Shown here: in pieces, positions 1-64,000 of the stretch
How positions within the stretch are numbered: the stretch's first letter is position 1
How the letters are laid out: every line of letters starts with the position of its first letter
DNA from: an uncultured Desulfocapsaceae bacterium
GTDB taxonomy: Bacteria > Desulfobacterota > Desulfobulbia > Desulfobulbales > Desulfocapsaceae
Length of the DNA: 64,000 bases
Assembly (NCBI GenBank): GCA_964583415.1
Contig: CAZOWJ010000002.1
Span: 35,365 to 99,364 of the forward strand
Reading direction: 5' to 3'
Made by a program: the position numbers and the translations under genes
The notes under the pieces: model-generated
The model's input: the letters and a program-made list of their open reading frames with translations, nothing else
Databases searched by the model: none
Told to the model about the DNA's origin: nothing

Positions 1-579
1 ATCTATTTTATCACTTCGGCGGCGATGTCCGGGTGTGTGGCAATTATTTTCTTTACCTATCTGGCCTATCGTGCGAACAACTGGAAGATGAGCGACGAGA
101 TGAAGCAGTCCTTGGAGAGTGTTGCCAAGCTCGGGGCGCTGATGATGGCGATCATCCTGTTTTTCACGAGCTGGAAGATGATAACCGGTATAACCGGCAA
201 CCCTCCGGGCAAGTATACGGCCATGATGGCGCTGATCAATGGACCCTATTCATTGAACTTCTGGATCGGAGAGGTTGGTCTTGGCATGATTATCCCGTTC
301 GTCCTGATCCTTGCGGTCCGCGGCCGAAATATGAGGGTTCTGTTTATAGCCTCGCTGGCCGGAATGATTGGTATCTTCTTCATGCGCTATGATCTGGTGA
401 TCATCGGTCAACTGGTTCCGCACTTTCATGGAATGGGGCTGGTAGATTACCCCGAGTTATTTACCTATGTGCCGACCTTTCATGAGTGGATGGTTACCCT
501 TGGGGGCATAGGGCTTTGCGGATTTCTATTCCTGGCCGGCGAGCGGTTGTTCCGTGGCCATCTGGGTGAAGATCACTGA
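1..579 (+). CDS. NrfD/PsrC-type polytopic membrane subunit of an oxidoreductase complex, C-terminal part (5' end outside the window)
   Basis: Frame 1 is open from base 1 (IYFITSAAMSGC...) to the stop at 577-579. It contains several hydrophobic helices. The family assignment rests on topology and composition resemblance only. Confidence 0.5.
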   Translation: MYFITSAAMSGCVAIIFFTYLAYRANNWKMSDEMKQSLESVAKLGALMMAIILFFTSWKMITGITGNPPGKYTAMMALINGPYSLNFWIGEVGLGMIIPFVLILAVRGRNMRVLFIASLAGMIGIFFMRYDLVIIGQLVPHFHGMGLVDYPELFTYVPTFHEWMVTLGGIGLCGFLFLAGERLFRGHLGEDH

Positions 580-706
580 GAGCAGGCAGGATAAAAAGGC
601 TTCGTTCTGAACTGGTCGTACCCCTTTTATCGGGAAGACCAGTTCCATAAATACCTCCTTGTCAATCATAGACACAATGTGTAGGTTGACTCTCGGAGGC
701 AAATAG

Positions 707-1156
707 ATGGCCAGAAAGAAAGTGGAAATACAACCAATTACCGCAGAAACGCCTGTTTATTCGATCGGTGTGGCAGCACAATTGTTAAATGTGCATCCAA
801 GAACACTGCGAATCTATGAGGATGAGGGGTTCGTAAAACCGGCTCGTAATGGTAATCGCCGTATCTTCTCTCAGAATGATTTAACCTGGATTTCCTGTAT
901 CAGGAAGATGATACATGAGGAAGGTATTTCCATACCCGGCATTAAAAAGCTTCTCCGCTATGCTCCATGCTGGGAAATAACAGACTGTCCCCGCGAGGTC
1001 TGTGAATCCTGCACCGCCCAGATCGATGTGGCGGTACCTCGATCCTTGAGAGTTGCTGGTGATAGAGATGCGGAGAAACGGGCGAAAGAAAAAGAAGTAG
1101 CTGCGCGTGAAAAAGATATCCAGGAAAAATCTGATAAAAAGACCTCCTCCAGCTAA
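707..1156 (+). CDS. MerR-family transcriptional regulator with a C-terminal Cys cluster
   Basis: N-terminal MerR HTH (YSIGVAAQLLNVHPRTLRIYEDEGFVKPARNGNRRIFSQNDL). Cys motif CWEITDCPREVCESC. Lys/Glu-rich tail. Confidence 0.8.
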   Translation: MARKKVEIQPITAETPVYSIGVAAQLLNVHPRTLRIYEDEGFVKPARNGNRRIFSQNDLTWISCIRKMIHEEGISIPGIKKLLRYAPCWEITDCPREVCESCTAQIDVAVPRSLRVAGDRDAEKRAKEKEVAAREKDIQEKSDKKTSSS

Positions 1157-1185
1157 TATCGCCCATCAATTGTCGAGGTCGTTTC

Positions 1186-1569
1186 ATGCCTGCTCAACCT
1201 GCTGATCTTGAGAACGTATCCACCTGGGTAAAATATTCGGCCAGATTATGTAAAACCTGTGTGGCCAATTGTTGTCGGTTGCCGGTAGAGACGAGGTTAC
1301 CTGATCTTGTGAGGATCGGAGTCGTTGACGAATTTGAGCTTGATGAGAATGCAAAACAAATTGCCAAACGTCTTAAAAAAGAAGGAGTTGTTGGGCATTT
1401 TTATCAAAAAAAAAAGCTCTTTACACTGACCCGTATGGCAAATGGTGATTGTCTGTTTCTTGACAGTATCAGCAGGAAATGCACGATTTACCAGAAGCGC
1501 CCGGAAACCTGTCGGAACCATCCACATATCGGACCACGTGCAGGATTTTGTGCCTTTTCGAAGATATAA
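1186..1569 (+). CDS. YkgJ-family (CxxCxxCC) zinc/iron-chelating cysteine-cluster protein
   Basis: The motif CKTCVANCC near the N-terminus and a second Cys group (CLFLD...CTIYQKRPETC) are typical of the UPF0153/YkgJ family. The gene starts 30 nt after the MerR gene. Confidence 0.7.
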   Translation: MPAQPADLENVSTWVKYSARLCKTCVANCCRLPVETRLPDLVRIGVVDEFELDENAKQIAKRLKKEGVVGHFYQKKKLFTLTRMANGDCLFLDSISRKCTIYQKRPETCRNHPHIGPRAGFCAFSKI

Positions 1570-1626
1570 TCCTGCTGTCCAGCACCACCAGTTTCAAATA
1601 GTCTGAGACAAGACTGACATTTTTTA

Positions 1627-1856
1627 GGCTCTTCCGGTAAACGAGTACCTCAATGTTGTAATCATCATTCAGTTGTCCATCAAATTGCCTCTGCTCGCCG
1701 CCTGGCATACTTCTTTTTTTGTCCAAAAAGAAGTATGGAGAAAAAGACAACCGATGATGCCGACCCTGCGGGCTCCCCTGTGCTGCTCTGTGGCATCAAA
1801 CGGGGGGCACTCAATATGCGCGGCCCTGCTTCCGGTAGGCGTTTTCCGGAAGAACC
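1627..1856 (+). repeat. Copy A of an unclassified ~230-310 bp element with imperfect terminal inverted repeats (MITE-like, or a structured RNA)
   Basis: About 80% identical to 6232-6540 in the same orientation. Ends are GGCTCTTCCGGTAAACG (1627-1643) and CGTTTTCCGGAAGAACC (1840-1856), which are reverse complements with 2 mismatches. Internal hairpin CATACTTCTTTTT/AAAAAGAAGTATG. Confidence 0.6.
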
Positions 1857-2032
1857 TCTTCTTGTGAAAATCTCCTTTAATCATCTATCTTTTCTTATTA
1901 TATCTAAACGATTAGTGTAAGGTAGCGGTTCAATTTGGATATGAATGAACCTGCTTGTAATCTGTGAAGTATATGAAGGTTGCTTTCTGACAAATTTAAA
2001 ATAACCAAAAATCAGTTCTTGAGGAGATTTTC

Positions 2033-2542
2033 ATGGAAGAGCAATCATATGTTATTACCATGCTGGTGGCAAACAAACCGGGTGTTACTTCCAGGGTTAC
2101 CGGCCTGTTTTCCGGTCGGGGATATAACATGGAAAGCATTTGCGGCGCACCGACTCATGATCCGGAAGTATCTAGAATAACAATAAAAACAAAGGCAACT
2201 TCGGATCAGTTTGAAGAAATTCAGAAGCAGCTCAACCGCCTTATCGATGTGATAAAGTTACGGGATATGACGATTGAAGACAAGGCCGTGAAACGGGAGA
2301 TGGCGCTGGCCAGTGTGGTTGTCACCCCGCAAAACAGGACGGAAGTGATTCAGCTGGTAGATATTTTCAATGCAAAAATTGTCAATGCCGGAGCTGACTC
2401 ATATATAATAGAGATCACCGGAACTGAAGATAAAATTGATGCGCTGGTGAAGCTGCTCAAGCCGCTGGGTATAAAAAAGCTGACCAGGTCAGGTATCCTG
2501 GCTCTTTATCGTGAACTGGATGAGTCTCATCTGGCAGGTTAA
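2033..2542 (+). CDS. ilvN: Acetolactate synthase small (regulatory, ACT-domain) subunit
   Basis: The sequence YVITMLVANKPGVTSRVTGLFSGRGYNMESI..ITIKT is the classic IlvN/IlvH ACT domain. 169 aa. RBS GAGGAG upstream. Confidence 0.85.
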   Translation: MEEQSYVITMLVANKPGVTSRVTGLFSGRGYNMESICGAPTHDPEVSRITIKTKATSDQFEEIQKQLNRLIDVIKLRDMTIEDKAVKREMALASVVVTPQNRTEVIQLVDIFNAKIVNAGADSYIIEITGTEDKIDALVKLLKPLGIKKLTRSGILALYRELDESHLAG

Positions 2543-2566
2543 ATTTCTCCTTACTAATTCAGCTGG

Positions 2567-3742
2567 ATGATAGGATCTATGGATCAGAAAAAATGTGCCG
2601 CCAGGATGGATAAGATTGTACCATTCTATGTCATGGAGCTGTTGGCTCGTGCGAAAGAACTTGAAGCACGCGGTGTGTCGGTTATTCACATGGAAGTCGG
2701 TGAACCCGATTTTACAACAGCCCGACCGGTGATCGAAGCCGGGAAACGTGCCATGGATGCAGGTCATACCGGCTATACTCCGGCCACAGGCATTCCTCAG
2801 CTGAAAGAGGCGATAGCCCAACACTATCGGAACTGGTTCGAGATTGATATTGATCCCCGGCGAATTATTATAACCCCGGGTTCTTCAGGAGCGCTGCAGC
2901 TGATATTGGGCGTGCTGGTCGATCCGGGCAGAGAAGTCTTGATGACAGATCCCGGCTATCCCTGCAATAAAAATTTTGTGGAATTTTTTTCAGGAGTGCC
3001 GAAACCCATCCCGGTTGGCCCCGAAAATGGATATCAGCTGGATAGTGAACAGGTTGAAAACGGGTGGAGCGAATCGACCTGTGCGGCTCTGGTGGCTACC
3101 CCTTCAAACCCCACCGGAACACTGTTGCCGCGCGATGAACTGGGCCGAATTCATAATGTTGTCAGCTCCAAAGGTGGTATGCTTATCGTCGATGAGATCT
3201 ACCAGGGACTTGTTTACGGTACTGACAACTATACTGCCCTGGGTCTTGGCGATGATCTTTTTGTATTGAACAGTTTTTCTAAATATTTTGGTATGACCGG
3301 CTGGCGACTTGGATGGCTGGTTGCCCCGGAAGCCTATCTTGATCATCTTGACTGCCTGGCCCAGAATATTTTTCTGTCCTGCTCTGCCCCTGCGCAGTAC
3401 GCAGCCCTTGATGCTTTTAGCCCACAATGTTATGAAATTTTCAGGAATCGGCGTGATGAGTTTAAAAAGAGAAGGGATTTCCTGCTACCGGCCCTGGAAT
3501 CTCTCGGTTTCGAGATCCCGGTGAAGCCGGAAGGTGCCTTTTATCTCTATACCAACTGTTCCAAGCTGACCGAAGACAGTTTCAAGTTTTGCTATGAACT
3601 GCTGGAAGCGGAAGGTGTGGCAATAACTCCTGGTAAGGACTTTGGTGCCAACAGGCCGGAGGAACATATTCGTTTTGCCTATACGACCAGTATTGAACGC
3701 ATGGCGGAGGCGGTAGAGAGATTGCGGCGCTTTATTGGTTGA
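2567..3742 (+). CDS. Class I/II pyridoxal-phosphate aminotransferase (aspartate/aromatic type)
   Basis: Motifs PFYVMELL, EPDF, TPGSSGAL, NPTG and SFSKYFGMTGWRLGW (PLP-Lys motif). The true start may be ATG 2579 or 2606. Confidence 0.85.
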   Translation: MIGSMDQKKCAARMDKIVPFYVMELLARAKELEARGVSVIHMEVGEPDFTTARPVIEAGKRAMDAGHTGYTPATGIPQLKEAIAQHYRNWFEIDIDPRRIIITPGSSGALQLILGVLVDPGREVLMTDPGYPCNKNFVEFFSGVPKPIPVGPENGYQLDSEQVENGWSESTCAALVATPSNPTGTLLPRDELGRIHNVVSSKGGMLIVDEIYQGLVYGTDNYTALGLGDDLFVLNSFSKYFGMTGWRLGWLVAPEAYLDHLDCLAQNIFLSCSAPAQYAALDAFSPQCYEIFRNRRDEFKKRRDFLLPALESLGFEIPVKPEGAFYLYTNCSKLTEDSFKFCYELLEAEGVAITPGKDFGANRPEEHIRFAYTTSIERMAEAVERLRRFIG

Positions 3743-3920
3743 TTTATCATTTTCTCTGCCTGCTGACTATTGAGGGCAGAGCCAGCAATGGAACAAACCT
3801 TGTATATCTGGTGAGAAGTACTACTTGACTGAAAGCAGAACATATAATAGTTGTCGGCTTTTTGCATGTTGATCCACTCATGAGATACTATTAAATATCA
3901 GATTTTAAAGGAGAATTGTT

Positions 3921-5627
3921 ATGAACAATGCCCAGATTTTGGCAAAAAGTTTCGCTGACCTGGGTGTCAAGCGGGTTTTTGGTTTTTCAGGCGCGACAAT
4001 ATTACCGGTTTTTCACGCCATCGAAGAGTGCGGTATCGATATCGTCGTAGATGCCAATGAGCAGTCTTGTGCCTTTGCAGCAGGTGGCTATTCCCGGGCC
4101 AGTAATGAGGTCGGCATTGCGGTTGTTACCTCAGGTCCTGCAATAACCAATACCCTTACTGCCGTTGCCGATGCAAATGCTGACTCGGTTCCACTGCTGG
4201 TTTTTGCCGGGCAGGTCGCTCAGACCAAGATGGGGACAGATGAATTCCAGACCATTAATGTTGCAAGTATTTTTGCTGATGCTGCCAAAAAAGTGATTCT
4301 GGTTACTGAGTTGCAAAATGTTGAGGAGATTGTTAAGGATGCCTATTTTCTGGCGAAATCTGGAAAACCCGGACCAGTGGTCATTGATTTTCCGTTTGAT
4401 ATCCAGAAATCTGACGGCGAATATAAGTCCATTGAGTCGGCACGATTTCGTTATAAATACGATGAAGAACGACACCTGGGAGATAACCAGTGTCGCCAGT
4501 TCTTTGATCTGCTGCAAAAAGCCAAACGCCCGCTTCTCTATATCGGCGGCGGACTTAACTCTACAGCGGCAAGTGAACGAATACGTGCCTTTAACCGACG
4601 CTATAGAGTTCCTTCCATCTGGAGTTTGATGGGTAAGGGCATATTGAATGAGGCAGGTGACTGGGCTCTCGGCATGCTCGGTATGTTTGGTGTTCCGGCC
4701 GCAAATATGGCTATTCAGCAGACGGACCTGTTTGTTGCTTTTGGAATTCGCTGGGATGATCGTGTGTCTCAAAAAGTTGGTGAATCCGGCCTTGCTGCAG
4801 ACATTGCCTATTTTGACATAAATCCCGAGAAAGTGCAGGAGGTACGTTTTTCACGAAATCCAAAGTTCTCTTTTATCGGCAAAGCGGAAACCGCCCTGGA
4901 TGATCTGCTAAAATATGCAGAGGAGCACGACATCCAATTGGATATCGGTGAATGGCAGGAGCAGACCCGCCGCTTGAAGGAAGACCACCCACTTAACTTT
5001 GACAGAGAGTCAAAAGATATTCAGCAGGCCGAGGTAATGGAGTTGCTTTCAGGCCATATTACAGAGAATACCAAAATCACCACCGGTGTCGGCAACCATC
5101 AGATGTTTGCCGCCCAACACCTGATGACCTTGACACCAAAATCGTTCATAACATCAGGTGGATATGGAACAATGGGCTTTTCCCTACCGACCGCAATCGG
5201 TGCTCAGTATGCCAACCCTGAGGCGACGATAATTTCGATAGATGGTGACGGCAGTATGCTGATGAACCTTGGAGAACTGTTCACTATTGGAAAGTATGAA
5301 TTACCGGTTAAGGTTTTGATGCTGAATAATCATGGTGACTGTATGGTGAGAAACATTCAGGACCTCATGTATGGAGGGAGTTATGTTGGTACAAAGAAAA
5401 TAACCTCTGTCAGCTTTGCCAATGTAGCCGGTGAGCTGGGCTTTCGTTTTGCCCATCGTGTTGAGGATCGCAAGGAGCTGAAAGGGAGTCTGAAAGCGTT
5501 TATTGAAGCAGAAGGCCCGTCATTTCTGGAAGTGGTCACCGACGTTGACGAGATGCTCTATCCTCGAATTCCTGGGGGACTCGGGTATAAAGATATGATT
5601 CTTGGACCGCATATGGAGAAGAAATAG
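3921..5627 (+). CDS. ilvB: Thiamine-diphosphate enzyme of the acetolactate synthase large-subunit family (divergent)
   Basis: Motifs TSGPAITNTLTAVADANADSVPLLVFAGQV, GTDEFQ, GPVVIDFPFD, and a ThDP motif IDGDGSMLMNLGEL..NN. It has ANEQ where canonical ALS has RHEQ. RBS AAGGAG. Confidence 0.7.
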   Translation: MNNAQILAKSFADLGVKRVFGFSGATILPVFHAIEECGIDIVVDANEQSCAFAAGGYSRASNEVGIAVVTSGPAITNTLTAVADANADSVPLLVFAGQVAQTKMGTDEFQTINVASIFADAAKKVILVTELQNVEEIVKDAYFLAKSGKPGPVVIDFPFDIQKSDGEYKSIESARFRYKYDEERHLGDNQCRQFFDLLQKAKRPLLYIGGGLNSTAASERIRAFNRRYRVPSIWSLMGKGILNEAGDWALGMLGMFGVPAANMAIQQTDLFVAFGIRWDDRVSQKVGESGLAADIAYFDINPEKVQEVRFSRNPKFSFIGKAETALDDLLKYAEEHDIQLDIGEWQEQTRRLKEDHPLNFDRESKDIQQAEVMELLSGHITENTKITTGVGNHQMFAAQHLMTLTPKSFITSGGYGTMGFSLPTAIGAQYANPEATIISIDGDGSMLMNLGELFTIGKYELPVKVLMLNNHGDCMVRNIQDLMYGGSYVGTKKITSVSFANVAGELGFRFAHRVEDRKELKGSLKAFIEAEGPSFLEVVTDVDEMLYPRIPGGLGYKDMILGPHMEKK

Positions 5628-5663
5628 CAAAACAATTAAGACATAGTCATAAAAGAATCTATC

Positions 5664-5714
5664 AGCTCAATTGTGGATGTTGCCTTGAATATCCGCAATT
5701 GAGCTTTTTTTTTT
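5664..5714 (+). terminator. Rho-independent terminator after the ALS-like gene
   Basis: AGCTCAATTG ... CAATTGAGCT forms a 10-bp stem followed by T10. Confidence 0.7.
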
Positions 5715-5865
5715 AAGTATAGAAATAGTTTGTTCCCGTTAAACTCCTATCAAAGATGTGCAGGAAACAACGCTTGCTCTATTCTATATTTTTCATGAGA
5801 TTATAAAACTATTTATGGTGTTGAATCTGATGGTTTTTACTGGGTAGCGGGTAAGGGGGCTTTTC

Positions 5866-6207
5866 TCAGAGAAATTCTAATATTTGGTCTAGAGCTGCTT
5901 GTTGATCTCGGGATAATTTTTCACAAAACTTAGCACCTAGAATTACTTCATACATAGAAGAAGTGTCCTGTCCCTCATTAGTAGCTAACCAGATCTTTTC
6001 CAATGGAATATTAAAAATATGTAAACCAGCATTGTTGAAGATGTCGACATTCAAGGTATTTGGAATTTTGCTGCCAGAGGTGCATCCAAAAGCAATGCCC
6101 TCTGAACTTAGATTGAAAATTTGACAAATACTCTCCCGGTTTACGATGAAAGTATCGACAATCTTGTGCCTTAGATGCTTTCTGGATTCACGGTAATCTA
6201 GTGCCAT
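5866..6207 (-). CDS. PilZ-domain (c-di-GMP binding) protein
   Basis: RESRKHLRH (RxxxR-type) followed by NLSSEGIAF (D/NxSxxG) fits PilZ. I chose the start at MALDYRE. The longer ORF to 6288 runs into repeat copy B. Confidence 0.6.
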   Translation of the reverse strand: MALDYRESRKHLRHKIVDTFIVNRESICQIFNLSSEGIAFGCTSGSKIPNTLNVDIFNNAGLHIFNIPLEKIWLATNEGQDTSSMYEVILGAKFCEKLSRDQQAALDQILEFL

Positions 6208-6231
6208 GATGTTTGCAATTTGTAAATATTT

Positions 6232-6540
6232 GGCTATTCCGGTAATCAAATACATCGATAATATAATCATCATTCGGTTGTTCATCAAATTGCCTTTGCT
6301 CGCCGCCTGGTGGCAGGCTTCTTTTGCTTGTCCAAATGAAGTATGGAGAAAAAGACACCCGACGATGCCGTTCCTGCGGGCTCCCCTGCGCTGCCCACCA
6401 GTGGCGGGACACCAAAGACTGGATGATGCTCAGACAGGTTTGGCGCTTTATTACGTCATCAGCTTTGCTGCTCGGCGGCATCAAACGGGGGCAGCCAATA
6501 TGCGCCTTCCTGTTTCAGGTAAGCGTTTTCCAGAAGGGCC
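6232..6540 (+). repeat. Copy B of the TIR-bearing element, with an ~80-nt internal insertion relative to copy A
   Basis: Ends are GGCTATTCCGGTAATC (6232-6247) and GCGTTTTCCAGAAGGGCC (6523-6540). The conserved core is TTGCCT.TGCTCGCCGCCTGG...AAGTATGGAGAAAAAGACA.CCGA.GATGCCG..CCTGCGGGCTCCCCTG.GCTGC...GGCATCAAACGGGGG. The extra sequence lies between the GATGCC and GGCATC arms. Confidence 0.6.
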
Positions 6541-6713
6541 ATAAATTTACTCTATCCTCTCTTACCCCAGCCTCCTCGGTGTTGAACGGTACCCTTCTTC
6601 ATAAAAATGCTTATTCTCTTCATTGTGTACGTGCGGGTCTTCTGGCTACAGCTCCTCGGGAGCGGTTTTCACCAGTTTAAACCGATAATATCCGGATACA
6701 TGAGGAGGTCGAG

Positions 6714-7250
6714 ATGGTCCAGTATCAGATTTCTGTTGAAGAGTTTGGTTCCCTTAGCGCTTATGATGATCGTGAAGAGGCAGTCCAACTTTCCACATTG
6801 TGGCAGAAGGGGACCGCCGTTTTGGTCTTTGTGCGTCATTTTGGCTGAGTAATTTGCCGTCAGCAGGTTGCTGAATTGGCTGGCTACCAGGATGATTTTT
6901 CAAAGCGAGGGGCGCAGCTTGCTGTCGTCGGTAATGGCAGTGTCAAGGATTTGAAAAAATTTAGAAACGTCACAGGTTACCGGGGCATTCTGCTCACCGA
7001 TCCCTCCCGGGACTCCTATAAATTTTTAAAGTTTAAAAGCGGTCTAACCGATATCATCGGGATGAAATCCTTCACTCAGGGTTTTTCGGCTCTAAGATCG
7101 GGTTTCATGCCCGGTTCGCTTCAGGGTCATGCCCTGCAGCTTGGTGGTGCCGTCGTTGTCGTGCCGGAGGGCAACATCACCTACTTCTTCAAAAGCTCTG
7201 CGGCAGGCGATCACCCGCCTGTTGAGACTCTGCTGGCGGCCGTAGGGTAA
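6714..7250 (+). CDS. Peroxiredoxin-like (AhpC/TSA_2, PRXL2-type) thiol oxidoreductase with in-frame UGA, a candidate selenoprotein with a UxxC redox motif
   Basis: ATG 6714 follows RBS GAGGAGG. The frame is open except for TGA at 6846-6848. The translation reads ...GTAVLVFVRHFG-U-VICRQQVAEL..., where the family consensus is FLRHFGCxxCR. The track's ORF 6876-7250 is only the C-terminal part (QLGGAVVVVPEGNITYFFKSSAAGDHPP). Confidence 0.7.
6856..6880 (+). promoter_or_regulatory. Candidate bacterial SECIS hairpin
   Basis: GCC-g-TCAGC AGGTT GCTGA-att-GGC begins 8 nt after the UGA. The apical loop AGGUU contains G-U and lies 17-21 nt downstream of the UGA. Confidence 0.45.
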
Positions 7251-7563
7251 TTATCGTAGTACATTTGAAAACATACAACCAGCGGCATGCCGCCATCAAG
7301 GAAAAGGAACCTGTCAGGACGAGACCTGGCCGTTGCATGGGTTTAGTATACCTCTCGAGCCATACAGAGATATTTTGCCACCGAATCGGAGATGTAGGCA
7401 TCTTCACTTTTGTTTTTTGGAAATTCACTAAACGGATTGCCCACAATTTTAAGCAAGGATCAGTTCCTGTAACGCTTAGGTGGAAGTGTTCTAACATTTC
7501 GTTGTCAGATAAGATAAGAACCTCAGTCCGAAGTTTGTCAGACTGAAGCTTGGTTTCTGCAAA

Positions 7564-7866
7564 TTAAGGTATCCAGAGGAATTGTTCCAGGTCAACCCTG
7601 CCGTCGGTGAGAAAAACAGACTCCTGCTCGAGAAGCTGTTCCTGGGTGAGATGGCTCATTGATTTTCGCGGGGGTATTTCACCTTTAACATTTACCACTC
7701 GATGCCAGGGCAGATTGTACCTATCTGAACTAGAGTGCAGGATTCTTGCGACCTGTCGGGCACCGCAATGGTTTCCTGCTGAGGCAGCGATCAATCCGTA
7801 GGTTGTTACCTTGCCGCACGGTATTCTGCCGATAATCGAAATGACCTGTTGTGTGAATTGCTGCAT
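7564..7866 (-). CDS. atl: Alkyltransferase-like (ATL) protein, MGMT-fold without the acceptor Cys
   Basis: IPCGKVTTYGLIA..GARQVARIL...LPWHRVVN carries the PWHRV motif (Trp replaces the PCHRV Cys), as in E. coli YbaZ/Atl. 100 aa. Confidence 0.75.
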   Translation of the reverse strand: MQQFTQQVISIIGRIPCGKVTTYGLIAASAGNHCGARQVARILHSSSDRYNLPWHRVVNVKGEIPPRKSMSHLTQEQLLEQESVFLTDGRVDLEQFLWIP

Positions 7867-7976
7867 TCCGTATTTGCCCCGGTTTGTTCTTCGAGGGAGA
7901 TCACAGGACCTGATCAGGGAAGACTCTTAAGAAAAAAACAACAAATCTGATATTCTTCCTGCAGGTGGAGGCCACT

Positions 7977-10388
7977 TTATTGAGGGTTAAGCGGGTTTTC
8001 GAGCTTGTATCGTTCTATTTTCCTGCGTAGTGTGTCCTTTGATATGCCGAGTTCCCGGCAGGTAATCATCTTTTTCCATTTGTTGCGCTCAAGAGAACTG
8101 GCTATCGCCTGCTGTTCAATCTGATCGAGGGTCGCCCCAGCTTCCATAGCAGCGAAGTTGGTATGGTCTCTATGAGAATCGGGCAGAAAAGACTCTGGAA
8201 GATGATCTTCTTGAATAAATCCAGCGCTACAGAGGATGAATCCATATTCTATGATGTTTTCAAGTTCTCTGATGTTCCCCGGAAATGAATGAAGCATAAG
8301 CTTTTTTAATACAGCATCGCTGACACCGACAATGTCTTTTTGCTTTTCAGCCCTGAATTTATCAACAAAGTGATCGATCAGCAGTGGTATGTCTTCCTTG
8401 CGGTCGCGCAGCGGGGGCAGCGTGATATCGACAACCTTGAGACGATAATAGAGATCATCCCTGAATAGACCATCGTCGACAAGTTGTTTCAGATCACGAT
8501 TGGTTGCGGCTATGACCCGGACATCAGCCTTGATCGATTCGTTTGAGCCCAGTGGTTCATAAACCCGTTCTTCAAGTACGCGGAGAAGTTTAACTTGAAG
8601 GGAGTGGGGTATGTCTCCGATTTCGTCAAGAAAAATTGTGCCGCCCTCAGCTGCCGCAAAACGGCCCTCCCGGTCTTTTCTGGCATCGGTGAAAGCTCCT
8701 GACCGGTAGCCGAAGAGTTCGGATTCCAGCAACGTTTCAGGAATTGCGCCACAGTTAACGGAGAGAAAGGGCTGGTCTTTACGAGCGGAGGCGCTGACAA
8801 TTGCATCAGCCATAATTCCTTTTCCTGTACCGCTTTCCCCAAGGATAAGTACGGTGCTGTCACTGGTGGCGATATCGGGGAGGATCTGGAAAAATCGCTG
8901 CATGATATTGCTTTTACTTATGATTTCTTTGAAAGTGTAGCGTTGCATCAGTTGTTTACGCAACGATTCCATGACGGTCAGGTCCCGGAATGTTTCAACC
9001 CCGCCAACGACATTGCCAACCACATCAACCAGCGGTGACGCACTGATACTGATCGGTTTGCTTTTGCCTTCTTTGTCTTCGATCATTATCGAGCGGTTGG
9101 CAACTGGTCTTCCGGTATAAAGGCTTTCTGCGATCGCACAGTTTTTGCCGCAGATTGAAGAGTGGAAAACGTCACTGCAGAAACTGCCGATAGCAGCCTC
9201 CCGCTCCCATCCGGTGATGATTTCAGCAGCCATATTAAAAGAGGTAATTTGCCAGTTCCGGTCAACGGTAAACACACCATCGGCGATTGAATCGAGAATC
9301 AATTTGTTCTGCAGTGGCGCTGTATTGTCCCTGAAGGTCTGTACACAGCCGATGGCCCGTTTTTTGTCATCAAGCATTGGAGTGATCGAAACGACAATCG
9401 GGATATTGAAGCCATCCTTATCGGTTACAAAACCTTCCTGATCGATAATGTTGCACGGTTCTCCCGGGTCTGATGCGGTAATCGGGCAAGCAGATACCCC
9501 ATCAGCTGCGAAGAACAGTTCATCGCATGATCGACTGACAACATCATCTTCGAGCCAGCCTGTTATCCGTTCTGCACCTGCATTAAAAGATGTGATAATG
9601 CCCTTGCCATCAAAAGTGACGACCCCGTCGGCAACGGCATTTATTATGATATCACTCCTCACTGATTCACTGATGTCGCGAAAGGTCTCAACACCGCCAA
9701 TTACACGGTTTTCACTGTCAATAAGCGGTGCAGCACTGACGCTGACCGGAAAGGGCAGGCCGTTTTTTCGATAAATATATACATCACGGTCATGATAAAC
9801 ATTGGTGTTGTTCATAATACATGATGAGATTGCACATGATGACAGGCAGATATTTGATTGGAAAATCGTCTTACATGGCTTGCCGAGAACCTCCTCCTGT
9901 TTCCAGCCTGTCATTTTCTCGGCTGCTGAGTTAAAGGAGGTGATTTTCATCTCACCATCGACAGTAAATACTCCTTCCGCAATGGAGTCAAGTGCCAGTG
10001 CCCGCGGGGTTACGACCTCTGAGCGGTCAACCAGGCCGATATAAAATCCAAGGATATTTGCATCTGAATCAGGCAGGACGACAATACGGACTTTCAGGTT
10101 GTCTATTGACTGCTGGCGTGAACCGGCAAGGAAAAACTGCTCCGTTTTTATTGATTCAAAAGGTTTTCTCAGTCTTTCTGTCAAAGGGGCAAAACGGCTG
10201 TCTGCTTCTATCAGCGTTACCAGATGTTTTCCCAGAATATCCTCTTTACGGTGGCCAAGTGTTTGCGCTGCCCTGTTATTACAGGAATTTATTATACAGG
10301 ATCGATCGATGGTGATAAAACCGCTGTCAGGTTCGTGCAACCGTTTGTTGGGGACTGCCATGATGAACTCCACGTAGTGATAACCCAT
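7977..10388 (-). CDS. Sigma-54-dependent transcriptional activator with four N-terminal PAS domains
   Basis: AAA+ core GESGTGKG, a GAFTDA loop variant, DEIGDI, and a C-terminal Fis-type HTH (ITCRELGISKDTLRRKIERY). Three near-repeat PAS units each carry ITSFN.AAE..TGW. Confidence 0.9.
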   Translation of the reverse strand: MGYHYVEFIMAVPNKRLHEPDSGFITIDRSCIINSCNNRAAQTLGHRKEDILGKHLVTLIEADSRFAPLTERLRKPFESIKTEQFFLAGSRQQSIDNLKVRIVVLPDSDANILGFYIGLVDRSEVVTPRALALDSIAEGVFTVDGEMKITSFNSAAEKMTGWKQEEVLGKPCKTIFQSNICLSSCAISSCIMNNTNVYHDRDVYIYRKNGLPFPVSVSAAPLIDSENRVIGGVETFRDISESVRSDIIINAVADGVVTFDGKGIITSFNAGAERITGWLEDDVVSRSCDELFFAADGVSACPITASDPGEPCNIIDQEGFVTDKDGFNIPIVVSITPMLDDKKRAIGCVQTFRDNTAPLQNKLILDSIADGVFTVDRNWQITSFNMAAEIITGWEREAAIGSFCSDVFHSSICGKNCAIAESLYTGRPVANRSIMIEDKEGKSKPISISASPLVDVVGNVVGGVETFRDLTVMESLRKQLMQRYTFKEIISKSNIMQRFFQILPDIATSDSTVLILGESGTGKGIMADAIVSASARKDQPFLSVNCGAIPETLLESELFGYRSGAFTDARKDREGRFAAAEGGTIFLDEIGDIPHSLQVKLLRVLEERVYEPLGSNESIKADVRVIAATNRDLKQLVDDGLFRDDLYYRLKVVDITLPPLRDRKEDIPLLIDHFVDKFRAEKQKDIVGVSDAVLKKLMLHSFPGNIRELENIIEYGFILCSAGFIQEDHLPESFLPDSHRDHTNFAAMEAGATLDQIEQQAIASSLERNKWKKMITCRELGISKDTLRRKIERYKLENPLNPQ

Positions 10389-10636
10389 TTACATTTCTAG
10401 GTTATTTCACTATAAGCTTAAATAGAAGACTCTGCAATAAGTATGTATGAGTTTTCAGGTGAGCACAGGGCGCGATCTGTTTGCCCAACAGAATAGAAAC
10501 GTCACAGTTGTCCGGACATAAATGAAGTGAAACAGTTTGTAATACATGCTAAAGTGCAGATTATATTATACTACTCAGTAACAGATTGCGCTGAATCAGG
10601 GTGTTGAGGTCCATTTATAACCGGTAAACATAAAGA

Positions 10637-11767
10637 ATGTCTTCAAGCGCAGAAAAACAGCCTCAGAACGATATATTGACCACCGATGGGCACTCCGTTC
10701 ATGCCGTTGCTGGAATTGAACTCTTTCACTCAATTCAGGATCCCGTCCTTATAGTAACACCTCCCGGAATAATTATTGATGCCAACAAGGCAACCTTGCT
10801 GGCAGCCGGCAAAACTCGTGATGAGATCATAGGCAAGGGGATCTGCGAAATCATACACGGCGGCCGCTGGCCTCATATCAAGTGTCCTCTGGAGGAATTT
10901 CTGCTTACCTGCACCGGCAGAAACGAAGATACTCGCCTTCCCGGCCTCGGCGGAGAATATCATCTGACCATCACTCCGCTGGTAGATCTGGATGAGTCTG
11001 TTCAGTCAATTCTACTGCAGGCGCGTAGGCTTACCAGTGAGGAGTCAAGTAAAGTTGAGACTATTCGAACGGCCCAACTGGCTGCCATCGGCGAACTCGC
11101 AGCAGGTGTCGCCCACGAGGTCAATAACCCCATCAATGGTATCATTAATTATGCCCAGTTGTTGCTCGATGACGCTGAGAAGGGCACGCTCCAGGCCGAA
11201 TTGCTTGGAAGAATAGTCCAGGAGGGCGATCGGATTGCAACGATCATATACAGTCTGCTCTCCTTTGCCCGTGAAAATGAAAATGAGCTCAAGGAAATCG
11301 AATTTAAAGAGGTGATTCATTCCTGTATCAATCTGGTGGATCACCAGTTAAAAAGTGAAGGAATTCAACTGGAACTGCATCTTTCAGAGCGCAGCTGCAT
11401 AATTGTCGGTAACTATATGCAGCTCCAGCAGGTTATTCTCAATACCATCAACAACAGCAGGTATGCACTCAATGAACGCTACCCTGAGAGTTCAGCCGAC
11501 AAACGGCTTCGGATAAGTTGTGAACCTGTCCAGGCAGAAGAGGGAAGTGAGATAAAGGTCATTATTAGGGATTTTGGTACTGGGATTCCCCAGGGAATCC
11601 TCGACAAGCTCTTTGAGCCGTTCTTTACCAGTAAACCTGCCGGCCAGGGGACCGGCCTTGGCTTGAGCATCAGCTACGGCATCATTAAGAATCACGGTGG
11701 CAGGCTGTCAGTTGATTCGATTCTTAATAAATATACCGATATGATAATTACCATACCGGAGGCTTAA
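10637..11767 (+). CDS. Soluble PAS-domain sensor histidine kinase
   Basis: There is no TM segment. It has a PAS domain, the H-box [25 protein letters not shown], an N-box [10 protein letters not shown], and G-boxes RDFGTGIP and GTGLGLS. Confidence 0.85.
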
Positions 11768-11782
11768 AAAATTACCGAACCT

Positions 11783-13549
11783 ATGCTCGATCGGAATATC
11801 CTGATAGTAGATGATGAGGAGAGTTTACGGTTGACGTTTGAAATGTTTCTCAAGCGAGAGGGATATAGCAACGTACAGACCGCAGCCACCGTTGAAGAGG
11901 CCCTTACGGCAATAAGCAAAGGCCGGTTTGATCTCATCATCAGTGATATCGTTCTGGGCGGAGAAAAAGGCACCGAGCTTCTGCGTCATATACGACAAAC
12001 AGGTATTTCCTGTCCCGTTGTCATGGTTACCGGTTTTCCAAACCTGGAGACCGCTTCTGAAGCTGTTCGGCTTGGCGCTTTTGACTACATTTCCAAACCG
12101 GTAAATAAGGAGAAGCTTCTGAAGCTGGTTCGGCAAGCGCTGGCCTTCTGGGAGCTCGAGCTTGAAAAACGCTCACTTATTATACAGAACGAGAAGTATC
12201 AGCATTACCTGGAGGCAATTTTCAGCTCGGTTGAAGATGCCATTATAGCAGTTGATAACCGCTGTAACATTCTCAAGCTCAACCGGACAGCAGAGTCGCT
12301 GCTTGATGAATTTCGTGATGACAGTGACAGCGATGGAAAGGTTTTACCGGGCGAGATAGGCAGCGCCTGTATGAAAGACGCACTGCTGGTCATCGAGAAG
12401 GGCAGTATTGTCAGGGAACATATCATTGAATGTGTCAATGTGGACGGCGCCTCAAAAATGTTTTCGATTAATGCGGCACCACTTGATATAGATGATGAAA
12501 TTTCTAACGGTGCGGTAATTGTTGTGCGTGACGTAACGAGGGCAGAGGAACAGAATGTGCCGTCACAGAGGGAACAATTCCATGGCTTTGTCGGCGCCAG
12601 CCAGGTTATGCAGTCTATCTATCGACTCATTGAAAATGTTGGTAAGGTTGAAACTGCCGTTTTGATAGCCGGCGAATCGGGAACAGGCAAGGAACTGGCC
12701 GCAGAGGCGCTGCACGCAGAAAGTTCTCGAAGTACCATGCCCCTTGTAAAGGTTGACTGTGGAGCGTTACCTGAGGAATTGCTGGAAAGTGAGCTTTTCG
12801 GTCACCGTAAGGGTGCTTTTACCGGCGCTGATCGTGACAGACCTGGCAGATTGCTGCAGGCTGACAAGGGAACACTGTTACTTGACGAAATTGGTGATAT
12901 AACCCATCGTATGCAATTACGGCTTCTTCGCTTTCTGCAGGAGATGACCTTTACCCCCGTTGGAATGGATACTCCGGTCAGTGTTGATGTCCGTGTGATT
13001 GCTGCAACCAATGTCAACCTACGGGAAAAAGTTCGAGAGGGTGGCTTCCGCGAAGATCTTTATTATCGACTCAAAGTTGTTGAAATCGTTCTCCCCCCCC
13101 TACGTGATAGAAAAAAGTGCCTGCCAATACTCATCAACCATTTTCTTACTTTTTTCTCACAAAAACATGCCAGGCATGTTCATTCGATCTCTGATCGGGC
13201 CATGGATGCAATGGTGTCTTACTCTTGGCCCGGTAACGTCAGAGAACTAAAACATATAATGGAGCGGGGCGTTGTGCTCTGCCTTGGCAATAACCTGTTG
13301 CTGGAACATCTCCCGGATGAAATACTTGAATATAATAGTCCACCAGACCCTGCGCTAGAACGATCTGGGAATGTACCGCAATCACACCATCTCAGCCACG
13401 ATCAGATATATTCAGCACAGCAGAACGAACTTATTGAAGCTCTCAAACAGGCTGGCGGCAACAAGTCCAGGGCTGCTCAAATTCTCGATATAGACCGGTC
13501 GACACTGTATCGCCGGCTTCGTCGATTTAAGATCACAACCGGACCGTAG
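11783..13549 (+). CDS. NtrC-family sigma-54-dependent response regulator (REC-PAS-AAA+-HTH)
   Basis: REC domain (ILIVDDE..DLIISD..), GESGTGKE, an intact GAFTGA, and a C-terminal HTH (AAQILDIDRSTLYRRLRRF). It starts 16 nt after the kinase gene. Confidence 0.9.
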   Translation: MLDRNILIVDDEESLRLTFEMFLKREGYSNVQTAATVEEALTAISKGRFDLIISDIVLGGEKGTELLRHIRQTGISCPVVMVTGFPNLETASEAVRLGAFDYISKPVNKEKLLKLVRQALAFWELELEKRSLIIQNEKYQHYLEAIFSSVEDAIIAVDNRCNILKLNRTAESLLDEFRDDSDSDGKVLPGEIGSACMKDALLVIEKGSIVREHIIECVNVDGASKMFSINAAPLDIDDEISNGAVIVVRDVTRAEEQNVPSQREQFHGFVGASQVMQSIYRLIENVGKVETAVLIAGESGTGKELAAEALHAESSRSTMPLVKVDCGALPEELLESELFGHRKGAFTGADRDRPGRLLQADKGTLLLDEIGDITHRMQLRLLRFLQEMTFTPVGMDTPVSVDVRVIAATNVNLREKVREGGFREDLYYRLKVVEIVLPPLRDRKKCLPILINHFLTFFSQKHARHVHSISDRAMDAMVSYSWPGNVRELKHIMERGVVLCLGNNLLLEHLPDEILEYNSPPDPALERSGNVPQSHHLSHDQIYSAQQNELIEALKQAGGNKSRAAQILDIDRSTLYRRLRRFKITTGP

Positions 13550-13566
13550 TGTTGCGTTAGTGTTGC

Positions 13567-13610
13567 GACCAGGTGTCGCGGTGGAACAGTTTCGCGACAC
13601 CTGGTCTTTT
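13567..13610 (+). terminator. Rho-independent terminator after the response regulator
   Basis: GACCAGGTGTCGCG / CGCGACACCTGGTC forms a 14-bp perfect stem, followed by TTTT. Confidence 0.7.
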
Positions 13611-13741
13611 ACGATTGCGCCATCATCGTTATCCCCTTCCTGTCAATATGTACTTTCAACCACTCTAGTAATAAAACATTATATCGTTTTATCAATATCT
13701 TATATGGGGTGGCATTTTTTATACCCAGTTTTACGACAATG

Positions 13742-13757
13742 TGGCATGCGTGATGCA
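13742..13757 (+). promoter_or_regulatory. Candidate sigma-54 (-24/-12) promoter
   Basis: TGGCAT-GCGTG-ATGCA compared with consensus TGGCAC-N5-TTGCW. The GG and GC dinucleotides have the canonical spacing. It lies ~55 nt upstream of ATG 13811, directly downstream of a sigma-54 activator gene. Confidence 0.5.
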
Positions 13758-13810
13758 ATGTGGTAGTGCAAGAGACAACAACACTCCAATAACTCAAATT
13801 GAGGGCCACC

Positions 13811-14023
13811 ATGAAAACAGCAATCCTTAAGAAGACAAGAACTGAGACGAGAACAGTTGGGAACGTTGACGAACAGGTATACAAGGTTGGTATAGCTGTT
13901 GTTGGTTCATGCTCTCTGGCGATCGGCATCTGGGCAACCGTAGCTCTGGTAAGCGGGATGGTTGCAAGCGGTGGGCCGGGCGCACTCATCAGTGACTGGT
14001 TCAGGGCAGTTATTGGCTCTTAA
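13811..14023 (+). CDS. Small hydrophobic protein, paralog 1 (unknown family)
   Basis: 70 aa from ATG 13811 (RBS GAGGG). It has a basic N-terminus, then VGIAVVGSCSLAIGIWATVALVSGMVASGGPGALISDWFRAVIGS. It shares K.G...G.W...GM.ASGGP....WF.AV.G with the next ORF. Confidence 0.55.
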   Translation: MKTAILKKTRTETRTVGNVDEQVYKVGIAVVGSCSLAIGIWATVALVSGMVASGGPGALISDWFRAVIGS

Positions 14024-14052
14024 TACGATAATAAACAAAACGAGGCACTGTC

Positions 14053-14271
14053 ATGATAGAAAGAACGAAAGTACAAGAGAATACAAAGGCAACCATATCC
14101 ACCGGTACCGATGCTGCCACCGAGGTCTCAAAAATTGGTGTTATGACAATAGCTGCATTTGGTGCTGTAGTTGGCCTCTGGTCAGTTGCCTGCATAATCG
14201 GAGGCATGGCAGCAAGTGGCGGCCCTCTGGCTTTCGTCGGTGCCTGGTTTAATGCGGTGACGGGAATGTAG
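14053..14271 (+). CDS. Small hydrophobic protein, paralog 2 (unknown family)
   Basis: 72 aa with RBS GAGG. The sequence is ...KIGVMTIAAFGAVVGLWSVACIIGGMAASGGPLAFVGAWFNAVTGM. The similarity to paralog 1 is most evident in the protein alignment. Confidence 0.6.
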   Translation: MIERTKVQENTKATISTGTDAATEVSKIGVMTIAAFGAVVGLWSVACIIGGMAASGGPLAFVGAWFNAVTGM

Positions 14272-14298
14272 TGATCGTTTAAGTAGAGTAATTTTTTT

Positions 14299-14343
14299 TA
14301 AAAAAGGACCACGAGCTCATCTGCTCAGTGGTCCTTTTTTTTT
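14299..14343 (+). terminator. Strong rho-independent terminator after the small-protein pair
   Basis: AAAAAAGGACCAC-loop-GTGGTCC followed by T9. Confidence 0.8.
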
Positions 14344-14459
14344 GTAATTATCCTGAATTATGTAATAAACGTTTACTTTAAAATATGATTAAATAGGTGT
14401 ATAACATGGTTGTTGGGAGAGAACGAAGACAGAGCTGATTTCGGCTGCAAGGGATACGT

Positions 14460-16286
14460 ATGGCAATTCTGGTCAGAAATTTACTGATCTATTTCATTAT
14501 CTGTTTCGCTTTTTTTATCGCAGGGTTGATTTATCATCTCGAAACGAGATTGGTACAGAAGGATTATTCTGACCTGCTGAAAGATATCGATAAGGGCATT
14601 GTCAGTGAAGTTGTCATCCAACAGGATATCGTTGAGGTTACCACAAAATCAGGAAACAGGTACACAACTGTTGTCCAGGAGCCGGCCTATCTTGCCACCA
14701 GCTGGCATGGCAGTAATATACGCATCTCATACAGAAAAGATTACGCTGCGTTCGTTTTCTACGGGATAAGTCTCGTTTTTCTTACCTCTCTGTTCCTCGT
14801 TTCATGGCTTTCGTTGAAAGTAAAAGAAAATGAGTCACAGAGTTCAGCTTTTGCAAATGACAAACTCATTTCACCGGGAACAGAGCTCAAAAAAATCACC
14901 TTCAATGATGTTGCCGGTATTCCTGAAGCAAAGGAGGAATTACGCGAAATTGTCGGCTTTCTGAAAAATCCTGAGCAATACAGAGAAATCGGCGCCACGA
15001 CCCCGAAAGGTGTACTGCTGCAGGGCCCTCCCGGAACCGGAAAAACGCTGCTTGCCCGAGCGATTGCTGGAGAAGCCGGTGTTCCTTTCTATTCCTTCAG
15101 TGGCTCTGATTTTGTAGAGATGTTTGTCGGGGTTGGGGCATCGCGGGTACGGGATCTTTTCAGCGAGGCAAAAAAAAATGCACCCTGCATTATTTTCATT
15201 GATGAGATTGATGCTGTCGGCGCCAGTAGAAAGACCTCCGCATCGGATGGCAATGATGAGAGAGGGCAGACCCTGAACGCCTTGCTGGTGGAAATGGATG
15301 GTTTCAGTCCATCGGACAATATTGTTGTTCTTGCCGCAACCAACCGGCCAGATATCCTTGATCGGGCCCTGAAGCGCTCGGGTCGTTTTGATCGGCAGAT
15401 AACCATCGTGCCGCCCGATGTAAAAGGAAGAAAGCAGATACTCGATGTTCATTGCCGGACCATTAAAATGAACCCCGATGTTGATCTTGAAGAAATTGCC
15501 ACATTGACCTCAGGGTTTACCGGTGCGGAGTTGGCAAGCCTGGTAAATGAAGCGGCGCTGCTGGCTGCCCGCCATAAGAAAAGCAGTGTAGAGCAGGATG
15601 ATTTTGATCTGGCCCACGATCGCATTCTTCTGGGTGTGGAACGCAAGGGACTGGTTATTTTGGAAAAAGATAAGCGGGTCCTCGCTTTTCACGAGGCTGG
15701 CCATGCGATTGTTGCCAAGTTGCTGCCCGACTCGGATCCAGTTCATAAAATAACCATCATTCCGCGCGGGCGGGCTCTTGGACAGACTCAGCAGCTACCC
15801 ATTAATGACCGACAGGCTTATAGCAGAGAGTATCTCAAGAACAGGATTACCACATTGATGGGAGGGCGTGCTGCAGAAGAGCTTGTCTTTGGGTTGCAGA
15901 CAACCGGCGGCCAGTCCGATATACAGCAGGCCACGGCAATAGCCACTAATATGGTCTGTAAGTGGGGCATGAGCAAGGTTCTTGGACCTCAGGTTTATAT
16001 TGTCGATGATGATGATTTTCTCGGCCCCTCCAACAGCAGACTTGCAATGGGCGCCCGGACAGAGGCCCAGATTGACCGGGAAATCAAGGTTCTGTTGGAT
16101 GAGTGCTATCGGGAGGCTGTTGCCATCCTCGGCAACGAGCGGCTGTTTCTATCAGTTCTTGCAGACATCCTTATGCAGGTGGAAACCATCGACAGTGAAG
16201 AGTTTGATATTATCTACTCTTGTTCCCTGAAGAAAAAGTATGAATTTGAAATGGATGAATCACCTGAAGCCTGCAAAATTACCTAG
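14460..16286 (+). CDS. ftsH: ATP-dependent zinc metalloprotease FtsH
   Basis: Two N-terminal TM segments, Walker A GPPGTGKT, Walker [12 protein letters not shown], and the zinc site HEAGHA. Confidence 0.9.
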
Positions 16287-16303
16287 GCTCTCCAGATACG
16301 AAT

Positions 16304-17227
16304 ATGCTGAACTCTACTAAATCCATACTTTACATAAGCTTTTTTATTGTTGGAATATCCCTGTTTCTTGTCATTATCCTGGGAGCCCGGCAGTTCCAGA
16401 TGAACAGGGAGTATTCAGAGATTACCGTGCTGAGCGAAAGAACCCTCTTTGCCTTTGCAACATTACGGGAACAGATTACCGAATCGTTGATCAGCAGCGA
16501 CTATCAGTTGCTCAGAGGGGTTATCCCCGAGATCGAAGATTTAAACAATACCATTACCAGATTTTTCGATAGCGACATTATCCCCGGTGAATATAAACTC
16601 GCCCTGACTGACAGGATTGATCTTGCAGGACTTGTAATTGATTTAAGAAAAGTTGGATCGGAACAGGATGATCCAGAATCAGGTCTCAGGATTCAGCAGG
16701 ATCTGCGGGTAATTGGAGACAATCTCTTTAAAATCGACAGGGTGATCACCGGTCAGATCAGGAATTCTGTTGTCAGTTTTCAGCTCGGTATAATCGGTGC
16801 AATGGGACTGCTCATCAGTTGCACCAGTTTTATCCTTATCCTGTTATACCGAAAGACAATCGGTCCAATGTTTGATTTGTCCCGACAACTGAGCAGCAAT
16901 CCTGAGGAACATGGTCAGCTTGTCTGCAGCACTGAGGTGGCAACCGAGATCGTCGAGATAACAGAATCCATTAACCGGATAATTGCAGAACAACCATTGT
17001 CAAATGGAACTGATGGGTCCGGCAGTTATGAAGATCAGGAAACGATCTCAAGGACGATTAACGAGACCACAAACAATCTTAACGGCATAATCAATTATGC
17101 CCAGTTGCTATTGGAATCTGAATCACAGCTCTCTGAAGAACAGCAACGAATGCTCGAGAAGATCATTAGCAGCGGCGAGCGAATCGCGGATGGGTGGCAG
17201 AGGATAAGCCAACGGTTCAGCGGTTAA
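16304..17227 (+). CDS. Membrane sensor-like protein (TM-periplasmic domain-TM-linker) ending in a His-less DHp-like domain, with no ATPase domain
   Basis: It has TM helices near residues 10-28 and 160-182. The C-terminus [27 protein letters not shown]...MLEKIISSGERIADGW parallels the H-box helix pair of the kinase at 10637-11767, with Asn at the His position. The protein ends about 50 aa later. Confidence 0.7.
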   Translation: MLNSTKSILYISFFIVGISLFLVIILGARQFQMNREYSEITVLSERTLFAFATLREQITESLISSDYQLLRGVIPEIEDLNNTITRFFDSDIIPGEYKLALTDRIDLAGLVIDLRKVGSEQDDPESGLRIQQDLRVIGDNLFKIDRVITGQIRNSVVSFQLGIIGAMGLLISCTSFILILLYRKTIGPMFDLSRQLSSNPEEHGQLVCSTEVATEIVEITESINRIIAEQPLSNGTDGSGSYEDQETISRTINETTNNLNGIINYAQLLLESESQLSEEQQRMLEKIISSGERIADGWQRISQRFSG

Positions 17228-17403
17228 GCTCAGCTGTCTAATCTTTTTTCGTTCGTGCCTCAGTTACCATTAACCAAAACGTCCGGTAATATAATCTTCA
17301 GTGAGTTTATGGCCTGGGTGACATTATAACCAGCAACGGTGTCATCCACGTAATTGATGCTGTGATGCTTCCGTAATACATTACTTAGATTTAAAGTCTT
17401 TAA

Positions 17404-17440
17404 ACAAACGGGCCTTGATTTTAGAATCAGGCCCGTTTGT
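17404..17440. terminator. 12-bp perfect hairpin, a possible terminator (strand uncertain)
   Basis: ACAAACGGGCCT-13 nt-AGGCCCGTTTGT. Only weak T-runs flank it on either strand. Confidence 0.35.
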
Positions 17441-17525
17441 CTTTGGGGTATGGCTGTCTTCACTGCCCAATTGCAGCCAGCCTCTTCGGCATCGAATCTA
17501 TCAGATCAAAAGTATGGATTAACAC

Positions 17526-17680
17526 TGAACTGGAGAAATAATAAAAGAACATCTGGTATCAACCCGAAGCTGTTATTTTATGACCCAGTTCGAGGGAATT
17601 TACGCTACAGTTTGGAACGGTTGGTTTTGCAGGGTAGTGAGTATCGCTGTTGCTTTCATACAGGAGTGTACCCAGCTCCT
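17526..17680 (+). repeat. ~155-bp repeat, IS3-orfA-derived remnant (copy 1)
   Basis: About 80% identical to 21433-21586 (TGAACTGGAGAA.TAATAAAAGAACA..TGGTATCAAC.CGAA...GGTTGGTTTTGCAG...GTGTACCCA.CTCCT). Confidence 0.5.
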
Positions 17681-17926
17681 TCTTTTTTCTTGTTTGAAGA
17701 GTTAAATTCGATTAGACCTGCGTTAGAGTTGAAGGAAATAGCAGATGTTTCTTCCAAAAAGGCTGATGACTCCCTGGCAGGATACAACTCAATTACCGAC
17801 AATTTAAAATATCCGCTAATGGGAATTAGATAAACAATGGTTTCCATAAGCACAATCAAGTTTTCATCAAAATCCCTAGTACCTTGCATTTTAATCATAT
17901 TTTTCTAAGACAAGGAGAAAAACCTA

Positions 17927-18301
17927 ATGAAGGTTAAAGAATTATTAGATAAAATAGGGTACGATGTATATTCCGTCTCACCGGACACCACCGTTTTCGA
18001 AGCTTTGAGACTCATGGCCGATAAAGAGATCGGCGCGGTTGTGGTCCTGGAAGGAGACAAGATGGTGGGGATCATGTCCGAACGAGACTATGCTCGAAAG
18101 GTGATCCTACAAGGCAAGGCTTCCAAAGAGACACGCGTTAAGGACATAATGTCATCGAAGGTTGTTCACACGAATCCTGAGGTGAACGTGGAAAAGTGCC
18201 TGAACTTGATGACAAAAAATAAATTCCGCCATTTGCCGGTGATGGAGCAGGACCGTATAGTTGGAATCCTCTCCATTGAAGATGTGAGGGGTGTCACATA
18301 A
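17927..18301 (+). CDS. CBS-pair domain protein
   Basis: Two CBS motifs (VYSVSPDTTVFEALRLMADKEIGAVVV..; VVHTNPEVNVEKCLNLMTKNKFRHLPV). RBS AAGGAGA. Confidence 0.85.
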   Translation: MKVKELLDKIGYDVYSVSPDTTVFEALRLMADKEIGAVVVLEGDKMVGIMSERDYARKVILQGKASKETRVKDIMSSKVVHTNPEVNVEKCLNLMTKNKFRHLPVMEQDRIVGILSIEDVRGVT

Positions 18302-18820
18302 TCATAGTTTACCGTTTTTCTCAAATCGGGGGCGCTTTTCAATCTGCTTCTCAACTGATATTTTGTTTCACACGGTTACTAAACCCCTCAAAATCTTATT
18401 TGCCTTTACCTTATTTTTCTATCGCGTGTCGCTTTCATCTTTTTCTCATGGGAGGCGGTTGTTTTGAAGATTAAAAAAAATATCTGATTACCAATCAACC
18501 TCAGCTACATGAAGTGACACGAGAAGATGAAGCGGTGAAGAGAGCTAACTCCAATTGCCGCTCACCGACCTGATCATCAGGGCCGTGAGGCGAGCAGACT
18601 GGCTATACCTGGCCTGACCGACTGTTGTGGACGTCATGTCTACAACCCTGAGGGCTTTTTGCACAGCCTTGATGGGTCAACGCGATGCAACTTCCGTCAT
18701 CACTCTTGATCTCATTTCATTGAGTAATTGACGCCTATTAATCAGAAAACCGAAATGCGTATTGTCCAGCAGTCGTAATGAAAAGTCTGCTAACATCAAA
18801 GAATCCGACGTTCAGGAGGA

Positions 18821-19306
18821 ATGAATATGGCCAAAAAAAGAGAGCAAACCATCCTGTTGGTCCCCGTAGATTTCACCTCTTTCTCGGAAGATGCCCTGGT
18901 TTTTGCCAGCGAACTGGCAAAATGCATGTCGGCCCAGCTTCTGGTGCTCCATGTGATCCATGACCCCGCGGAATCGCCGGGGTTTTATGCCCGGCAGGCG
19001 AAAAAGAAAAAGTATCTTCAAAGCATGGAAGAAGCCGCCGACGAAATGATGCAGGAATTCCTTGGTAAAATGCGTCAGGCATTTCCGGGTAATGAGCCGA
19101 TAAAAAAAGCAACGCCTCTCTTGATGGTCGGCACACCGGTCACAAGGATTGTGGAGGTCGCTGAAAAGAAACAGGCCACCATGATAATTATCGGAAGTCA
19201 TGGCCGTACTGGCTTATCCAGTTTACTATTAGGTTCAAAAGCCTTGCAGGTTGTGCAACTTTCGACTATCCCGGTAACGGTCGTTAAAACCTCCAAAAAG
19301 AAGTAA
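18821..19306 (+). CDS. Universal stress protein (UspA family)
   Basis: ILLVPVDFSxxS, LLVLHV and IIIGSHGRTGLSSLLLGSKALQVV are typical Usp ATP-binding motifs. Confidence 0.85.
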   Translation: MNMAKKREQTILLVPVDFTSFSEDALVFASELAKCMSAQLLVLHVIHDPAESPGFYARQAKKKKYLQSMEEAADEMMQEFLGKMRQAFPGNEPIKKATPLLMVGTPVTRIVEVAEKKQATMIIIGSHGRTGLSSLLLGSKALQVVQLSTIPVTVVKTSKKK

Positions 19307-19346
19307 AATTTTAAATTTCGGTATACCGCCGCAAAGGAGGCACAAC

Positions 19347-21146
19347 ATGAAATCGATATATTCTCGACCTATATTGGGACAGGGATTAACGGGATGCTGT
19401 TTTTTGATGCTGTTCTTGCTTTTTCCCGACCGGGCACACGCGGCTTCAGAGTCAGGTGAAATCAGTTGGTTTTTCCTGGTTGTCGGGTTGCTCGGAGGGT
19501 TATCCCTGTTTCTCTATGGGATGGATAGAATGAGTGACGCCTTAAAGAATGTGGCCGGGGAAAAAATGAAGGATATCCTGGCAATGCTGTCGAGCAACCG
19601 GATTATGGGGATGATAACAGGAGCTGTCGTCACGGCTGTTATTCAGTCCAGTTCGGTTACCACTGTCATGCTGGTAGGATTTGTAAGTGCTGGTTTGATG
19701 TCGCTCTCTCAATCGATAGGCGTGATTTTAGGCGCGGATATCGGCACGACCATCACGGCACAGATTGTAGCATTTAAGGTGACCAAGTATGCCTTGCTGC
19801 TGCTGGCGGTCGGTTTTGGAATGCTGTTCATCTCCAAAAAAGAAAAAATCCAGCAATACGGTTATATGGTCATGGGGTTGGGAATGATCTTTTTTGGTAT
19901 GTCCGTGATGAGTGATTCCATGTATCCTCTAAGAACGTATCAGCCCTTTATTGATCTAATGGCCGGCATGTCGAATCCGGTACTGGGTATTCTGGTAGGT
20001 GCTTTATTTACTGCATTGATTCAATCGAGTTCTGCTGCCATGGGGGTGGTGATCGTACTGGCGATGCAGGGATTGATTACTCTTGAGGCAGGAATCGCCA
20101 TGGCGCTTGGCGCCAATATTGGAACGTGTGCAACAGCCGGTTTGGCCTCGATCGGCAAACCGCGCGAGGCGATCCGGGTAGCAACATGCCACGTACTATT
20201 CAAGATAGTTGGCGTCTTGCTGATGGCGCCCTTTATCGGGCCGTTTGCAAAATTTGTCGTTTTAATCTCCCCCTCACCCGCTGAAGGTCTTATCGGTATG
20301 GAAGCTGCCGCCGCGGTGGTGCCGCGTCAGGTGGCCAATGCGCATACCATTTTCAATATAGGGATAGCTTTCCTTTTTCTTCCCTTTGTCTCCCAATTTT
20401 CCCGGATCGTCTACCGGCTGGTTCCGGATAAGCCTGTGGATGAGATTGAGGAACTCCAACCTAAATATTTGAGTGAATTGCTCTTTGAGACTCCCAGTCT
20501 GGCGCTGGATGCAGCACGACATGAAATCAAGCGTATGGGGAAACGGGTGGATCTGATAAATAGTGCTATGATGCCGGCTGTACTAACCGGCAACAAGGAG
20601 TCGCTGCTGGCATTACGGGAGATGTATGAGGAGGTCGATATTTTACACAAGCATCTTGTCACATATCTTGCCAGGGTCAGTCAGCTCAAACTGAATGAAT
20701 TCCAAACCCAAAAATTTATGAACCTCATGACGGCTGTCAACAACCTTGATTATGTCGGCGACCTGATCGAAGTCAATATGGTGGACCTTGGCATGCGCCG
20801 GGTCGAGAAAGGGTTCAAGATAAGCGCGGCGACCCAGGAGGTTTTAGAAACCCTCCATGTCGTTGTCTCTGATGCGCTGAAAGCAGCGGTTAGGGCGGTG
20901 GTTGAGGAAGATAAAGATTTTGCAAATCGCGTCATCAGTATGCAAGATGATATAAACCTTCTCATAAAAAAGGCCGATTTGCATCAGGCAAAAAGACTCG
21001 TGTCCGAAGATTCGGGGAAATTTGAGGCCTACAGCGTCGAAGTTGATATCATTGAAAAGCTCAAACGTATTTACAAATACGCCAGGGAGATGGCCAAAAC
21101 AGTGGTTGACGTTGGAGAAAAAGAGACTATTAAAGAGGCTGCGTAA
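19347..21146 (+). CDS. Na+/phosphate cotransporter family protein with a C-terminal PhoU-like domain
   Basis: Duplicated QSSSVTT / QSSSAAM motifs in a polytopic N-terminal half and a helical PhoU-like C-terminal half. Confidence 0.85.
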   Translation: MKSIYSRPILGQGLTGCCFLMLFLLFPDRAHAASESGEISWFFLVVGLLGGLSLFLYGMDRMSDALKNVAGEKMKDILAMLSSNRIMGMITGAVVTAVIQSSSVTTVMLVGFVSAGLMSLSQSIGVILGADIGTTITAQIVAFKVTKYALLLLAVGFGMLFISKKEKIQQYGYMVMGLGMIFFGMSVMSDSMYPLRTYQPFIDLMAGMSNPVLGILVGALFTALIQSSSAAMGVVIVLAMQGLITLEAGIAMALGANIGTCATAGLASIGKPREAIRVATCHVLFKIVGVLLMAPFIGPFAKFVVLISPSPAEGLIGMEAAAAVVPRQVANAHTIFNIGIAFLFLPFVSQFSRIVYRLVPDKPVDEIEELQPKYLSELLFETPSLALDAARHEIKRMGKRVDLINSAMMPAVLTGNKESLLALREMYEEVDILHKHLVTYLARVSQLKLNEFQTQKFMNLMTAVNNLDYVGDLIEVNMVDLGMRRVEKGFKISAATQEVLETLHVVVSDALKAAVRAVVEEDKDFANRVISMQDDINLLIKKADLHQAKRLVSEDSGKFEAYSVEVDIIEKLKRIYKYAREMAKTVVDVGEKETIKEAA

Positions 21147-21299
21147 AGCATACATTTTTTCAAACATGAGTTATTAATTTGGAAAATTTCTTCTGGGCAA
21201 CAGGTCACCGGTCATCCAGAGCCACTTTCCGAGTACCATCCATAAGGCCTTACCATTTGCGCCAACCTTTCGGGGATGTGCGAAGTGGTAGGGTTTTAA

Positions 21300-21586
21300 T
21301 GAACACTTTTTTAAGAGTGAATTATCCATCATTCTGGAGGTGTTCAATGACCAGGAAAAAAACGCAGTTATACAAAAGAGTTCAAAGAAGAAGGAGTAAA
21401 ACTCATCACAGAGCAGGGGGATATATTACTATTGAACTGGAGAATTAATAAAAGAACACATGGTATCAACTCGAATCTATTATTCTAAGACGCGGTACGA
21501 GCGATGTTACGCTATAATTTGGAAAGGTTGGTTTTGCAGAGTACTCAGTATCGCGGTTGCATCATCCCGGGGTGTACCCAACTCCT
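21300..21586 (+). mobile_element. Degenerate IS3-family element remnant (left end plus frameshifted, internally deleted orfA)
   Basis: TGAACAC... IR-like end at 21300, GGAGG RBS, and ATG 21347. After a 1-nt frame change in an A7 run it reads MTRKK|RSYTKEFKEEGVKLITEQG, the canonical IS3 OrfA HTH start. The later ...GINSNLL fragment matches LGINxNLL. No orfB or DDE domain follows. Confidence 0.55.
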
Positions 21587-22148
21587 CGATGAGCAAATTT
21601 AAAAGTAACTGCCGGTTATCGATTTGTGTTGCTGAGAAGGAGTCTACTGAATCACGAACTTCAGTAGATGTTGTCACCCCGTTTGCACTGCCGAATACAC
21701 CGTCAGTGTCAATACCGGCAATAATGAGCGCATTGATATACCGTTCACGTACATTCGAATCTACTCCATTATCCAGGGTAGAAGTTGCATTTTCATTGAG
21801 GAAATTTGTCAGAATATCTGAATCTGCTCGATCAATAACACTCGCCAGCAGGCTGCCAAGGTTTGCCTTGATTACATTGACGTCGATCGAAATTTCGATT
21901 GTGACGTTATTTCTTTCCTCAAGTCTTTTCGCCAATGCTGTAAAAAGCTCTGCCTGATCGGCAAAATTATCACCGTTTAAGTCGATCTTATTGAATACTC
22001 CGGCTTGCCTGCCTAATTCATCTACATTGAGTCGGTTGTCACCATCAATGTCTCTCGCTTCAAGGACGCGTGCACTGATTTTCTCTGCACTTTGCTGTGA
22101 AACTCGTGACTGAACATTGATAGAACTGCTGATCGCACTTATCTCCAT
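21507..22148 (-). CDS. Acidic hypothetical protein with two EF-hand/dockerin-like Ca-binding loops
   Basis: RBS AGAGG. Loops DIDGDNRLNVDE and DLNGDNFADQAE. No signal peptide. The last ~27 codons lie inside the IS3-remnant repeat. Confidence 0.5.
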   Translation of the reverse strand: MEISAISSSINVQSRVSQQSAEKISARVLEARDIDGDNRLNVDELGRQAGVFNKIDLNGDNFADQAELFTALAKRLEERNNVTIEISIDVNVIKANLGSLLASVIDRADSDILTNFLNENATSTLDNGVDSNVRERYINALIIAGIDTDGVFGSANGVTTSTEVRDSVDSFSATQIDNRQLLLNLLIEELGTPRDDATAILSTLQNQPFQIIA

Positions 22149-22358
22149 ACTGATACCTCTAAAGAAAGAGTCGAATTGATCCCTGCCATTTCTTAGGCAA
22201 TAATCTATTCATTGGTTTCCTGCGGGTCAAACTTATAATCAAACTTCGGTGAATTACTGTATTCCGTCCTTTTATGATATTTTCAAACAATGGTTGTTCG
22301 CAAAAACCCTTACACAAATTTCCGGATTGCCTTGAAGCGTACCAATATACATCTTCAC

Positions 22359-23513
22359 TTATTGGGGTGTGAGCCTGAGCAGACGACCGCCCTGCTTATC
22401 CTCTAATACCCAGATTGCACCATCTGGACCTTGCTCGACTTCACGGATACGTTTTCCCATGGCAAAACGCTCGACTTCCTCGGCAGTGTCGCCTGTTATT
22501 TTTATTCGAACCAGCGATCTGGAGGCCAGGCCGCCAATAAAACCATTTCCCTGCCATTCCGGAAACATGGTGCCACTATAAATAATCAAACCGGATGGAG
22601 CAATTGTCGGCACCCAATAAACTTCTGGTGCATTGAATTCAAGTCGTGTGTCATGATCAGGGATAGCTACCCCTGAGTATTGGTCTCCCCAGGAAACAAC
22701 AGGCCATCCGTAATTATCGCCTTCGACCGTCAGGTTTAACTCATCACCGTGTTTCGGCCCCATCTCATGGGTCCATAATCGCCCTTCTTTATCAAAAGCA
22801 ATACCAAGCAGGTTGCGATGCCCCAGAGACCAGAAGGTTTTTGCCAATTTTCCTTTATCCTGGAAGGGGTTGTCCGCAGGTACTGAGCCGTCCGGGTTAA
22901 GCCGGATTACCTTGCCAAGGTTCTGCGACCAGTCCTGGGCCGGTTTTTGTTTCTGTCGCTCACCGGAGGTAATGAAAAGTTTACGGTCAGGACTGAAGGC
23001 AAGACGATGCGAGTAATGTCCGCTCCCCTTTACTTTGGGTTTTTGACGCCAGATTACCTCCACGTCATTTAATTTTGGATTGGTCGGGTCAGAATTGAAT
23101 CGTCCGCGCGCAACGGCACCGCCCTTTTTGCCTAATCTGCCCTGCTCGGCATAGGATATGTAGACCAATTTGTTTTTGGCATATTCGGGATGTAAAATGA
23201 CATCGCCCAATCCCCCCTGACCGCCGTAAGCAACCTCAGGTATACCATCAACAGCTACCTTTGACTGACCATCAGCGCTGACCAATAACAAGGTGCCGGA
23301 TTTTTCTGTGACCAGTAGGTTACCATCCGGAAGAAAGGTCATTGCCCACGGCTCGTTAAAATCAGCGTATTCCTCAGACAATAGGATTGATCCTGCAGTG
23401 CCCTTTTTTTCTTCAGGATCAGACGCAGCACTGACGTTGCTGGCTGGCATGGCTATAAGCAAAAACAAGAGAAATGTAGAACACAAGTTCTGCATTTTTT
23501 TTGCCGTTTTCAT
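22359..23513 (-). CDS. PQQ-dependent soluble sugar (glucose/sorbosone) dehydrogenase, secreted
   Basis: Signal peptide [29 protein letters not shown]. Motifs [23 protein letters not shown] and GDNYGWP. The longer ORF extends to 23582. Confidence 0.85.
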
Positions 23514-23785
23514 CGTTTGTGGTTTGTCATTGTGTTTTTTATTATTCTCAATATTAGTCTTCTTCACCAATTCCCAAACCATGATTTGAATCGTCTATGG
23601 GTTGAATGGCACAATGCCACATTGTGGTGTTATGCTATGCTAACTACCATTGTTTGATAAATCAAGTTGTCCTGCTTCTAAGAGAAGAAGACAATTGTGG
23701 CCTATTGGATTCGATATCATACTCTCTTCTATCAAAAGCCTGCTCCATTGATTGTCTGCTTAAACTATTCCCTCAATCGTATATC

Positions 23786-24082
23786 TCAGAGCATGAACGG
23801 TGTTGTTTCCTGAAATTCGGAGAAACCTTTATCGATGGAGCTGAAAATTTCCAGAATCTTATCTTTGGTCTCCATTGTATTATCGACAGTTTCCTGCTCA
23901 TCGAGATCATGAAGCTGAACTATGGCAGCATCTATTGCCGACTTTAACTGCTCCACCTTTACGTGGAGCTGGACCTTATTATCTGCAGTAAATTTATCCT
24001 TCTGCTCTTCCAGCTTTTCAAGGCCTCGCTGCCACTCAGCTATCTTATCATCAATAATATCTTTGTAGGTAAGTGATTGCAT
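23786..24082 (-). CDS. Small coiled-coil hypothetical protein
   Basis: Strong RBS GAGGAGG 6 nt upstream. 98 aa, Glu/Lys-rich heptad-like sequence. Confidence 0.5.
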   Translation of the reverse strand: MQSLTYKDIIDDKIAEWQRGLEKLEEQKDKFTADNKVQLHVKVEQLKSAIDAAIVQLHDLDEQETVDNTMETKDKILEIFSSIDKGFSEFQETTPFML

Positions 24083-24654
24083 AGAGTTCCTCCTCTAATG
24101 TTCAATTTTGAAACCACCTGTACAGGGACGAGGGTTCTTGCCACTATTATAATGTATATCGTCTTCGAGGATTGGACCAAAATAATCTGATCATTGTCAG
24201 GCCTGCTCGGAACTTAGATCATATATTAACGTTGAAAATTTTTGCGCCGGTTGACAGAGTACTGTTGAAGACTATTTGAATTAGGGTTTTGTCTGTTTGT
24301 GTCTGACATTCCGGAAACATCCCTGAACCCATTAAATCGTAGCAGCGAATGAATTCAATAACATCATTTTTAATACAGTCTCTCATGTTCCTGAGCTCCT
24401 GATGCCTTCGCGTCTTCCACCGGTATCTAGTAGCTCTCCGGCAAAGAGAAGGGCTTACATCTCTGATTGTGGCGTCTGTCTCCAATGGTGCCGGAGGGGA
24501 TCAAAATCAAGGTTGCTTAGTTACGCTACTTGATTATAAGTAGTTCTTAACCGATTTATAGAATGTCAGATCAATAGAAGCTGCGCGACTCTCTGCATCC
24601 TGATGATTGGGTATTTATTGACTAAAGCGAGTGGCCTAATGGTTATAAATTATT

Positions 24655-25494
24655 GTGGGGTTATGGCTGATGAAAGGTGCTGGAACATACAGGGATAACA
24701 TTAGGTTGGTGGTTTTCGACTGGGCAGGGACCACGGTTGACTTTGGCTGTCAGGCCCCGATCCTCGCTTTTATCGAAGGGTTCAGGGCAAAGGGCATCCA
24801 GGTCGATGCGAGAACGGCGCGTGGTCCGATGGGAATGGAAAAGCGGGCTCATATTAAAGCGGTGACTGAAGTTTCCCAGGTTGCAGAAGCCTGGCAGCAG
24901 GAATATGGCAGAGCGGTAACAGAGGAAGATATTGATGCAATGTTTCATGAATTTGTTCCACATCTGCTCAGCATCCTGGATTCGCACAGTCAGATGATCC
25001 CCGGGGTACTCGAGGCCGTTACCCGGTTAAGAGAAGGTGGTGTGCTTATTGGCTCAACGACCGGGTATTTCAAGGAAGCAGCCGATGTTGTCGCGGCTGC
25101 CGGTGCAAGAGCAGGATATATCCCGGATTTTTCAGTCTGCGCCTCAGATGTTGAAGAAGGGAGACCATATCCATGGATGATTTATCGGGTGATGGAGGCG
25201 CTTAATGTCTGCCCTCCAGAGGCGGTCGTCTCCGTTGGTGACACAGAGGTTGATATGAGAGCCGGGTTGAATGGTGGTGTCTGGTCTGTCGGGGTTGCTG
25301 CCACCGGAAATGAAATGGGGCTAACCAGGGAAGCGTTTGAGGTGCTTGAATCCAGTGAACGCGAGGCACTGCTGACAACGGTGAAGGAAAAGCTATATTC
25401 AGCAGGTGCGCACCTGGTAATTGACACCATGGAGGAACTTCCGGCTGCCGTAGAGAGAATTAATGTCCTGCTCGCTTCAGGGGACAAACCGTAA
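24655..25494 (+). CDS. phnX: Phosphonoacetaldehyde hydrolase (phosphonatase, HAD family)
   Basis: VVFDWAGTTVDFGCQAP...RGPMGMEKRAHI...GSTTGY...RPYPWMIY...VGDT..DM..G.N.G.W.VGV matches PhnX along its length. The start may be ATG 24670. Confidence 0.85.
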   Translation: MGLWLMKGAGTYRDNIRLVVFDWAGTTVDFGCQAPILAFIEGFRAKGIQVDARTARGPMGMEKRAHIKAVTEVSQVAEAWQQEYGRAVTEEDIDAMFHEFVPHLLSILDSHSQMIPGVLEAVTRLREGGVLIGSTTGYFKEAADVVAAAGARAGYIPDFSVCASDVEEGRPYPWMIYRVMEALNVCPPEAVVSVGDTEVDMRAGLNGGVWSVGVAATGNEMGLTREAFEVLESSEREALLTTVKEKLYSAGAHLVIDTMEELPAAVERINVLLASGDKP

Positions 25495-25607
25495 CCTGAT
25501 TTCGCCTGTCGATGCTTTGACTTGATTCAGGGGAGGGCGGCAAACAACCTATGGGTTATCCCAGATTACAATCAATTTACAATTTATAGTCAGAAGACCA
25601 TCTAACC

Positions 25608-25684
25608 ATGCAAAAAAAACCTTAACATTCGTCCTGGCTGGAGGTGTCGGTTCCCGTTTGTATCCTTTAACCTCTCGAAGATAA
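25608..25684 (+). pseudogene. Orphan N-terminal fragment of a GlgC-type sugar-nucleotidyltransferase
   Basis: After ATG 25608 and a frame change in an A8 run it reads FVLAGGVGSRLYPLTSRR* (the nucleotide-binding GGxGxRL.PLT motif), then stops. Confidence 0.5.
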
Positions 25685-25800
25685 CCTGCCCTGGCTGTAT
25701 TATGCAGTTACAGGATATTATCAACCATGGCAATCTGAAGCTGCAAGCTGTTCATATTCTCGAGTTGCTCGCACAATCGCTGGATCAGCAGATAGAGTAG
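25684..25800 (+). pseudogene. Orphan C-terminal fragment of a CCG-domain Fe-S oxidoreductase (GlcF/HdrD-like)
   Basis: It reads TCPGCIMQLQDIINHGNLKLQAVHILELLAQSLDQQIE*, typical of the extreme C-terminus of CCG-domain proteins. No upstream coding sequence is present. Confidence 0.45.
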
Positions 25801-25956
25801 CAAAACTGTCCGTGCGCCCGCCTGTATCTGGTAATTCAGGCGAGATGCGGGCTGAGCCAAGTTTCAGCTGTGCAGCCCGTCCCGTTAGAATGCTTTAAAA
25901 TAAAAGATTTTAAGAGTGACCCCCTGTTCCAGCTAGCTTGTCATGTTATCAAATTG

Positions 25957-26958
25957 TTAATCTAACATGCTGATGATGGAACGGCCTTTGTGACCTCCTT
26001 TTAACATTTTGTCGATACTATCATTTAGCTCTGATAAAACGATATTTTCTGTCACCTCGTTCATCATCTCTATCTTCCAATCGCCTGCAAGCAGTTCCCA
26101 GGTCTTTCGGCGGTGTACCATTGGACAGTTTTGGGAATCTATTCCGATCAGGGTTACACCGCGCAGGATGAAAGGGAACACAGTGAGAGGTAAGTCCGGT
26201 GAAGCCACATTTCCGCAACTTGTTACAACGCCGTTTGCTTTTACTGACTTGATGGATGTTGCCAGAATATCGCCACCCACGGTATCGATGCTGCCAGTAT
26301 AATCACTTTTCAGCAGTGGTCGCCGGCTTGTATCGATTGCCTCGTCGATACTGATGACACGATGAGCACCTATTTTTTCAAGGTATGCTGATTCATCAAC
26401 CAAGCCGTTGACCGCCACCACTGAGTAGCCGATTTTTGCCAGAATGGCTACTGCAATGCTGCCGACGCCACCGGTGGCCCCAGATACAAGTATTTCACCC
26501 TGATCTTGTTTGATGTTATGAGAGGTGAGTTGGTAAACCGACAGCGCTGCGGTAAACCCTGCTGTACCGTAGCACATCGCCTCGTGCAGCGTCAGTGCTT
26601 CTGGTAAGGGAACAATCCATTGGGCGGGAACACGAATATATTGACCGAATCCTCCGTCTGTGTTCATACCCAGATCATAACTGGTAACAATGACCTTGTC
26701 GCCGACCTTAAATGCGTCGTCTGAACTTTCTGCAACAACGCCGGCAGCATCAATGCCGGGAGTGTGTGGGTAATTGCGGGTAACGCCTTTATTTCCACTT
26801 GCAGATAAGGCATCCTTGTAATTCAACGAGGAATAATGAACCTGAACAATCACGTCTCCTGGAGGCAGAAATTCGATTTTTTTATCTACTATTTGACGCT
26901 GGTACCCTTTGTCAGCATTTTCTGTTACCTCGAGCGCTTTAAATACAATGTTATCCAT
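25957..26958 (-). CDS. YhdH/AcuI-family NADPH:quinone/acrylyl-CoA reductase (MDR superfamily)
   Basis: VQVHYSSLNYKDALSASGNKGVTRNYPHTPGIDAAGVV and GATGGVGS are the YhdH subfamily signature. Confidence 0.85.
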   Translation of the reverse strand: MDNIVFKALEVTENADKGYQRQIVDKKIEFLPPGDVIVQVHYSSLNYKDALSASGNKGVTRNYPHTPGIDAAGVVAESSDDAFKVGDKVIVTSYDLGMNTDGGFGQYIRVPAQWIVPLPEALTLHEAMCYGTAGFTAALSVYQLTSHNIKQDQGEILVSGATGGVGSIAVAILAKIGYSVVAVNGLVDESAYLEKIGAHRVISIDEAIDTSRRPLLKSDYTGSIDTVGGDILATSIKSVKANGVVTSCGNVASPDLPLTVFPFILRGVTLIGIDSQNCPMVHRRKTWELLAGDWKIEMMNEVTENIVLSELNDSIDKMLKGGHKGRSIISMLD

Positions 26959-27014
26959 ACTTTTCCCTCCTCGGTGTTTTTGAGTATGTAAGTGTACTTT
27001 TTATAAATTATGTC

Positions 27015-27599
27015 TCATTTACAGAGCTGGTCCAGGTATTCAGTCAGACTATTTATGGTTAAATTCAGTCCTGCTGTTGATTTCTCAGAAGTGTATACAA
27101 CGCAGGCGCCCAGCAACCCTGAATAGATGACTTCTACAACTTTCCTGGTATCCACATCGTCTTTTAACGTTCCAGACTCATATTCTTCATCCAGAAATCG
27201 CTTGAGCATTTTCTTTAGTTTGACCAGGCCATCATTTACGGCCTCAGCAAGGGTTGGCTGCTGGTCGTTGAGTTCAATTGCAAAATTGATAAAAATACAG
27301 CCACCCGGAAAATTGGTACTGTCAGCCAGGTAGTTGTCCCTGTAGTTTTCCAGTATTTTTTTTATCTTATCCAGCGGACGAGCGGTATCATTAACCCCAG
27401 CAAGATTGCGTGCTCTCCAGATTGATTTTGCCTGATCAAGAACCTCATAAAACAACTGTTCCTTATTGTCAAAATGATTGTAGAGCCCTCCTTTTGAGGT
27501 GCCGGCGGCTTCAATAATATCCGCTGTCGAGGTGGACATGAAACCTTTTGTAGAGAATTGTTTGAGCGCTTCAGAAATTATTTTCTCTTTTAGTGTCAT
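27015..27599 (-). CDS. TetR/AcrR-family transcriptional regulator
   Basis: Start chosen at MTLKEKIISEALKQFSTKGFMSTSTADIIEAAGTSKGGLYNHF (TetR HTH). The 48-codon N-terminal extension in the track is unlikely. Confidence 0.85.
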   Translation of the reverse strand: MTLKEKIISEALKQFSTKGFMSTSTADIIEAAGTSKGGLYNHFDNKEQLFYEVLDQAKSIWRARNLAGVNDTARPLDKIKKILENYRDNYLADSTNFPGGCIFINFAIELNDQQPTLAEAVNDGLVKLKKMLKRFLDEEYESGTLKDDVDTRKVVEVIYSGLLGACVVYTSEKSTAGLNLTINSLTEYLDQLCK

Positions 27600-27627
27600 A
27601 ATGGTCCATGTAAAAGATGACGAAAAG

Positions 27628-27641
27628 AGACCGATCGGTCT
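27628..27641. promoter_or_regulatory. Perfect 14-bp palindrome, a candidate TetR operator
   Basis: AGACCGATCGGTCT lies 29 nt upstream of the TetR start codon. Confidence 0.4.
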
Positions 27642-27857
27642 TGACGAAATGTACCTGTTATAAAATATTTTGCAAATAATTAATGACAATGACTCTATGT
27701 ATCCAGTAGTGCGCAATCTACATATATTATAATATATGGGCATATAGAGAGTGCACCCTGTTGGTTAAGTTGTTACTATAGTGGTCAGGAATAACTATCA
27801 GGGCACCGTAAGTGCATTAAATTTAATAAATATAACATAATATCAATAGAGTATGTG

Positions 27858-28712
27858 ATGACAAAAATTTTCGATACACCAAAAAAGGATGAGAAGGTAA
27901 CAGACTATATTATTGCTCAGGTCAGAGATGCAATATTGTCCGGAAAATTGAAACCCGGCAATCGTTTGGCATCTGAGAAGGAACTTACCGAAGAATTTCG
28001 GGTGAGCAAGGCCACCATGCGCGAAGCATTGCGTGGGCTTGTAGCCATGGGATTAATTGAAATTCGGCAGGGGTCTACGGGGGGAATATTCCTGACGGAA
28101 GTAAACTCTCAAACACTCATGCACAGTATGATGAATTTTATGCATTTCCAGTCGGTCTCGATACGGGAAATTACAATGCTGCGCTATATGTTAGAACCCC
28201 ATATTGCCCGTATTGCTGCCAACAAGATTACTCATGATGAGATTGAGCAATTGAAAGCTTATGTTATCAGCGGCAATTCAGATAACGATACCGACCGAAA
28301 GAAAAACACCAGTTTTCACCATTATTTGTCACGGGTTACCAATAATTCTCTGTTAATTTTGATTGTCGATTTTATTGACCACATGCTCGATGAAATGAAG
28401 CAATCTTTAGATCTTGGGGCGGATTTTCATAAGGAAATTCAGGTATCGCACAAGAAAATCCTCGACTGCCTGGTCAATGGAGACTCTGAAGGTGCCGGCC
28501 GGGCCATGGCTGATGATGTTGTAATGGTTGGAAAATTTATGTCTGAAAAAATGGGCGAAGAATCGTTTGATCCTGCCAGATTTGATCCTCAGGTAAATAC
28601 GGCTCTGGGGTCATTATCAGGGAACACTAATATGAAAATTCTTAAAGACCTCGGGAGTGCAGATATGTATCTGGTTGTGCCCCACGGAAAAACAGGTACT
28701 GCCAGTCGATGA
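27858..28712 (+). CDS. GntR-family (FadR/FCD subfamily) transcriptional regulator
   Basis: Winged HTH GNRLASEKELTEEFRVSKATMREALRGLVAMGLIEIRQG plus a helical FCD-like C-terminal domain. Confidence 0.85.
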   Translation: MTKIFDTPKKDEKVTDYIIAQVRDAILSGKLKPGNRLASEKELTEEFRVSKATMREALRGLVAMGLIEIRQGSTGGIFLTEVNSQTLMHSMMNFMHFQSVSIREITMLRYMLEPHIARIAANKITHDEIEQLKAYVISGNSDNDTDRKKNTSFHHYLSRVTNNSLLILIVDFIDHMLDEMKQSLDLGADFHKEIQVSHKKILDCLVNGDSEGAGRAMADDVVMVGKFMSEKMGEESFDPARFDPQVNTALGSLSGNTNMKILKDLGSADMYLVVPHGKTGTASR

Positions 28713-28834
28713 TTCTTTTCCTGTTGACTGCAATGGTGTTTAAATGAGAAACACCCACCTTTACCGGACTCCCATAACTATTGATAACTGTTTGGAAATA
28801 TTTGACAAGATAATAGTAATTCAGAATAAAACAA

Positions 28835-28846
28835 ATATCATGATAT
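28835..28846. promoter_or_regulatory. Perfect palindrome ATATCATGATAT, a candidate operator
   Basis: Related copies occur at 29005-29016 (ATATCATAATAT), about 28958-28975, and about 27826-27843 upstream of the GntR gene. Confidence 0.35.
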
Positions 28847-29004
28847 ATAACGAATATTTGCCAGACAAGGGGGCTGGTATTCTGGAGTTATCGTTAATTT
28901 TATCATTAGATATCAATTATTAGCCAGCCTGAGGCACGGATAGTCAGTAAATAAACACCATAATATCAAATATATAATTGTAATATGGGTAAAGTTGAGA
29001 TCAA

Positions 29005-29048
29005 ATATCATAATATATGTTGACAGAGCAGTGGCTTTACTTTAGTAT
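29005..29048 (+). promoter_or_regulatory. Operator-like palindrome abutting a sigma-70-type promoter
   Basis: ATATCATAATAT (29005-16), then TTGACA (29020-25), N17, then TAGTAT (29043-48). Confidence 0.45.
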
Positions 29049-29075
29049 TTTGCGGACAGACCAATCAGTCTGTTT

Positions 29076-29333
29076 GAGGCTGCAGCTCTTGGTATTGACA
29101 CTGAAGGCGTAAAAGATTCTGATGCTGGTGAGATCCTAGCCCAGACGATGATTGATTACTTTAAGCGTTTTAATGTTTTCAATGGCTTGAAGGCAGTAGG
29201 GTTCAGTGAATCTGACATCCCAAAACTGGTGGAAGGTACACTCCTTCAACATCGTGTGACCAAGCTTTCTCCAAGACCGGCAGGAGCTGATGAACGTGCA
29301 GAACTATTTAGAGGAGCCATGCAGTATTGGTAG
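29076..29333 (+). pseudogene. C-terminal remnant (~85 aa) of an iron-containing alcohol dehydrogenase
   Basis: EAAALGIDTEGVKDSDAGEILAQTMIDYFKRFNVFNGLKAVGFSESDIPKLVEGTL...LSPRPAGADERAELFRGAMQYW matches only the last helices of Fe-ADHs. Upstream is AT-rich non-coding DNA. Confidence 0.6.
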
Positions 29334-29404
29334 AAAATTATTAATATACGGGCACATAACAGGTGCTAATTCAATTAATTACAGAAAATTATAAGAGGAG
29401 CAAG

Positions 29405-30982
29405 ATGTTAGAGAACAGAGCAGATCGATATTTTTTCCAGGAGGGCGAGAGCAGCCCCAAGATTTTAAGGTATTGTGTTAACGGTGAGTGGAAAGAATCG
29501 AAAACAGAGAAATATATGGATTGTTTTAATCCTTCAACCGGTGAGGTCATAGCCAAGGCTCCCTGCTGTACCAAAGATGAAGTGGAGGCAGCTATAGCAG
29601 CAGCCAGTACTGCTTATCCCGACTGGTCAAACACGCCTGTGTCTAAACGTGTACAGGTATTATTTAAAATGAAGAGTCTTGTCGATGAGCACCTCAATGA
29701 GCTGACCCACCTGCTTGCCTCCGAGATGGGCAAGGAGTGGCCTGCAGCCATGGGTGATATTCTGAAGGTGAACGAGGTGGTGGAATTCGCCTGCGGCGCA
29801 CCGCACCTGATGAAAGGTGAGTCGTTAATGAATTGCTCCAACGGATATGATACCGTATTGTATCATCACCCGGTTGGTGTATTTGCAGGAATCGCTCCAT
29901 GGAATTTTCCGGCGATGATCCCCCATGGCTGGATGGCTCCGATCTGTATAGCGACTGGTAACTGCATGGTTTTAAAGGCTGCAAGCCATGTTCCCCAATC
30001 CTCCATGCGCTTGATGGAGCTGTGGAAAGAAGCAGGACTTCCGGATGGCGTTCTGAATGTAGTAACCACCAGTCGCGTTGAAGCTGAGATCCTGCTCGAG
30101 CACCCTGACATTAAAGGGGTCTCATTTGTTGGTTCGAGTAAAGTAGGAAAACACATCTACAAAACAGCTGCCGCCAATGGTAAACGTGTACAGGCGCTGA
30201 CTGAGGCCAAGAATCATGCGCTGGTTTTAAGAGACTGTAAAGTAGAGCGAACCGCTCGCGGAATCATGAATGCCTTCTGCGGGTGTGCCGGCCAGCGTTG
30301 TATGGCACTGCCTACTATCGTCGTCGAGAACGCCATAGCGGACGAGTTGATAAAGCATCTGGTAAAGTTTTCCTCAGAACTGCCGGTTGGCCCCGCTTAC
30401 GAGAAGTCATCGGGAATGGGACCTGTTGTCACTGCTGATCACCGCAAATTTGTTACCGACTGGATAGAAACCGGGGTTAAGGAAGGCGCGGAGTTGATTC
30501 TTGATGGTCGCGACATAAAAGTACCGGGTCACGAGAACGGCTTTTATGTTGGCCCAACGATCTTTGATAAAGTGACGGAAGATATGTCTGTCGGCCGTGA
30601 AGAGGTCTTTGGACCGGTACTGTGCATCAAACGGGTTGACAACTTTGAAGAAGGCCTCAAACTGATGAACGCCAGCCGTTTTGCCAACGGATCAGTAATC
30701 TATACGCAGAATGGATATTATGCCCGTACCTTTGCCAAAGAGACCGATGGCGGCATGGTCGGAATTAATGTCGGTATCCCTGTGCCGCTGGGCATATTTG
30801 GCTTTACCGGTCACAAACACTCATTTTATGGCGATCTTCACGTGATGGGCCAGGACGGTTTTAAGTTCTTTACCGAATCAAAGGTCGTCACCAAGACCTG
30901 GTTCCAGGAAGACGGCGAGGTTGATGCTAAAGTAGATACCTGGGATGGTACGATCACTTCCATGCCTGTTGATGATGAGTAA
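29405..30982 (+). CDS. mmsA: CoA-acylating methylmalonate/malonate-semialdehyde dehydrogenase (ALDH family)
   Basis: Motifs PVGVFAGIAPWNFPAMIP and GLPDGVLNVV, a catalytic-Cys context CGCAGQRCMALP, and EEVFGPVL. RBS AGAGGAG. Confidence 0.85.
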   Translation: MLENRADRYFFQEGESSPKILRYCVNGEWKESKTEKYMDCFNPSTGEVIAKAPCCTKDEVEAAIAAASTAYPDWSNTPVSKRVQVLFKMKSLVDEHLNELTHLLASEMGKEWPAAMGDILKVNEVVEFACGAPHLMKGESLMNCSNGYDTVLYHHPVGVFAGIAPWNFPAMIPHGWMAPICIATGNCMVLKAASHVPQSSMRLMELWKEAGLPDGVLNVVTTSRVEAEILLEHPDIKGVSFVGSSKVGKHIYKTAAANGKRVQALTEAKNHALVLRDCKVERTARGIMNAFCGCAGQRCMALPTIVVENAIADELIKHLVKFSSELPVGPAYEKSSGMGPVVTADHRKFVTDWIETGVKEGAELILDGRDIKVPGHENGFYVGPTIFDKVTEDMSVGREEVFGPVLCIKRVDNFEEGLKLMNASRFANGSVIYTQNGYYARTFAKETDGGMVGINVGIPVPLGIFGFTGHKHSFYGDLHVMGQDGFKFFTESKVVTKTWFQEDGEVDAKVDTWDGTITSMPVDDE

Positions 30983-30994
30983 TTATTGAAAAGA

Positions 30995-31024
30995 GTGCAG
31001 CCAGATGTGCAATACTGGCTGCAC
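30995..31024 (+). terminator. Hairpin terminator after mmsA
   Basis: GTGCAGCCAG-10 nt-CTGGCTGCAC. The T-tract is only interrupted (TTGCTGTCAAATTTTT). Confidence 0.5.
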
Positions 31025-31414
31025 TTGCTGTCAAATTTTTGCAACTGACTCATTGACGGGACTAACCGATATGAGTCAGTGCCTTTCCTCTGCTGAATAC
31101 TTCAATTAACATTTCATCTGTTCCGGTTTTACCGTGCCCCCTTCCTCTGCTTACTGTATCTGTGATTTTGTTTGCTCCTGAAATACCCAACCCAACAGGA
31201 TCCTTATCCAGTGCTTGGTATTACGCCAGGCGATACTGTCGTCGATAATTTTTTTTAAAAGATTTAGCTGCCGCTGATGGAATTATTCTTCAGCGTTGCT
31301 ATATTTTTCTGTTGTACTATTGGTTTGTGGTAGCCCATCATCGACCCGTGATTTTTCAGCTCTATCCCTCCGTAACAGATTGGCTGGATGACGTTTTGAG
31401 TGGAAGTAAAGGCC

Positions 31415-33811
31415 ATGAAAACAGATAATATTCGAAAGACAGCGGACTTCCTGCAGAGCCAGGGAGACAGTCCGGTTCTGAAACAGTTCTGCTGGTATAT
31501 GATCTGGCCAGTGATGACTGTGCTGCTGGTCATCTGTGTCGTTTACCTGGATCGAATGTACACCTTCAGGACCCAGACGATCGATCAGGAAAATATACGA
31601 TTAGATTCCTTACAGCTTCATTTTCAGGAGCGCAATCGAACTATTGCCTCAGATCTAAAGTCTTTGGGAAACAATCAGCTATTGCAATCATTTCTAAATG
31701 ATTCAGGATTCTTATCTTCTGATTCCGTGACAGAGCTGTTTGAACGCTATCTCGCTGGTAAAGCCTTTTATTCCAAAATTCGGTTGCTCAATCAGGGCGG
31801 CAAAGAATTAATAGCAGCAACAAATGGTGCTGACCGTACCGGTGCCGGTGAACCTCGGCTCAACTCTTTTGAGGACCCATCTGTTTTTGAAATGTTGTTA
31901 AAGCAGCAGGCAGATAAAATATATCTGTTATTTCCTCCTCAAAAGAGCTCTGGGAAACGTGCCCATGATTTCAAAACAGATTCTGTGCAGAGATTTTATT
32001 CTATTGTCAATGGCAGAAACGCTCAACCGGCAGGATTTATTACCCTGGACTACGATAGAGCCAAACTTTTTAATTCCCTGAATTACAGGAGCCTGGAGCA
32101 GTTCAGGCGGATTATTCTGGTAGATAGAGGAATGATCTGGGCTGTGTTCGGCCCCCCCTATCAGGCCAAAATGAATGGAGCTGCGTCAGGTGGAGAAATG
32201 GACTCTGAAGGGGAGAAGTTCTCTCCCAGGATGTATGAAGATCTCATTTCCAGGGTCATTTACCAGCCGGCAGGGCACTTTTTTCAGGATAGTGCCTTGT
32301 ATGTATATAAATCTGTCAACCCATTGACTTCCGGTGTGTTGGATGTGCACATAGATGACAGCAGCATTGTACATCTGCATAAAAAAGATGAACCAAATCA
32401 CTGGATTCTTGTCTCAGAGGTAAGTGAAACCTATTTTGATGCTCAGAGGCACTATTCTTTGAAATTTCTGAGCCTGCTTGGGGTGGCGCTGTTAATTCCA
32501 TCCTTTATTGCCTGCCTGTTTCTCGCCAAGGCCAGGGCACGTATGCAACTGGAATCAGCATTGCGATACCGGGAACACACTGATCACCTGGAGCAGCTGG
32601 AGACAAAGGTGCAGAAGCGTACCTGGGAACTGGATGACAGCAACCTGAAGCTCAGTGCAGAGATTGCAGAACGCCTCGCTGCCGAGAGGCAGCTCAAACT
32701 TAATAATGAGCTGTTATCAGGAATTATTGGGAGTATTGACGGCATTGTTTACGTGGCAGATTTTGACAGCCATGAGATTCTCTTTGCCAACGAGTACCTG
32801 AAACAGCTATTCGGTTTTGATCCGGTTGGCCGATTATGCTGGCAATTTATTCACGCAAACCAGGACGGCCCCTGTTCCTTCTGTACGAATTGCAGGCTTC
32901 TTGACAGGGCTGGTAACCCAACACCACCAATTCAGTGGGAGTATGAGAATCCCTACAACAAGAAATGGTATGCTGCAAAAGACCAGGCTATTATCTGGTC
33001 CAGTGGTAAATATGTTCGTCTGGAAATCGCCGTTGATATCACCGAGCAGAAACGGCTCCAGTATTTTCTTGAGGAAGCTCGAAAACAGGCCGAACTTGCA
33101 AAAGGTATACGCAGCCGGTTCGTGGCCCTTGTAGCCCATGACCTGAAATCACCATTTTTTTCTATTACCCAGATGCTTAAAAGAATATTGGAGCGAGAGA
33201 CCTTTACACATCAGGTTCATCAGCAATTCCTTGAGAATATAGTGAAAAACGGTCACCGTATGCTGCAGATGATTGATAATTTGTTATCAATGGATCGTTT
33301 TGAAACCGGTGAAATGAAACTGGACATGAAATTTTTTGATGTATCGACGATGGCGGATGAAGTCTTAGAGAATTTTAAGCATCCTGCATTGGAGAAAGAT
33401 CTCACATTGATCAATGAAATCCCGTCTGAGACTCGTCTGTATGCTGACAAATATCTTTACTACGTCGTTCTTAACAACCTGGTATCAAATGCAGTAAAAT
33501 TCAGTGAACGGCAAGGGCGTATCGTCTTGACTGTAACTGACAGGGTGCAATCAGCCACGATTGTGGTAACGGACAATGGGAGGGGCATGAGCCGGGAGTA
33601 TGCCCAGAATCTCTTTAAAGCTGATATCAGGACGAGCAGTCAGGGAACGCTTGGAGAGCAGGGAAGTGGGCTCGGGCTCATTTTCTGTCAGGATATCATG
33701 AAAGCACATCATGGAGAAATTCGCCTTGAGTCTCAACAGGGAATTGGTACCAGTTTTTATGTAGAATTGCCACGATGCTCAAGTATCGAAACCAATCAGG
33801 GTAATGACTGA
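31415..33811 (+). CDS. Membrane sensor histidine kinase (large extracytoplasmic domain, PAS, HisKA, HATPase)
   Basis: Two TM segments flank a ~300-aa domain. A coiled coil follows, then a PAS domain with CWQFIH..GPCSFCTNC, the H-box VALVAHDLKSP, and G-boxes DNGRGM and GSGLGL. An alternative GTG start is at 31400. Confidence 0.85.
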   Translation: MKTDNIRKTADFLQSQGDSPVLKQFCWYMIWPVMTVLLVICVVYLDRMYTFRTQTIDQENIRLDSLQLHFQERNRTIASDLKSLGNNQLLQSFLNDSGFLSSDSVTELFERYLAGKAFYSKIRLLNQGGKELIAATNGADRTGAGEPRLNSFEDPSVFEMLLKQQADKIYLLFPPQKSSGKRAHDFKTDSVQRFYSIVNGRNAQPAGFITLDYDRAKLFNSLNYRSLEQFRRIILVDRGMIWAVFGPPYQAKMNGAASGGEMDSEGEKFSPRMYEDLISRVIYQPAGHFFQDSALYVYKSVNPLTSGVLDVHIDDSSIVHLHKKDEPNHWILVSEVSETYFDAQRHYSLKFLSLLGVALLIPSFIACLFLAKARARMQLESALRYREHTDHLEQLETKVQKRTWELDDSNLKLSAEIAERLAAERQLKLNNELLSGIIGSIDGIVYVADFDSHEILFANEYLKQLFGFDPVGRLCWQFIHANQDGPCSFCTNCRLLDRAGNPTPPIQWEYENPYNKKWYAAKDQAIIWSSGKYVRLEIAVDITEQKRLQYFLEEARKQAELAKGIRSRFVALVAHDLKSPFFSITQMLKRILERETFTHQVHQQFLENIVKNGHRMLQMIDNLLSMDRFETGEMKLDMKFFDVSTMADEVLENFKHPALEKDLTLINEIPSETRLYADKYLYYVVLNNLVSNAVKFSERQGRIVLTVTDRVQSATIVVTDNGRGMSREYAQNLFKADIRTSSQGTLGEQGSGLGLIFCQDIMKAHHGEIRLESQQGIGTSFYVELPRCSSIETNQGND

Positions 33812-34093
33812 AAATCATCCTGATCTCAAATAGACGCCCCTGTCCGGTAAGAGATATTGAACGGGGTATTTTTGAACACCGCAGCTTTGCCCATCAGTTC
33901 TCTTCTTGAAAAATCCGCGCCACTATCTCAGGCGTACCAGTGCAAAGGGAAGCTGAATCACCCTATCTTTTTGATGACATATCAGATTTATTGTTTAAAA
34001 GTATAGACTATGTCTGAGAATAGCGTGATTTATATCGGTTGTGTGATCTTTTACCAGGACAATAAAGGGTATGTAGTTGTCAGAAGGAGGTGA

Positions 34094-35674
34094 GTGAACG
34101 TTTCTAACAGAAAAACTATCTTATACAGAGCTTTACTGGTACCGATCCTTCTTATTGTCTTCGCAGGGTGTGCCCGCTTGCCAGAAAATTCTGAGCGAAC
34201 TACATCGTTTGCCTATTCCGAGTCGGAAGAGACGAGAATTGGGAAGGATTGGGCGAAAGCCTTTCAGAACCATCCCGGCCAATCCGCCTATTATCTCCTG
34301 TACGATGGTCATGATGCACTGGTGGCAAGGGCACTACTTGCTTCTCGGGCTGAGCATACTATTGATGCCCAGTATTACCTTCTGCATAAAGACAAGGTGG
34401 GCGGACTGTTCATAGATCAGCTCTTAAAAGCTGCTGACCGGGGTGTCCGGGTACGTTTATTGGTGGATGATATGGGCATGGAAGGGCGGGATTTTAATAT
34501 AAGCGTCCTCGATAACCATGCCAATATCGAAGTCCGGATTTTCAATCCATTCGGGCGCAATACCAATAGAGTGTTCCAGTTTGTGACCGGGCTGGGCAAA
34601 CAGACACGGCGCGCCCATAATAAATCATTCACCATTGATAATATCGCCTCTATCCTTGGCGGACGTAATATTGGCAACGAATATTTTAACGCTGACCCTG
34701 AGTTTAATTTTTATGATCTGGATGTCCTCGTAGTTGGGCCTGTGGTTCGGGAGGTTTCAGGTTCATTTGATCAATTCTGGAATCATGAACTGAGTTATCC
34801 TAGCCCCTTATTGGCTGAAAAAATTCCAACCGCTGATCAGAGTCGAGAGATATTGGAAGAATTTGGCGATTATATCGCTGAACAGTCTAATTCTGAATAT
34901 ATCGAGAGTCTCAAAAATTCAGAATTTGCCCGTCACTTTAAGGACAAAACAGGAAAAATCAGTTGGGGGGTGGGAGAAATTGTTGGCGACGATCCTCAGA
35001 AACTAACGACAGATACTGCTGATACAACCTACCATCTGTCCCAGGAGCTTGCTCCGTACTTAGATAAAGTTGATAATGAACTCCTGATCATCTCCCCATA
35101 CTTCATACCCGGAAAAGGCGGACTCGCATATTTTAAAAAACTTCGTGAGCGTGGGGTCAATATAACTGTATTGACAAATTCCCTGGCCTCGACTGATGTT
35201 TCGATTGTACATTCCGGTTATGCCAATTACCGCAGACAACTCCTGAGGATGGGCGTGACATTATATGAGCTGAGCAGGAATCTCACGAAAGAACAGCAGC
35301 AGGTTGTGAAGGAGGGAAAACTATACGAGTCCAAATCGAGTCTTCATGCAAAGGCCATAATCATTGACCGATCGTTGGTATTTATCGGTTCATTGAACCT
35401 TGATCCTCGTTCTGTGAAGCAAAACACCGAAATTGGAATTGTTTTAAAATCTTCGGAGATAGCCGACCGTATGGCAATGTTTTTTGATAAATTCGTTCCC
35501 TCAGTAGCTTTTCGTCTGGAATTAAGAACAGATGAAAATGGTTTTGAACATATCGTCTGGCTAGGGGTGGTCGATGGTGAGGACCAGACACTTTACTGGG
35601 AACCGCATACCAGCTTCTGGGAGCGGTTTTCAATGGGTTTTTTAAGACTGATGCCTGCTGAGTCACAATTATGA
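34094..35674 (+). CDS. Phospholipase D-family lipoprotein (two HKD motifs)
   Basis: Lipobox LIVFAGC. HKD motifs HNKSFTIDN..GGRNIG and HAKAIIIDR..IGSLNLDPRS. Confidence 0.85.
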   Translation: MNVSNRKTILYRALLVPILLIVFAGCARLPENSERTTSFAYSESEETRIGKDWAKAFQNHPGQSAYYLLYDGHDALVARALLASRAEHTIDAQYYLLHKDKVGGLFIDQLLKAADRGVRVRLLVDDMGMEGRDFNISVLDNHANIEVRIFNPFGRNTNRVFQFVTGLGKQTRRAHNKSFTIDNIASILGGRNIGNEYFNADPEFNFYDLDVLVVGPVVREVSGSFDQFWNHELSYPSPLLAEKIPTADQSREILEEFGDYIAEQSNSEYIESLKNSEFARHFKDKTGKISWGVGEIVGDDPQKLTTDTADTTYHLSQELAPYLDKVDNELLIISPYFIPGKGGLAYFKKLRERGVNITVLTNSLASTDVSIVHSGYANYRRQLLRMGVTLYELSRNLTKEQQQVVKEGKLYESKSSLHAKAIIIDRSLVFIGSLNLDPRSVKQNTEIGIVLKSSEIADRMAMFFDKFVPSVAFRLELRTDENGFEHIVWLGVVDGEDQTLYWEPHTSFWERFSMGFLRLMPAESQL

Positions 35675-35781
35675 TCAACTGGCAGGCCTGGATCAGCAGC
35701 TTCGTTCATGAAATTGATACAATGGGCCATAGCCATACGGTCAAAAAATGACAGTTACATAACAAAGGTTGAGAGAAGCGT

Positions 35782-36435
35782 ATGAAAAGAACTTTAAGAG
35801 CAATGATGATAGCATCAGTTATCTTGTTGATTGGGGGTGCTGGCTTTGCGGCTGAGAATGAAACATTCAATACTGAGAAGATGATCTCTGATTTGAATGA
35901 CAAGATCGAATTATCCAAAGAGCAGTGGGAAAAGTTGAAGCCTGTCCTGGGTGAAAAGAGTGAGGAACTGAAGAAAAGCATAAATGAGCATGTTGATAAG
36001 GGCTATATCCAGATGGAGGAGATGTCCCGGAAGTTAAAGGGAGTCAGTGAGGACACGGAGAAGAAACTTGAAACCTTTCTCAATAGTGAGGAAATGCAGA
36101 AACTGAAAAACTACCTCAATGAGCTGGATGAAGAGGCCATAAAGGAGGCAAAAGATCGATTGGTTGCCGAATTTTCGGAAATCCTTGTCCTCACAGAGGA
36201 ACAGGTGGATAAACTCAAACCTGTTTTGGAAGACAGTATGAGCCAGATGTCTGAAATGATACAGGAGCTGGCAGACAGGGGCAGCAGTGGCTGGGAAGAA
36301 TTTAAAAAACAGTACAAGTCCTTAACTGAGGAGTTGAAAAAGAAACTGGAAGACACCCTGGATAGAAAACAGATGGAACGATTTGAGGAATACAAGCAGG
36401 ATAAACGGGATAAGATTGAGATAGCTTTTGCCTGA
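35782..36435 (+). CDS. Secreted coiled-coil protein with duplicated LTxxQ-type (Spy/CpxP-like) repeats
   Basis: It has a signal peptide. The two repeats are LSKEQWEKLKPVLGEKSEEL and LTEEQVDKLKPVLEDSMSQM. Confidence 0.55.
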   Translation: MKRTLRAMMIASVILLIGGAGFAAENETFNTEKMISDLNDKIELSKEQWEKLKPVLGEKSEELKKSINEHVDKGYIQMEEMSRKLKGVSEDTEKKLETFLNSEEMQKLKNYLNELDEEAIKEAKDRLVAEFSEILVLTEEQVDKLKPVLEDSMSQMSEMIQELADRGSSGWEEFKKQYKSLTEELKKKLEDTLDRKQMERFEEYKQDKRDKIEIAFA

Positions 36436-36474
36436 GACAGGTGTCTGTTGTTAATTATTTTTCTGGAGAGAGGG

Positions 36475-37575
36475 ATGGACCGTTCCAAAATCAATGATAA
36501 AAATTTTCTATCCTGGCTGACGCTTGCCATGATTGCCTGCTCACTGTGGCTTTTCAGGCCATATCTTCATTATCTGGTTGTCGGAGCTGTACTGGCATTA
36601 TCAACGAGTCACCTCTATGTTGCCCTGTTGGCATTTTCGGATAGATTTAAAGAGACAAGCTTATTGTATAAAACCCGTGAGGGAATGGCAGCGTTCGTTT
36701 TATCATTGACGTTTCTGGTGATGATTTTTGGTCCTTTACTCTATTTTATTTCGGTGATGTTACAACAGGCCGGGAACCTTGATCTGGACAGTATCAAACA
36801 GTCTCTGAGGGCTATTATTGAAAAACTGATTGATCTGCTCGATAGACTTCCATTTCTTGAAGAGCCGTTGACTCGCCTGAAGCAGGAGGGACTTTCTTTT
36901 ATAAGCGGTCCAGCCATTGACCTGCTGGCAGATGGTGCTGGGGGACTGATTACCGGAGTAAGCGGAATGGTCGGTCAGGTCGTCTGGATTCTTCTTTTTT
37001 ATTTCCTCTTCAATATGTATGGAAAGAAGATTTTGGTTTTTATTTCCGAGCTCGTACCGATGACCTATGAGCATCAGAGATACCTTTATCGTGAATGCAC
37101 CGGTACCGTCGCTGTGGTTTTTTACGGGACACTTTTCAATATGATTGCCCAGGGGCTTGCTTTTGGAGTCCTGATGGTTTTTATCGGTGATTATGATGCT
37201 CTTTATCTTGGCGCACTCTCAGGATTTTGCTCTGTTATTCCAATTGTCGGTGCTGCCCTTGTCTACGTACCGGTCATGGTTCTCGAGCTGCTGAATGGTA
37301 ATATCCTGAATTGCCTTATCATTCTTATCTTTGCCTTGGTGGTGATGGGTGTTCTTATTGATAATGTGCTGCGCATGATATTTATCGGTTTTTTGAAAAA
37401 AATGTTTGGCTTTGAATATACCATGAATGAGATCCTGATCTTGCTGGCAATACTTGCCGGCATCTCAACCATTGGTTTCTGGGGGTTGATAATCGGACCC
37501 TCTATCCTGGCTCTGACCCTGGCGGCAGCCAATCTCTATAGCTCATGGATTGATAAGGGCAAGGCCGGGTTGTAG
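36475..37575 (+). CDS. AI-2E/PerM (UPF0118) family transporter
   Basis: About 8 TM helices with a typical PerM layout. Start at ATG 36475 after GGAGAGAGGG. Confidence 0.75.
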   Translation: MDRSKINDKNFLSWLTLAMIACSLWLFRPYLHYLVVGAVLALSTSHLYVALLAFSDRFKETSLLYKTREGMAAFVLSLTFLVMIFGPLLYFISVMLQQAGNLDLDSIKQSLRAIIEKLIDLLDRLPFLEEPLTRLKQEGLSFISGPAIDLLADGAGGLITGVSGMVGQVVWILLFYFLFNMYGKKILVFISELVPMTYEHQRYLYRECTGTVAVVFYGTLFNMIAQGLAFGVLMVFIGDYDALYLGALSGFCSVIPIVGAALVYVPVMVLELLNGNILNCLIILIFALVVMGVLIDNVLRMIFIGFLKKMFGFEYTMNEILILLAILAGISTIGFWGLIIGPSILALTLAAANLYSSWIDKGKAGL

Positions 37576-37617
37576 TTTACTGTTACCACTCATTTTTCTC
37601 TTGAGAGGAGTCACCAT

Positions 37618-37830
37618 ATGGCTGGTTATGTTGATTCGGCACTGTTTATTTACTCTGAAGCGGGAGCGATATACCTCGACCTGATTGGCCAGAATCCACG
37701 GAACATATCCATATTGCCAGTGCCGATTACTGAATTCAGGCTGGCGCCTGAGACATTTACGGAACGGTCCTCTCACCTGCTCATTTCAGCTGAGCTTAGT
37801 GTCATTAAAGAAGTTATGAAGCGGATATGA
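37618..37830 (+). CDS. Hypothetical small protein (weak call)
   Basis: Good RBS GAGAGGAG 8 nt upstream. 70 aa. An ATGA overlap joins it to a second ORF (37827-38066). I recognise no family. Confidence 0.3.
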   Translation: MAGYVDSALFIYSEAGAIYLDLIGQNPRNISILPVPITEFRLAPETFTERSSHLLISAELSVIKEVMKRI

Positions 37831-38017
37831 TCGGTCATGATTGCTCAATTGATGACGGCATGATATCGGCCCTGATTGTGGCGCCATTCTCTACCATGGA
37901 CTATTTGAGACTGATGTGGATGAGGGTTAGATCAAATTTTCATGTCAGTAAAATTCAGACCTCAATTGGGTATATAAGGAGCCGGAATTCTATTTTTAGT
38001 GAATATGGGGCACCGGT

Positions 38018-39787
38018 TCAGTCTTTCTGGGGAACTCCCTCGTGGCTCCAGCCTCTTAGTCGGTAATAATCTTGAAGCATGAGTTCCATATCGGCTTCAC
38101 TTAATGATCCGCCTTCCGCCAGGGCTTCTTTATGGAATCGTTTGGGCAGTCGGTCGTCTTCGCTGCTCAATCCTTCCTGAATGTTGAATCGCCGGGTCAT
38201 GGTGGCAATATTTGCAGCGATAGCCTGCAGTTCTTCTATTGAGCGTTTGATACCGGTGACCATTTCCAGGGTATGTTCCAGTTCATCCCAGGAATAGAGA
38301 TCCCGGTAAAAACGGCACAGGGTCAAGGTGTCAAAGATGTTAAGTCGATCCTCATAATCAACGAGCATCTCAGCTTTATCCTCGATCTGGTCGGGGGGAA
38401 TAAGGCCGGACAATTCTGGCTTATAAAACGTGGTTCGCAGGTGACAGGCACCGCGAGGTGATGTACCGAATGTCAGCCCCATACCCTTCAGAACGCGAGG
38501 GTCATAACCGGCTGGTTCAAGTCCCTTGACATGGATGGCAAGGTCTTCAAGGCCCCATTTGCTTGAAGCGCTGATGATCCCGTCTGCCAGGATATTGCCA
38601 ATGCCGTTTCGGGAACCGATTTTTTCGACCAGATCTATGGTCTGGTCCGCATTTCCATACTCGATTTCATAGTCAAGCCGTCCCTGCTCATGTGCCTCCA
38701 TCACTAATCCGCAAAGGTTCCCGGTTGTGATTGTGTCAATGCCCAGCCGATCGCACAAGTCATTGAGGTAGGCAACTTCCTCCATCTCTTTAATCATGCA
38801 GAGGCCACCAAAAGAATAGATTGTCTCATATTCAGGGCCTTCAATTGTTAGCCCCTCATGGCGTCCCTTGCTGATGGTGGCAAGCCGGCCGCAGGCCATA
38901 AAGCATTTTGCACAGGCATGGGGGTGAATTTCATGCTGCTGATGATAGGTTTCACCACTAATCTCTTCAACATGTTCACATGTCCCCTGACTCCAGTATT
39001 TTGCCGGAAAAGCACCGGCATTATTCATCAGGGTGACCATCATTGTCGTGCCCATTTTGCGATAGGCCTTGACGCCGGGATGTTGGGAATTTTCTTTCGA
39101 GAAGGTTTTGGCATATTCAGCAACGCCTTCCTGATCACTGTACCTGCGCGTCTGATTGCCTTGAAAGACCAGAGCCTTTACCAGTTTTGAACCAAGGACC
39201 GCGCCAACCCCTGTCCTTCCGGCACATCTCCATTTGTCATTGGCAATGATGGCAAATTTAACCAGCTTCTCTCCTGCCGGCCCGATTACCACTGCGCCGG
39301 GTTTTCTGAATCCTTCCTTGATTATCCCAAATCGTTTAACAGCCTGTTCCTCGGCGGTAAAGGTTTCCATGCCCCATAGATCGCCTGCGCTGTGGAACTC
39401 AACGCCGTCTGGCTGAATCGACAGCACCGTCGGCTGCTCTGATTTGCCATTTATAATAATGGCGTCAAATCCGGCTGAGTCAATTGATTCGGGAACCTTG
39501 CCTCCGGAGTAAGATTCTGCATAATACCCGGTAAGCGGTGATTTAGTGTAAACTCCATAGCGGCTGCCACCCCAGAGACGGCCACCACAGAAGGGCCCAG
39601 TCGCAATAATAAAGTTGTTCTCAGGGGCCAGGGGATCGACTCCGGGAGGATTTCGTTCAAGCAACAGATGCGTTGCCAACCCCTTTCCACCGATGCATTT
39701 ACTCAGGAGTTCATCGGTAAGGTCTTCGATGATGAAGCTTCTGGTGCTCAAATTGATGGTAAGGATACGGTTGTAATAGCCGTACAT
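38018..39787 (-). CDS. aor: Tungsten-type aldehyde:ferredoxin oxidoreductase
   Basis: The N-terminus MYGYYNRILTINLSTRSF..EDL and length (589 aa) are characteristic of the AOR family. Confidence 0.9.
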   Translation of the reverse strand: MYGYYNRILTINLSTRSFIIEDLTDELLSKCIGGKGLATHLLLERNPPGVDPLAPENNFIIATGPFCGGRLWGGSRYGVYTKSPLTGYYAESYSGGKVPESIDSAGFDAIIINGKSEQPTVLSIQPDGVEFHSAGDLWGMETFTAEEQAVKRFGIIKEGFRKPGAVVIGPAGEKLVKFAIIANDKWRCAGRTGVGAVLGSKLVKALVFQGNQTRRYSDQEGVAEYAKTFSKENSQHPGVKAYRKMGTTMMVTLMNNAGAFPAKYWSQGTCEHVEEISGETYHQQHEIHPHACAKCFMACGRLATISKGRHEGLTIEGPEYETIYSFGGLCMIKEMEEVAYLNDLCDRLGIDTITTGNLCGLVMEAHEQGRLDYEIEYGNADQTIDLVEKIGSRNGIGNILADGIISASSKWGLEDLAIHVKGLEPAGYDPRVLKGMGLTFGTSPRGACHLRTTFYKPELSGLIPPDQIEDKAEMLVDYEDRLNIFDTLTLCRFYRDLYSWDELEHTLEMVTGIKRSIEELQAIAANIATMTRRFNIQEGLSSEDDRLPKRFHKEALAEGGSLSEADMELMLQDYYRLRGWSHEGVPQKD

Positions 39788-39912
39788 AAAAGAGCCTCCT
39801 GTAGATGGAATATATTACCCGCCAGCAGTAACGCCTCATAACGTAATTGTCTTGATCTGAGGCGTTACTACTTACTTAGATTATTTTAAGAACTGAACTG
39901 TGCGTTTATCAG

Positions 39913-41223
39913 TTACCCTTTCAGTGCACCAAAACCTTCATCCAGGATCTGAAGTCCTTTTTGGAGCTGTTCGTCCGTGATGACGAGTGGCATGAGAAAG
40001 CGAAGGACATTTCCATAGGTGCCGCAGTTGAGCATAATGATACCCCGTTCATAACAATAGGCTACCAGGGCTTTTGTCTGTTCGGGTGCAGGCTCCTTGG
40101 TCTGTCTGTCTTTGACGAGTTCCATGGCAATCATAGGTCCGAGTCCTCGAACATCGCCGATAATGTCATATTTTCCCTGGAATTCAAGGAAGGTGCTCTT
40201 AAGCGTCTCACCGAGGACCCTGGCTTTTTCCAGCAGGTTTTCTGATTCCATAATATCAAATACCGCAAGGGCTGCTTCACAGGCAACTGGATTGCCTCCG
40301 TACGTTCCGCCGATTCCTCCCGGATGAACTGCGTCCATAATTTCCTTTTTTCCAACGACAGCGCTGAGCGGCATCCCGGCAGCAAGGCTCTTGGCAACGG
40401 TGGTTATATCGGCTTCCACCCCATAGTATTCCATTGCAAACATATATCCTGTTCTACCGATACCGGTTTGGATTTCATCTGAGATCAGCAGGATACCGTT
40501 GTTGTCGCAAATCTCTTTGAGTTTCTGGAAATATTCTTGTGGCGGGGCAATAAATCCGCCTTCTCCCTGAACCGGCTCGACAATAATTGCTGCGGTCTGC
40601 TCGGCGGCGACATGATTGATGAAGAAATATTCCAGGTGATCGGCACATTCCAGACCGCAACCCGGGTATTCTTTATTGAATGGGCAGCGGTAGCAGTTAG
40701 CAAACGGCATCCGGTAAACCTCAGGAGCATATGGTCCCATGCCGAACTTGTATGGTTTTGATTTTGAGGTCAGCGTCATTCCCATCAGTGTTCGACCGTG
40801 AAAACCGTTGTCAAAGGCAATAATCCCCTGTCTCTTGGTGTAATACCGTGCAATTTTTACGGCATTTTCAACGGCTTCTGCCCCGCTGTTGGCAAACATG
40901 ACCGCTTTGGGTGTATCACCGGGGACTGCATCACATAATTTTTCTGCAAGAGCAACTGAGGACTCATAGGGAGATACCATGAAACAGGTGTGGGTAAACT
41001 TTTCGGCCTGATCCTTGATCGCTTTAACGACCTTCGGGTGTGAATGACCAACGTTCATCACCGCAATACCGCCCGCGAAATCAATGTATTCCTTGCCTTC
41101 CACATCCACAAGAGTTGCTCCACGACCATGAGAAATATAGCAGGGGGTGGCACTGCCTATTCCTTTGGCGATATATTTTGTTCTGGTTTCCTGCAGAGCA
41201 GCGTTTGATTTAGAATTTTCCAT
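39913..41223 (-). CDS. gabT: Class III aminotransferase, 4-aminobutyrate/beta-alanine transaminase type
   Basis: Motifs NSGAEAVE, DEIQTGIGRTG, KSLAAGMPLSAVVG (PLP-Lys) and GGTYGGNP. Confidence 0.85.
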   Translation of the reverse strand: MENSKSNAALQETRTKYIAKGIGSATPCYISHGRGATLVDVEGKEYIDFAGGIAVMNVGHSHPKVVKAIKDQAEKFTHTCFMVSPYESSVALAEKLCDAVPGDTPKAVMFANSGAEAVENAVKIARYYTKRQGIIAFDNGFHGRTLMGMTLTSKSKPYKFGMGPYAPEVYRMPFANCYRCPFNKEYPGCGLECADHLEYFFINHVAAEQTAAIIVEPVQGEGGFIAPPQEYFQKLKEICDNNGILLISDEIQTGIGRTGYMFAMEYYGVEADITTVAKSLAAGMPLSAVVGKKEIMDAVHPGGIGGTYGGNPVACEAALAVFDIMESENLLEKARVLGETLKSTFLEFQGKYDIIGDVRGLGPMIAMELVKDRQTKEPAPEQTKALVAYCYERGIIMLNCGTYGNVLRFLMPLVITDEQLQKGLQILDEGFGALKG

Positions 41224-41334
41224 GTGTTTACCTTTTATAGTAGGAGTTTGTGCTGAAATGGATTGAGGTTAAATAGCTTGAGCATGTTGGTTTTCAACTA
41301 ATGGTTTATTAAAACAGGTAGGTTTTAAATACAA

Positions 41335-41351
41335 TACTCTCAGTGAGAGTA
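41335..41351. promoter_or_regulatory. Palindrome TACTCTCA-g-TGAGAGTA upstream of gabT
   Basis: The 8+1+8 perfect inverted repeat lies ~110 nt upstream of the gabT start. The loop is too short for a simple terminator, so a protein-binding site is more likely. Confidence 0.3.
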
Positions 41352-41432
41352 ACAAGTGTTTTTTTAAGGTTCCGCGGTTATCTTGTCAAATCAGGGATGA
41401 GCTGACTCCTGATCAGATGGTGTGCCTGAATG

Positions 41433-42854
41433 CTACTGGCTTTTTTCTGTCTCAGTTTCTTGATGTTTCACAGGTTCATCTGTGCGCTCATTTTTGCCAG
41501 AGCTCGAGTTGGTCGCCGCCTGAACGGCCTCTGCACTTACTTTGCCCCCGAAACTGTCAGGGGTGATGGTACCCAACACAGCTTCAATTACTATGTTAGG
41601 AGTTATTGATTGCGGCGGCAGTGAGGGCATGAGTTTGTCTGATTCTCTGGAGTGGTGGAGAAAACCAGCTGAAACGAGGGTATCTCTTGCTTCCTCAAGC
41701 TGTTCGAGGGTGTAGTCAGGGTATTCCTTGCTGACACTATCGAGATCAACACCATTGTTATCCTGAAAACTTTTTTTAATCGCTGAGCATAGGTCAAGAG
41801 CAGCACTGAGTTTGATTGATGGAGCATCGTTTTTTACGATCAGTTGGTAACGATCATTTTTTTCTATGGCATATGCCACCTGGGCACCGAGTAAGACAAA
41901 AAGCCAGCCGAAATATATCCAGACCAGAAACAGTGGCACAGTAGCAAAAGAGCCATATATGGCATTGTATTTTGCTACCCCGATCTGAAGACCGATGTAG
42001 ATATTCTGGGTAATGAACCACAGGGTACCGGCAAGTACTGCTCCGATAAGTGTCGGTATCGCCTTCGGTTTGGTATTAGGAAAAAACAGATAAACAATAT
42101 AGAGGGTTATGCTGAGGAAAAAGACAGGAACACCTTTGAGCAGAACGAGTTGTATCCAGTGTATCGGAAGATATTTATCTATATGAATAGCAAGAGATTG
42201 GCTTTCAACGATAGTACCTGCTGCCAGGGCGACATTGATAGAGATCGGCATCAATACCATCAGGGTCAGGTAATCGGTAACCTTTCTTATGAGGGACCGG
42301 CCGGCCTCCACTTGCCAGATTGTATTCATCGCAGCTTCAATATGATTTAAGACCAGGATAACCGAGAGAAAGATACCAAGCATACCAAAGGTACCCAGCG
42401 TGGCGAAACTGGTCCGGTCGACGTAATCAAACAGTTGGTCTGCTGCAGAACGCAAGTGGGCTATCAGTCCTGCTGACTCATCTTCTGTTGACGAAATGGA
42501 CGGTGGTCCGGTATCGTTTTTTTTATCTGGAACCTCGAGGTCCAACGGTGGACTCTGCTCAAGCGTGTCTATATACTTATAAACCACCTCCCGTAATTGA
42601 TTTCCACCACCAAGTCCCTTTATGACCGCAGTGCTCATTGCGAGCATTGGCACCATCGATAAAAGGATCGTGTAGGTGAGGGCGCCGGACCGAAGAGAGA
42701 GGTTGTTTAACTCAAACTCACGTATGGTAATCAGTAAGATTCGAAACAGTTTGTGAACCCATACGGCCAGGAGATTTTGTTTCACCGGGGGCGTATCTAC
42801 CCATCTGGTGATTGAATCCAAACTCATAGTATTTTTCGGTTGATTTAAGGTCAT
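41433..42854 (-). CDS. YihY/BrkB-family inner-membrane protein with a soluble C-terminal extension
   Basis: About 6 TM helices with the LRSGALTYTILLSMVPMLA motif, plus a ~130-aa hydrophilic tail. Confidence 0.8.
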   Translation of the reverse strand: MTLNQPKNTMSLDSITRWVDTPPVKQNLLAVWVHKLFRILLITIREFELNNLSLRSGALTYTILLSMVPMLAMSTAVIKGLGGGNQLREVVYKYIDTLEQSPPLDLEVPDKKNDTGPPSISSTEDESAGLIAHLRSAADQLFDYVDRTSFATLGTFGMLGIFLSVILVLNHIEAAMNTIWQVEAGRSLIRKVTDYLTLMVLMPISINVALAAGTIVESQSLAIHIDKYLPIHWIQLVLLKGVPVFFLSITLYIVYLFFPNTKPKAIPTLIGAVLAGTLWFITQNIYIGLQIGVAKYNAIYGSFATVPLFLVWIYFGWLFVLLGAQVAYAIEKNDRYQLIVKNDAPSIKLSAALDLCSAIKKSFQDNNGVDLDSVSKEYPDYTLEQLEEARDTLVSAGFLHHSRESDKLMPSLPPQSITPNIVIEAVLGTITPDSFGGKVSAEAVQAATNSSSGKNERTDEPVKHQETETEKSQ

Positions 42855-42980
42855 AATGTCGAGTAACCAGGATAGATGTTTATCTTGGGTTCCAGGTGTT
42901 CGGTCTCAATGACTGGTATTGCTTTTATAACACTGCTTCGTTATTACTGCAATTTTGTGTTGGCAGGGGGCATATCCTTG

Positions 42981-43349
42981 TCAGACTGTGTGAGGCACCT
43001 CCCGTTTTGTAACAGCCTCTGATTTGACCCGATCAAGAAGTTCTGCCAGAACTGGTTTGACGTTTTCCCTGATGTCGCCGGCGACTATGATAAAAAGCAG
43101 ATCGTCACCGGGGAAAAGCATCCCTTCGTTAGCCTCAATAATGATTTCATAGATACCTTCATGCTGTAAAAATTCGTCGCGCAGGGTCTCGATTTTATGA
43201 TGATCCGGCAGGACTTCTATACTCTGTACCGCTGACCGGTCCTTTCTTGACCATGAGCGGACGGTACCATTGTGAATAAGCAGCATGCCGACATTCTGAG
43301 AAAAATCCGGGCGGGATTTTAGCTCTGCAATTGTTTTACCCATGTCCAT
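42981..43349 (-). CDS. MoaE-like protein (molybdopterin synthase large-subunit fold)
   Basis: GMLLIHNGTVRSWSR...GMLFPGDDLLFIIVAGDIRENVKPVLAELLDRVKSEAVTKRE parallels the MoaE pattern G.V..F.G.VR ... GD.I..V.V...HR..AF.A...D.LK....WK.E. The HR is replaced by IR. Confidence 0.45.
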   Translation of the reverse strand: MDMGKTIAELKSRPDFSQNVGMLLIHNGTVRSWSRKDRSAVQSIEVLPDHHKIETLRDEFLQHEGIYEIIIEANEGMLFPGDDLLFIIVAGDIRENVKPVLAELLDRVKSEAVTKREVPHTV

Positions 43350-43401
43350 ATGTTGTCTTCCTGTTGTCTGTGACAGCAGTATATTTACTGTCATATTTTT
43401 T

Positions 43402-45300
43402 CTAAATTTCCTTAACTACAGGGACCTGCAGGCTGCTTGATAACTCGAGTCGGTTAAAGTTCAGCTTGTCGTTGTATTTTTTCAATAACCAGAGGGGCAA
43501 ATCAAATTTTTTATGGCAAAGATCCCAGATTGTATCCCCATTTGAAACCTGATAGGTTGTTACGTCCACAACGGTATAGGAGTCAAAGAAATCTTCCTGG
43601 ATTTCCTGGTGAAAATCGAATCGAAGAGCTTCAAAATCATCGGCCCTTACATTGAGGAATTCCAGGACAATCTTCTGGCCCGGATAAATGTCTTTATTCA
43701 GGGTAATATTGTTGCTCAGCCGAATTGCCTCAGGTGTAACTTTTAACCAGTCTGCAAAGAGTCCGATTGACTCGTCCGGTTGTACTTCGACAATACCGGT
43801 GTCGAGATCTGCTTTCTTATGATGCTTAAGAACTTTGAGATTCCCTGAAACTGCAAGGTTTTCTTCAATGTGACGGGCAGAAGGTTTCGGTGAACTTTTC
43901 TTTGAGTCTTTCAAAACGATGCCTGTTGATTGTTGCGGTGTAACATTCTGAGTCTCTGTATATGGCGCAAGAGAAGAGGGTATCCTGAGATTCTGTCCAA
44001 CCCGGATAAACCCCTGCCCGTTGAGATGATTGGCCTGGATGAGGTTGTTGAGTGGAATCTTGTGAGCTGCTGCGATGGCGCCTGCGGTATCACCTGGACG
44101 CACCTGGTAAAATCTGCTCCGTTTCTGGCTTTTACTGAAAATTGATGCCGGCGCACCGCTGAGAAGTGAGCTGTTGTTAAAACGGTTCGGCAGTTTGAGC
44201 ATATACCCTTTGGGAATATATTTGGTTCCGTCAAAGACCGGTGTCCTTAAGGAAGGGTTGTAATGCTTCAATTGGTCTGTGCTGACACCAAGATAGGAAC
44301 AAAGTTTTGATGCGTTGACGTATGCCGGCATCTTTACAGCAACAGCAGCAAGAGGCTTGTCAAACCGAACTGATCCTCCACGCTCCTGTACTTTTGCGAC
44401 CCTTACTGCAGCAAGAAATTCCGAATAAAAATTTCTTGAGGCAAATTTGAAGTATCCTTTTTGATAATTTTTAAAAATATTTACATAACTGCCTTCCTGA
44501 TTCAATGCCCGCTTCATTCCTGCCGCACCATAATTATAGGCTGTAAGTGCCAGCGGCCATGAGCCGAGACGCTTATAATTTCTTTTAAGGAGCCTGGCGG
44601 CAGCGTCTGCAGAAATAATCGGATCTCTCCGTTCATCAATAATATAGTCAATGCGCATGAACTCTTTACCGGTAGCCCTGGTAAACTGCCACATTCCCGA
44701 GGCCCCGAACTTACTGAAGGCGTTCGGATTAAAGGAGGACTCGACGTGGGGCAGGTAGGCCAGGTCTTCCGGGAGGCCGTAGTTCCTGAAGATCTGTTTT
44801 ATTCTTCCCATGTACGCCCCGGAACGACCAACACCTTCAGAAAACCGCTCTCTCAATCCGGTCTGTGCTCGGATATTCTCGGCAGCTTCTCTATATTTTT
44901 CTGGAGAGTGTTGTGCACCGAAGAGTGCAGCTACCCGCTTTTCTTCAGGTGATACGGGCTTTTTTTTATTTGCCAGGGCGTTAAGCAGACTCGCGTAATA
45001 TTTCTTTACCTGCTTAATTTGTCGACTATTTTGTTTCCGAGACCCGGGGACTTTCAGGTCTTGAAGGGCAACAGTGCTGTATACGCGGCTCAGGTTGTCC
45101 TGGTCATGAATAATTGCGGTATTAACCGAGTAGGTTGAGTATACTTTTTCCCAGAATGTAATATTTGACTCAATCGCCTGATAGCCTGGAAACAAATCAG
45201 GGTCTGCTTTTGCATCTGACAAGTGAGGCATGAAATAACCTGTCATCAGAATGATAAAGAAAAGATATCGAGCAGAGAGTAGTTGAGATCGAGACGTCAT
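43402..45300 (-). CDS. mltD: Membrane-bound lytic murein transglycosylase D-like (SLT domain plus LysM repeats)
   Basis: SLT motifs PHVESSFNPNAFSKFGASGMWQF and AYNYG. LysM repeats YQVRPGDTAGAIAA... and YQVSNGDTIWDL.... Signal peptide after M at 45300. Confidence 0.85.
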   Translation of the reverse strand: MTSRSQLLSARYLFFIILMTGYFMPHLSDAKADPDLFPGYQAIESNITFWEKVYSTYSVNTAIIHDQDNLSRVYSTVALQDLKVPGSRKQNSRQIKQVKKYYASLLNALANKKKPVSPEEKRVAALFGAQHSPEKYREAAENIRAQTGLRERFSEGVGRSGAYMGRIKQIFRNYGLPEDLAYLPHVESSFNPNAFSKFGASGMWQFTRATGKEFMRIDYIIDERRDPIISADAAARLLKRNYKRLGSWPLALTAYNYGAAGMKRALNQEGSYVNIFKNYQKGYFKFASRNFYSEFLAAVRVAKVQERGGSVRFDKPLAAVAVKMPAYVNASKLCSYLGVSTDQLKHYNPSLRTPVFDGTKYIPKGYMLKLPNRFNNSSLLSGAPASIFSKSQKRSRFYQVRPGDTAGAIAAAHKIPLNNLIQANHLNGQGFIRVGQNLRIPSSLAPYTETQNVTPQQSTGIVLKDSKKSSPKPSARHIEENLAVSGNLKVLKHHKKADLDTGIVEVQPDESIGLFADWLKVTPEAIRLSNNITLNKDIYPGQKIVLEFLNVRADDFEALRFDFHQEIQEDFFDSYTVVDVTTYQVSNGDTIWDLCHKKFDLPLWLLKKYNDKLNFNRLELSSSLQVPVVKEI

Positions 45301-45420
45301 GGTAATAGGTGTGTGTGCGCTCCCTCTGTATTCGTTCGCATGGGGATGGTACATTAGTTGTGATCGTTGTCAATTTGGATGATCAGGATAATTTACTGCA
45401 TAATATTGAAATGACAAGGA

Positions 45421-45912
45421 GTGAGTGTGTATACACCAATATTGGCAACACTGGGGTATATTTTATCCCCTGACAGGCAGAAAACGTTGCTTGTCCATCG
45501 TAATAAACGACAAAACGATCAGCACCTGGGTAAATATAACGGGCTTGGCGGCAAGATGGAATCAGGTGAAGATATCCAGCAGTGCATCTGCCGTGAAATT
45601 AAAGAGGAAGCCGGTATTATATGCGAAAAGCTTGTGCTGAGAGGAACGATCAACTGGACAGGTTTTGGTCCCAACGGTGAGGATTGGTTCGGCTTCATCT
45701 ATCGAGTTGATCAGTTCAGGGGCACCCCGCCCAGCAGTAATGAGGAGGGGGAGCTGGTATGGTATCCGGTCAAAGATATCCTAAACCTTCCGATGTGGGA
45801 GGGTGATAAATATTTTCTGCCGCTTGTTTTTGATGATGATCCTCGAGTGTTTCACGGTTATATGCCGTACGACGGAGACAAACCTTTACGTTGGAAATTT
45901 TCCCGAAGTTAA
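45421..45912 (+). CDS. NUDIX hydrolase (MutT-like)
   Basis: Nudix box GLGGKMESGEDIQQCICREIKEEAGI. Confidence 0.8.
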   Translation: MSVYTPILATLGYILSPDRQKTLLVHRNKRQNDQHLGKYNGLGGKMESGEDIQQCICREIKEEAGIICEKLVLRGTINWTGFGPNGEDWFGFIYRVDQFRGTPPSSNEEGELVWYPVKDILNLPMWEGDKYFLPLVFDDDPRVFHGYMPYDGDKPLRWKFSRS

Positions 45913-46012
45913 AAGAAATAGTATGGCTGTCATTACGGTCTATTGATGTTGCGTGGTTCTACCACCATGGTATAGTTATCCCATAATATTATTTGAAACC
46001 AGAGGATTAAAA

Positions 46013-46402
46013 ATGGAATATGAGAGTGAAATCAGGCGCCTTGAAGATATTGTAGAGCGCCTGCTTGAAGGGTATACAGGATTAAAGACAGAGATCAGAC
46101 AGAAGGAGCAGGAGGTTCAGGCGCAGAAAAATGAAAATGATCAGTTGCGTCAACAGGTTGAAGCGATGGAGTCGGAACGTGGTGATCTTGGTGGCCGGGT
46201 CAGCACTTTAATTGATCGAATCGAGACCTGGGAGTCTGAGCTCGAGGGGGCTGAATTTGAAGGTGAAAACTCAGCTGACCTTGCCGATGAGCACGGTTCT
46301 GTCTCTGAGGAGTCAGAAGAGCAGGCGGATGACCATGATGATGAGGAAGCTGGAGGGGGAGTTCAGGGAAGCCTGTTCACTTCGAATTCAACCACTCGAT
46401 AA
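46013..46402 (+). CDS. ZapB-like coiled-coil protein with an acidic tail
   Basis: Coiled coil (LEDIVERLLEGYTGLKTEIRQKEQEVQAQKNENDQLRQQVEAME) immediately upstream of zapA. RBS AGAGGA. Confidence 0.5.
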   Translation: MEYESEIRRLEDIVERLLEGYTGLKTEIRQKEQEVQAQKNENDQLRQQVEAMESERGDLGGRVSTLIDRIETWESELEGAEFEGENSADLADEHGSVSEESEEQADDHDDEEAGGGVQGSLFTSNSTTR

Positions 46403-46458
46403 AATCTGAGTAAAAAAGGACAGTTCTGCACAAAAACTAACCGGAGGGAAGTCTATTC

Positions 46459-46761
46459 ATGCCCGATGCGGAACGATTGGTCAAATTCAGTCTTTTAGGA
46501 CAGGACTTTGCTTTTTATACTGGTGCTTCAGATGAGGAAATGGAGGCGATTCTCGATCTTGTCCGTCAGCAGGTTGAAGACAGCAGCAATGAATCTGGAA
46601 AGACGATACAGGTTACCAAGGTCGCAGTTATGGCGTGCCTCAATCTTGCTTCGAGGTATGTCAGGCTGAAGCAGGACTTTGATGATTATCGGTTGGGAAG
46701 TGAAGCACGTCTTGGCATATTGTGTGAAAAAATAGAACACCACTTTATCGCGGAAAAATAG
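46459..46761 (+). CDS. zapA: Cell division protein ZapA
   Basis: VKFSLLGQDFAFYTG...KVAVMACLNLASRYVRL is the typical ZapA core. 100 aa. Confidence 0.8.
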   Translation: MPDAERLVKFSLLGQDFAFYTGASDEEMEAILDLVRQQVEDSSNESGKTIQVTKVAVMACLNLASRYVRLKQDFDDYRLGSEARLGILCEKIEHHFIAEK

Positions 46762-47384
46762 TTGGAATAGAGTTTTTAGCTGCTGTTTCTACTGAATTCT
46801 GATACTATAAATCTAGATAATTTTTTTACGTGTTAGCGGGTTTTCTGATAATCAGTAGAAGGATATAACCGAAAGGCCTCGTTGGTGCTCAGATATCTGG
46901 GCAAATGCCGGGGCGGCAGGTTTTTCCCTGCGCTGTTGGTGATCTGTAGTGTTGTTGAGCCAACTCTCCTAAAAAGGGCGCTACCACTGTCCTCGAATGG
47001 GAAATTGAACAATTTCCCAGATGTTGATATGCGGCACCCACCTATTTCGATAGGTTTAACTTGTCCTATAGACACGGCAGGGTGGGGAAAATCTTTTTGT
47101 ACACAATGTTCGGGCGGATGCTGGACATTGTTTAATATATGGGCAGTTCATGAACGCTCTGGGGTTCGTTACTGCCTCGTGTTGCAAAACCAAGAAACAT
47201 TACAAAAGCGGGAAAAACGCTTAGCAGACGGTAAAGAAACCTGACAGGTTGTTTGCCAGTTGAAAATGAGCGATGCATGTTCCTAACCGGGCTCTGCTAT
47301 CGTTTCAGCGACTGGATAAAGATAAATGGTGATTAAAAGCACCGATGGTTTTGCTGTCGGTGTGCTGTATTTGAACAGTAAGCA

Positions 47385-47416
47385 CTGCAGATAGCTATTA
47401 TTCTGTAGTTTTTTTT
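47385..47416 (+). terminator. Rho-independent terminator inside the zapA-rny spacer
   Basis: CTGCAGA-10 nt-TCTGTAG (7 bp including one G-U) followed by T8. A TATAAT box follows at about 47449. Confidence 0.55.
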
Positions 47417-47560
47417 GTGAAATGCCTGAGAGTTCATGCGGCCGGGTATAATCCTATCTTCCTGTCAATTCCCCAATCAGTAGATCGGGCAAGGTCTCTT
47501 CTTCCTGAAAACCGTCTATCCCTGTTGTAATCTTTCAAGACCAAAAGGATCTCGGTAGTT

Positions 47561-49126
47561 ATGGATTTACTTAATCATCCTTCAATATTTGTTTTCTTGG
47601 GACTCCTGTTGGGAGTCGCCGTCGGGGGATTCCTGAGAAAACGCTTTGTTGAAGGGCATCGACAGAATATAAAGGATCAGGCAAAACAGCTGATAGAAAA
47701 TGCTATTGTTGAAGCTGAACAGCTGAAGAAGGAGGCACAGCTTCAGAGCAAGGAGGAGGCGTATCAGGTCAAACAGGCTGCTGAAGATGAGCTTAAATCG
47801 GATCGACGTGAGCTGAAGGATGAGCGAAATCAGCTTAACAAGAAACGGGAGATGCTGAAAAAAGAGTGGGATAGTTTTGATCGAAAACGTTCCGATCTGA
47901 AAACGGCTGAGGAGCAGTTGAAGAAAAAAGAGCGTGAGATAGACGAAAAGGATAAAGAAGTCGAAAACCTGGTTGGTAAACAGCGCTACGAATTATCACG
48001 AATCGCCGGTATCAGCCAGGAAGAGGCGAAGAAACTGTTGATGGACTCGTTGGAGAGTCAGGCCCGGATGGATGCAGCTAAGCGCCTCGCTCGTATCGAG
48101 AATGAAATGAAGATGGAGGCCGATCGCAAGGCAAAGAATATAATAGCCCTGGCCATTTCGCGATATGCCGGTGATTATGTTGCCGATAAAACCGTCTCAA
48201 TGGTGCCGTTGCCAAATGACGAGATGAAAGGGCGGATTATCGGTCGTGAGGGTAGAAACATCAGGGCAATTGAGGCCGCCACCGGAATTGATATCATCAT
48301 CGATGATACTCCCGAAGCAGTAATTCTGTCAGGGTTTAACCCAGTGAGAAGGGAGGTCGCCAGGCTAGCTCTTCATCAACTGATTTCAGACGGCCGCATT
48401 CACCCGGGGCGCATTGAAGAGGTCGTTGCCAAGGTGACCAAGGAGCTGGAGATTAGCATGCGTGAGGCTGGTGAGCAGGCTACATTTGACGTTGGCGCTC
48501 ACGGGGTGCACCTGGAGCTGATAAATATCCTCGGCCGTCTAAAATATCGTACCAGTTATGGACAAAACGTCTTGCAGCATTCTCTTGAAGTTGCATTTTT
48601 GTGCGGCATCATGGCTGCAGAGCTCGGGCTTGATGTCAAGCTGGCAAAACGTGCTGGTTTGCTTCATGATATCGGCAAGGCCGTGGATCATGAGGTGGAA
48701 GGATCACATGCTATCATTGGCCGAGATTTGGCCAAGAAATATGGAGAGCAGGAGGAGATTGCCTACGCCATCGGCGCACATCATGAGGACTTGCCTCAGC
48801 AATCTGTTCTGGACGTACTGGTTCAGTCAGCTGATGCACTTTCAGGGGCCAGGCCGGGAGCCAGAAAAGAGATGCTCCAGAGTTACGTGAAGCGGCTGGA
48901 GGATCTCGAAGCAATAGCCAACACCTTCGGCGGAGTAGAAAAATCGTATGCAATTCAGGCGGGAAGGGAACTGCGTATTATTGTCGATTCCGGGAAAATT
49001 GGAGACAGCGATGCTTTGTTAATGAGCCAGGATATTGCCAAATCTATTGAAGAAAAACTTACGTATCCAGGTCAGATACGGGTAACCGTCATCCGTGAAA
49101 CCAGAGCCGTTGAATTTGCCAAATAG
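47561..49126 (+). CDS. rny: Ribonuclease Y
   Basis: N-terminal TM, coiled coil, KH domain ([15 protein letters not shown]), and HD domain (LLHDIGKA). Confidence 0.9.
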
Positions 49127-49162
49127 CTTAGTACTGGATTTTGAGAGGACAGTTAGAAGAAT

Positions 49163-50374
49163 ATGATTGGAGTTGACGAACAGATCGAATTGATAGAGCG
49201 GGGTGTGGTCGATTGCATCTCCCGCGAAGAATTAGTTAAGAAACTGGAGCGATCCCGTGAGACCGGAGTTCCGTTAAAGATTAAGGCAGGGTTTGACCCA
49301 ACAGCTCCCGACCTGCATCTCGGGCACACTGTCTTACTCCAGAAGCTCAAACATTTCCAGGAGCTGGGACATGATGTTTATTTTTTGATCGGTGACTTTA
49401 CCGGTCTTATAGGTGATCCCACCGGCAAATCTGAGACCCGAAAACCACTTACGCGGGAAGATATTGCCAGAAATGCTGAGACCTATAAAGAACAGGTATT
49501 TAAAATTCTCGACCCCTACAAGACAAAGATTGCCTTTAACAGTGAGTGGCTTGGTAAACTGGACTCTTTTGAAATGATCAGGTTAGCCTCTGAACTGACC
49601 GTTGCCCGAATGCTTGAGCGGGATGATTTTAAAAATCGTTTTGAAAACGGCAAACCAATTTCCATCCATGAATTTCTCTATCCGCTTATTCAGGGCTATG
49701 ACTCTGTTGCCATGGAAGCGGACGTTGAGCTGGGCGGAACAGATCAGTTGTTTAATGTGCTGATGGGCAGAGATATGCAGCGCTCAAGAAATCAGGAACC
49801 GCAAATCGTTCTGACCCTGCCCCTCCTTGAAGGGTTGGATGGCGTCAACAAGATGAGTAAATCTCTCCGGAATTATATTGGTATCACTGATCCTGCCAAC
49901 GAAATCTATGGCAAGGTCATGTCGATTTCAGACAGTCTGATGTATCGATATTATGAACTGCTCAGCGACCTTTCTACTCCCGAAATAGCCCAATTAAAAG
50001 AAGACGTAGAAGGTGGGAAGCTTCATCCCAAAGCCGTTAAACAAATGCTTGCCAGAGAACTTACCGCCCGTTTTCATTCAGATGAGGCAGCGCTTCAGGC
50101 GGAACAGAATTTTGATAATGTATTTGCCAGGAACAGTCTCCCGGATGACCTCAAGGAATATGTTGTGCAGGGCTCCGAAGCAATCTGGCTGCCGAAACTG
50201 CTTGCTAAAGCAGAGCTGGTGAACTCTACCTCCGATGGCAGACGTATGATCAAGCAGAGTGCAGTCAGTATTGATGGTGAGAAGATAACCGATGTTGATT
50301 ACAAGGTTCAACCGGAAGGACAGATAATTCTAAAAGTAGGGAAGAGGCGGTTCTGCAAGGTTGTTTTCGATTGA
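49163..50374 (+). CDS. tyrS: Tyrosine--tRNA ligase (type 2, with C-terminal S4 domain)
   Basis: HIGH motif DLHLGH and KMSKS motif KMSKSL. Confidence 0.9.
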
Positions 50375-50404
50375 ATTCGTTATCTGAAAACGAGTTATCC
50401 ACTA

Positions 50405-50453
50405 AAACAACAAGAGCCCTTATCCTGAAGCAGGATAAGGGCTCTTGTTGTTT
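50405..50453. terminator. Bidirectional terminator between convergent tyrS and the fur-family gene
   Basis: 23-bp perfect stem AAACAACAAGAGCCCTTATCCTG / CAGGATAAGGGCTCTTGTTGTTT flanked by an A-run and a T-run. Confidence 0.85.
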
Positions 50454-50471
50454 CTTTATTTAACGTAACTA

Positions 50472-50897
50472 TCAGTTTACTGAAGCATGCTGCAACGTCG
50501 AGCTGCATTGGTCACAGGTTCCCGAAAACTCTATGTGATGGCTGAATACCTGGTAGCTGGTATTTTCTGAGGCAGCCTCGTTGATCTGGTGCTGCACGGG
50601 TAGTTCAATGTCATCCACCCTGCCGCAATCCATACAGCGAATATGGTAATGAAGCTCAGTGGTTGCATCGAAGCGTTTCTGGGTTCCCCCGACTTCAAGT
50701 TTTAATATTATACCGCTTTCTGCCATCAGCTCAAGATTCCGATATACCGTACCCAAGCCAATACGCGGTAATCGTTTACGAACCATATCATAAACTTCAT
50801 TGGCCGTTGGGTGAGATTTGACGTTACTCAACTCCTCCAGAATAATCTGACGCTGGGTGGTAAGTCTCATGTTTGGCAGTTCAACAATCTGATTCAT
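50472..50897 (-). CDS. Fur-family metalloregulator (PerR/Zur/Fur type)
   Basis: TTQRQIILEEL..HPTANEVYDMVRKRLPRIGLGTVYRNLELM and two CxxC pairs (CMDC, CDQC). Confidence 0.85.
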   Translation of the reverse strand: MNQIVELPNMRLTTQRQIILEELSNVKSHPTANEVYDMVRKRLPRIGLGTVYRNLELMAESGIILKLEVGGTQKRFDATTELHYHIRCMDCGRVDDIELPVQHQINEAASENTSYQVFSHHIEFSGTCDQCSSTLQHASVN

Positions 50898-51048
50898 AAG
50901 CTGTTCCTATGTTTTAACAATAAATAATAAAGCTTCTCAATACCTATCATATAAAACTGCCAGAAAATTACAATTAAAAAAAGGGAATTAAAGAATTAGC
51001 AGCTATCGGAAGAGCAGAACTTTTGTTGCAGACAGGTGCGGCTATCAT

Positions 51049-52350
51049 TCATGGGGAACAAAGGAAGTCTGGTAAGTAAGGGTTATAGTAGCCGAATCTG
51101 AGTTTAGGGAACTGTTTTTTGAGACGCTGCAACCAGGCTCTTATACCATATCGTCCAGGATCTCCGGAAAGTTCGAGACTGTTTCTATACCAGTCCGGGT
51201 CTATGTTAAGATTACGAAGCTGTATGAAGTCCGGGCCGGTTTTTTCTACCAATGTGCAGAGTGCTTCGGTTTCATCGGTGGAATCGGTAAAACCCGGAAG
51301 TATGAAATAGTTAATCGAGACAAATTTACCGGCTGATTTCATCGTTTTTATAGAATCCAGGACGTCTTGGAAACGATAATTTTGGGGGCGAAAATAGCGG
51401 TTGTAGCACATTTCCTGCGCTGAATTAATGCTTACCCTTATACTGTCCAGTCCGATGGCCGCAAGGCGTCCGACTGAATCCGGCAGACTGGCATTGGTGT
51501 TCAGGTTGATGGTTCCCGATGAGGTATTTTTACGAATTAAGCTGATTGATTGTTCAATCAGGCTTGCTTGCAACAGTGGTTCTCCTTCACATCCCTGGCC
51601 GAAACTGACTACTGGTCTCTGGGCATTGGTTAAATGAGGTATTGCAATCTCGGCGATTTCCTGGGCAGACGGTACAAAGTTTATACGCTCTTGTGTTGAT
51701 GAGCAGCAGCCTGAAGGCTGGAGTGATATACAGCCCAGGCAGCGGGCGTTGCAGGATGGCGAAGAGGGCAGGGGAGCTTCCCAGCGGCCCATGAAGTAAT
51801 TTCTAGCGGCCGGGCAATTGTATGTCAAACAACATTTTCCCAGATGTTGAATGAGTCTGTTGTTCCTGTATTTGGCAAGCTTCCTGCGGGTTTTTTTATT
51901 GATTGCCGACTGTTTAAAGTGCTGATAGTCCTGGCGTTGGTCCCTGTCACTGCGAAACCCGGCGACCCAGAATTTTCCGTCATACCAGCCAACAGCCGTG
52001 TAGGCAAACAGCGGCAGCAGAACCGGGTTTTCAATTGCCTGATATGCCGCAGAAAAAATAGCAGTATGGGCGGGAGCCATGAACGCTGCAACGCCATTGA
52101 TTTTTTCTCCGGGGTGTTCAGGGTTCTCGTGAAGCAGCAGCGGCTCTCCGGTTATCGGATCTGTTCCCATGGGGACTCGATCCGGGAGGGTGAACAGTTC
52201 ACTGCCCTCCGGAAGGGGAATCAGATCCTGGAGTTCAGGCTTGCTGAATAAGCCATTGGCTGCTCCGGCCATTTTGAGCTCGGGAAAATCACAGATATTT
52301 CCCCGCTCGTCAGCATAGACGAGCGAGGGTAAAACTTCCGGATGGATCAC
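51049..52350 (-). CDS. Radical SAM protein with a ~190-aa N-terminal domain of unknown function
   Basis: CNARCLGC (CxxxCxxC) in the middle of the protein. 433 aa. Confidence 0.8.
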   Translation of the reverse strand: MIHPEVLPSLVYADERGNICDFPELKMAGAANGLFSKPELQDLIPLPEGSELFTLPDRVPMGTDPITGEPLLLHENPEHPGEKINGVAAFMAPAHTAIFSAAYQAIENPVLLPLFAYTAVGWYDGKFWVAGFRSDRDQRQDYQHFKQSAINKKTRRKLAKYRNNRLIQHLGKCCLTYNCPAARNYFMGRWEAPLPSSPSCNARCLGCISLQPSGCCSSTQERINFVPSAQEIAEIAIPHLTNAQRPVVSFGQGCEGEPLLQASLIEQSISLIRKNTSSGTINLNTNASLPDSVGRLAAIGLDSIRVSINSAQEMCYNRYFRPQNYRFQDVLDSIKTMKSAGKFVSINYFILPGFTDSTDETEALCTLVEKTGPDFIQLRNLNIDPDWYRNSLELSGDPGRYGIRAWLQRLKKQFPKLRFGYYNPYLPDFLCSP

Positions 52351-52772
52351 TGCGGCCTGAGGACTTTGGTTATCGAGTCAACCGCTCGATAGATATCAAG
52401 GTCTTCCCCGTAAATATCCTGTATATCCTGGTGATTGACAAGATCTTCAACGATATACTGGGTCAGGTAAAGAGAGACTATGTTTGCGTCCTGGACTAAT
52501 GTTCTTACCGGGGCCAGCTTCAGCTGCAGATCAAAGTCCTCCATCATTGCCAATGATTTCAATTGTTTTTCAAAGGCACTGCGCATTGATTCGACAGATG
52601 TGGTTTCGATGATGTTCTTGTCAATGAGTCTCTGGACCAATTTTATTGCCAGCATCTCAGCATGATCCCTGGAATGTATGAACATCCTTTTTCGTTCCTG
52701 CTCGCGTTTCCGGTCTATTGCACGCACAGTTTTATCCGTGGCGCGATTTGGATTAATATGCATCTTGGCCAT
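52347..52772 (-). CDS. Small helical protein (DUF507-like by recollection), translationally coupled to the radical SAM gene
   Basis: A 4-nt overlap joins it to the downstream radical SAM ORF. The sequence is a charged helical repeat. Confidence 0.45.
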   Translation of the reverse strand: MAKMHINPNRATDKTVRAIDRKREQERKRMFIHSRDHAEMLAIKLVQRLIDKNIIETTSVESMRSAFEKQLKSLAMMEDFDLQLKLAPVRTLVQDANIVSLYLTQYIVEDLVNHQDIQDIYGEDLDIYRAVDSITKVLRPQ

Positions 52773-53274
52773 ATATTTCTCCCGGGTATTGCCTCACTGA
52801 CAGGAGCGGCTATTTTCAGGGGCAATGAAATCTTAAAGAAACTGTATTGTTAATTGTTCGTGTACCGCCAGTCGTTATCACACTTTTGGGTTAGTTCTCA
52901 CGAGGGAACAGCACCTTGCCTTAAAGGATACTGAAACCTTATTACTTTATACCGAAACATCAATTATCACTATAGTAAACTTTCATTGTACAGCAGATCT
53001 CTAGAAATATTGCTCATAAAATGGAGGATTTTAGTGTGGGTTTATTGCTGAAAAACTGCCGTTTCTTGACTGTTTTTCCGGGATTTAACCGGTAGCCTCA
53101 GTTATTTGGTTCTGCAGCTGGTATTATCTAAAATATTTCTTGTATTTGCTATCATTTCTTCTATATTTATGATTTCTATAAAGTAGACTCTGAATAAAAT
53201 TTTAATTCGGAGGCGTAGCGTGTTTGATTATTCCCTGTCGCCAGAGACATTTAATTAAAATGGAGGTTTTCATT

Positions 53275-53790
53275 ATGTTAAGTAGAATCCAGGCTCTGTT
53301 GCCTGCATTGTTAATCCTTAGTCTTGTAACTTTTTCCGGCTGTGCTAAAAAAGAGGCTGATGAAGCTATGAAGCCGGGAACAGATAGCGGAGCAATGGGT
53401 AAGGAAGAGCCTCTGGAGTCCAAGGATACTATAGGAATTTCCGAGGGCCGTACCTCTGATGGAATGCTTCCGGTCTATTTCGACTTTGACACCTCAGAAA
53501 TCCGCGAAGATCAGGTCTCCCGTATCGAAGTAAATGGTGATTTCTTAAAGAAGAATGCTGCACTCGGTATCAGAATTGAGGGCAACTGCGATCCTCGCGG
53601 CACCAAGGAGTATAATATGGCACTCGGCGAGAGACGCGCCCAGAGTGCAAAAAAGTATCTGGAGAATCTTGGTATCAGCGAGGCCAGGATGTCCACCATT
53701 AGTTACGGTAAGGAGCGGCTGCTCCTGCATGGTCAGGACGAACTTTCCTGGGCACAGAACAGGCGGGATGATTTCGTCATTGTTAAATGA
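53275..53790 (+). CDS. pal: Peptidoglycan-associated lipoprotein (OmpA-like domain)
   Basis: Lipobox VTFSGC. VYFDFDTSEIR..., EGNCDPRGTKEYNMALGERRA and NRRDDFVIV. Confidence 0.85.
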   Translation: MLSRIQALLPALLILSLVTFSGCAKKEADEAMKPGTDSGAMGKEEPLESKDTIGISEGRTSDGMLPVYFDFDTSEIREDQVSRIEVNGDFLKKNAALGIRIEGNCDPRGTKEYNMALGERRAQSAKKYLENLGISEARMSTISYGKERLLLHGQDELSWAQNRRDDFVIVK

Positions 53791-53828
53791 TAGTCAAGCG
53801 TTAACAATCAGTCAGGAAGTGATTTTAC

Positions 53829-53862
53829 TATGCGGACCTTTCGGGTCCGCATAATTTTTTTT
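53829..53862 (+). terminator. Rho-independent terminator after pal
   Basis: TATGCGGACC-TTTCG-GGTCCGCATA followed by a T-run. Confidence 0.75.
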
Positions 53863-53874
53863 AAAGGAGTATCC

Positions 53875-54411
53875 ATGTTCAGATCAAAAGTAATTATAAT
53901 CCTTTTGTCACTGTTCTGTTTCGGTGTTTCTGTCGTTACCGCGAGCTCTGTGCTTGCAGCGGACATGAAAATCGGAGTGATGAATGTTCAGAAAGTTCTG
54001 ACCTCATCTGTTGCAGGAAAGGCTGCAAAAGTGAAGTTTGATGCAAAAATGAAAGAACTTCAGGACAAATTTAAGGCCGAGGAAGAGGCTCTCCTGGCTA
54101 TGCAGAAAGATATTGAGAAAAAGAGCAGTGCCTGGAGCGAGGAGACCAAACAGGAAAAAGTCCTTGAATTTCAGAAAAGGCGACGCGAATTGCAGGCCAA
54201 ATCTGAGGATGCCCGATTCGAATTAAAAGGTCTCCAGGATAAAGAGCTGGCTCCGATCCTCAAAGCTCTTGAAAAAGTTGTTGATACCTACGGTTCTGCA
54301 AATGGTTATACCGTAATTCTTGATGCCAAAAATCACGTTATTTACTTTGACCAAAGTATCGATGTCAGTGATAAACTGATTGTTGAGTTAGATGCTGCCA
54401 TGGCAAAATAG
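53875..54411 (+). CDS. skp: Periplasmic chaperone Skp/OmpH
   Basis: Signal peptide. KIGVMNVQKVL and a long Lys/Glu coiled arm. RBS AAGGAG. Confidence 0.8.
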   Translation: MFRSKVIIILLSLFCFGVSVVTASSVLAADMKIGVMNVQKVLTSSVAGKAAKVKFDAKMKELQDKFKAEEEALLAMQKDIEKKSSAWSEETKQEKVLEFQKRRRELQAKSEDARFELKGLQDKELAPILKALEKVVDTYGSANGYTVILDAKNHVIYFDQSIDVSDKLIVELDAAMAK

Positions 54412-54534
54412 CAGCAGTTTCTTTGTTCAGCAGGTTGGGCACGGTTTTGTGAACGGTGCATGGGGGGTGGTATCCTGTGCATCGTTTTTTTTTCATTTGA
54501 TCAATGACTGTTAACTGGACAGCTATAGGACATC

Positions 54535-55416
54535 ATGACACTTAAAAGTATGACCGGCTATGGTCGCGGGGAAGCTGAGAAACAGGGACGAATCTTCTGT
54601 GTTGAGGTGCGGTGTGTTAATAATCGCTACCTTGACGCAAAAATAAAAGTGCCTCGAGACTATTCAATGCTCGAAGATCCAATCAGAAAACTGATATCCA
54701 CTTTTCATCAGCGAGGGCGCGTTGATCTCTCCCTTACCGTCACCGGTGATTTTTCAGATCTTGTAGACGTCTGGGTAAACACGGGTGTTGCCAGAGCCTA
54801 TAAGGATTCGCTGGTAAACCTGGCTGAGACCCTCGGCATTGAAAGTGATTTGAGTCTGGCCCAGTTTGCTCAACTGCCAGATGTGCTTGTGCGTGAACAG
54901 AGAGCTGAAGATATCGATGAATTGAAGTCATCTGTGGAAGCTGCAGTTCAAGATGCCCTGCAAAGCTGTGATGAAATGCGGATGCGTGAGGCTGCTGCAC
55001 TGGTTGACGACTTAGCCGGTCGACTGACTTCATTTTCAGCTGTTCTGGATGAGGTGGAAAAGAGGATTCCCGAGCTGATTCAGCAGCGCCAGACCTCATT
55101 GCAGGAACGGCTTCAGAAATTGCTTGGGAGTGTCGACCTCGATCCGATGAGGCTTGCCCAGGAGGTCGCTGTCATTGCTGATAAAACAGATGTGACAGAG
55201 GAGCTGGTGAGATTGAGGAGCCATATTGGTCAGTTTGAAGAAATGCTTCAGACATCAGGTGCTGTCGGTCGTAAACTGGATTTTCTGATCCAGGAGTTCT
55301 TACGGGAAGTTAACACCATGGCTTCTAAGATCAATGATGCCGATATTGCCCACATGACGGTAGGTCTGAAAAGTGAGCTCGAGAAAATGAGGGAACAGGT
55401 ACAAAATATCGAATAG
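54535..55416 (+). CDS. yicC: YicC-family stress-induced protein
   Basis: N-terminal SMTGYGRGE and C-terminal REVNTMASK...EKMREQVQNIE. Confidence 0.85.
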   Translation: MTLKSMTGYGRGEAEKQGRIFCVEVRCVNNRYLDAKIKVPRDYSMLEDPIRKLISTFHQRGRVDLSLTVTGDFSDLVDVWVNTGVARAYKDSLVNLAETLGIESDLSLAQFAQLPDVLVREQRAEDIDELKSSVEAAVQDALQSCDEMRMREAAALVDDLAGRLTSFSAVLDEVEKRIPELIQQRQTSLQERLQKLLGSVDLDPMRLAQEVAVIADKTDVTEELVRLRSHIGQFEEMLQTSGAVGRKLDFLIQEFLREVNTMASKINDADIAHMTVGLKSELEKMREQVQNIE

Positions 55417-55454
55417 CCGCATGTTATTCTGAATTTTAATGGAGTAGATCATTT

Positions 55455-55757
55455 ATGCAGTTACTCAATGTTGGTTTCGGCAATACGCTCATGGTGGATA
55501 GGGTTTTAGCTGTAATCAATACCGGCTCTTCTCCTTCACGAAAAATTAAAGAACTGGCTAAAAAAGCTGAACGGTTAATAGATGTTACTGAAGGGAGACG
55601 AACACGCTCAATCATTGTGATGGATTCAAATCATGTGGTTCTGTCATCTGTACAGCCTGACACTATTGCCCAGAGGATTGCAGCACTGCAACCGGGGCAC
55701 CACCTGGATGAGTACAGGGACCTGATGAAAGGAGATCGGGGCGAGGATAGAAAATGA
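55455..55757 (+). CDS. remA: RemA/DUF370 family protein
   Basis: LLNVGFGN.....RVLAV....SSP.+++...A.....LIDVT.GRRTRS+IVMDSNHVVLS. Confidence 0.85.
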   Translation: MQLLNVGFGNTLMVDRVLAVINTGSSPSRKIKELAKKAERLIDVTEGRRTRSIIVMDSNHVVLSSVQPDTIAQRIAALQPGHHLDEYRDLMKGDRGEDRK

Positions 55758-56365
55758 GTGGCAAGCTCTTCATAATATCAGCACCATCGGGCACCGGTAA
55801 GACGTCATTGCTGGAGATTGTCATGTCAGTGGTTGAACGACTCGTTTTTTCGGTTTCTCATACCACGAGACCGCCCCGTGAAGGGGAGCGTAATGGCAAA
55901 GAATATTATTTTGTGGCCAAAGAAGAATTTCAGCAGATGATAGCAGCCGGAGAATTCCTTGAGTGGGCTATGGTTCACGATAATTATTATGGTACCGCAT
56001 TGTCGCCACTCTCTCACCAGCTTGAACAGAACCGGGATGTACTTCTGGATATTGATGTCCAGGGTGCAGAGATAATTCGCAGGGATGGCAGACTTCCGGC
56101 ATCTCATATATTCATTGCACCGCCTGACATGGCAGAGCTCGAACGTCGGTTAAGGGGACGTGCAACAGAAGAAGAGCAAACGATCCAGAAACGGTTGCAA
56201 AATGCTCACAGCGAGATGGTCCATTGTGAAGAATATGACTACTTCATCATTAATGACAATCTTCAGCGCGCAGCTGGATTGGTCAGCTCAATTATTTACG
56301 CAGAGCGGGCCCGCGGTCGAAGGACAGCCCGGGGTTTGCCGGTTGATGTGGGGATGATCAGGTGA
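55754..56365 (+). CDS. gmk: Guanylate kinase
   Basis: P-loop SAPSGTGKTS, then SHTTRPPREGE.NG.EYYFV. Confidence 0.9.
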   Translation: MSGKLFIISAPSGTGKTSLLEIVMSVVERLVFSVSHTTRPPREGERNGKEYYFVAKEEFQQMIAAGEFLEWAMVHDNYYGTALSPLSHQLEQNRDVLLDIDVQGAEIIRRDGRLPASHIFIAPPDMAELERRLRGRATEEEQTIQKRLQNAHSEMVHCEEYDYFIINDNLQRAAGLVSSIIYAERARGRRTARGLPVDVGMIR

Positions 56366-57180
56366 AGGAAGAGAATAAAAACAGGGCAGGCAGGCAGGAG
56401 CGTAAGATTCGCTTCAGCGACGATTTGATCTGGGGTATACACCCTGTGATCGAGGCCTTGCAGGCTGATGAGCAGCGGGTAACGGAGGTGATCCTTCAGA
56501 AGGATAAGCGGGGAAGCAGTTGGGAAGCGCTGCTTGAACTGGTAAAAAAAACGGGCATAAAATATAGCTTCGTTGAACGAATCAGCATAACAGAATCCCC
56601 CGAGGCAGTGATAAAACATCAGGGGGTTGTGGCACGGGTAACCCCTGTACCGTTGATGCCGTTTGATGAATTACTTGCTCAATTTTCAGCCGCTGTGCAA
56701 AGAGGCGAAAACCCACGTATCATTGCCTGTGATTCCATTCAGGATCCCCATAACCTTGGAGCAATTATCCGTTCTGCTCACGCCGCCGGGGTAAATCGGA
56801 TAGTGCTGCCTCGTGAGCGCTCAGCACCGCTCGGTGGCACGGCGGCAAAAGCCTCAGCCGGTGCCATATCACGGGTCGATATCTGTCAGGTGATAAATCT
56901 CTCTCAGGCACTGAATGCAATAAAGGAGGCTGGCGGATGGATTTTCGGTGCGGTAAAAGAGGAGAATTGCCAGTCCATTTATGAGACTGATTTCAATATT
57001 CCCGCATGTGTCGTAATCGGTAATGAAGGGCAGGGGATCAGGCCGCTGGTGCGCAAAAATTGTGATGTGTTAATTTCCATCCCTATGGCTGGGACGCTTG
57101 ACTCACTGAACAGTTCTGTTGCCGGCGCTGTTATCATGTTTGAGATGCACCGGCAACTGCTTGCAAGCAAAGAGATTTAA
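56362..57180 (+). CDS. rlmB: 23S rRNA (Gm2251) 2'-O-methyltransferase, SpoU/TrmH family
   Basis: Motifs IWGIHPVIEAL, DPHNLGAIIRSA, VIGNEGQGIR and SLNSSVAGAV. Confidence 0.85.
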   Translation: MKEENKNRAGRQERKIRFSDDLIWGIHPVIEALQADEQRVTEVILQKDKRGSSWEALLELVKKTGIKYSFVERISITESPEAVIKHQGVVARVTPVPLMPFDELLAQFSAAVQRGENPRIIACDSIQDPHNLGAIIRSAHAAGVNRIVLPRERSAPLGGTAAKASAGAISRVDICQVINLSQALNAIKEAGGWIFGAVKEENCQSIYETDFNIPACVVIGNEGQGIRPLVRKNCDVLISIPMAGTLDSLNSSVAGAVIMFEMHRQLLASKEI

Positions 57181-58379
57181 CGTTTTTTCTGGTCCAGTTT
57201 CGCCTTTAACAGAGTTCCCAGAGATCCCATCGACCCTTTGCCCTCTTTGGAATCTTTGCTTGAGTTCAGGTAGCTTGAAAAATCCTTTCGCTCCTTGTCT
57301 GACTTGTCTTCGGCAGACTCATAGTCGGACGGCGCCAGCGATATTCTCTTGTTCTCCAGGTCTATCGATTCAATGAGGACTTCGATGTCCTGTCCTTCCT
57401 CCACAGCTTCCCGTGGGTGATTGAGCCTTCTCCCCTGTCCCAGTTTGGAGATGTGTACGAGTCCGTCTATGCCGGGTGCCAGGTTCACAAATGCTCCGAA
57501 GGGTGCAAGCCTGTTAACGGTTCCCACATGGCTGCTACCTTCTTGAAATGAGCTTGTTGCCGATTCCCATGGATCTTCCAGAGTTTCTTTGATCGACAGG
57601 CTGATTCGGTCCTTTTCCCAGTCGAGACTTTTGATCATGACTTTTACCTGCTGGCCGGCATGAAATGTCTCCGCCAGGTCCTCAATGCGGCTCCACCCCA
57701 CCTCCGAAATGGGAACCAGTCCATCTACGCCGCCGATATCGACAAAAAGACCAAAAGAACGGATTGAGGAGATAGTCCCCTCAACGGCCATTCCTTCTGT
57801 CAGCGTTTCCTGGAGTTCTTCTTTTCTCTGCTGCTGTTCTTCTTCAAGCAATGCCCGTGCCGAAATGACTATATTCCTGCCATTTTCGCTGTACTGGGTG
57901 ATGAGAAATGTCCTTTGACTATTGAGATATTCCTTGGCTGGATCTTCCACGCGCCTGAGTCCCATTTGTGAATAAGGGCAAAATGCGCGGATATTTCCGG
58001 ATAATGTTACTTCAAAACCACCTTTTATCTCAGCCTTTACCGTTCCCTCAACGGGCACACCGCCGCGCCAGGCTTCCTCAAGGTGTGCACTGCTGGCTCC
58101 TGACCCGAGCCTGGAAGTGAACAATTGTTCAGATCTGCCTGACTTGAGATAATATACGGAGAGAGTGTCTCCGATTTTAACGGTGAGCGCTCCGCTTTTA
58201 TCGGTAAATTCCGAAGCGTTGATTATTCCTTCACTTTTCAATCCTACATCCAGAAAGATGGTTTCGCCATCCACTCCAACGATGGTGGCTGTGGTTTTCT
58301 GGCCTGGAGATAATCTGCGTACCGGCTTTTTCTCACTGGCGTTTAAAAGCGCTTCAAAGCTGTCGTTATCAGAAGTCAT
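57177..58379 (-). CDS. S1 RNA-binding-domain repeat protein
   Basis: At least four S1 repeats (G..V.G.V......G.FV). Confidence 0.8.
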   Translation of the reverse strand: MTSDNDSFEALLNASEKKPVRRLSPGQKTTATIVGVDGETIFLDVGLKSEGIINASEFTDKSGALTVKIGDTLSVYYLKSGRSEQLFTSRLGSGASSAHLEEAWRGGVPVEGTVKAEIKGGFEVTLSGNIRAFCPYSQMGLRRVEDPAKEYLNSQRTFLITQYSENGRNIVISARALLEEEQQQRKEELQETLTEGMAVEGTISSIRSFGLFVDIGGVDGLVPISEVGWSRIEDLAETFHAGQQVKVMIKSLDWEKDRISLSIKETLEDPWESATSSFQEGSSHVGTVNRLAPFGAFVNLAPGIDGLVHISKLGQGRRLNHPREAVEEGQDIEVLIESIDLENKRISLAPSDYESAEDKSDKERKDFSSYLNSSKDSKEGKGSMGSLGTLLKAKLDQKKR

Positions 58380-58417
58380 GTGGGGATAATCCTGTTGTTA
58401 GGTTTAGAGTCTTTTGG

Positions 58418-59143
58418 TTATTGCCTGATAATTTCAGTTCCTTCAGGTGGGGTAAAAGAAAACAGTTGTTCAATTTCTTCATGTTGCCCCGGTTGAAGAG
58501 GGTCAACTGATATGTTGGATATATTGATGGTGGTTCTGGTGTCAAAATGATCGATAAACTCGATTCGGCGAATAAGAGATTCGGCAGTGACATAGAGATG
58601 AATGATCGTGATTTGAGAATCAGAATCTTTCGGTACAAGATATATCACTTTCAAATCAGTCGATGAACCTTCAGCTTCATCAGATACAGCCGGTTCTGAA
58701 TCCAGAATGGTAAAACTGTTCTCAAGCGGGCCCTGTCCGGCAAAAAAAGAAAATAATATATCTGCCTGGCCTTGGTCGACCGGGGCAATGATCATCTGGT
58801 TCAGCTCCTCAAAATACATTGAAATTGTTTTGCCATCGCTGATGAGAACCTGGCGATCGGGGCTGTTATAATTCCAGCGCATTTTCTCCCCGGTATCAGT
58901 CCTGACGAAAATCCCGTTGCCTCTGCCTGTCTTCGGCCTGCCGATCATCTGTCCTTTTGTTGTCTGGATGAATGAGAATGAAAGACTCTCCACCTGGCTG
59001 TAATAGTTCTGCAAACGGACTGCTACCTCTGCTGAGGTTTCAGATCCTGAGGCGGTTATGGCGAAAAGAGACGAAGCTGGCATCAGTAGCCAAAAGAATA
59101 TGACAGTGATCGTCACCAGGATGAATCTGGAGTAGATTTTCAT
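58418..59143 (-). CDS. LolA-like outer-membrane lipoprotein carrier protein
   Basis: Signal peptide. The F.F.Q......... pattern, size and beta-rich sequence fit the family. Confidence 0.55.
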   Translation of the reverse strand: MKIYSRFILVTITVIFFWLLMPASSLFAITASGSETSAEVAVRLQNYYSQVESLSFSFIQTTKGQMIGRPKTGRGNGIFVRTDTGEKMRWNYNSPDRQVLISDGKTISMYFEELNQMIIAPVDQGQADILFSFFAGQGPLENSFTILDSEPAVSDEAEGSSTDLKVIYLVPKDSDSQITIIHLYVTAESLIRRIEFIDHFDTRTTINISNISVDPLQPGQHEEIEQLFSFTPPEGTEIIRQ

Positions 59144-59339
59144 GAAGTGCTAAAACGTTCCTACGAGTGCGCGTGGATTTTCATTAGAATTTAACTGCCC
59201 CAACAATAAACTGTTTTTTATCTGGCTGAAAACCGTTTTGATCACCCATGGTTCATTGAAAACGGCAGACGGCTGTATTGAATGAGCAGCGAACTGGAGA
59301 GCTGTCAACCAGCAGACCGAACGATCAGTAAAACAACTA

Positions 59340-59813
59340 TTATTTTACCGTTCTTTTTCTCGTTGTCTGGCGTTTCGTTGCGGCAGATGCTTTTTTACGT
59401 GCTGCAATAGCTTTTTTCAAGGCATCGGGTATTCCTCTCTCCTTTCCAGATTTTTTTCTCTTTTCGGAGAGTGCTTTAGCACAAAGAGGCTGACGCAGAG
59501 AAAAACCATATTTAACCCGGTATTCTCTTCCCGTCAACCCATGTGATCGAAGATGTTTTGGAGAGAGCATCTTGAATTCTTCACCACATTCAAGACAGAT
59601 AATTTTATTTTTCAGGATGGATTTTTGTGGGCTTATCTGAGGAGTCGCAGATGACAGTTCTTCATCTTCTTCTCCTGATTCAAGTTTTTGTAATCCTTGC
59701 AATGTCTCAAACGTTTTCTGCAGTGCAGACTGCATCTCATCGATTGACATATCTTTTGCACTTCCTTGTGCCTGGATAATTTCTGCCGCCATTTCTACGA
59801 GAGTTTTTGCCAT
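59340..59813 (-). CDS. MucR/Ros-family zinc-finger transcriptional regulator
   Basis: CLECGEEFKMLSPKHLRSHGLTGREYRVKYGF is the Ros/MucR zinc-finger signature. Start at MAKTLVEMAAEII with RBS GAGG. Confidence 0.85.
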   Translation of the reverse strand: MAKTLVEMAAEIIQAQGSAKDMSIDEMQSALQKTFETLQGLQKLESGEEDEELSSATPQISPQKSILKNKIICLECGEEFKMLSPKHLRSHGLTGREYRVKYGFSLRQPLCAKALSEKRKKSGKERGIPDALKKAIAARKKASAATKRQTTRKRTVK

Positions 59814-60129
59814 GGTAATTACCTCAAGAGGTGAAATTGATAACAACAATATTATTCTAATAGTAAAGAGAGTAAATCTTAAAGAAGATAAAATCAACCT
59901 CATCAATAACATTCATAAAAATTCAATAAAAATAGCTGGTAAACTGCAAAATATGTAGATAATAATTTGTTTTTTAATACTAACATGGTAGCTGGTAGAT
60001 TTTCGAATCAGATATTGACATCGGATTATAAGAGAATTAGATTAGCCACCGGAAAAATATAAACCTAAACCGGCCATGTTTGGCTCATTGATGAATAAGC
60101 CTGATGGTCTGTATTGACGGAGTTGTTCA

Positions 60130-60411
60130 ATGCCTGTTTATGAGTATGAATGTAGAGAGTGTGAGAAAGTTTTTGAAATTCAGCAGAAAATGGCAGATGC
60201 ACCGTTGACTGTCTGTCCTGACTGCACCGGACCTGTGACGAAACTGATATCAATGAATTCGTTCCAGCTAAAGGGTGGCGGCTGGTATGCAGACGGTTAC
60301 GCTTCTCCCGGAGATGGAAAGGATAAGAGTGAGTCCAAACCTGCGGTACCGCCATGTAAACCTGACGCTGGCTGCAAGGGATGTCCTGCTGCTGCAACGG
60401 GTAGCTCGTAG
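60130..60411 (+). CDS. FmdB-family zinc-ribbon protein
   Basis: MPVYEYECRECEKVFE....M.....CPDCTGPV.KLIS. Confidence 0.8.
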   Translation: MPVYEYECRECEKVFEIQQKMADAPLTVCPDCTGPVTKLISMNSFQLKGGGWYADGYASPGDGKDKSESKPAVPPCKPDAGCKGCPAAATGSS

Positions 60412-60475
60412 TCTTTGCCTCAAACAGCCCCGGCACCTGACAACTCGACCGGGTATGCGAGGTGTCGATCAATTC

Positions 60476-61564
60476 TCAGGAAATAATAGCCATTGCATCT
60501 CCGTACGAATAGAATCGGTAATCGTGGTTGATGGCAGTGTGGTAGCAGTCCAGTAATTGTTCCCTTCCGCACAATGCGGCCACCAGGAACATCAAAGAGG
60601 ACTGTGGAAGGTGAAAATTTGTAATAAGATTATCAATTACTCTGAATGTAAACCCCGGGGTAATATAGAGATCACACCAGCCATTGAAGGGGACCACCAT
60701 TCCGCTTTCGTCAATACTGTGTTCCAAGGCGCGAACGGAGGTTGTACCGACTGCCCAGACTTTTCCTCCAGCCCGTTTCACGCTATTTATACTATCTGCA
60801 CTTTGTGCTGGAATATCTATATGCTCCCTGTGGATACTATGCTGCATAATATCATCCACCTCTACGGGGGAAAAGGTGCCATACCCGACATGAAGGGTGA
60901 TCGGTGCGATTTTAACGCCCTTTAACCGCAAATCGTTAAGCAGGGTTTGGGTGAAGTGCAGTCCGGCGGTGGGGGCGGCGACCGCACCCACCTGGTCTGC
61001 ATAAACGGTCTGATATCTGGTTACATCATCTGAGGAGGTTCCATGGGAGCGGCTGATGTAGGGCGGCAGTGGAATATCCCCGCTGTTCGCCAGTACGTCA
61101 TCCAGGCCGGCTGCTTTTGGTATTGAAAGTACGATTGACCATCTTCCCCGACCACTGTTCTGGAGCAGCCTGCAGTGACAATTTTCATTGATGATTACTG
61201 ATGATCGCGGTTGTGGCTTTCGTGAACTTTTGATGAGTGCTTCACAGGAATATTGAAGGAATCCCGGATCTGATGAGTCCTCTGCGATCGGCCTGGGATA
61301 ACCAAGTAAAAAGACCTCTGCCTTGCCGCCTGTTTTTTTTCTGCCAAAGAGCCGGGCAGGAAAAACTCTGGTATCGTTAATGACCAGTATATCGCCTTCC
61401 TGGATAAGCTGTCTGATATCTGAAAAAAGTAAATGTTCAACGCAATCTCTCTTCTGGTCTAAAGCCAGAAGTCGCGATTGATCGCGCCTGTCGACAGGGT
61501 GCTGGGCAATATTTTTTTCCGGCAGGTTGTAATCATACGCCTGCAGTATTAAATCATCTTGCAT
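60476..61564 (-). CDS. queA: S-adenosylmethionine:tRNA ribosyltransferase-isomerase
   Basis: YDYNLPEKNIAQHP...RDQSRLL, LPPYI and TAGLHFT. Confidence 0.9.
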   Translation of the reverse strand: MQDDLILQAYDYNLPEKNIAQHPVDRRDQSRLLALDQKRDCVEHLLFSDIRQLIQEGDILVINDTRVFPARLFGRKKTGGKAEVFLLGYPRPIAEDSSDPGFLQYSCEALIKSSRKPQPRSSVIINENCHCRLLQNSGRGRWSIVLSIPKAAGLDDVLANSGDIPLPPYISRSHGTSSDDVTRYQTVYADQVGAVAAPTAGLHFTQTLLNDLRLKGVKIAPITLHVGYGTFSPVEVDDIMQHSIHREHIDIPAQSADSINSVKRAGGKVWAVGTTSVRALEHSIDESGMVVPFNGWCDLYITPGFTFRVIDNLITNFHLPQSSLMFLVAALCGREQLLDCYHTAINHDYRFYSYGDAMAIIS

Positions 61565-61643
61565 AGTCTATTATGGTTAAGTACAAGAAAGGTCTGAGTC
61601 AATCACCATTCATCATCCTTTCATTGGAAACAGGTTAGATAAC

Positions 61644-62315
61644 ATGCTCTTGGTCCTTGCCGCAACTGAATTTGAAATGATGTCATTTAAATCATCCATG
61701 CTTGGAAGTGATGATCAGGTAATGATGGCTGTTTGCGGTGTCGGCCCCGTTGAATCGGCGGTTGGTGTTATGCGGTTACTGGGTGAACATGCTGCAGAGA
61801 TCAAATATGTTGTGAACTTCGGCATCGGCGGTGCTTACCTTGGGGCACCCAATGATCATGGTCTCGGCCTGCTTGATATCTGTCTGGCAGAATCAGAAGT
61901 CCTGGGAGATTATGGCGTCTGTTACGGCAATGAGGTAGAACCCTTTGCAGACCAGGAATTGGCCGGCAAAATGGAATTTACTTTGAGTAATGATCTGCTC
62001 GATTGTGCCCGGCGGGAACTGAGTGATAAAAAGCTCGATTTCTTTTCCGGCCCGTTTGTGACCGTCAACGGTGCGAGCGGTACTGCTGAGCGAGGCAGAT
62101 TCATAAAGAGACGGTTCAAAGGAATCTGTGAAAATATGGAAGGAGCAGCGATCGCCCGGTGCTGTGAAATGTTCGCTCTTCCCATGATCGAGGCAAGAGT
62201 TGTCTCAAATATGGTAGAAGACCGACCGGGTGAACCATGGAAACTGAAAGAGGCCTGCAGTCGTTCGGGGTATATTGCTTCACTGATCGTGCACAGGCTT
62301 AAGGATCTGCTATGA
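61644..62315 (+). CDS. mqnB: Futalosine hydrolase (PNP/UDP-phosphorylase fold)
   Basis: MLLVLAATEFEM...CGVGPVE...ENMEGAA. It is coupled by an overlap to the next mqn gene. Confidence 0.7.
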   Translation: MLLVLAATEFEMMSFKSSMLGSDDQVMMAVCGVGPVESAVGVMRLLGEHAAEIKYVVNFGIGGAYLGAPNDHGLGLLDICLAESEVLGDYGVCYGNEVEPFADQELAGKMEFTLSNDLLDCARRELSDKKLDFFSGPFVTVNGASGTAERGRFIKRRFKGICENMEGAAIARCCEMFALPMIEARVVSNMVEDRPGEPWKLKEACSRSGYIASLIVHRLKDLL

Positions 62316-63151
62316 AACCTCTGACAATCGGTTTTTCTCCATGCCCCAATGATACTTTTATTTTCAACAGGATGGTTAATTCCGTGCCTCAGCCCGGGGA
62401 TCCTCTATTTGAGCAGCCTCATCTGGAAGATGTGGAGACCCTCAATCAATGGGCATTTGAACATCGACTCGATGTTACTAAGCTTTCCTACCATGCCGTC
62501 GGTCATCTCCTGGAGGAATACTGTGTGCTACCGTCTGGTGGAGCACTTGGACGAGGATGTGGCCCGCTTTTGCTAGCAGGCAATGACGTTTCCGTTGATG
62601 ATCTGGCCCGGAAACGAATTGCCATACCAGGTAAATATACAACGGCGGCCCTGCTTTTCCGCTTGTTTCTGCCGGAATGCACCGCTCTTGTTGAAATACG
62701 CTTTGAGCAGATAATGGACGCCATCAGCAACGGAGAGGTGGACGCTGGTGTGATTATTCACGAGAGTAGATTTACGTACCAATCCCACGGATTAAAGTGT
62801 TTGCAGGATCTTGGGCAGTGGTGGGAAAACACCAGTGAAATGGCCATTCCCCTTGGGTGCATTGCTGTACGCAGGAGCCTTGGAATACCTCTAATAACTA
62901 AAATTGACAGGCTGATCAAAGCCAGTTTAAACTGGGCCTACTCCAACCGGGGAGAGGGCCTTGCCTATATAAATCAATATGCTCAGGAGACCGAAGAGGA
63001 TGTTATCCAGAGCCATATTAACTTGTATGTTAACGATTTTTCTTACGATCTGGGAGAAGAGGGGCGCTGTGCGGTAGAGACATTTCTCTCACGTGCTCGA
63101 GACGAAAAGATTTTGCCTGTGTCCTCTCAACCAATTTTTTGTCTCTCATAA
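62312..63151 (+). CDS. mqnD: 1,4-dihydroxy-6-naphthoate synthase (MqnA/MqnD family)
   Basis: N-terminal IGFSPCPNDTFIF and LDVTKLSYHA are typical of MqnD rather than MqnA. Confidence 0.7.
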   Translation: MKPLTIGFSPCPNDTFIFNRMVNSVPQPGDPLFEQPHLEDVETLNQWAFEHRLDVTKLSYHAVGHLLEEYCVLPSGGALGRGCGPLLLAGNDVSVDDLARKRIAIPGKYTTAALLFRLFLPECTALVEIRFEQIMDAISNGEVDAGVIIHESRFTYQSHGLKCLQDLGQWWENTSEMAIPLGCIAVRRSLGIPLITKIDRLIKASLNWAYSNRGEGLAYINQYAQETEEDVIQSHINLYVNDFSYDLGEEGRCAVETFLSRARDEKILPVSSQPIFCLS

Positions 63152-63166
63152 TTCTTGCGGCCAAAA

Positions 63167-64000
63167 ATGTTACCTGATTACCTCCCCATTATTCAAGTGA
63201 GCCAGTTTCATGGTGATGGACAGATTCGGTCTCGGCTTCTTGATGCGCTCCGCGAAGAGATCGCTCAAAAGGGAGTGAGAGTCAGTGTGGTTGGCCAACT
63301 TGTGCAACATCCCAGTGACACCAGTGTCGATACTCGTGTTATTGAGGACATTATCAGCGCTGATCTGCTTGTCGTAAATGGACCATGTGATATAGATTGT
63401 GCGCAATTAGTTCTTGGGCATCATACCGATATCGGTATGAATGCAGCGGCCACTCACCCACCTTACACCTGTCTGGAGATTTCCGATGTTGCAGTATGCG
63501 CGGACACTATTTTCAAATGGCTTACAAGGTGCATGAAAAGTACTCCACTCTGCGGATGTATCCTCATTGGTGGCAGGAGCTCACGAATGGGGAGCCCGAA
63601 GCATCTCATTGATGACGGGGGTGGAAGGAGCTGGCTCAAGCGGTCAGTAGACTTCTTGTCTGCCCATGTCTCGAATATAGTGATTTCCGGCAATGGGGAA
63701 ATACCACAGGGACTCAATTCGCTAGAGCGAATTGATGATCTTCCCGGTGTATCCGGTCCGCTGGCAGGAATCTCTGCTGTGGTAAAACACTATCCATTTG
63801 TGTCGTGGATTGTCATGGCCTGTGATATGCCGGATATTTCAGTTGAGAGCATCAGGTGGCTTATTGACCAGCAGAGACCAGGGCGGCTGGCTGTTATACC
63901 GCACAACCCGTTAACTGACAGGGGTGAGCCGCTCTTTGGCTGGTATGATTTCCGCTGTGCGCCTCTTTTTGATTCTCAGGCAAGGAAAGGTGAGATGAGA
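63167..64000 (+). CDS. mobA: Fusion of a MobB-like domain (degenerate P-loop) with molybdenum cofactor guanylyltransferase MobA, 3' end outside the window
   Basis: This ORF has no stop before the window end and is absent from the track. ATG 63167 is open for 278 codons. The C-terminal half reads LIGGRSSRMGSPKHL...GPLAGI...ACDMP (MobA). The N-terminal ~130 aa parallels MobB (..RVSVV..H, DLLVVNG, LEISDVAVCADTIFKWL), but GDGQIRS replaces GSGKTT. Confidence 0.7.
   Translation, partial: MLPDYLPIIQVSQFHGDGQIRSRLLDALREEIAQKGVRVSVVGQLVQHPSDTSVDTRVIEDIISADLLVVNGPCDIDCAQLVLGHHTDIGMNAAATHPPYTCLEISDVAVCADTIFKWLTRCMKSTPLCGCILIGGRSSRMGSPKHLIDDGGGRSWLKRSVDFLSAHVSNIVISGNGEIPQGLNSLERIDDLPGVSGPLAGISAVVKHYPFVSWIVMACDMPDISVESIRWLIDQQRPGRLAVIPHNPLTDRGEPLFGWYDFRCAPLFDSQARKGEMR

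What the first reader, a model, noticed from the sequence alone, without database searches (positions are those of the whole stretch)
1627..1856. Unclassified ~230-bp element with 17-bp imperfect terminal inverted repeats (copy A)
**Repeat.** The non-coding segment between ykgJ and ilvN recurs at 6232-6540 at ~80% identity.

**Ends.** GGCTCTTCCGGTAAACG and CGTTTTCCGGAAGAACC are inverted copies of each other. The right end also carries a direct copy of the left-end motif, forming the hairpin CTTCCGG-N10-CCGGAAG.

**Interior.** It has a 13-bp hairpin and a long-range pairing CCGATGATGCC...GGCATCAAACGG. No reading frame is conserved between the copies; the frames shift.

**Interpretation.** The terminal inverted repeats, the small size and the absence of an ORF fit a MITE-like non-autonomous element. 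The same features would also fit a structured RNA closed by a terminal helix. I could not match it to any riboswitch or RNA family I know.
Basis: seen in the sequence. Interest (0 to 1): 0.6.

Follow-up and report, generated by a model that had tools for sequence, protein, structure and literature searches.

The report
Small transposon carrying a folded repeat
The 230-base stretch is a worn copy of a small gene-less jumping element (a MITE with ISL3-type ends), and its interior is a remnant of a roughly 180-base folded module, in no RNA catalogue searched, that recurs many times per genome across the whole phylum of sulfate-reducing bacteria and whose job is unknown.

Summary
Window 1627-1856 (copy A) and 6232-6540 (copy B) belong to a repeat family with about 56 loci in this 4-Mb genome.

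**The MITE**
- It has 24-bp imperfect terminal inverted repeats, left GGCTCTTCCGG… and right …CCGGAAGAACC.
- It makes 8-bp A/T-rich target duplications.
- Sister species have precise empty sites.
- It has no ORF.
- The ends match ISL3-family insertion sequences of related genomes, but no ISL3 transposase is present in this genus.
- The full form is about 305 bp. Copy A is a 230-bp internal-deletion derivative. It has no target duplication and sits where sister species carry a 1.26-kb xdhC-like segment.

**The interior**
- The terminal "helix" shows no covariation, so it is a protein-binding site and not an RNA stem.
- The interior is a conserved structured module of about 178 nt: a hairpin, a pseudoknot with triplex-like covariation, and a multi-stem domain.
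- Its covariation is very strong: 40 of 48 pairs show double changes.
- It occurs in many copies in 130 of 401 genomes of the order and in other orders of the phylum. There it often lacks the MITE ends.
- Rfam 15 has no match.
- Its function and its active strand remain open.

The parts
1627..1856 (+). Copy A: 230-bp internal-deletion derivative of the ~305-bp MITE. It has no target-site duplication (flanks ATTTTTTA / TCTTCTTG).
   Evidence: In sister genomes G001 and G002 the same ykgJ-ilvN gap holds a 1.26-1.3 kb segment with a 280-aa xdhC-like gene.
1627..1650 (+). Left terminal inverted repeat GGCTCTTCCGGTAAACGAGTACCT (ISL3-type head GGCTCTTC).
   Evidence: 36 complete copies. (ISL3 element of G187 with IR GGCTCTTCAACAG…). 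PMC6305408 and PMC11448079.
1654..1662 (+). TGTTGTAAT, an extended -10-like motif (TGnTAtAAT in most copies) pointing into the element. Promoter function is inferred only.
   Evidence: Read from the sequences. The two-hexamer scan does not report it.
1705..1805 (+). Remnant of the structured core. It matches model R1 end to end at 72 bits, with the 77 model positions of arm H3 deleted.
1706..1737 (+). Hairpin H1 (13-bp stem CATACTTCTTTTT / AAAAAGAAGTATG, loop TTGTCC).
   Evidence: Compensatory changes within the genus and across families (11 of 12 pairs with double changes).
1738..1749 (+). Purine linker GAGAAAAAGACA. GACA pairs with the H1 loop (pseudoknot). The A/G run mirrors the purine strand of H1 (triplex candidate).
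   Evidence: loop-linker helix 94.8% paired; pair 19-82 CG:51 / UA:23; triple 9/49/59 C-G.G against U-A.A.
1751..1803 (+). It encloses hairpin H2 (CCC-TGC-GGG, 1764-1772) and the deletion junction GCTGCTC (about 1783-1789) where H3 was lost.
   Evidence: ATGCC/GGCAT in this genus against TCCTG/CAGGA in family f6..
1833..1856 (+). Right terminal inverted repeat CGGTAGGCGTTTTCCGGAAGAACC.
   Evidence: ISL3 element of G140 with IR GGTTCATCACGGA….
6232..6540 (+). Copy B: full-length (309 bp) but mutated MITE copy. Flanks AAATATTT / ATAAATTT match 6 of 8. In sister genomes the two flanks lie on different contigs.
6313..6490 (+). Complete structured core of copy B (R1, 146 bits, several broken pairs).

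Best explanation
**What copy A is.** Window 1627-1856 is a decayed, non-autonomous DNA transposon (MITE).
- The intact element is about 305 bp and has no ORF.
- It is bounded by 24-bp imperfect inverted repeats of the ISL3 type.
- It inserts into A/T-rich sites and duplicates 8 bp.
- It must be moved in trans by an ISL3-family DDE transposase that recognises the ends. That step is inferred, because no such gene is in this genome or genus assembly.

**How the shorter forms arose.** They come from deletions between three short direct repeats, TGCTCG(C/G)C, inside the element.
- Forms of 230, 213, 170, 138 and 53 bp exist.
- Copy A lost the 77-nt arm H3 this way.
- The 138-bp form, which lacks the core, kept spreading. 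The core is therefore not needed for transposition.

**History of this site.** Copy A has no target duplication. It occupies a place where congeners carry an xdhC-like gene, so a deletion or a recombination between copies removed that segment.

**The cargo.** The interior of the full element is a structured module of about 178 nt.
- It comprises hairpin H1, a loop-linker pseudoknot with triplex-like covariation, closing helix P2, and hairpins H2 and H3.
- It belongs to a multicopy family found across the phylum that is absent from Rfam.

**Most likely role (inferred).** The module acts as a folded single strand, most likely RNA. It is kept by selection on the fold itself, and ISL3-type shells are only one of its vehicles. 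Which strand is active, and what it does, are not shown.
For: **Mobility**
- 56 loci in the organism's own genome.
- Present in 7 of 9 genomes of the genus and in 0 of 32 other genera.
- TIR 17-mer matches are at chance level elsewhere in the order.
- 8/8 target duplications in 4 of this genome's copies and 7/8 in 4 more. More are seen in relatives.
- Precise empty sites with a single 8-mer were aligned base by base for 4 copies (C111, C2_28444, C53, C9). C44 spans its joint contiguously in several congeners.

**ISL3 link**
- Intact ISL3 elements in related genomes end in GGCTCTTCAACAG… and GGTTCATCACGGA….
- Published ISL3 IRs start GGCTCTTC and make 8-bp repeats (PMC6305408). A published ISL3-type MITE exists (PMC11448079).
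- The ends show no covariation.

**Deletion series**
- Junctions lie in the TGCTCG(C/G)C repeats.

**Core**
- Model R1 finds full-length hits in 130 of 401 genomes of the order (41 of 83 genera) and in 22 genomes of other orders. Hits are usually multicopy.
- 94.4% of cells are paired against 77.6% when shuffled. 40 of 48 pairs show double changes. The covariation score is 0.44 against 0.15 shuffled and at most 0.09 when slid.
- A second, more distant set gives the same result.
- The pseudoknot and triplex are supported.
- At one orthologous insertion in two species, the core is 93-97% identical while the TIR and spacer are 62-65%.
Against: - No ISL3 transposase lies in this genome or its eight congeners, apart from a 33-aa scrap with unrelated ends. 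No autonomous partner turned up in a metagenome scan either.
- Copy A itself has neither a target duplication nor a clean empty site.
- The strand of the core is unsettled.
  - G.U exceeds A.C about 2:1 on the window + strand.
  - The pyrimidine-type triplex and the GNA triloops fit the opposite strand.
- No expression data could be obtained.
- The A5 and A6 alignments were fitted to the model structure, which inflates pair counts somewhat.
- Gene conversion among copies could mimic in-place selection.
Confidence: 0.85

Rival explanations
1. The structured core is not an RNA. It is a single-stranded-DNA substrate of a different mobility system, like REPIN/RAYT or IS200/IS605 PATE elements. On this view it spreads by itself, and it merely landed in, or was captured by, an ISL3-type MITE in this genus.
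For: - In family f17 and in other orders the core stands alone with sharp ends and no TIR-like flanks.
- In families f6 and f7 the cores form inverted doublets, as REPINs do.
- On the minus strand, three hairpin tips are GAA or GCA triloops closed by C-G. These are known as very stable DNA mini-hairpins (my own knowledge). The loops were read.
- G.U and A.C departures both occur.
Against: - No HUH/Y1 transposase association was found.
- Neighbours of the cores are unrelated housekeeping genes.
- A loop-linker pseudoknot with a register-keeping third strand is a typical RNA device.
- One orthologous copy is conserved in place at the level of coding sequence. Selection for mobility alone does not predict that.
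Confidence: 0.25
2. The whole 230-bp element is a structured RNA gene whose ends form a closing terminal helix.
For: - The ends are complementary at 15 of 17 positions (20 of 24 over the longer repeat).
- The interior does contain covarying helices.
Against: - In 36 complete copies, positions 3, 12 and 18 of the 'helix' are fixed mismatches.
- Positions 6, 13 and 15 vary on the right side only, with no compensation on the left. This drops pairing at positions 6 and 13 to 31-33%.
- The ends are flanked by 8-bp duplications and precise empty sites.
- The ends match ISL3 IS ends.
Confidence: 0.03
3. Copies A and B are a simple local duplication with no mobility.
For: They lie 4.4 kb apart in the same orientation, on either side of the ilvN-aminotransferase-ilvB block.
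Against: - 56 loci lie on many contigs.
- Copies occur in 6 other species at non-orthologous sites.
- Target duplications and empty sites are present.
Confidence: 0.01
4. The core is an integron attC-like recombination site. The same-orientation arrays between toxin-antitoxin genes seen in congeners would then be cassette arrays.
For: - G004:C9 238.5-246.5 kb holds five complete cores plus one partial, all in one orientation, separated by small toxin-antitoxin-type genes.
- G003 has similar clusters.
Against: - Integron integrase (TIGR02249 above its cut-off) is absent from G000, G003 and G007, which all have cores. Where present it lies on other contigs.
- No R'/R'' core sites were seen.
- The fold is multi-branched with a pseudoknot. 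It is not a single imperfect hairpin.
- Most copies are dispersed between housekeeping genes.
Confidence: 0.03

Closest known systems
ISL3-family-derived MITEs (for example the Microcystis aeruginosa MITE with GGCTCTTCG ends, PMC11448079) and ISL3 insertion sequences such as ISArsp7 (PMC6305408)
   Same: - The inverted repeats start GGCTCTTC or GGTTC and are about 24 bp long.
- Target duplication is 8 bp, in A/T-rich sites.
- The element is small, has no ORF and is multicopy.
- The ends resemble intact ISL3 elements found in related genomes.
   Different: - No cognate transposase exists in this genome or genus.
- The interior is not just leftover IS ends. It is a strongly covarying structured module that also exists without the TIRs in other families.
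- The intact ISL3 elements seen (1.3-1.4 kb) have no room for that module.
Extended TwoAYGGAY elements of Pseudomonadota (Rfam RF01731 core; bioRxiv 10.64898/2026.09.22.753630)
   Same: - Multicopy structured non-coding units of about 200 nt.
- A basal stem, several hairpins and a terminal pseudoknot.
- Strong copy-number variation.
- Frequent inverted doublets. Read on the minus strand, the f6/f7 doublets are divergent, as 68% of TwoAYGGAY doublets are.
- Mobile-like expansion and unknown function.
   Different: - No match to RF01731 at E <= 10, 5 or 1.
- No AYGGAY loops on either strand.
- A different phylum.
- In this genus the unit is carried inside a TIR/TSD transposon.
REP/BIME-REPIN, ERIC, Correia, RUP and BOX interspersed repeats
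   Same: - Short, intergenic, multicopy and hairpin-rich.
- Modular forms, with internal-deletion variants like the modules of BOX.
- Insertion between unrelated genes.
   Different: - The fold here is a 48-pair multi-branched structure with a pseudoknot, conserved over a whole phylum. Several pairs show all four Watson-Crick pair types. This is far more RNA-like than those repeats.
- Mobility in this genus is by TIRs and an 8-bp TSD, not by a RAYT.
H-type pseudoknots with a major-groove U.A-U triplex (telomerase RNA, SAM-II and preQ1-II riboswitches, ENE-type 3'-end stabilisers). This comparison rests on my own knowledge.
   Same: On the minus strand the order is S2a (UGYC), a U-rich loop, S1 5' arm, S2b (GRCA), S1 3' arm. 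The U/C run tracks the A/G run of the stem in parallel register.
   Different: - The triplex is inferred from register-keeping covariation between a few sequence types only.
- No ligand, poly(A) partner or function is known.
- The strand is not established.

Membership tests
Bacterial MITE (non-autonomous TIR transposon) | Small size with no coding capacity | tested here: met
   Forms run from 53 to 311 bp. Indels between copies break all frames. No conserved ORF.
Bacterial MITE (non-autonomous TIR transposon) | Terminal inverted repeats | tested here: met
   A 24-bp imperfect IR is conserved in 36 complete copies.
Bacterial MITE (non-autonomous TIR transposon) | Target-site duplication of fixed length | tested here: met
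   The duplication is 8 bp. It is 8/8 at C2_28444, C39, C4_12641 and C53, and 7/8 at four more. It is 8/8 at L032, L034 and L049 in relatives. Copy A itself has none.
Bacterial MITE (non-autonomous TIR transposon) | Presence/absence polymorphism with precise empty sites | tested here: met
   Joined-flank queries align without a break in congeners for C111, C53, C2_28444, C44 and C9. The 8-mer is present once.
Bacterial MITE (non-autonomous TIR transposon) | Cognate autonomous IS with the same ends in the same genome | tested here: not met
   No PF01610 hit in G000. No multicopy repeat over 400 bp with these ends. None among 29 metagenome loci. This is common for MITEs, and the assembly is a 195-contig MAG.
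ISL3-family-derived element | IRs of 15-39 bp beginning GGCTCTT… or close variants | tested here: met
   Left end GGCTCTTCCGG…; right end GGTTC(T/A)TCCGGA…. ISL3 elements in G187 and G140 end GGCTCTTCAACAG… and GGTTCATCACGGA…. ISArsp7 has GGCTCTTCGCGG… (PMC6305408).
ISL3-family-derived element | 8-bp direct repeats | tested here: met
   The literature value of 8 bp is given in PMC6305408 and PMC11448079.
ISL3-family-derived element | Mobilisation by a DDE_Tnp_ISL3 transposase | not testable with these tools
   This needs a transposition assay. Transposase genes exist in other genera of the order but not in this genus.
TwoAYGGAY RNA (Rfam RF01731) or any Rfam 15 family | Match to the family covariance model | tested here: not met
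   No relevant hit at E <= 1 (window 1-9000), at E <= 10 (best long copies) or at E <= 5 (copies from other families).
TwoAYGGAY RNA (Rfam RF01731) or any Rfam 15 family | Two hairpins with AYGGAY loops | tested here: not met
   Loops read CUUGYC, UGC/UUC and CUCAGACAG on the + strand, and GRCAAG and GCA/GAA on the - strand.
Integron attC site | Linked integron integrase and cassette array | tested here: not met
   TIGR02249 above its cut-off is found only in 5 of 14 genomes, and mostly on other contigs. In G082 one IntI lies about 6.5 kb from a core on the same contig. It is absent from G000, G003 and G007, which all have cores.
IS200/IS605 PATE or REPIN-RAYT element | Association with a Y1 (HUH) transposase; no TIR and no TSD | not tested
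   Genome searches were exhausted before a Y1/RAYT search. In this genus the element has TIRs and a TSD, which does not fit. Stand-alone cores in other families leave the question open.

The most novel reading that the evidence does not exclude
The ~178-nt core may be a new class of self-maintaining structured RNA, with a triple-helix pseudoknot at the 3' end of the minus-strand transcript. On this reading it is the real evolving unit across the phylum (GTDB Desulfobacterota inferred from MAG titles). It would spread by borrowing different DNA vehicles: ISL3-type MITE shells in this genus, inverted doublets in families f6 and f7, and naked copies elsewhere. Alternatively it takes part in its own mobility, as a guide-like or bridge-like RNA. 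In either case it is kept in place by selection because it does something for the cell or for itself.
Probability: 0.15. Interest if true: 0.85.

Novelty: new variant of a known kind. Interest (0 to 1): 0.6.

Why it matters
On its own, a genus-specific ISL3-type MITE is routine. It explains local genome rearrangements, such as the loss of an xdhC-like gene at copy A and a synteny break at copy B, and it is a cause of contig breaks in these MAGs.

The cargo is the interesting part.
- It is a fold of about 180 nt with 48 base pairs plus a pseudoknot.
- Its covariation is comparable to that of established RNA families.
- It is absent from Rfam.

It joins a growing set of "structured interspersed repeats", such as the extended TwoAYGGAY elements, whose biology is unsolved. 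In this genus the module can be separated cleanly from its vehicle:
- the ends are defined;
- natural deletion series exist;
- core-less copies still transpose.

This makes it directly testable whether the fold serves the host, the element, or neither.

Tried and rejected
- **Rfam scans** of the window, of the best long copies and of copies from other families found nothing relevant.
- **Parent IS in the organism's own genome.** There is no ISL3 transposase and no long multicopy repeat. TIR-like 17-mers outside known copies were solo or chance sites.
- **Parent IS in the genus.** Only a 33-aa ISL3 scrap with unrelated ends was found.
- **Parent IS in the order by TIR pattern.** Only chance-level singletons without a partner turned up.
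- **Parent IS in metagenomes.** All 29 loci are MITE copies of the same or near-identical strains, or chance hits in a high-GC organism.
- **Viral contigs** gave 0 hits. **Plasmids** gave no meaningful hit.
- **Integron attC idea.** Rejected, because IntI is unlinked or absent.
- **Candidate autonomous element.** Inward-facing cores in G082 flank peptidase M32 and TauE genes, not a transposase.
- **Truncated core hit in G140.** It was cut by a contig end.
- **Two-hexamer promoter and terminator scans.** No two-hexamer promoter was found. Two weak terminator-like hairpins lie on the element's minus strand in the C44 copy, within shuffle expectation.
- **Orientation relative to neighbouring genes.** No significant bias.
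- **Wobble-pair counts** did not settle the strand.

Full report
**1. The observation**

The segment between the YkgJ-type gene (window 1186-1569) and ilvN (2033-2542) contains the described element at 1627-1856.
- It aligns with 6232-6540 at 78% column identity, apart from one block of about 77 nt present only in copy B.
- The ends GGCTCTTCCGGTAAACG and CGTTTTCCGGAAGAACC are inverted copies of each other.
- The 13-bp hairpin lies at 1706-1737. The pairing CCGATGATGCC…GGCATCAAACGG (1751-1761 with 1792-1803) is present.

**2. It is a multicopy mobile element**

The window is G000:C2:35365-99364, part of a 4.03-Mb MAG in 195 contigs. MAG titles of close relatives place it in Desulfocapsaceae/Desulfobulbaceae.
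- blastn finds 56 loci of the family in this genome. Several lie at contig ends.
- The family occurs in 7 of 9 genomes of the genus, with 2 to at least 26 hits each. It occurs in none of 32 other genera sampled.
- The 17-nt end motif is at chance level in 200 genomes of the order.
- Complete copies are flanked by 8-bp A/T-rich direct repeats.
  - 8/8: C2_28444 (AAAAAAGA), C39 (AAACAAAA), C4_12641 (AAAATGTA) and C53 (TCATTTTT).
  - 7/8: four more.
  - Further perfect cases occur in other species.
- Queries made of joined flanks align without interruption in sister genomes for copies C111, C53, C2_28444, C44 and C9. Base-level comparison of four of these (C111, C2_28444, C53, C9) shows the 8-mer present once at the empty site, for example CCTAAAAAAGAACT in G001.

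**3. The ends are transposase sites of the ISL3 type, not an RNA helix**

In 36 complete copies the inverted repeat is 24 nt long.
- Positions 3, 12 and 18 are fixed mismatches.
- Positions 6, 13 and 15 vary on the right end only, with no compensating change on the left.

The literature gives GGCTCTTC… 24-bp IRs and 8-bp repeats for ISL3 elements (ISArsp7, PMC6305408). It also describes a Microcystis MITE with GGCTCTTCG ends assigned to ISL3 transposases (PMC11448079).

I found intact ISL3 transposase genes in other genera of the order. Their elements end in GGCTCTTCAACAGAATTTG… (G187, 1419 bp) and GGTTCATCACGGA… (G140, 1301 bp). These are the two head types of the MITE's left and right ends.

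No ISL3 transposase is present in this genome or its eight congeners. No autonomous partner was found in metagenomes, viral contigs or plasmids. Mobilisation in trans is therefore inferred.

**4. Anatomy and history of copy A**

The full-length form is 305-311 bp (C44, C78, copy B, and most copies in G001 and G006).

Shorter forms have junctions inside three short direct repeats TGCTCG(C/G)C at about positions 66, 163 and 245. This gives 230-, 213-, 170- and 138-bp forms, plus a 53-bp form that is little more than two ends.
- Copy A is the 230-bp form.
- The 138-bp form has the same junction in several species, and it has target duplications and empty sites. It therefore kept transposing after losing the interior.

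Copy A has no target duplication (ATTTTTTA / TCTTCTTG).
- In G001 and G002 the same gap holds 1.26-1.3 kb with a 280-aa xdhC-like gene.
- Other congeners carry decaying remnants of that gene.
- The right-flank homology starts exactly at the element's end.
- Copy A thus marks a deletion or an inter-copy recombination.

The two flanks of copy B lie on different contigs in G001 and G007, so copy B marks a synteny break.

**5. The interior is a conserved structured module**

Among 22 long copies from four species, the central 140 columns are 92-97% conserved. The ends are 54-91% conserved.

Within the genus, hairpin H1 shows compensatory changes, C-G to G-C and A-T to C-G. H3 does too.

The centre alone finds multicopy relatives at 73-81% identity in 54 of 200 other genomes of the order.

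A 14-sequence seed gave 17 of 47 pairs with double changes and the covariance model R1, with 178 positions and 48 pairs.
- R1 finds full-length hits in 130 of 401 genomes of the order: 41 of 83 genera in 12 families.
- R1 also finds hits in 22 genomes of other orders of the phylum.

Covariation counts are as follows.

| Alignment | Cells paired | Shuffled | Pairs with double changes | Covariation score | Shuffled | Slid |
|---|---|---|---|---|---|---|
| 79 distinct hits (A5) | 94.4% | 77.6% | 40 of 48 | 0.443 | 0.150 (0 of 500 shuffles reach it) | at most 0.087 |
| 24 distinct sequences from other families and orders (A6) | 93.7% | 69.7% | 40 of 48 | 0.55 | 0.16 | at most 0.102 |

Several pairs show all four Watson-Crick types. 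These alignments are fitted to the model, which inflates the numbers somewhat, but the effect is far too large to be an artefact.

The "long-range pairing" is the closing helix P2, which reads ATGCC/GGCAT here and TCCTG/CAGGA in family f6.

In the window, copy B scores 146 bits (6313-6490). Copy A scores 72 bits (1705-1805), with H3 deleted. Rfam 15 has no match.

**6. Pseudoknot, triplex and the strand question**

A mutual-information scan found a covarying contact outside the nested structure.
- The H1 loop UGYC pairs with GRCA in the linker.
- Pair 19-82 is C-G in 51 sequences and U-A in 23.
- The 4-bp helix is 94.8% paired.

The purine run of the linker mirrors the purine strand of H1 in register.
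- The triple at columns 9/49/59 is C-G.G in about 50 sequences and U-A.A in about 16.
- A second sequence type moves the C one step along the stem, and the G one step along the linker.
- Types with an uninterrupted T5 stem have an uninterrupted A5 linker.

Read on the minus strand, this is an H-type pseudoknot whose U/C-rich loop can lay U.A-U and C+.G-C triples in the major groove of the A/G-rich stem, at the 3' end of the unit.

The minus strand also turns three hairpin tips into GAA or GCA triloops closed by C-G.

Against this, G.U exceeds A.C on the plus strand: 209 against 82 cells, with 72 of the 209 from one doubtful pair, and 47 against 24 in the second set. The left module of the MITE also carries a TGnTAtAAT motif that points into the core on the plus strand.

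The strand is therefore unresolved.

**7. Context of the core elsewhere**

- In families f6 and f7 the cores occur as inverted doublets. They are preceded by GGTTCATCCGG…, a TIR-like head.
- In family f17 and in other orders the cores stand alone, with sharp ends and unrelated flanks.
- Their neighbours are unrelated housekeeping genes.
- Congeners G004 and G003 have same-orientation arrays between toxin-antitoxin-type genes.
- Integron integrases are unlinked or absent.
- One insertion is orthologous in two species (L151 and L153). Its core windows are 93-97% identical. The TIR and spacer are 62-65% identical, and the coding flanks 88-100%. This points to selection in place or to gene conversion.
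- In this genome the element shows no significant orientation bias relative to its neighbours.

**8. Verdict**

The finding is a real, decayed copy of an ISL3-type MITE, a new member of a known kind. Its cargo is a widespread, uncatalogued structured module of unknown function.

The closest published analogue of the module is the extended TwoAYGGAY element (bioRxiv 10.64898/2026.09.22.753630). The module fails that family's model and lacks its loop motif.

Shown:
- multicopy distribution;
- TIRs, 8-bp TSDs and empty sites;
- the deletion series;
- resemblance to ISL3 ends;
- the covarying fold, the pseudoknot pair and the phylum-wide distribution.

Inferred:
- the mobilising enzyme;
- the triplex;
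- whether the fold acts as RNA or as single-stranded DNA;
- the active strand;
- any function.

Noticed in passing
window 6714-7250 (+): The reading frame of a peroxiredoxin-like protein is interrupted by an in-frame TGA near 6847 (…VFVRHFG-TGA-VICRQQV…). The TGA sits where a redox cysteine of a CxxC-type motif would be expected, so this is probably a selenocysteine codon and not a pseudogene.
   Followed up: no
G000 C24:3736-3900, C99:~1-80, C1:62300-62385, C64:~3810-3850 (outside the window); L186 (G004:C9) throughout: There is a second dispersed repeat family, with motifs AAGTGAGGGGACTGATTTT(T)ATTTTTCTGC…GGGGGCAGATTGATTTTTCA. It abuts or truncates several MITE copies. A related-looking ACGGGGTCAGGT…ACAACATTT motif accompanies every core in the G004 array.
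   Followed up: no
G000 C2:29069-30300 and C2:34713-35944 (the latter covers window 1-580): A 1.23-kb segmental duplication at 98% identity includes the membrane-protein gene at the start of the window. Each copy is preceded, 420-460 bp upstream, by a MITE copy (C2:28444-28613 and C2:34169-34294).
   Followed up: no
L186 (G004:C9:238500-246500); L187, L188 (G003:C2 ~2.20 and ~2.32 Mb): There are clusters of 3-6 structured cores in one orientation, 0.7-2.5 kb apart. They are separated by small toxin-antitoxin-type genes (HigA/HigB-like, BrnT-like, RelE/ParE-like, HipA-like). No integron integrase lies on the same contig.
   Followed up: partly
window 1570-2032 compared with L082 (G001:C7) and L083 (G002:C4): Sister species carry a 280-aa xdhC-like gene, convergent with ykgJ, between ykgJ and ilvN. 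G007, G006 and G005 keep only remnants of it. In this genome it is gone entirely.
   Followed up: partly
L195-L196 (G082:C16:112500-137500): Two inward-facing cores lie 22 kb apart and bracket a region that includes an integron integrase gene (G082:C16:120410-121342). This may be coincidence or a large composite element.
   Followed up: no

Follow-up and report, generated by a model that had tools for sequence, protein, structure and literature searches.

Two short open reading frames (ORFs), 6714..6848 with an ATG start (44 aa) and 6876..7250 with a TTG start (124 aa), lie in the same frame in a 64,000-nucleotide stretch of a contig from an uncultured Desulfocapsaceae bacterium (hereinafter, the window), and the question that this locus raises is whether they are parts of one gene whose internal TGA codon is read as selenocysteine (Sec), two separate coding sequences, or the remains of a broken gene. 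The replacement of Cys by Sec in the redox boxes of thioredoxin-fold proteins is textbook knowledge for these bacteria, and such selenoprotein genes are routinely cut in two by gene callers. A sequence-only reading of the window had held that the frame is open from ATG 6714 with the exception of a single TGA. Translation of 6714-7250 bears this out, with exact coordinates: there is one frame, the TGA at 6846-6848 is the sole internal stop, and the translation around it reads LVFVRHFG*VICRQQVAEL. The ribosome-binding site that had been described as excellent, GAGGAGG, is indeed present upstream of this ATG (Table 1), and a GGAG-type site precedes an ATG located 44-45 codons 5' of the TGA in most of the inspected relatives.

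Table 1. Features of the peroxiredoxin-like locus (window coordinates)
Feature	Position	Strand	Comment
Predicted selenoprotein coding sequence	6714..7250	+	178 codons plus TAA (7248-7250); predicted Sec at codon 45
Ribosome-binding site GAGGAGG	6702..6708	+	5 nt before ATG 6714; read directly
In-frame TGA, predicted selenocysteine U45	6846..6848	+	first position of the UxxC redox motif
TGC codon, Cys48, predicted resolving Cys of UxxC	6855..6857	+	also contributes the 5' strand of the weak lower stem of the SECIS
Candidate SECIS mini-helix UCAGC-AGGUU-GCUGA	6860..6874	+	5-bp stem and 5-nt apical loop with GGU; 11 nt past UGA
Extended hairpin	6856..6880	+	mini-helix plus short lower stem (GCC/GGC here); the hairpin of the sequence-only reading

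The protein and its active site

For the profile searches, Cys was substituted for the stop codon in the product. The read-through protein matches the Pfam families PF13911 (AhpC-TSA_2; E = 4.7e-14, with a score of 53.2 bits that exceeds the gathering cutoff of 27) and PF00578 (AhpC-TSA; E = 6.2e-10, 39.5 bits against a cutoff of 26), the latter match covering residues 17-107 and extending across the TGA, and the truncated ORF alone reaches only E = 0.18 against AhpC-TSA. The sole match in NCBIfam is NF040769, 'SelL-related redox protein' (E = 2e-32), which aligns end to end, residues 14-176 of the product corresponding to positions 6-172 of the model. With C in place of U, the product scores 112 bits and does not reach the curated cutoff of this model (120 bits); the scores of the members of the Sec clade are in the range of 100 to 112 bits, and those of the Cys-form relatives in the range of 127 to 140 bits. 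By the curated criterion, the Sec clade would be a close sister of NF040769 that lies outside it.

The only solved relative that was found by sequence is the human prostamide/prostaglandin F synthase PRXL2B (PDB 9us9; E = 5e-14). The RRFG-C44-VV-C47-R block of PRXL2B aligns with RHFG-U-VI-C-R of the window protein, so that the column of U45 is that of the catalytic Cys44, and the deposited C44S/C47S mutant (PDB 9usa) replaces exactly both Cys residues of the PRXL2B motif, which marks them as the active pair. PRXL2B is a eukaryotic protein with Cys, not Sec, and with an identity of 23-26%, but its active-site block and its fold are like those of the window protein. Together with the score against PF13911, the position of PRXL2B as the closest structure upholds the original assignment of the product to the peroxiredoxin-like (AhpC/TSA_2, PRXL2-like) oxidoreductases.

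An AlphaFold (AF2) model was built for the database entry P0001, which is 83% identical to the window protein (pLDDT 89, pTM 0.87). The model contains a strand at 34-39, a loop that includes position 45, and a helix at 46-56; position 45 would accordingly be placed by the model at the strand-to-helix junction, the classic redox-box site of the thioredoxin fold. A Foldseek search with this model ranks PGFS first (TM 0.82-0.89), followed by BCP/PrxQ peroxiredoxins and ResA. The sequence-only reading had also attributed the 44 codons upstream of the TGA to the family, and this attribution finds support both in the read-through matches, given that AhpC-TSA and NF040769 begin at residues 17 and 14, respectively, and in the predicted strand that leads into the active-site loop.

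Thioredoxin-type redox boxes are defined by CxxC, as opposed to the T/S-xx-C of peroxiredoxins (Prx) (PMC4989117; for the Prx motif, see also PMC13188914). The typical Prx motif PxxxT/SxxC is absent from the window protein, which has VRHFG-U-VI-C, with Sec (or Cys) where Prx has Thr or Ser. The product is predicted to be a ~19-kDa thioredoxin-fold protein of the Prx-like/PRXL2/SelL-related group, with U45-V-I-C48 as the active site. It is probably cytoplasmic, since its sequence, when read by eye, shows no hydrophobic segment at the N-terminus. No conserved gene neighborhood was detected, with any neighbor family common to at most 13 of the ~76 loci compared.

These loci, 76 in number, come from a genome scan that included one genome per species. 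The catalytic column carries TGA in 73 of them, from ~68 species-level genomes; two outgroup loci (one from Acidobacteriota and one labeled 'Deltapro1') carry TGC and TGT in this column, and one locus (L078) is a decayed copy that has lost an internal segment. The carriers nearly all belong to Desulfobulbales (Desulfopila, Desulforhopalus, Desulfofustis, Desulfosediminicola and Desulfogranum) or Desulfobacterales (Desulfotignum, Desulfobacula and Desulfospira). The carriers available in culture include Desulfofustis glycolicus DSM 9705, Desulfospira joergensenii DSM 10085 and Desulfopila sp. IMCC35008. Protein identity to the window protein ranges from 91% down to 40% and falls into two groups (71-91% and 40-56%). 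Eight assemblies contain two loci each, and in four of these, one copy comes from each group, for example, in the complete genome of Desulfopila sp. IMCC35008 (NZ_CP050700.1; L009 and L050); in three others, both copies belong to the close group, and in one, both belong to the distant group.

The window gene, the 73 genome loci and three metagenome loci make up the Sec-form set (n=77) that was used in the comparisons below. The UxxC motif is present in all 77 genes: Cys48 is invariant (TGC in 53 and TGT in 24) and is at least 90% conserved in the Cys forms as well, and the UxxU motif of the SelL type is absent from the set. Across 48 Cys-form homologs, R41-H42-F43-G44-C45 is invariant. Thus, the proposal that the TGA falls on the first Cys of a CxxC motif holds, the column being that of an invariant Cys in these homologs and of Cys44 in PRXL2B. 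Upstream of the TGA, codons 26-44 of the Sec-form genes retain their amino acids while the codons themselves vary (L26 uses six codons and A35 uses four), which indicates that this region is translated and evolves under purifying selection. Considering the single frame with a good ribosome-binding site, the family profile match that crosses the TGA, and the constraint on codons 26-44, 6714-7250 is one gene.

A candidate SECIS element within the coding region

The sequence-only reading had pointed to a SECIS-like hairpin with a G/U-containing loop at the appropriate distance from the TGA. The minimum free energy of the fold of 6855-6881 is about -11.7 kcal/mol, but the single-sequence fold is not better than those of shuffled sequences (z = -0.8 and -0.1). 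The hairpin alone therefore proves nothing, and its significance has to come from comparative data.

The 77 Sec-form genes can be stacked on the TGA without any gaps. With the U of UGA taken as nt 1, the sequence at nt 15-29 is UCAGC-AGGUN-GCUGA in essentially every one of them, with a 13-nt core that is invariant across the set. The codons that spell this element are frozen: Gln50 (stem) and Gln51 (stem and loop) are CAG, and Ala53 (stem) is GCT (0 bits), in 77 of 77 genes, and Arg49 (stem) is CGT in 73 of 77, with the third base of Val52, in the loop, left to vary (1.41 bits). Elsewhere in the same genes, the entropy of conserved codons is 1.76-1.98 bits for Ala, 2.19-2.34 bits for Arg and 0.54-0.71 bits for Gln. 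Among the 51 conserved degenerate codons, the four with the lowest entropy are those for R49, Q50, Q51 and A53, all of which belong to the stem; the chance that the four would fall within a run of five codons fixed in advance is C(5,4)/C(51,4) = 5/249,900, or about 2e-5. As the codons are compared within the same genes, kinship among the Sec-form sequences is controlled for.

An external control is provided by the Cys forms, for which 80 more loci were fetched from metagenomes, bringing the total to 81. All five stem pairs are possible in only one of the 81 loci, and most form 0-2 pairs; Arg49 is CGT in none of 29 Cys forms, and Ala53 is mostly GCC. In the Sec forms, by pair counting, four of the five stem pairs are the same in every sequence, and 98.9% of the cells are paired. 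Compensatory changes in the core stem were not seen in these genes, the stem being essentially unvarying, so the support for the element comes from frozen synonymous sites and not from covariation. Collectively, these patterns point to selection at the RNA level that acts on a mini-helix inside the coding region, and the hairpin of the sequence-only reading is upheld but narrowed to 15 nt, on the strength of the synonymous sites frozen in the Sec forms, the near absence of the helix from the Cys forms and a spacing like that of fdhF.

The lower stem was considered as a further conserved feature and rejected: its pairing is partial (70% of the cells, with pairs 11-35 and 12-34 formed in 63 and 72 of 76 sequences, respectively), its six double changes come mostly from one clade, and RNAalifold keeps the core only. 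A search of Rfam yielded no match to a SECIS family at either gathering or permissive thresholds, the region showing only a chance-level hit to rseX (E = 4.4). The 64-kb window contains a single exact copy of the core motif.

The experimentally defined SECIS element of E. coli fdhF (from MG1655) offers a direct comparison. Its mini-helix spans nt 15-31, compared to nt 15-29 here, both elements have an 11-nt spacer, and in both, GCAGGU runs into an apical loop with G and U. The element in the window differs in that its 5-bp stem lacks the bulged U of fdhF, its loop is AGGUN rather than GGUC, and its lower stem is weak.

How the UGA is read

Taken together, the evidence makes it very probable that 6714-7250 is a single gene for a thioredoxin-fold oxidoreductase in which the UGA at 6846-6848 is decoded as Sec via the mini-helix at 6860-6874. 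Three alternatives have to be weighed against this reading, of which the one that survives best, although it still appears highly unlikely, is that the UGA is read as a standard amino acid, that is, as Trp or Gly under codes 4 or 25, or as Cys or Trp by near-cognate or SelB-independent suppression. The search for homologs returned three kinds of entries, namely, distant full-length proteins with Cys in the catalytic column, the closest 'full-length' proteins with Trp, and many entries that start just past the column. The Trp entries (including P0001-3, P0019 and P0034) would seem to favor a standard amino acid, but the DNA of three of them carries TGA, so that Trp at this position is an artefact that arose when genes were called with code 4. 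In the window, TGA terminates 13 of the 39 genes with Pfam support, which rules out a general reassignment of this codon. Moreover, the homologs have Cys, never Trp or Gly, in the catalytic column, and the SECIS-like helix with its fdhF-like spacing appears to be selected only in the members that contain TGA.

What also speaks for a standard amino acid is that the window yielded no Sec machinery: the Pfam survey identified no SelA, SelB or SelD among the ~45 window ORFs, tblastn searches with SelA, SelB and SelD of E. coli gave nothing in the window or in the flanks of the genome-derived relatives (L004-L083), no tRNA was found in the window, and no tRNA-Sec in the window or in the loci of 60 relatives. 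An odd 92-nt ARAGORN call in L045 was dropped as a tRNA-Sec candidate for want of Rfam support. The window was also searched for other genes split by TGA, and two plausible pairs turned out to be ordinary neighboring genes. On the same contig in Desulfofustis sp. PB-SRB1 (L038), however, a full-length FdhF homolog (Sec-FdhA) is encoded ~5 kb from the Prx-like gene. This FdhA has an in-frame TGA exactly in the column of E. coli Sec140 (DHCARL*HSPTVAGL), followed by a hairpin with a GGUCU loop that starts at nt 22, and the geometry of this element is similar to that of the one in the window. Thus, judging by sequence, at least one genome that carries the Prx-like Sec gene appears to encode a canonical selenoprotein as well, and the SECIS of the latter shares the geometry of the element analyzed here. 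Deltaproteobacteria are generally Sec-rich, and Desulfotalea psychrophila has been reported to possess SelD and 12 selenoproteins (PMC1794560); by analogy, we infer that the source genome is capable of Sec decoding. Under selenium limitation, the Sec pathway itself may occasionally insert Cys.

Even less probable is the production of two proteins, a 44-aa peptide and an N-terminally truncated protein without the first redox residue, re-initiated, for example, at TTG 6876. The ORF list and the public annotations do show such a split, but VICRQQVAEL (6849-6875), which precedes any restart, comprises the most conserved residues of the family, including Cys48; there is no conserved start or ribosome-binding site past the TGA; and the truncations in the databases start at different codons (99, 108, 124 and 132-136 aa). 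If the structural model is correct, the split would also divide a single thioredoxin fold between its strand 34-39 and its helix 46-56.

Least probable of all is a pseudogene, the alternative that the sequence-only reading had itself named, in which a Cys-form gene was broken by a TGC/TGT-to-TGA nonsense mutation and yields a fragment or nothing: although the TGA is one point mutation away from TGC or TGT and is a single in-frame stop located at the Cys codon, gene callers treat the gene as broken, and the relative L078 has truly decayed, the TGA recurs in 76 other loci from two orders at 40-91% protein identity (a divergence that excludes one recently spread identical copy), conserved amino acids are combined with synonymous variation on both sides of it, which is incompatible with neutral decay, and a constrained RNA helix follows it. 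Given the conservation of the TGA, the constraint on the upstream codons and the invariant RHFGC of the Cys forms, these sequence comparisons exclude both a pseudogene and two independent ORFs.

Under the preferred reading, with Sec at position 45, SelB carrying Sec-tRNA(Sec) would bind the mini-helix in the mRNA, 11 nt past the UGA, which would then be read as Sec and not as a stop. By homology, the U45 selenolate, at the N-terminal end of helix 46-56, can be predicted to attack an oxidised substrate, either a disulfide or an organic (endo/hydro)peroxide, in a manner comparable to the action of PRXL2B on PGH2, and Cys48 would resolve the intermediate, giving an intramolecular selenenylsulfide. 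By analogy with PRXL2B, this selenenylsulfide could be recycled by a thioredoxin-type reductant. Thioredoxin-like chemistry would be expected, given that the motif is a thioredoxin-type redox box and not the T/S-xx-C of Prx. The substrate of PRXL2B itself (PGH2 or prostamide H2) is one that sulfate reducers would not be expected to contain. To our knowledge, no bacterial member of the PRXL2/SelL-related group of Prx-like proteins has been experimentally characterised.

Relation to known selenoproteins and implications

Computational studies have described Prx-like proteins with Sec in place of the first Cys of the redox box from both bacteria and eukaryotes (PMC4989117, PMC2398784), and a 'Prx-like thiol:disulfide oxidoreductase' (PF00578; UxxC/UxxU) has been listed for several Deltaproteobacteria (PMC1794560, PMC1976440); these proteins have been described as 'never experimentally characterized' (PMC4989117). 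The statement of the sequence-only reading that the family is not new is therefore right (PMC4989117, PMC13188914). The catalogued Prx-like selenoproteins of the UxxC type, which comprise this oxidoreductase and the Prx-like 1-3 groups of Zhang and Gladyshev (PMC2398784, PMC1794560, PMC13188914), share with the protein analyzed here the Trx/Prx-like fold and Sec at the first position of CxxC. In both cases, the proteins occur in Deltaproteobacteria rich in Sec, are known from computational prediction, and receive wrong annotations from standard pipelines. By description, however, the catalogued UxxC proteins belong to PF00578, with the Geobacter protein WP_010940744.1 as a representative, whereas the best Pfam match here is PF13911. 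Desulfotalea psychrophila, for which a Prx-like UxxC protein has been reported, is absent among the 76 loci found by the motifs of the Sec clade.

The inventories of 2022 and 2026 list a PF13911/cd02970 selenoprotein only in the UxxS form and do not list NF040769 (PMC9312934, PMC13188914). Accessions of the PF13911 UxxS form are CAB1081847.1 and MDX2448127.1. The UxxS protein, an AhpC/TSA selenoprotein of the Olavius algarvensis delta-symbiont (PMC9312934, PMC13188914), resembles the one described here in its domain (PF13911/cd02970, PRX_like2), in having Sec at the first position and in its deltaproteobacterial host, but, as described, it is set apart by the lack of the resolving Cys, given that all 77 genes analyzed here are of the UxxC form. 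By the rule applied in the reviews, under which proteins that share a domain but differ in the Sec motif are counted as different subfamilies, the UxxC clade would be a subfamily distinct from UxxS. SelL, another Prx-like protein, carries Sec in its redox box (PMC2398784, PMC2397514); its UxxU motif forms a diselenide, in contrast to the selenenylsulfide predicted for the UxxC motif. Overall, the gene appears to encode a Prx-like/SelL-related UxxC selenoprotein of a known type; as judged from the published descriptions, it might have been included previously under this broad label, and it possibly represents a separate subfamily.

That standard gene callers would truncate or split such a gene was anticipated in the sequence-only reading, and the public records contain both outcomes. 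In identical contigs of public assemblies, the gene is called as ORFs of 44 and 124 aa; such contigs are present in GCA_003704835.1 and GCA_003704855.1. The public fragments range from 99 to 136 aa, those of 128-136 aa being named 'AhpC/TSA family protein' or 'peroxiredoxin-like family protein' in GenBank, and some entries are translated with Trp under code 4. Among sulfate-reducing Desulfobacterota, the mis-annotation touches dozens of publicly available genomes and metagenomes.

A more far-reaching joint reading combines an uncatalogued UxxC subfamily of PF13911/SelL-related proteins, a SECIS that arose from frozen synonymous sites, and a Sec-dependent peroxide reductase; we consider this combination possible but rather doubtful. 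The subfamily may be fixed, in one or two copies, in most Desulfocapsaceae and many Desulfobacteraceae. The SECIS may have arisen by the freezing of three or four synonymous sites in a 'SECIS-ready' Arg-Gln-Gln-Val-Ala-Glu stretch; this peptide also occurs in a few Cys forms (three of 81 loci), and in one of these the helix can already form. If true, this would be a clean natural example of how the conversion of Cys to Sec becomes possible. The enzyme could be a Sec-dependent reductase of organic or lipid (endo)peroxides that helps these anaerobes to tolerate exposure to oxygen.

No concept is changed by the present findings, which amount to the correct rescue of a mis-annotated selenoprotein and fit established knowledge. 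The candidate SECIS is unusually clean, with an invariant core and with freely varying synonymous sites in the same genes serving as an internal control. A corrected model of the NF040769 type would recover one or two selenoproteins in each genome across two orders of bacteria, and the PRXL2/SelL-related branch of the Prx-like proteins gains a well-supported UxxC member.

Duplicate gene copies and a Sec-type formate dehydrogenase in relatives

Eight assemblies carry two copies each of the Prx-like gene with the in-frame TGA: the locus pair L009 and L050 in Desulfopila sp. IMCC35008 and the pairs L005/L028, L017/L030, L018/L029, L012/L023, L016/L025, L011/L026 and L064/L069. Half of these (4 of 8) combine one copy from the close group (71-91% protein identity to the window gene) with one from the distant group (40-56%), in three both copies are close-group members, and in the remaining one (L064/L069) both belong to the distant group; the SECIS core is identical in every copy of the eight assemblies.

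In Desulfofustis sp. PB-SRB1, the contig with the Prx-like selenoprotein gene (locus L038) also encodes, ~5 kb away, an FdhF-type formate dehydrogenase homolog whose reading frame carries a TGA in the column of Sec140, with a hairpin (GUGGCC-GGUCU-GGCCAC) downstream of it. In Desulfofustis glycolicus DSM 9705 (locus L045), ARAGORN placed a 'tRNA-???' of 92 nt, whose anticodon is irregular, ~1.4 kb downstream of the Prx-like homolog; this call is probably a false positive because Rfam gave neither a tRNA nor a tRNA-Sec match at these positions.

Gene content of the window

The gene directly downstream of the Prx-like selenoprotein gene, on the opposite strand, encodes a PF01035 protein with the motif LPWHRVV, which is the alkyltransferase-like (ATL) form, in which Trp replaces the active Cys of MGMT. 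PF01035 figures in a published list of families that include Sec-containing proteins (PMC13188914); the window gene has a TGG codon, not TGA, at the active-Cys position. Two further same-frame ORF pairs in the window are each split by a single TGA, and neither shows any sign of Sec; the extension that follows QueA had no match in Pfam. The aldehyde:ferredoxin oxidoreductase is consistent with an anaerobic Desulfobacterota host.

Features in the window and in related loci
Feature	Location	Strand	Remarks
PF01035 (MGMT DNA-binding domain) protein	window 7564-7866	-	100 aa; Pfam match
Regulatory cluster	window 7977-13549		sigma-54 activator (three PAS domains), PAS histidine kinase, sigma-54 response regulator
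ORF pair	window 35782-36435 / 36448-37575	+	217-aa unknown ORF, then AI-2E family transporter
Aldehyde:ferredoxin oxidoreductase	window 38018-39787	-	
6S (SsrS) RNA gene	window 46922-47092	+	Rfam RF00013, 68.9 bits vs gathering score 46.4, full-length match
ORF pair	window 61564-60476 / 60475-60065	-	QueA, then 136-codon extension
FdhF-type formate dehydrogenase homolog	L038 2739-4754	-	40% identity to E. coli FdhF
'tRNA-???' call	L045 11921-12012	+	probable false positive
Prx-like copy lacking the Sec/SECIS segment	L078 ~9950-10300		Desulfotignum MAG

A copy lacking the Sec/SECIS segment and possible Cys-form precursors

The only locus that lacks the motif is that of a Desulfotignum MAG (L078), where the N-terminal part through VFVRH abuts the C-terminal third out of frame, an arrangement that we read as an internal deletion or a misassembly, with the Sec/SECIS segment gone. 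Among the Cys-form homologs, some, including that of an Acidobacteriota MAG (L073) and one metagenome locus, already encode the Arg-Gln-Gln-Val-Ala peptide, and one, CGCCAGCAGGTCGCTGGC, is able to make all five SECIS stem pairs. Given this shared peptide and pairing capacity, the SECIS may have originated when a coding stretch that was already pre-adapted underwent a few synonymous changes.

Follow-up and report, generated by a model that had tools for sequence, protein, structure and literature searches.

The locus lies in a 64 kb stretch of DNA, which was analysed as a whole and is hereafter called the window. It comprises genes for a kinase (HK376), an activator (EBP588), two small membrane proteins (smA and smB), an FtsH paralog (FtsH608) and a 307-aa sensor (p307), together with a series of predicted regulatory elements (Table 1). 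The ORFs, promoter, repeat and terminators pointed out in a preliminary description of this DNA were all found again at the same coordinates. In most loci of Desulfocapsaceae and Desulfobulbaceae, the divergent activator EBP803 is encoded next to the module in conserved synteny. Elsewhere in the 64 kb window, no second copy of the small-protein family, second FtsH or NrfD gene was detected.

Table 1. Genes and predicted elements of the locus, in window coordinates
Feature	Position	Strand	Description
EBP803	7977..10388	-	divergent multi-PAS (Cys-rich) sigma-54 activator
HK376	10637..11767	+	soluble PAS-HisKA-HATPase_c histidine kinase (Pfam)
EBP588	11783..13549	+	REC-PAS-AAA+ (Sigma54_activat, GAFTGA)-HTH_8, NtrC-type (Pfam, NCBIfam)
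Predicted enhancer (UAS)	13547..13612		TGTYGCG half-sites at 13550, 13561, 13574 (+) and 13593 (-)
Inverted repeat	13671..13692		ATAAAAC-N8-GTTTTAT; present, not conserved
IHF-like site	13690..13702	+	TATCAATATCTTA (WATCAANNNNTTR), between predicted enhancer and promoter; partly conserved only
Sigma-54 -24/-12 promoter	13742..13757	+	TGGCATGCGTGATGCA; predicted transcription start near 13768
smA	13811..14023	+	70-aa small membrane protein, A-type paralog; ATG start; RBS GAGGG
smB	14053..14271	+	72-aa small membrane protein, B-type paralog; conserved membrane Cys; RBS GAGG
Intrinsic terminator of sigma-54 unit	14300..14343	+	GGACCAC...GTGGTCC stem + T9
Sigma-70-like promoter block of ftsH-p307	14372..14405	+	TTTAAA 14377-14382, 17-nt spacer, TATAAC 14400-14405
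FtsH608	14460..16286	+	full FtsH paralog: 2 TM helices, Walker A/B, MFVG pore loop, HEAGH
p307	16304..17227	+	307-aa membrane sensor: two TM helices flanking a helical periplasmic domain, HAMP-like segment, DHp-like hairpin

The smA and smB genes and their family

The products of smA and smB share 31% identity over 68 residues (E 3e-14), and nine residues (W41, G49, M50, A52, G54, G55, P56, W63 and A66) are invariant in 25 A-type and B-type orthologs, which bears out the tandem paralogs with a common motif recognised earlier. The smA ORF is extensible to a TTG codon at 13799 according to the ORF listing; the ATG at 13811 is preferred as the start because orthologs are 70 aa long. Both genes have a dN/dS of 0.02-0.15, which reflects strong purifying selection, and smA and smB are therefore regarded as selected protein-coding genes, as the preliminary description had argued from the shared protein pattern. 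A chance origin, or a non-coding feature, might be suggested by the shortness of the two ORFs and their lack of annotation, but it retains scarcely any probability in view of this ratio and of hundreds of homologs that keep the length and the motifs; moreover, homologs were called as genes in independent assemblies. There was no Rfam match either, as the scan of 13300-14600 returned sub-threshold noise only. By the conservation pattern, the chance-ORF reading is already refuted.

The small-protein family comprises at least 241 clusters at 50% identity, with lengths of about 64-77 aa throughout, as well as variants of 95-98 aa in which the family helix (hhalign probability 94%) is fused to a second conserved TM segment. 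Family loci in metagenomes were collected by a degenerate DNA pattern, 29 of whose 71 matches were true family loci. The architecture consists of a polar N-tail of about 26 residues (median 26 aa, 5-95% range 22-31) and a small-residue-rich helix, which an SGGP turn connects to a second, short helix at the C-terminus; the uncharged stretch has a median length of 36 aa. G, A or S occupy positions i and i+4 of the first helix, the C-terminal hydrophobic helix ends in an almost invariant Gly, and the family profile is most strongly conserved in the hydrophobic core and at the extreme C-terminus. The AF2 monomer model, which is of moderate confidence (pLDDT 73), contains a helix at residues 3-53, a break at GGP and a second helix at residues 56-68. 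Judging from charge counts, smA and smB are probably single-pass membrane proteins of about 70 aa in N-in orientation, with the tail in the cytoplasm. The helix rich in G, A and S would suit tight helix packing, and such products are supported by both the sequence and the model.

No significant match was found for smA, smB or 29 family members in Pfam, NCBIfam and PADLOC; a profile search gave no PDB match for the small proteins, and Foldseek on the AF2 model was likewise empty. Database names for the homologs are 'hypothetical protein' without exception, and no description of the family or of the surrounding module was found in the literature, including the paper on the D. vulgaris sigma-54 regulome. 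The family of these small proteins is new to Pfam, NCBIfam, the PDB and the literature, which agrees with the failure to recognise them at first sight. The initial judgement that they are not of the pilin, Flp, PspG or double-glycine type also stands, the pilin (G|F/M-T-L-I-E), Flp (G|xxxxEY) and double-glycine motifs being absent from the profile and no family model matching.

Sigma-54 promoter, upstream elements and two-component regulators

The element TGGCATGCGTGATGCA (TGGCAT-N5-ATGCA) has the correct GG-N10-GC spacing. The pattern TGGCAY-N6-TGCW has one match in the 64 kb window, namely TGGCATGCGTGATGCA, and with 0.65 expected a single match is not unusual by chance; the promoter is considered significant because it is conserved across loci. 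A promoter element of this kind precedes the first small gene by 60-150 nt in nearly all related loci and occurs in every Desulfobulbales locus, and a relaxed sigma-54 element is present in 59/72 loci, stand-alone arrays included, compared with about 3% expected. The proposal of a sigma-54 promoter for smA-smB thus holds, with the GG/GC element conserved. Its predicted class is consistent with the TGGCAC-N5-TTGCW-like sequence, the spacing, the conservation, the cognate EBP with a GAFTGA loop and the predicted UAS.

The terminator downstream of smB folds at -25.8 kcal/mol (z -5.1), and a terminator 3' of the small genes recurs in most loci with differing sequences. It is strongly supported, as far as sequence can tell, that smA-smB form a self-contained sigma-54 transcription unit. 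The unit had been described as bounded by terminators on both sides; the downstream border is confirmed, and the upstream hairpin is strong but overlaps the predicted enhancer array. No other sigma-54 promoter or TGTYGCG cluster was detected in the 64 kb window, so no further genes can be tied to the regulon.

The predicted enhancer array spans 13550-13599 with 11-bp phasing and includes two copies of TAGTGTTGCG at 11-nt spacing; it holds 4 of the 11 window-wide matches to TGTYGCG. Across loci, the TGTYGCG array is kept 130-205 nt upstream of the promoter (24.5 per kb vs a background of 1.4 per kb), and it is conserved in both position and phasing. In the window, the half-sites lie within a hairpin that has a 14-bp stem (13567-13606; -36 kcal/mol, z -4.4) and is followed by TCTTTT, which may double as the terminator of the EBP gene. 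The ATAAAAC-N8-GTTTTAT repeat was also considered as an enhancer. It is present as first noted, but it showed no conservation in orthologous intergenic regions, where the TGTYGCG array is conserved instead, and it is therefore probably not an enhancer. In addition, an IHF-like site keeps its distance from TGG (-51 to -55) in 11 loci; over the whole interval scanned from UAS to promoter, 13/52 loci have such a site vs 4.6% of shuffles.

HK376, which is syntenic in about 40 loci, has H160 as its phospho-acceptor, and its PAS domain carries a C70-x3-H74-x5-H80-x2-C83 arrangement that is invariant across 40 orthologs. EBP588 matches Sigma54_activat with an E value of 3e-65, and its GAFTGA loop was read in the translation. 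An EBP is encoded directly upstream of the small-gene array in 44/54 loci with enough flank, and EBP588 is presumed to be the activator of the small-gene promoter.

FtsH608, p307 and the distribution of the module

FtsH608 scores 703 bits with TIGR01241, the cut-off being 600, and contains Peptidase_M41 and AAA domains; the score, two N-terminal TM helices, Walker A/B, pore loop and HEXXH (motifs from the translation) identify it as an FtsH. PADLOC returned generic AAA+ models only. FtsH is syntenic in 33/42 loci. Homologs of the small genes co-occur with both sigma-54 EBPs and FtsH, which the preliminary description had proposed to check. FtsH still adjoins the small genes outside the core clade (L119, L128), and in four loci (L035, L037, L039, L043) the module lacks it. 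In an alignment of 9 loci, the columns CTTT.AA.T.T and TGTATAA before ftsH are invariant, and we infer that the conserved block at 14372-14405 is a separate promoter of ftsH-p307. Because this promoter is sigma-70-like, ftsH-p307 is presumably constitutive. A sigma-54 promoter of ftsH or of flanking NrfD operons is absent in most loci, with L040 and L076 as exceptions. The FtsH and the pseudo-kinase, which had been named as neighbours of smA-smB, do belong to the same conserved module, but not to the same mini-operon, as they lie behind the terminator and have their own sigma-70-like promoter.

The p307 protein ends after the DHp hairpin and possesses neither a HATPase_c domain nor a phospho-acceptor His. 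Its sole domain match is HisKA at 26.0 bits, just under the cut-off of 26.9, and it gave no match to PADLOC defence models. The phospho-acceptor His is replaced by Asn in 42/42 p307-type sequences, while locus L076 encodes a full-length, His-containing version of p307. The DHp of p307 shares 47% identity over 43 residues with that of HK376, including one common 11-mer. Since p307 is not phosphorylatable, regulation through heteromeric contact is suggested. With an AF2 single-sequence model of p307, Foldseek found weak matches, among them the NarQ fold at E ~0.5.

The order HK, EBP, small genes (1-5), FtsH and ~300-aa sensor recurs across Desulfobulbales, from Desulfocapsaceae to Desulfocapsa, and in one locus the complete module is present twice, one copy behind the other. 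Small genes, FtsH and p307 are found together in 33-35/42 loci, and many metagenomic small-gene arrays stand alone amid housekeeping genes. Some loci lie next to respiratory genes. Desulfocapsa-type loci are flanked on both sides by NrfC/cytochrome c7/NrfD sets; in L044, L058 and L059 a lone NrfD gene lies directly 3' of the gene for the ~300-aa sensor; in L076 a sigma-54 promoter is followed by ftsH, cytochrome c3, nrfC, nrfD and the sensor gene; and in L128 the small genes lie beside genes for NosL and a NapC-type multihaem protein. The NrfD link is seen in four gene arrangements, and by a strict count NrfD co-occurs in 5/29 loci. Neither in the window nor in about 40 loci of its type was NrfD or NrfC found within 6 kb or more. 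From the NrfD/NrfC/multihaem cytochrome context, respiratory membrane complexes are indicated at least as much as generic envelope stress. The preliminary description had suggested an undescribed sigma-54-controlled envelope or membrane-stress module; no description of the module was found in the literature, and no result obtained here points specifically to stress.

Possible function and relation to known systems

The regulation of smA-smB is well supported by these predicted elements, whereas we infer the function of the products. A quite possible reading, which we prefer and still hold short of probable, is that smA and smB are inducible small membrane subunits that are associated with NrfD-type respiratory complexes and degraded by the FtsH encoded nearby. 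HK376 would phosphorylate EBP588, which in this state would bind the 11-bp-phased TGTYGCG array some 150-190 nt upstream of the promoter and, possibly with an IHF bend, activate TGGCAT-N5-ATGCA, and the strong terminator after smB would isolate the sigma-54 unit from ftsH-p307. Presumably, smA and smB would be the inducible and abundant output of the module and act as small hydrophobic subunits or partners packing against larger membrane proteins, the likeliest partners being NrfD-type quinone-reactive respiratory complexes, whose genes lie in or beside the module in several other lineages. Proteases of the FtsH family remove subunits of respiratory and photosynthetic complexes that have failed to assemble, and Chiba et al. 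reportedly found in 2000 that FtsH requires a cytosolic tail of about 20 residues to begin the degradation of membrane proteins. The co-conserved FtsH paralog might similarly clear unassembled smA and smB, starting at the N-terminal tails, which are 20 residues long or more. Moreover, p307 may use its kinase-like DHp domain to inform HK376 of the state of the periplasm or membrane.

In its full extent, the proposal would amount to an unrecognised signalling and assembly system of Desulfobulbales, in which the sigma-54 peptides are accessory subunits of NrfD complexes, FtsH polices their stoichiometry and p307 signals by heteromeric DHp contact; this combination is rather unlikely. If true, one circuit would join protease capacity, respiratory-complex assembly and transcription, and the NrfD link, if true, would provide missing small subunits and an assembly and quality-control layer for widespread respiratory complexes. 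The module recurs in Desulfobulbales, which include sulfur disproportionators and relatives of cable bacteria, and in which electron transfer at the membrane is incompletely understood. The conserved six-gene module is testable in Desulfocapsa sulfexigens DSM 10523 and Desulfosediminicola flagellatus IMCC35005, with Desulfogranum mediterraneum DSM 13871 and Desulfopila aestuarii DSM 18488 as further cultured strains. The analysis yields a small-protein family with a near-universal sigma-54 promoter, a predicted enhancer motif and a predicted transcription start, as well as a candidate pair of FtsH substrates and what may be a natural kinase regulator of the 'DHp-only' type.

Instead of respiratory subunits, smA and smB could be membrane- or envelope-stress effectors similar to Psp, where membrane damage or loss of proton-motive force is sensed by the two-component system, small proteins stabilise the bilayer and FtsH performs quality control; this is somewhat unlikely. 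In the Psp system (PspF, sigma-54 and IHF acting on pspABCDE and pspG), as in the present module, a sigma-54 promoter, an EBP and possibly IHF drive small inner-membrane proteins. FtsH acts as a protease in membrane quality control and also degrades PspC, the core module is without an enzyme or transporter, and respiratory genes are absent near most loci. However, smA and smB are not related in sequence to PspA, B, C, D, G or any stress family, and a PspA-like effector is missing from the module. EBP588, with REC, PAS and its own kinase, is a phosphorylated regulator, unlike PspF, which is inhibited by PspA, and the stress reading leaves the repeated, architecture-independent adjacency of NrfD, NrfC and cytochrome genes unexplained. 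Exported or processed peptides, such as pilin- or Flp-like filament subunits or bacteriocin/RiPP precursors, are very improbable. In PilS-PilR-pilA of Pseudomonas and Geobacter, a kinase and an NtrC-type regulator likewise precede a sigma-54-dependent short hydrophobic, presumably abundant product and a terminator, and smA and smB are tandem paralogs. In contrast to pilins, smA and smB have no prepilin (class III/Flp) leader, double-glycine leader, N-methylation motif (N_methyl) or other Pfam match, and in more than 80 loci no prepilin peptidase, pilus ATPase or other linked pilus machinery, ABC exporter or modification enzyme was found. Conservation peaks in the hydrophobic core and the exact C-terminus instead of a cleavable leader, and the partners differ, being an FtsH paralog and a His-less sensor.

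The small proteins might also be pure regulators, namely proteins that modulate FtsH or serve it as decoy substrates, feed back on p307 as ligands, or do both, in a circuit that measures or tunes FtsH capacity. The steady company of small genes, FtsH and p307 (33-35/42 loci) fits such a role, as do an N-tail length that agrees with the FtsH initiation rule, the separate and presumably constitutive ftsH-p307 operon, and the small genes being the sole detectable EBP target within the 64 kb window. Parallels exist in MgrB, which acts on PhoQ, and in the FtsH-linked small proteins MgtR/MgtS, SpoVM, lambda CIII and YccA, which are also short membrane or amphipathic proteins; for smA and smB the coupling is suggested by synteny alone, and the length of the cytosolic tail fits FtsH initiation. 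They differ from these proteins in showing no homology to them and in having a dedicated protease paralog beside their genes. The copy number of 1-5 and the strong promoter-terminator design resemble an abundant structural product, the family also occurs away from FtsH and p307 with the sigma-54 promoter kept, and a circuit whose only output is itself is unlikely; the purely regulatory role is accordingly judged improbable.

For the preferred reading as respiratory subunits, a close parallel is Hmc of Desulfovibrio vulgaris, as HmcD-type 'hydrophobic peptide' subunits occur in NrfD-containing respiratory complexes (PMC10924467). Such small hydrophobic peptides are encoded with NrfC, NrfD and multihaem cytochrome genes in Desulfobacterota; the lineage of the window differs in having no NrfD gene nearby, and the smA/smB family in its dedicated sigma-54 and two-component control. 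The HmcD model PF28260 (DVU_0533) gave no significant match for smA, smB or the long variants, the model possibly being missing from the library copy; a precomputed 'weak' flag for it on the second TM segment of the 98-aa variant in L059 was not reproduced by rescans.

The proposed role of p307 resembles the control of GacS by RetS through DHp-DHp contacts and that of histidine pseudokinases (PMC8498467, PMC9491836). The retained DHp-like hairpin suggests a comparable heteromeric control of HK376; p307 differs in having no ATPase domain and Asn for His throughout its clade. As for the regulatory layout, the OrpR/orp operons of Desulfovibrio vulgaris combine sigma-54, IHF and a redox-sensing EBP (PMC8359166). 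They share with the present locus a sigma-54/IHF/EBP architecture in Desulfobacterota, Cys-containing PAS sensors and a small dedicated gene set, whereas the target genes are unrelated and EBP588 belongs to a phosphorelay.

The small genes and their protein family

As the preliminary description had it, the two tandem ORFs studied here, smA and smB, are paralogs preceded by ribosome-binding sites, and they share 31% identity across 68 residues (E 3e-14). A word-indexed search matched smB to 51 clusters and smA to 90, uniform in length, drawn from Desulfocapsaceae and Desulfofustis and all named 'hypothetical protein' in the database. An exhaustive profile search gathered 241 clusters at 50% identity (E 1e-3 or better), nearly all of 64-77 aa. 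For both genes dN/dS against orthologs is 0.02-0.15, with synonymous sites near saturation. Homologues and dN/dS were among the points on which the earlier claim of selected genes could have failed, and both uphold it; judged from sequence, smA and smB are real genes.

Features of the window and coordinates in related loci (L-numbers, from genomes and metagenomes)
Feature	Position (strand)	Description
EBP803	7977-10388 (-)	sigma-54 activator, four PAS domains
HK376	10637-11767 (+)	soluble kinase, PAS-HisKA-HATPase_c
EBP588	11783-13549 (+)	activator, REC-PAS-AAA+-HTH_8, GAFTGA loop
TGTYGC(G) half-sites	13550, 13561, 13574 (+); 13593 (-)	
Hairpin after EBP gene	13567-13606	overlapped by half-site array in the window
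IHF-like site	13690-13702	TATCAATATCTTA
Sigma-54 -24/-12 element	13742-13757	TGGCATGCGTGATGCA, canonical GG-N10-GC spacing
smA	13811-14023 (+)	70 aa, GAGG-type ribosome-binding site
smB	14053-14271 (+)	72 aa, GAGG-type ribosome-binding site
Hairpin and T-run after smB	14300-14343	-25.8 kcal/mol, z -5.1
Interval, p307 to CBS-domain gene	17228-17926	~700 bp
95-98-aa variants	L059:377-2173; L076:10407-10802	
Tandem modules	L050:1-11643	
Divergent locus with 468-aa sensor	L076:560-10802	
Paired sigma-54 promoters	L040, 5902 and 6751	TGGTATATAAT.TGC.
AT-rich contig	L054:762-8956	distant family member
Different lineage	L128:784-7805	

The family profile, built from a non-redundant set of 139 sequences, begins with a polar region in which Thr alternates with Lys/Arg, and includes a semi-conserved E-V-S-K. 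The hydrophobic helix has small residues at i, i+4 spacing, nearly invariant G40 and W42, and Cys46 in 63% of sequences (n=139); it is followed by an S-G-G-P turn and a short hydrophobic helix, L..L...WF.AV.G, whose Gly, or one hydrophobic residue past it, ends the chain. Median lengths are 26 aa for the N-tail, counted to the last charged residue (5-95% range 22-31), and 36 aa for the uncharged stretch. Lys plus Arg averages 2.7 in the N-terminal region versus 0.7, and this concentration suggests an N-in orientation. An AF2 model (52 sequences, pLDDT 73) places helices at 3-53 and 56-68 with a break at GGP. The small proteins have no match in Pfam, NCBIfam, PADLOC, PDB sequences or PDB folds.

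In longer variants, 95-98 aa in length, the family helix (hhalign probability 94%, E 1e-7) is joined to another conserved TM segment with the pattern HIKGIEYL.CVAFFV.FP.FY. Precomputed annotation weakly assigns this segment to PF28260/DVU_0533, an assignment not reproduced in our own scans; DVU0533 is HmcD. PMC10924467 calls HmcD 'a hydrophobic peptide' belonging to the Hmc complex, and the relation is a lead. L059 has a second sigma-54-driven array, with ftsH downstream, in which long variants and 65-aa members take turns. A distant 64-aa member (E 2e-7, profile built without it) occurs in L054, with no sigma-54 promoter seen nearby; it is followed by more than 10 tandem ~280-aa paralogs, all starting MRLKQFINE... 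and without a Pfam match, and the context may be phage-like.

The conserved module and its regulatory sites

Comparison of the window's proteins by tblastn with 45 genome and metagenome loci gave a recurring order: divergent EBP803, kinase, sigma-54 activator (EBP), smA, smB, FtsH and p307, a 307-aa sensor. It holds across Desulfocapsaceae, Desulfofustis, Desulfopila, Desulforhopalus, Desulfoprunum and related MAGs, and more remote members, of which Desulfocapsa sulfexigens UWK_03024 is one, retain the kinase and EBP, 3-5 small genes, FtsH and a protein of ~300 aa. Among de-duplicated loci with enough flank, the EBP is a neighbour in 44 of 54 assessable loci, FtsH in 33 of 42 and the ~300-aa sensor in 35 of 42. 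Together these neighbours make up a conserved module, of which the FtsH and pseudo-kinase first noted as neighbours are recurrent parts. A single contig, L050, bears the complete module (EBP, small genes, FtsH, ~300-aa sensor) twice in head-to-tail order, which shows that the module FtsH is a module-specific paralog. Downstream of p307, the interval to the CBS-domain gene holds only short overlapping ORFs (127 aa, +; 80 aa, -) and no assigned feature.

The small genes are framed by a conserved sigma-54 promoter, enhancer array and terminator. The -24/-12 element, already recognized at the start of the mini-operon, is correctly spaced and is the only strict sigma-54 promoter match within the 64 kb window. 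All Desulfobulbales loci examined have it 60-150 nt 5' of their first small gene, and before stand-alone arrays on unrelated GC-rich metagenomic contigs it reads TGGCACG-N4-CTGGCA, ~85 nt upstream. Its presence before these arrays and, in relaxed form, in 59/72 loci (~3% expected) argues that sigma-54 dependence is a predicted trait of the whole family, beyond the window locus. In L040 (Desulfosediminicola flagellatus NZ_CP050698.1), small genes and ftsH each own one of two near-identical sigma-54 promoters; no HK/EBP pair is adjacent, and the regulator must therefore act from another genomic site.

In an alignment of ten orthologous intergenic regions, the ATAAAAC-N8-GTTTTAT repeat proposed earlier showed no conservation and was rejected; conserved instead is a TGTYGC(G) half-site array immediately after the EBP stop codon. 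The window's four half-sites are 4/11 matches in its entire length, and TAGTGTTGCG is present twice within the array at 11-nt spacing. Across 52 loci, half-sites lie 130-205 nt 5' of the promoter TGG, typically spaced in steps of 11 bp with inverted copies coming after; their density is 24.5 per kb there and 1.4 per kb in the rest of the loci. The array is likely the binding site of EBP588. The IHF-like site recurs in 13/52 loci versus 4.6% of shuffles, usually at constant offset.

The mini-operon is bounded by hairpins, as first described; the upstream one possibly doubles as terminator of the EBP gene. In most loci the last small gene is followed by a terminator, but the stem sequences differ. 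Downstream lies a conserved block, CTTTAAAAT.TG.TTAAATAG.TGTATAA, matching TTTAAA-N17-TATAAC. This sigma-70-like block past the terminator makes ftsH-p307 most likely a separate transcription unit and suggests constitutive expression.

Regulators and sensors

Domain content bears out the PAS-kinase/NtrC-type pair upstream. Within the PAS domain of HK376 (residues 70-83), C70-x3-H74-x5-H80-x2-C83 is invariant in 40 orthologs and possibly forms a site for a metal or redox cofactor. EBP803 is conserved as divergent neighbour (57-100% identity across loci), and the Cys clusters in several of its PAS domains, e.g. C-x8-C-x3-C-x4-C, recall PAS domains that carry Fe-S or sense redox, like those of OrpR; the window yielded no second sigma-54 promoter as its target.

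FtsH608, the module FtsH, is complete (TIGR01241 score 703, cut-off 600), with Walker A/B, MFVG pore loop and HEAGH. In the p307 model, two TM helices enclose a helical periplasmic domain and a HAMP-like segment leads to the DHp hairpin; the fold weakly matches a NarQ sensor fragment. Its DHp is 47% identical to that of HK376 over 43 residues, with one 11-mer in common. The module sensor lacks the phospho-acceptor His, Asn standing at the H-box position in 42/42 sequences; since the ATPase domain is also absent, p307 looks like a degenerate sensor kinase no longer phosphorylatable. The 468-aa sensor of L076 retains the His, has a C-terminal extension, and may represent the ancestral state of p307.

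NrfD-type neighbours and possible function

Four gene layouts link the module to NrfD-family genes. The first, in Desulfocapsa-type loci, has an NrfC/cytochrome c7/NrfD set on one side of the module and a cytochrome c7/NrfD/NrfC set on the other. In the second, seen in L044 (Desulfogranum mediterraneum), L058 and L059, the gene directly after that of the ~300-aa sensor is a lone NrfD gene of 396 aa. The third, L076, has a sigma-54 promoter, then ftsH, cytochrome c3, nrfC (TAT signal), nrfD and the sensor gene, its small genes being preceded by a second enhancer and promoter. The fourth is L128, where a PilS-like 6-TM kinase and NosL precede two family genes, followed by FtsH and a NapC/NirT-type multihaem cytochrome; no sigma-54 element was detected there. 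No NrfD gene lies near the module in the window lineage.

The regulatory logic of the locus is standard; as to function, which we infer, a combined model is tentatively put forward. The small proteins would be abundant, N-in, single-pass membrane proteins packing against other helices, and unassembled copies might be cleared by the linked FtsH via tails of at least 20 residues, reportedly the rule of Chiba et al. 2000 for FtsH degradation. NrfD-type complexes would be the physiological partners, and p307 might modulate HK376 via DHp contacts, by analogy with RetS-GacS, a model for such control of a histidine kinase (PMC8498467). A Psp-like stress-effector role of the small proteins appears unlikely, a purely regulatory or FtsH-modulator role less likely again, and exported or pilin-like peptides highly improbable.

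In the libraries searched and the literature found there is no annotation or description of the protein family, of the enhancer motif, or of small peptides combined with FtsH and a His-less DHp sensor. The system is found widely in an order of ecological importance, the observation is robust, and cultured strains make it easy to test.

Follow-up and report, generated by a model that had tools for sequence, protein, structure and literature searches.

Histidine kinases are usually regarded as single bifunctional proteins, and their kinase and phosphatase activities have so far been separated mostly by engineered point mutants. In the NtrB-like kinase CrdS, N375, located four residues after the phospho-acceptor His (His+4), stands alone in being needed for phosphatase but not for kinase activity, and E372 is needed for kinase activity only (PMC3510030). 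[quoted passage not shown] NRII-H139N is described as phosphatase-only (bioRxiv 10.1101/122606), and phosphatase activity is reported for an HK853 construct without the CA domain, as cited in PMC7005713. RocA of group A Streptococcus works without autophosphorylation, depends on CovS, and is reported to increase the proportion of CovR that is phosphorylated (PMC7028121). The DHp region of Caulobacter DivL reads or binds a response regulator instead of phosphorylating it (PMC4211667; PMC9430884), and the HOS domain of RpBphP1 signals through protein-protein binding (PMC6899989).

Here we analysed a 64,000-nucleotide stretch of DNA (hereafter, the window) from an uncultured Desulfocapsaceae bacterium (GCA_964583415.1, contig CAZOWJ010000002.1, positions 35,365 to 99,364). 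The protein of interest (hereafter, the target) belongs to an uncharacterised family, and all the database relatives found are unnamed "hypothetical" proteins. Its gene and the neighbouring genes considered here are listed in Table 1.

Table 1 Coordinates of the target gene, its domains, and the genes and signals of its module in the window.
Feature	Position	Strand	Basis
Soluble PAS-HisKA-HATPase_c histidine kinase	10637..11767	+	Pfam; His160 codon 11114-11116
NtrC-type response regulator, REC-PAS-sigma54 AAA+-HTH_8	11783..13549	+	Pfam
Sigma54-type promoter TGGCATGCGTGATGCA, upstream of small genes	13742..13757	+	Motif
Small single-pass membrane protein, copy 1, about 70 aa	13811..14023	+	ORF, family motifs
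Small single-pass membrane protein, copy 2, 72 aa	14053..14271	+	ORF, family motifs
Strong intrinsic terminator hairpin after small genes	14300..14344	+	-25.3 kcal/mol, z -7.5, then T-run
FtsH paralogue	14460..16286	+	TIGR01241 702.9 bits; Pfam Peptidase_M41 + AAA
Target gene, kinase-dead membrane sensor, 307 aa	16304..17227	+	ORF
TM1, about aa 8-28	16325..16387	+	Hydropathy peak, residues 13-24; inside AF2 helix 5-64
Periplasmic helical sensor domain, four-helix-bundle-like, about aa 29-159	16388..16780	+	AF2 helices; Foldseek
TM2, about aa 160-182	16781..16849	+	Hydropathy peak, residues 164-174
HAMP-like segment, about aa 183-228	16850..16987	+	AF2 helices to 198 and 210-228
Linker, aa 229-239, low-confidence	16988..17020	+	pLDDT <50 for residues 230-240
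Minimal HisKA-type DHp hairpin: helix 1 aa 240-271, loop, helix 2 aa 278-306	17021..17221	+	Pfam, BLASTP, HMM, AF2, hhalign
AAC codon, Asn253, phospho-acceptor His position	17060..17062	+	Aligned to kinase His160
AAC codon, Asn257 (His+4)	17072..17074	+	Role taken from CrdS N375, PMC3510030

A first-pass annotation, made from the sequence alone, had assigned to the target the input layout of a classical sensor kinase with a stop after a DHp-like helix pair, and the two hydrophobic segments and the topology of the AF2 model were compatible with this layout. The model was all-helical (mean pLDDT 71.5): helices 5–64, 67–89, 95–104, 107–119, and 124–198 made up the periplasmic bundle, TM2, and HAMP AS1, helix 210–228 corresponded to HAMP AS2, and helices 240–271 and 278–306 formed the terminal hairpin, with the stop codon directly after it. 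A Foldseek search of the PDB gave 5JEF and 5IJI, which are sensor-TM-HAMP fragments of NarQ, as the best matches (probability 0.99–1.0, TMt 0.55–0.57, E only 0.04–0.1), followed by the sensor domains of QseE and Adeh_2942. Pfam HAMP was detected in 2 of 18 family members (best E 6e-4). Conservation was evaluated in a set of 83 orthologous ORFs from 80 genomes and the window. Columns conserved at ≥95% included F49, E56, D106, R135, D145, and R146 in the sensor domain, as well as P188 and E215 in the HAMP-like segment. DHp helix 1 was the best-conserved part of the protein (mean column conservation 0.75), and TM2 was level with it (0.74), which is unusually high. The linker block (residues 229–245) was variable in sequence (0.19) and kept in length, the spacing from N224 to N253 being 27 residues in 63 of the 83 orthologues.

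The terminal hairpin is a homologue of the two-helix DHp of HisKA. Pfam HisKA matched the target partially at residues 259–295 (profile positions 17–51 of 66) with a score of 26.0 bits, below the Pfam gathering score of 26.9, and the H-box lay outside the match; 15 of the 18 family members gave a HisKA match at E ≤1. No Pfam match to HATPase_c was obtained in the target or in the 18 family members searched. BLASTP against the PAS kinase of the window showed 47% identity over 43 aa (E 5e-8), and the alignment started with Asn253 facing His160 of the kinase. Profile-profile alignment of the two DHp regions by hhalign (probability 98.4%, E 6e-15) paired INETTNNLNGIINY of the target with a 14-residue segment of the kinase. 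A target-DHp HMM aligned with all orthologues of this kinase in the same register (34–53 bits; 44 bits for the window kinase), and most other kinases in the same loci scored <10 bits. Asn253 was conserved in 83/83 orthologues, and His was absent from the acceptor position. These results uphold the first-pass view that the phospho-acceptor His is replaced by Asn and that the catalytic domain is missing, and all the strings quoted there were present: the His column is occupied by Asn in the profile alignment, and the protein stops soon after helix 2. Because the His is replaced and there is no ATPase domain, the hairpin is not phosphorylatable. In a sequence search of the PDB with the hairpin profile, the only matches were marginal ones to the EF-hand of calmodulin (E 0.03–0.7). 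We regard these as chance, since EF-loop positions 1, 3, and 12 aligned with Thr, mostly Leu, and Gln instead of Asp, Asp, and Glu, and the AF2 model has a continuous helix at that place.

The target is conserved across the order Desulfobulbales, which consists of sulfur bacteria, with relatives in at least 138 species genomes. Carriers include Desulfopila aestuarii, Desulforhopalus singaporensis, and Desulfogranum mediterraneum. The 52 full-length homologues were 297–311 aa long, and the 83 orthologues shared the same length and stop position at identities down to about 32%, all of them ending 6–14 residues past the ERIA motif of helix 2. No similarity to a CA domain was detected within 2 kb downstream of the target loci, except for separate kinase genes in three loci. 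In close relatives, a convergent pstB directly follows the target gene. In the window, only the last 16 codons of pstB are left (17273–17320, minus strand), and a rearrangement breakpoint lies just downstream of the target in this genome. This breakpoint, together with the HisKA score slightly under the gathering threshold, would fit a decaying truncated kinase (pseudogene) or an ATPase domain lost by assembly or sequencing error. However, the shared stop position and the lack of any CA remnant downstream argue against such a truncation, and the C-terminus of the target matches that of relatives with an intact pstB. Furthermore, Asn253 and the near-invariant helix 1 indicate purifying selection. 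The truncation reading is therefore effectively refuted, and the target family is a real, selected design.

The target gene is the last member of a conserved five-part module, in the order PAS kinase, NtrC-type regulator, sigma54-driven small genes, FtsH paralogue, and target. In the 61 loci with at least 9 kb of upstream flank, the kinase and the regulator were found within 9 kb upstream of the target in 55 and 58 loci, respectively, and small membrane-protein genes were found within 5.5 kb upstream in 70/70 loci with enough flank. Co-occurrence across genomes, by which the first-pass proposal of a link with the kinase could be checked, was thus strongly positive, and synteny of the target was tighter with the regulator and the small genes than with the kinase. 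Such synteny would indirectly favour a physical contact of the target with the kinase or its regulator. In L064, L069, L074, and L077, the regulator, small genes, and target were adjacent, and the kinase was not found in the available upstream flank; the upstream genes inspected in L069 and L077 were unrelated. In these four loci and L076, the target directly followed the small genes with no FtsH between them. Across 74 loci, 205 copies of the small membrane-protein family were counted; the family shares the motifs IGxWA and SGGP and has no match in Pfam or NCBIfam. In 46 of these 74 loci, a TGGCAY-N5-xTGCA motif was located no more than 250 nt upstream of a small gene. In nearly every locus with enough flanking sequence, the gene directly preceding the target encoded the FtsH paralogue. 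In the window, 17 nt separate the ftsH stop codon from the target start codon, and across 62 loci this distance was mostly −13 to +17 nt. The translated paralogue has intact Walker A (GPPGTGKT) and HEAGH zinc motifs. Since no sigma54 motif was present upstream of ftsH in the 62 loci, direct feedback control of the ftsH–target operon is not supported.

The kinase features lost or relaxed in the target are the His, the CA domain, Pro at His+5 (L, R, Q, or others in the orthologues), and partly Glu at His+1 (kept in 71/83). On the other hand, Asn257 at His+4, a position at which Thr or Asn marks a phosphatase-competent HisKA, was conserved in 83/83 orthologues; the module kinase retains Asn at this position as well. 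We then compared the regulator-specificity positions His+7, +8, +11, +12, +14, and +15, which correspond to mutagenised PhoQ sites and the CrdS specificity residues (CrdS: PMC3892784). The target residues were NGNYQL in 80/81 orthologues, all 62 module-kinase homologues read [TN]GN[FYL]Q[LI], and all but one of the 23 other kinases in these loci differed. Judged from the alignments, the six specificity positions of the target match those of the module kinase, and the residue pattern, which fits a regulator-directed role at least as well as heterodimerisation with the kinase, points more towards the former.

From these sequence features, we give a probability of roughly 45% to the reading that the target combines a membrane input with a DHp that acts on the module regulator as a phosphatase only or as a decoy. 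Most likely, the target would tune the regulator, probably by dephosphorylating it, rather than phosphorylate anything. The hairpin would form a homodimeric four-helix bundle and dock the receiver domain of the regulator via the kinase-like specificity residues. Phosphorylation of the regulator would then be lowered, probably with the DHp serving as a phosphatase only and relying on its invariant His+4 Asn; at the minimum, the hairpin may be a competitive docking decoy for the regulator. A signal from the periplasm or the membrane, perhaps FtsH activity or the burden of small membrane proteins, would control this activity, and a membrane input would thereby oppose the cytoplasmic PAS kinase. 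Several points weigh against parts of this scheme. Since the module kinase itself carries Asn at His+4, the need for another phosphatase is not evident. By analogy with CrdS P376A, loss of Pro at His+5 counts against phosphatase activity, and loss of the His does so by analogy with CrdS and EnvZ. The variable HAMP–DHp linker, which has low confidence in the AF2 model, makes it less easy to see how a periplasmic signal would reach the hairpin.

The first-pass annotation had called the hairpin a copy of the DHp of the neighbouring kinase and proposed a split sensor or a regulator that heterodimerises with this kinase. The likeness holds at the level of the HisKA subfamily but not as a specific copy. 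Unrelated kinases of the AHE[IV]NNP[IL]NGIIN[FY]AQLL type scored 47–54 bits with the target-DHp HMM (for example, P0090, 857 aa), and P0090 and P0080 match the hairpin as well as the neighbouring kinase does. Moreover, the DHp identity between target and kinase was 0.436 for cognate pairs versus 0.430 for non-cognate pairs, showing no cognate-specific tracking. An exhaustive phmmer search with the 68-aa hairpin as a query returned almost only target-family members, and a profile search for the closest kinase elsewhere gave short fragments only. As a full-length ancestor, the paralogous kinases of ~700 aa (L037, L065, and L071) gave weak non-significant matches (best E 0.17). One of these sequences, read by eye, seemed to be soluble with PAS-like and possibly GAF-like regions. 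Distant GAF-containing relatives (P0054 and P0055) have Leu at the His position and keep Glu at +1 and Asn at +4; they were rejected as the ancestor because they also have no CA domain and occur in a different genomic context.

Heterodimerisation of the dead DHp with that of the soluble PAS kinase would either block autophosphorylation of the kinase, in the manner of RetS with GacS, or supply the kinase with a membrane and periplasmic input, so that the two would form a split sensor. The common subfamily of the two DHps, with higher HMM scores for the module kinase in every locus than for most other kinases there, agrees with such a complex, as do the presence of the kinase upstream in most loci and its soluble nature without membrane input according to Pfam. 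There is also a precedent, because RetS disrupts the GacS dimer via its DHp (PMC8498467). However, the invariant outward-facing N260, N264, Y265, and Q267 and the Asn at His+4 would be left unexplained by a canonical bundle interface, and the equally good matches of unrelated kinases, the DHp identity that does not track the cognate pairs, and the four loci retaining the target beside the regulator and small genes with no adjacent kinase found speak against such a pairing. The loop segment of the hairpin has 14–16 residues in the target versus 13 in the kinase, and this difference of 1–3 residues mildly argues against a symmetric heterodimer; helix 2 of the target, which ends about 6 residues past ERIA in most orthologues, points in the same direction. 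Covariation cannot separate regulator docking from kinase heterodimerisation because the shared residues are invariant in both families. On balance, we consider heterodimerisation unlikely. The tight coupling to ftsH raises another candidate, since the real partner of the target may be the protease. The target would then work mainly with the co-translated FtsH paralogue, either regulating it in the membrane or delivering substrates to it, in a way comparable to LapB with E. coli FtsH; the small membrane proteins would be detected by the TM and periplasmic part of the target, and its hairpin might serve for dimerisation only or recruit the regulator (or the kinase) to be degraded. The short ftsH–target distance, the nearly constant position of ftsH directly upstream, the intact catalytic motifs of the paralogue, and the unusual conservation of TM2, which suggests an intramembrane protein contact, are in line with such a partnership. 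In contrast, the five loci with no FtsH between the small genes and the target do not fit it, and a role in dimerisation alone would leave the kept specificity residues and the Asn at His+4 unexplained. A primary partnership with FtsH thus appears quite improbable.

Returning to the regulator-directed phosphatase or decoy, a broader scheme can be drawn as a natural division of labour. The soluble PAS kinase would phosphorylate the NtrC-type regulator, and a separate membrane-anchored, signal-regulated, phosphatase-only HisKA protein would reset it; sigma54 transcription would in this way respond to the state of the envelope, possibly through the burden that sigma54-induced small membrane proteins place on a dedicated FtsH. 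This full scheme is possible but tentative. If true, evolution can place kinase and phosphatase activities on separate polypeptides with separate inputs, the hairpin shows the form of a minimal phosphatase or docking module, and the target represents the first natural family of standalone DHp phosphatases. Proteins filed as "incomplete kinases" or "hypothetical" could then be functional regulators. A further outcome is the definition of a five-gene circuit related to the envelope, so far uncharacterised, in the sulfur-cycling Desulfobulbales; it consists of the kinase, the sigma54 activator, the tandem small genes, the FtsH paralogue, and the target.

DivL has Tyr at the His position, keeps the CA and PAS domains, and controls the kinase CckA; to our knowledge, it has no relation to the target in sequence or context. 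Like the target, DivL is a pseudo-histidine kinase in which the His is naturally replaced (PMC4211667; PMC9430884). RetS of Pseudomonas aeruginosa also resembles the target as read here, being a membrane-anchored protein with a periplasmic sensor that acts on a kinase pathway through its DHp without phosphorylating the regulator (PMC8498467). However, RetS keeps its own His, CA domain, and receiver domains and acts on the kinase GacS, whereas the target has neither His nor CA domain, and its residue pattern points at the response regulator. RocA is likewise a membrane-embedded kinase homologue accessory to a two-component system, but it has six predicted TM segments, a dispensable His246 that is kept, and a degenerate CA domain (PMC7028121), whereas in the target family a predicted two-TM sensor resembling NarQ is combined with an invariant Asn, and the CA domain is absent altogether. 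The iHKs of P2CS (bioRxiv 10.64898/2026.02.27.708494) and RpBphP1 with its HOS domain (PMC6899989) are natural combinations of a sensor and a DHp-like two-helix output with no ATPase, as is the target. In contrast to the target, iHK is a bookkeeping class that implies no mechanism, the phytochrome RpBphP1 is soluble and has a repressor as its binding partner, and both are without the conserved module. NRII-H139N carries the same His-to-Asn substitution as the target (bioRxiv 10.1101/122606), and NtrB (NRII) and CrdS, which are NtrB-type kinases with NtrC-type regulators, keep the Asn at His+4, as does the target. NRII-H139N and the kinase-minus alleles of CrdS are full-length laboratory mutants in which the CA domain is present, whereas the target is a natural protein with no CA domain and no Pro at His+5, encoded as a separate membrane protein beside an intact kinase.

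The protein encoded by the sensor gene (Table) has two membrane segments, with centres at residues 13–24 and 164–174 in hydropathy analysis. Its AlphaFold2 model, for which 18 family members were used as input (mean pLDDT, 71.5), was all-helical throughout. Helices 5–64, 67–89, 95–104, 107–119, and the beginning of helix 124–198 form a periplasmic bundle; helix 124–198 runs on via the second membrane segment (TM2) into HAMP-like helix 1, and HAMP helix 2 covers residues 210–228. Residues 230–240 were modelled with low confidence, and the C-terminus is a helical hairpin (240–271 and 278–306) that is followed at once by the stop codon. Hydropathy, the model, and the ORF end thus agree with the first-pass annotation, which had described a sensor-kinase input layout stopping after a DHp-like hairpin. 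The top Foldseek PDB matches were the NarQ sensor-TM-HAMP fragments 5JEF and 5IJI (probability 0.99–1.0, E-value only 0.04–0.1; TM-score 0.55–0.57 on the sensor protein), followed by the sensor domains of QseE and Adeh_2942. Pfam gave only a partial HisKA match (residues 259–295; 26.0 bits vs a gathering score of 26.9) and no HATPase_c.

A protein search returned 52 full-length relatives (297–311 aa, identity down to 33%), all unnamed and all from Desulfocapsaceae or Desulfobulbaceae. When a single genome was scanned for each species, relatives were present in 138 genomes, including those of Desulfopila aestuarii, Desulforhopalus singaporensis, Desulfosediminicola flagellatus, Desulfogranum mediterraneum, Desulfocapsa, and Desulfobulbus sp. 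Tol-SR. Column conservation among 83 orthologous ORFs was highest in hairpin helix 1 (0.75) and TM2 (0.74). These orthologues end 6–14 residues past the ERIA motif of helix 2, and Asn253, which lies opposite the phospho-acceptor His of the kinases, is present in 83/83. Except for separate kinase genes in three loci, no catalytic-domain similarity was found within 2 kb downstream of the orthologues. The truncation that the first-pass annotation had considered was not seen, and a pseudogene or artefact is effectively excluded since the stop position and Asn253 are kept in 83 orthologues with no catalytic remnant downstream. The sensor protein is a conserved design, not damage. Distant relatives (database proteins P0054 and P0055, and 1458–2930 of the related locus L081) have the same sensor-TM-HAMP front end with GAF before the dead hairpin; they have Leu in place of the acceptor His, retain the +1 Glu and the +4 Asn, have no catalytic domain, and stand in a gene context different from that of the sensor gene.

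Coordinates (window positions) of the sensor gene and associated features
Feature	Position	Strand	Description
Second sigma54 activator	7977-10388	-	Four PAS domains, no receiver; divergent from kinase
Module kinase	10637-11767	+	Soluble PAS-HisKA-HATPase_c (Pfam)
Module regulator	11783-13549	+	NtrC-type; REC, PAS, sigma54 AAA+, HTH (Pfam)
Inverted repeat	13567-13606	+	Perfect, 14 bp, GACCAGGTGTCGCG ... CGCGACACCTGGTC then TTTT; just past regulator stop codon
Sigma54-type promoter	13742-13757	+	TGGCATGCGTGATGCA, upstream of small genes
Small single-pass membrane proteins	13811-14023, 14053-14271	+	Two paralogues, ~70 aa, behind sigma54-type promoter
FtsH paralogue	14460-16286	+	TIGR01241, 703 bits; Peptidase_M41 + AAA
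Sensor gene	16304-17227	+	307 aa
pstB remnant	17273-17320	-	Last 16 codons only (...LTEDYITGRFG), convergent to sensor gene
Stable hairpin	17404-17440	+	-23.6 kcal/mol, z -5.3; ~180 nt past sensor stop codon
6S RNA	46922-47092	+	Rfam RF00013, 68.9 bits

The sensor gene is the last in a module, conserved order-wide, that runs PAS kinase, NtrC-type regulator, tandem small genes, FtsH paralogue, and sensor. Where flanks allow, the small genes were found upstream of the sensor gene in 70/70 loci, the regulator in 58/61, and the kinase in 55/61; the co-occurrence of kinase and sensor genes, raised earlier as a check, was thereby observed. The small-protein family comprises 205 copies in 74 loci (1–6 or more tandem copies per locus) with conserved IGxWA and SGGP motifs; every source name is "hypothetical", and no family was found in Pfam or NCBIfam. 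The translated FtsH paralogue shows both a Walker A and an HEAGH motif, and its stop codon precedes the sensor start codon by 17 nt. In most loci this spacing is −13 to +17 nt; therefore, ftsH and the sensor gene are probably co-translated. The second sigma54 activator occupies the same position in ~20 related loci (57–93% identity) and may belong to the module circuit. The promoter motif TGGCAY-N5-xTGCA was present in 46/74 loci, and a strong terminator (−25.3 kcal/mol) lies past the small genes; no sigma54 motif was found upstream of ftsH in 62 loci. The inverted repeat, which precedes the sigma54 promoter by ~150 bp, could be the kinase-regulator operon terminator or an activator binding site.

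Several loci depart from this order. In L023, an inserted Wadjet defence system (MksE/JetB, JetC, and JetD by Pfam; 34–5142) directly upstream of the small genes occupies the place usual for the regulator and kinase, and L032, with ORFs similar to it (176–6624), probably carries the same insertion. The regulator, small genes, and sensor gene adjoin with no FtsH between them in L064, L069, L074, and L077, where no kinase was found in the upstream flank available; the upstream genes checked in L069 and L077 were unrelated. Two complete small-genes/FtsH/sensor blocks around one kinase-regulator pair in L055 and L079 show module duplication. Downstream of the sensor gene, relatives (L001–L003, L008, L009, L019, L040, and L052) carry a convergent pstB at the position of the remnant, mostly full-length (292–321 aa; 196 aa in L001). 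A rearrangement or deletion breakpoint sits just 3′ of the sensor gene in the window genome, and the 3′ end of the gene matches that of the pstB-bearing relatives. The 700-bp gap up to the CBS gene contained no recognisable gene and no Rfam match. The stable hairpin past the sensor stop codon may be a terminator left from the rearranged region.

BLASTP aligned the sensor hairpin with the module kinase at 47% identity over 43 aa (E = 5e-8), starting with Asn253 opposite the phospho-acceptor His160. Profile-profile comparison of the two DHp domains (probability 98.4%, E = 6e-15) paired INETTNNLNGIINY of the sensor protein with a 14-residue kinase segment, and an HMM of the sensor DHp gave the same register on every module kinase orthologue. 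The earlier assignment of Asn to the phospho-acceptor position therefore holds in three agreeing comparisons. Across 80 loci, this HMM scored the syntenic kinase at 34–53 bits and most other kinases below 10 bits, the exception being a ~700-aa paralogue (31–37 bits). However, because unrelated database kinases with the same helix-1 flavour (e.g., P0090 of 857 aa, and P0080) scored 47–54 bits and sensor/kinase identity was the same for cognate (0.436) and non-cognate (0.430) pairs, the hairpin is not callable as a copy of that kinase gene, as the first-pass annotation had it; judged by sequence, it comes from the same HisKA subfamily. The functional link between the two proteins rests on synteny and shared specificity residues.

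In L037, L065, and L071, a paralogous pair lies 3′ of the module (~+5.7 to +8.7 kb from the sensor gene), consisting of a sigma54 regulator (52% identity) and a ~700-aa kinase whose DHp has the flavour seen in the module; its quartet is NGNY in L071, the only copy inspected. The dead hairpin could potentially engage in cross-talk with this pair. Calmodulin EF-hand 2 matched the hairpin profile marginally (E = 0.03–0.7; residues 245–285, window ~17036–17158, segment INEVDADGNGTIDFPQFL); the calcium-ligand positions are not conserved, and the likeness was attributed to chance.

The sensor protein has lost the kinase-only features, namely His, the entire ATPase domain, and Pro at His+5. Glu at His+1 is partly relaxed (kept in 71/83 orthologues), and Asn at His+4 (Asn257) is present in 83/83. 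In NtrB-like CrdS, N375 (His+4) is the only residue needed exclusively for phosphatase activity, H371A keeps most of this activity, and E372 is needed for kinase activity only (PMC3510030). NRII-H139N is described as phosphatase-only (bioRxiv 10.1101/122606), and HK853 without CA is reported as an active phosphatase in a statement cited in PMC7005713. Regulator specificity was read at His+7, +8, +11, +12, +14, and +15 of helix 1, six positions that match PhoQ mutagenesis sites and the CrdS specificity residues (the latter from PMC3892784). They read NGNYQL in 80/81 sensor orthologues and [TN]GN[FYL]Q[LI] in 62/62 module-kinase homologues, and differ in 22/23 other kinases of the same loci.

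The best-supported reading, with a probability of roughly 0.45, is that the hairpin would pair with itself in a homodimeric bundle onto which the receiver domain of the module regulator docks. The bundle would thereby reduce the phosphorylation of the regulator, acting as a phosphatase-only DHp or, at a minimum, as a decoy, with its activity set by a periplasmic or membrane signal. Against it stand the missing Pro at His+5, the known contribution of His to the phosphatase rate, the module kinase's own Asn at +4, and a HAMP-DHp linker of conserved length (27 residues in 63/83 orthologues) but non-conserved sequence.

The heterodimer with the module kinase, or split sensor, proposed in the first-pass annotation appears rather unlikely. 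It would suit two DHp domains of one subfamily and a soluble kinase without membrane input, and RetS/GacS (PMC8498467) and ChrS/HrrS (PMC9491836) are precedents; however, it leaves the invariant outward-facing polar residues and Asn at His+4 unexplained, the sensor loop is 1–3 residues longer than the kinase loop, and some genomes have the sensor gene with the regulator and without an adjacent kinase. Still more doubtful is an action mainly via the FtsH paralogue, in which the sensor protein would be a protease adaptor or regulator, possibly delivering the module regulator; the close coupling of the sensor gene to ftsH and the conservation of TM2 suggest such a role.

The nearest functional analogues of the sensor family are the pseudo-kinase/accessory regulators RetS (PMC8498467), RocA (PMC7028121), and DivL (PMC4211667) and the engineered phosphatase-only HisKA alleles, NRII-H139N and the CrdS mutants. 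"Incomplete kinases" without HATPase_c are a catalogued class (bioRxiv 10.64898/2026.02.27.708494), and the output of RpBphP1 is known to consist of two helices with no ATPase domain (PMC6899989). No published description of the sensor family was found in the literature searched. Unlike all of these systems, the family lacks the CA domain by nature and invariably has Asn where the His would be. It retains the phosphatase Asn along with the cognate specificity residues, and it is part of a conserved five-gene module that includes a dedicated FtsH and small membrane proteins driven by sigma54.
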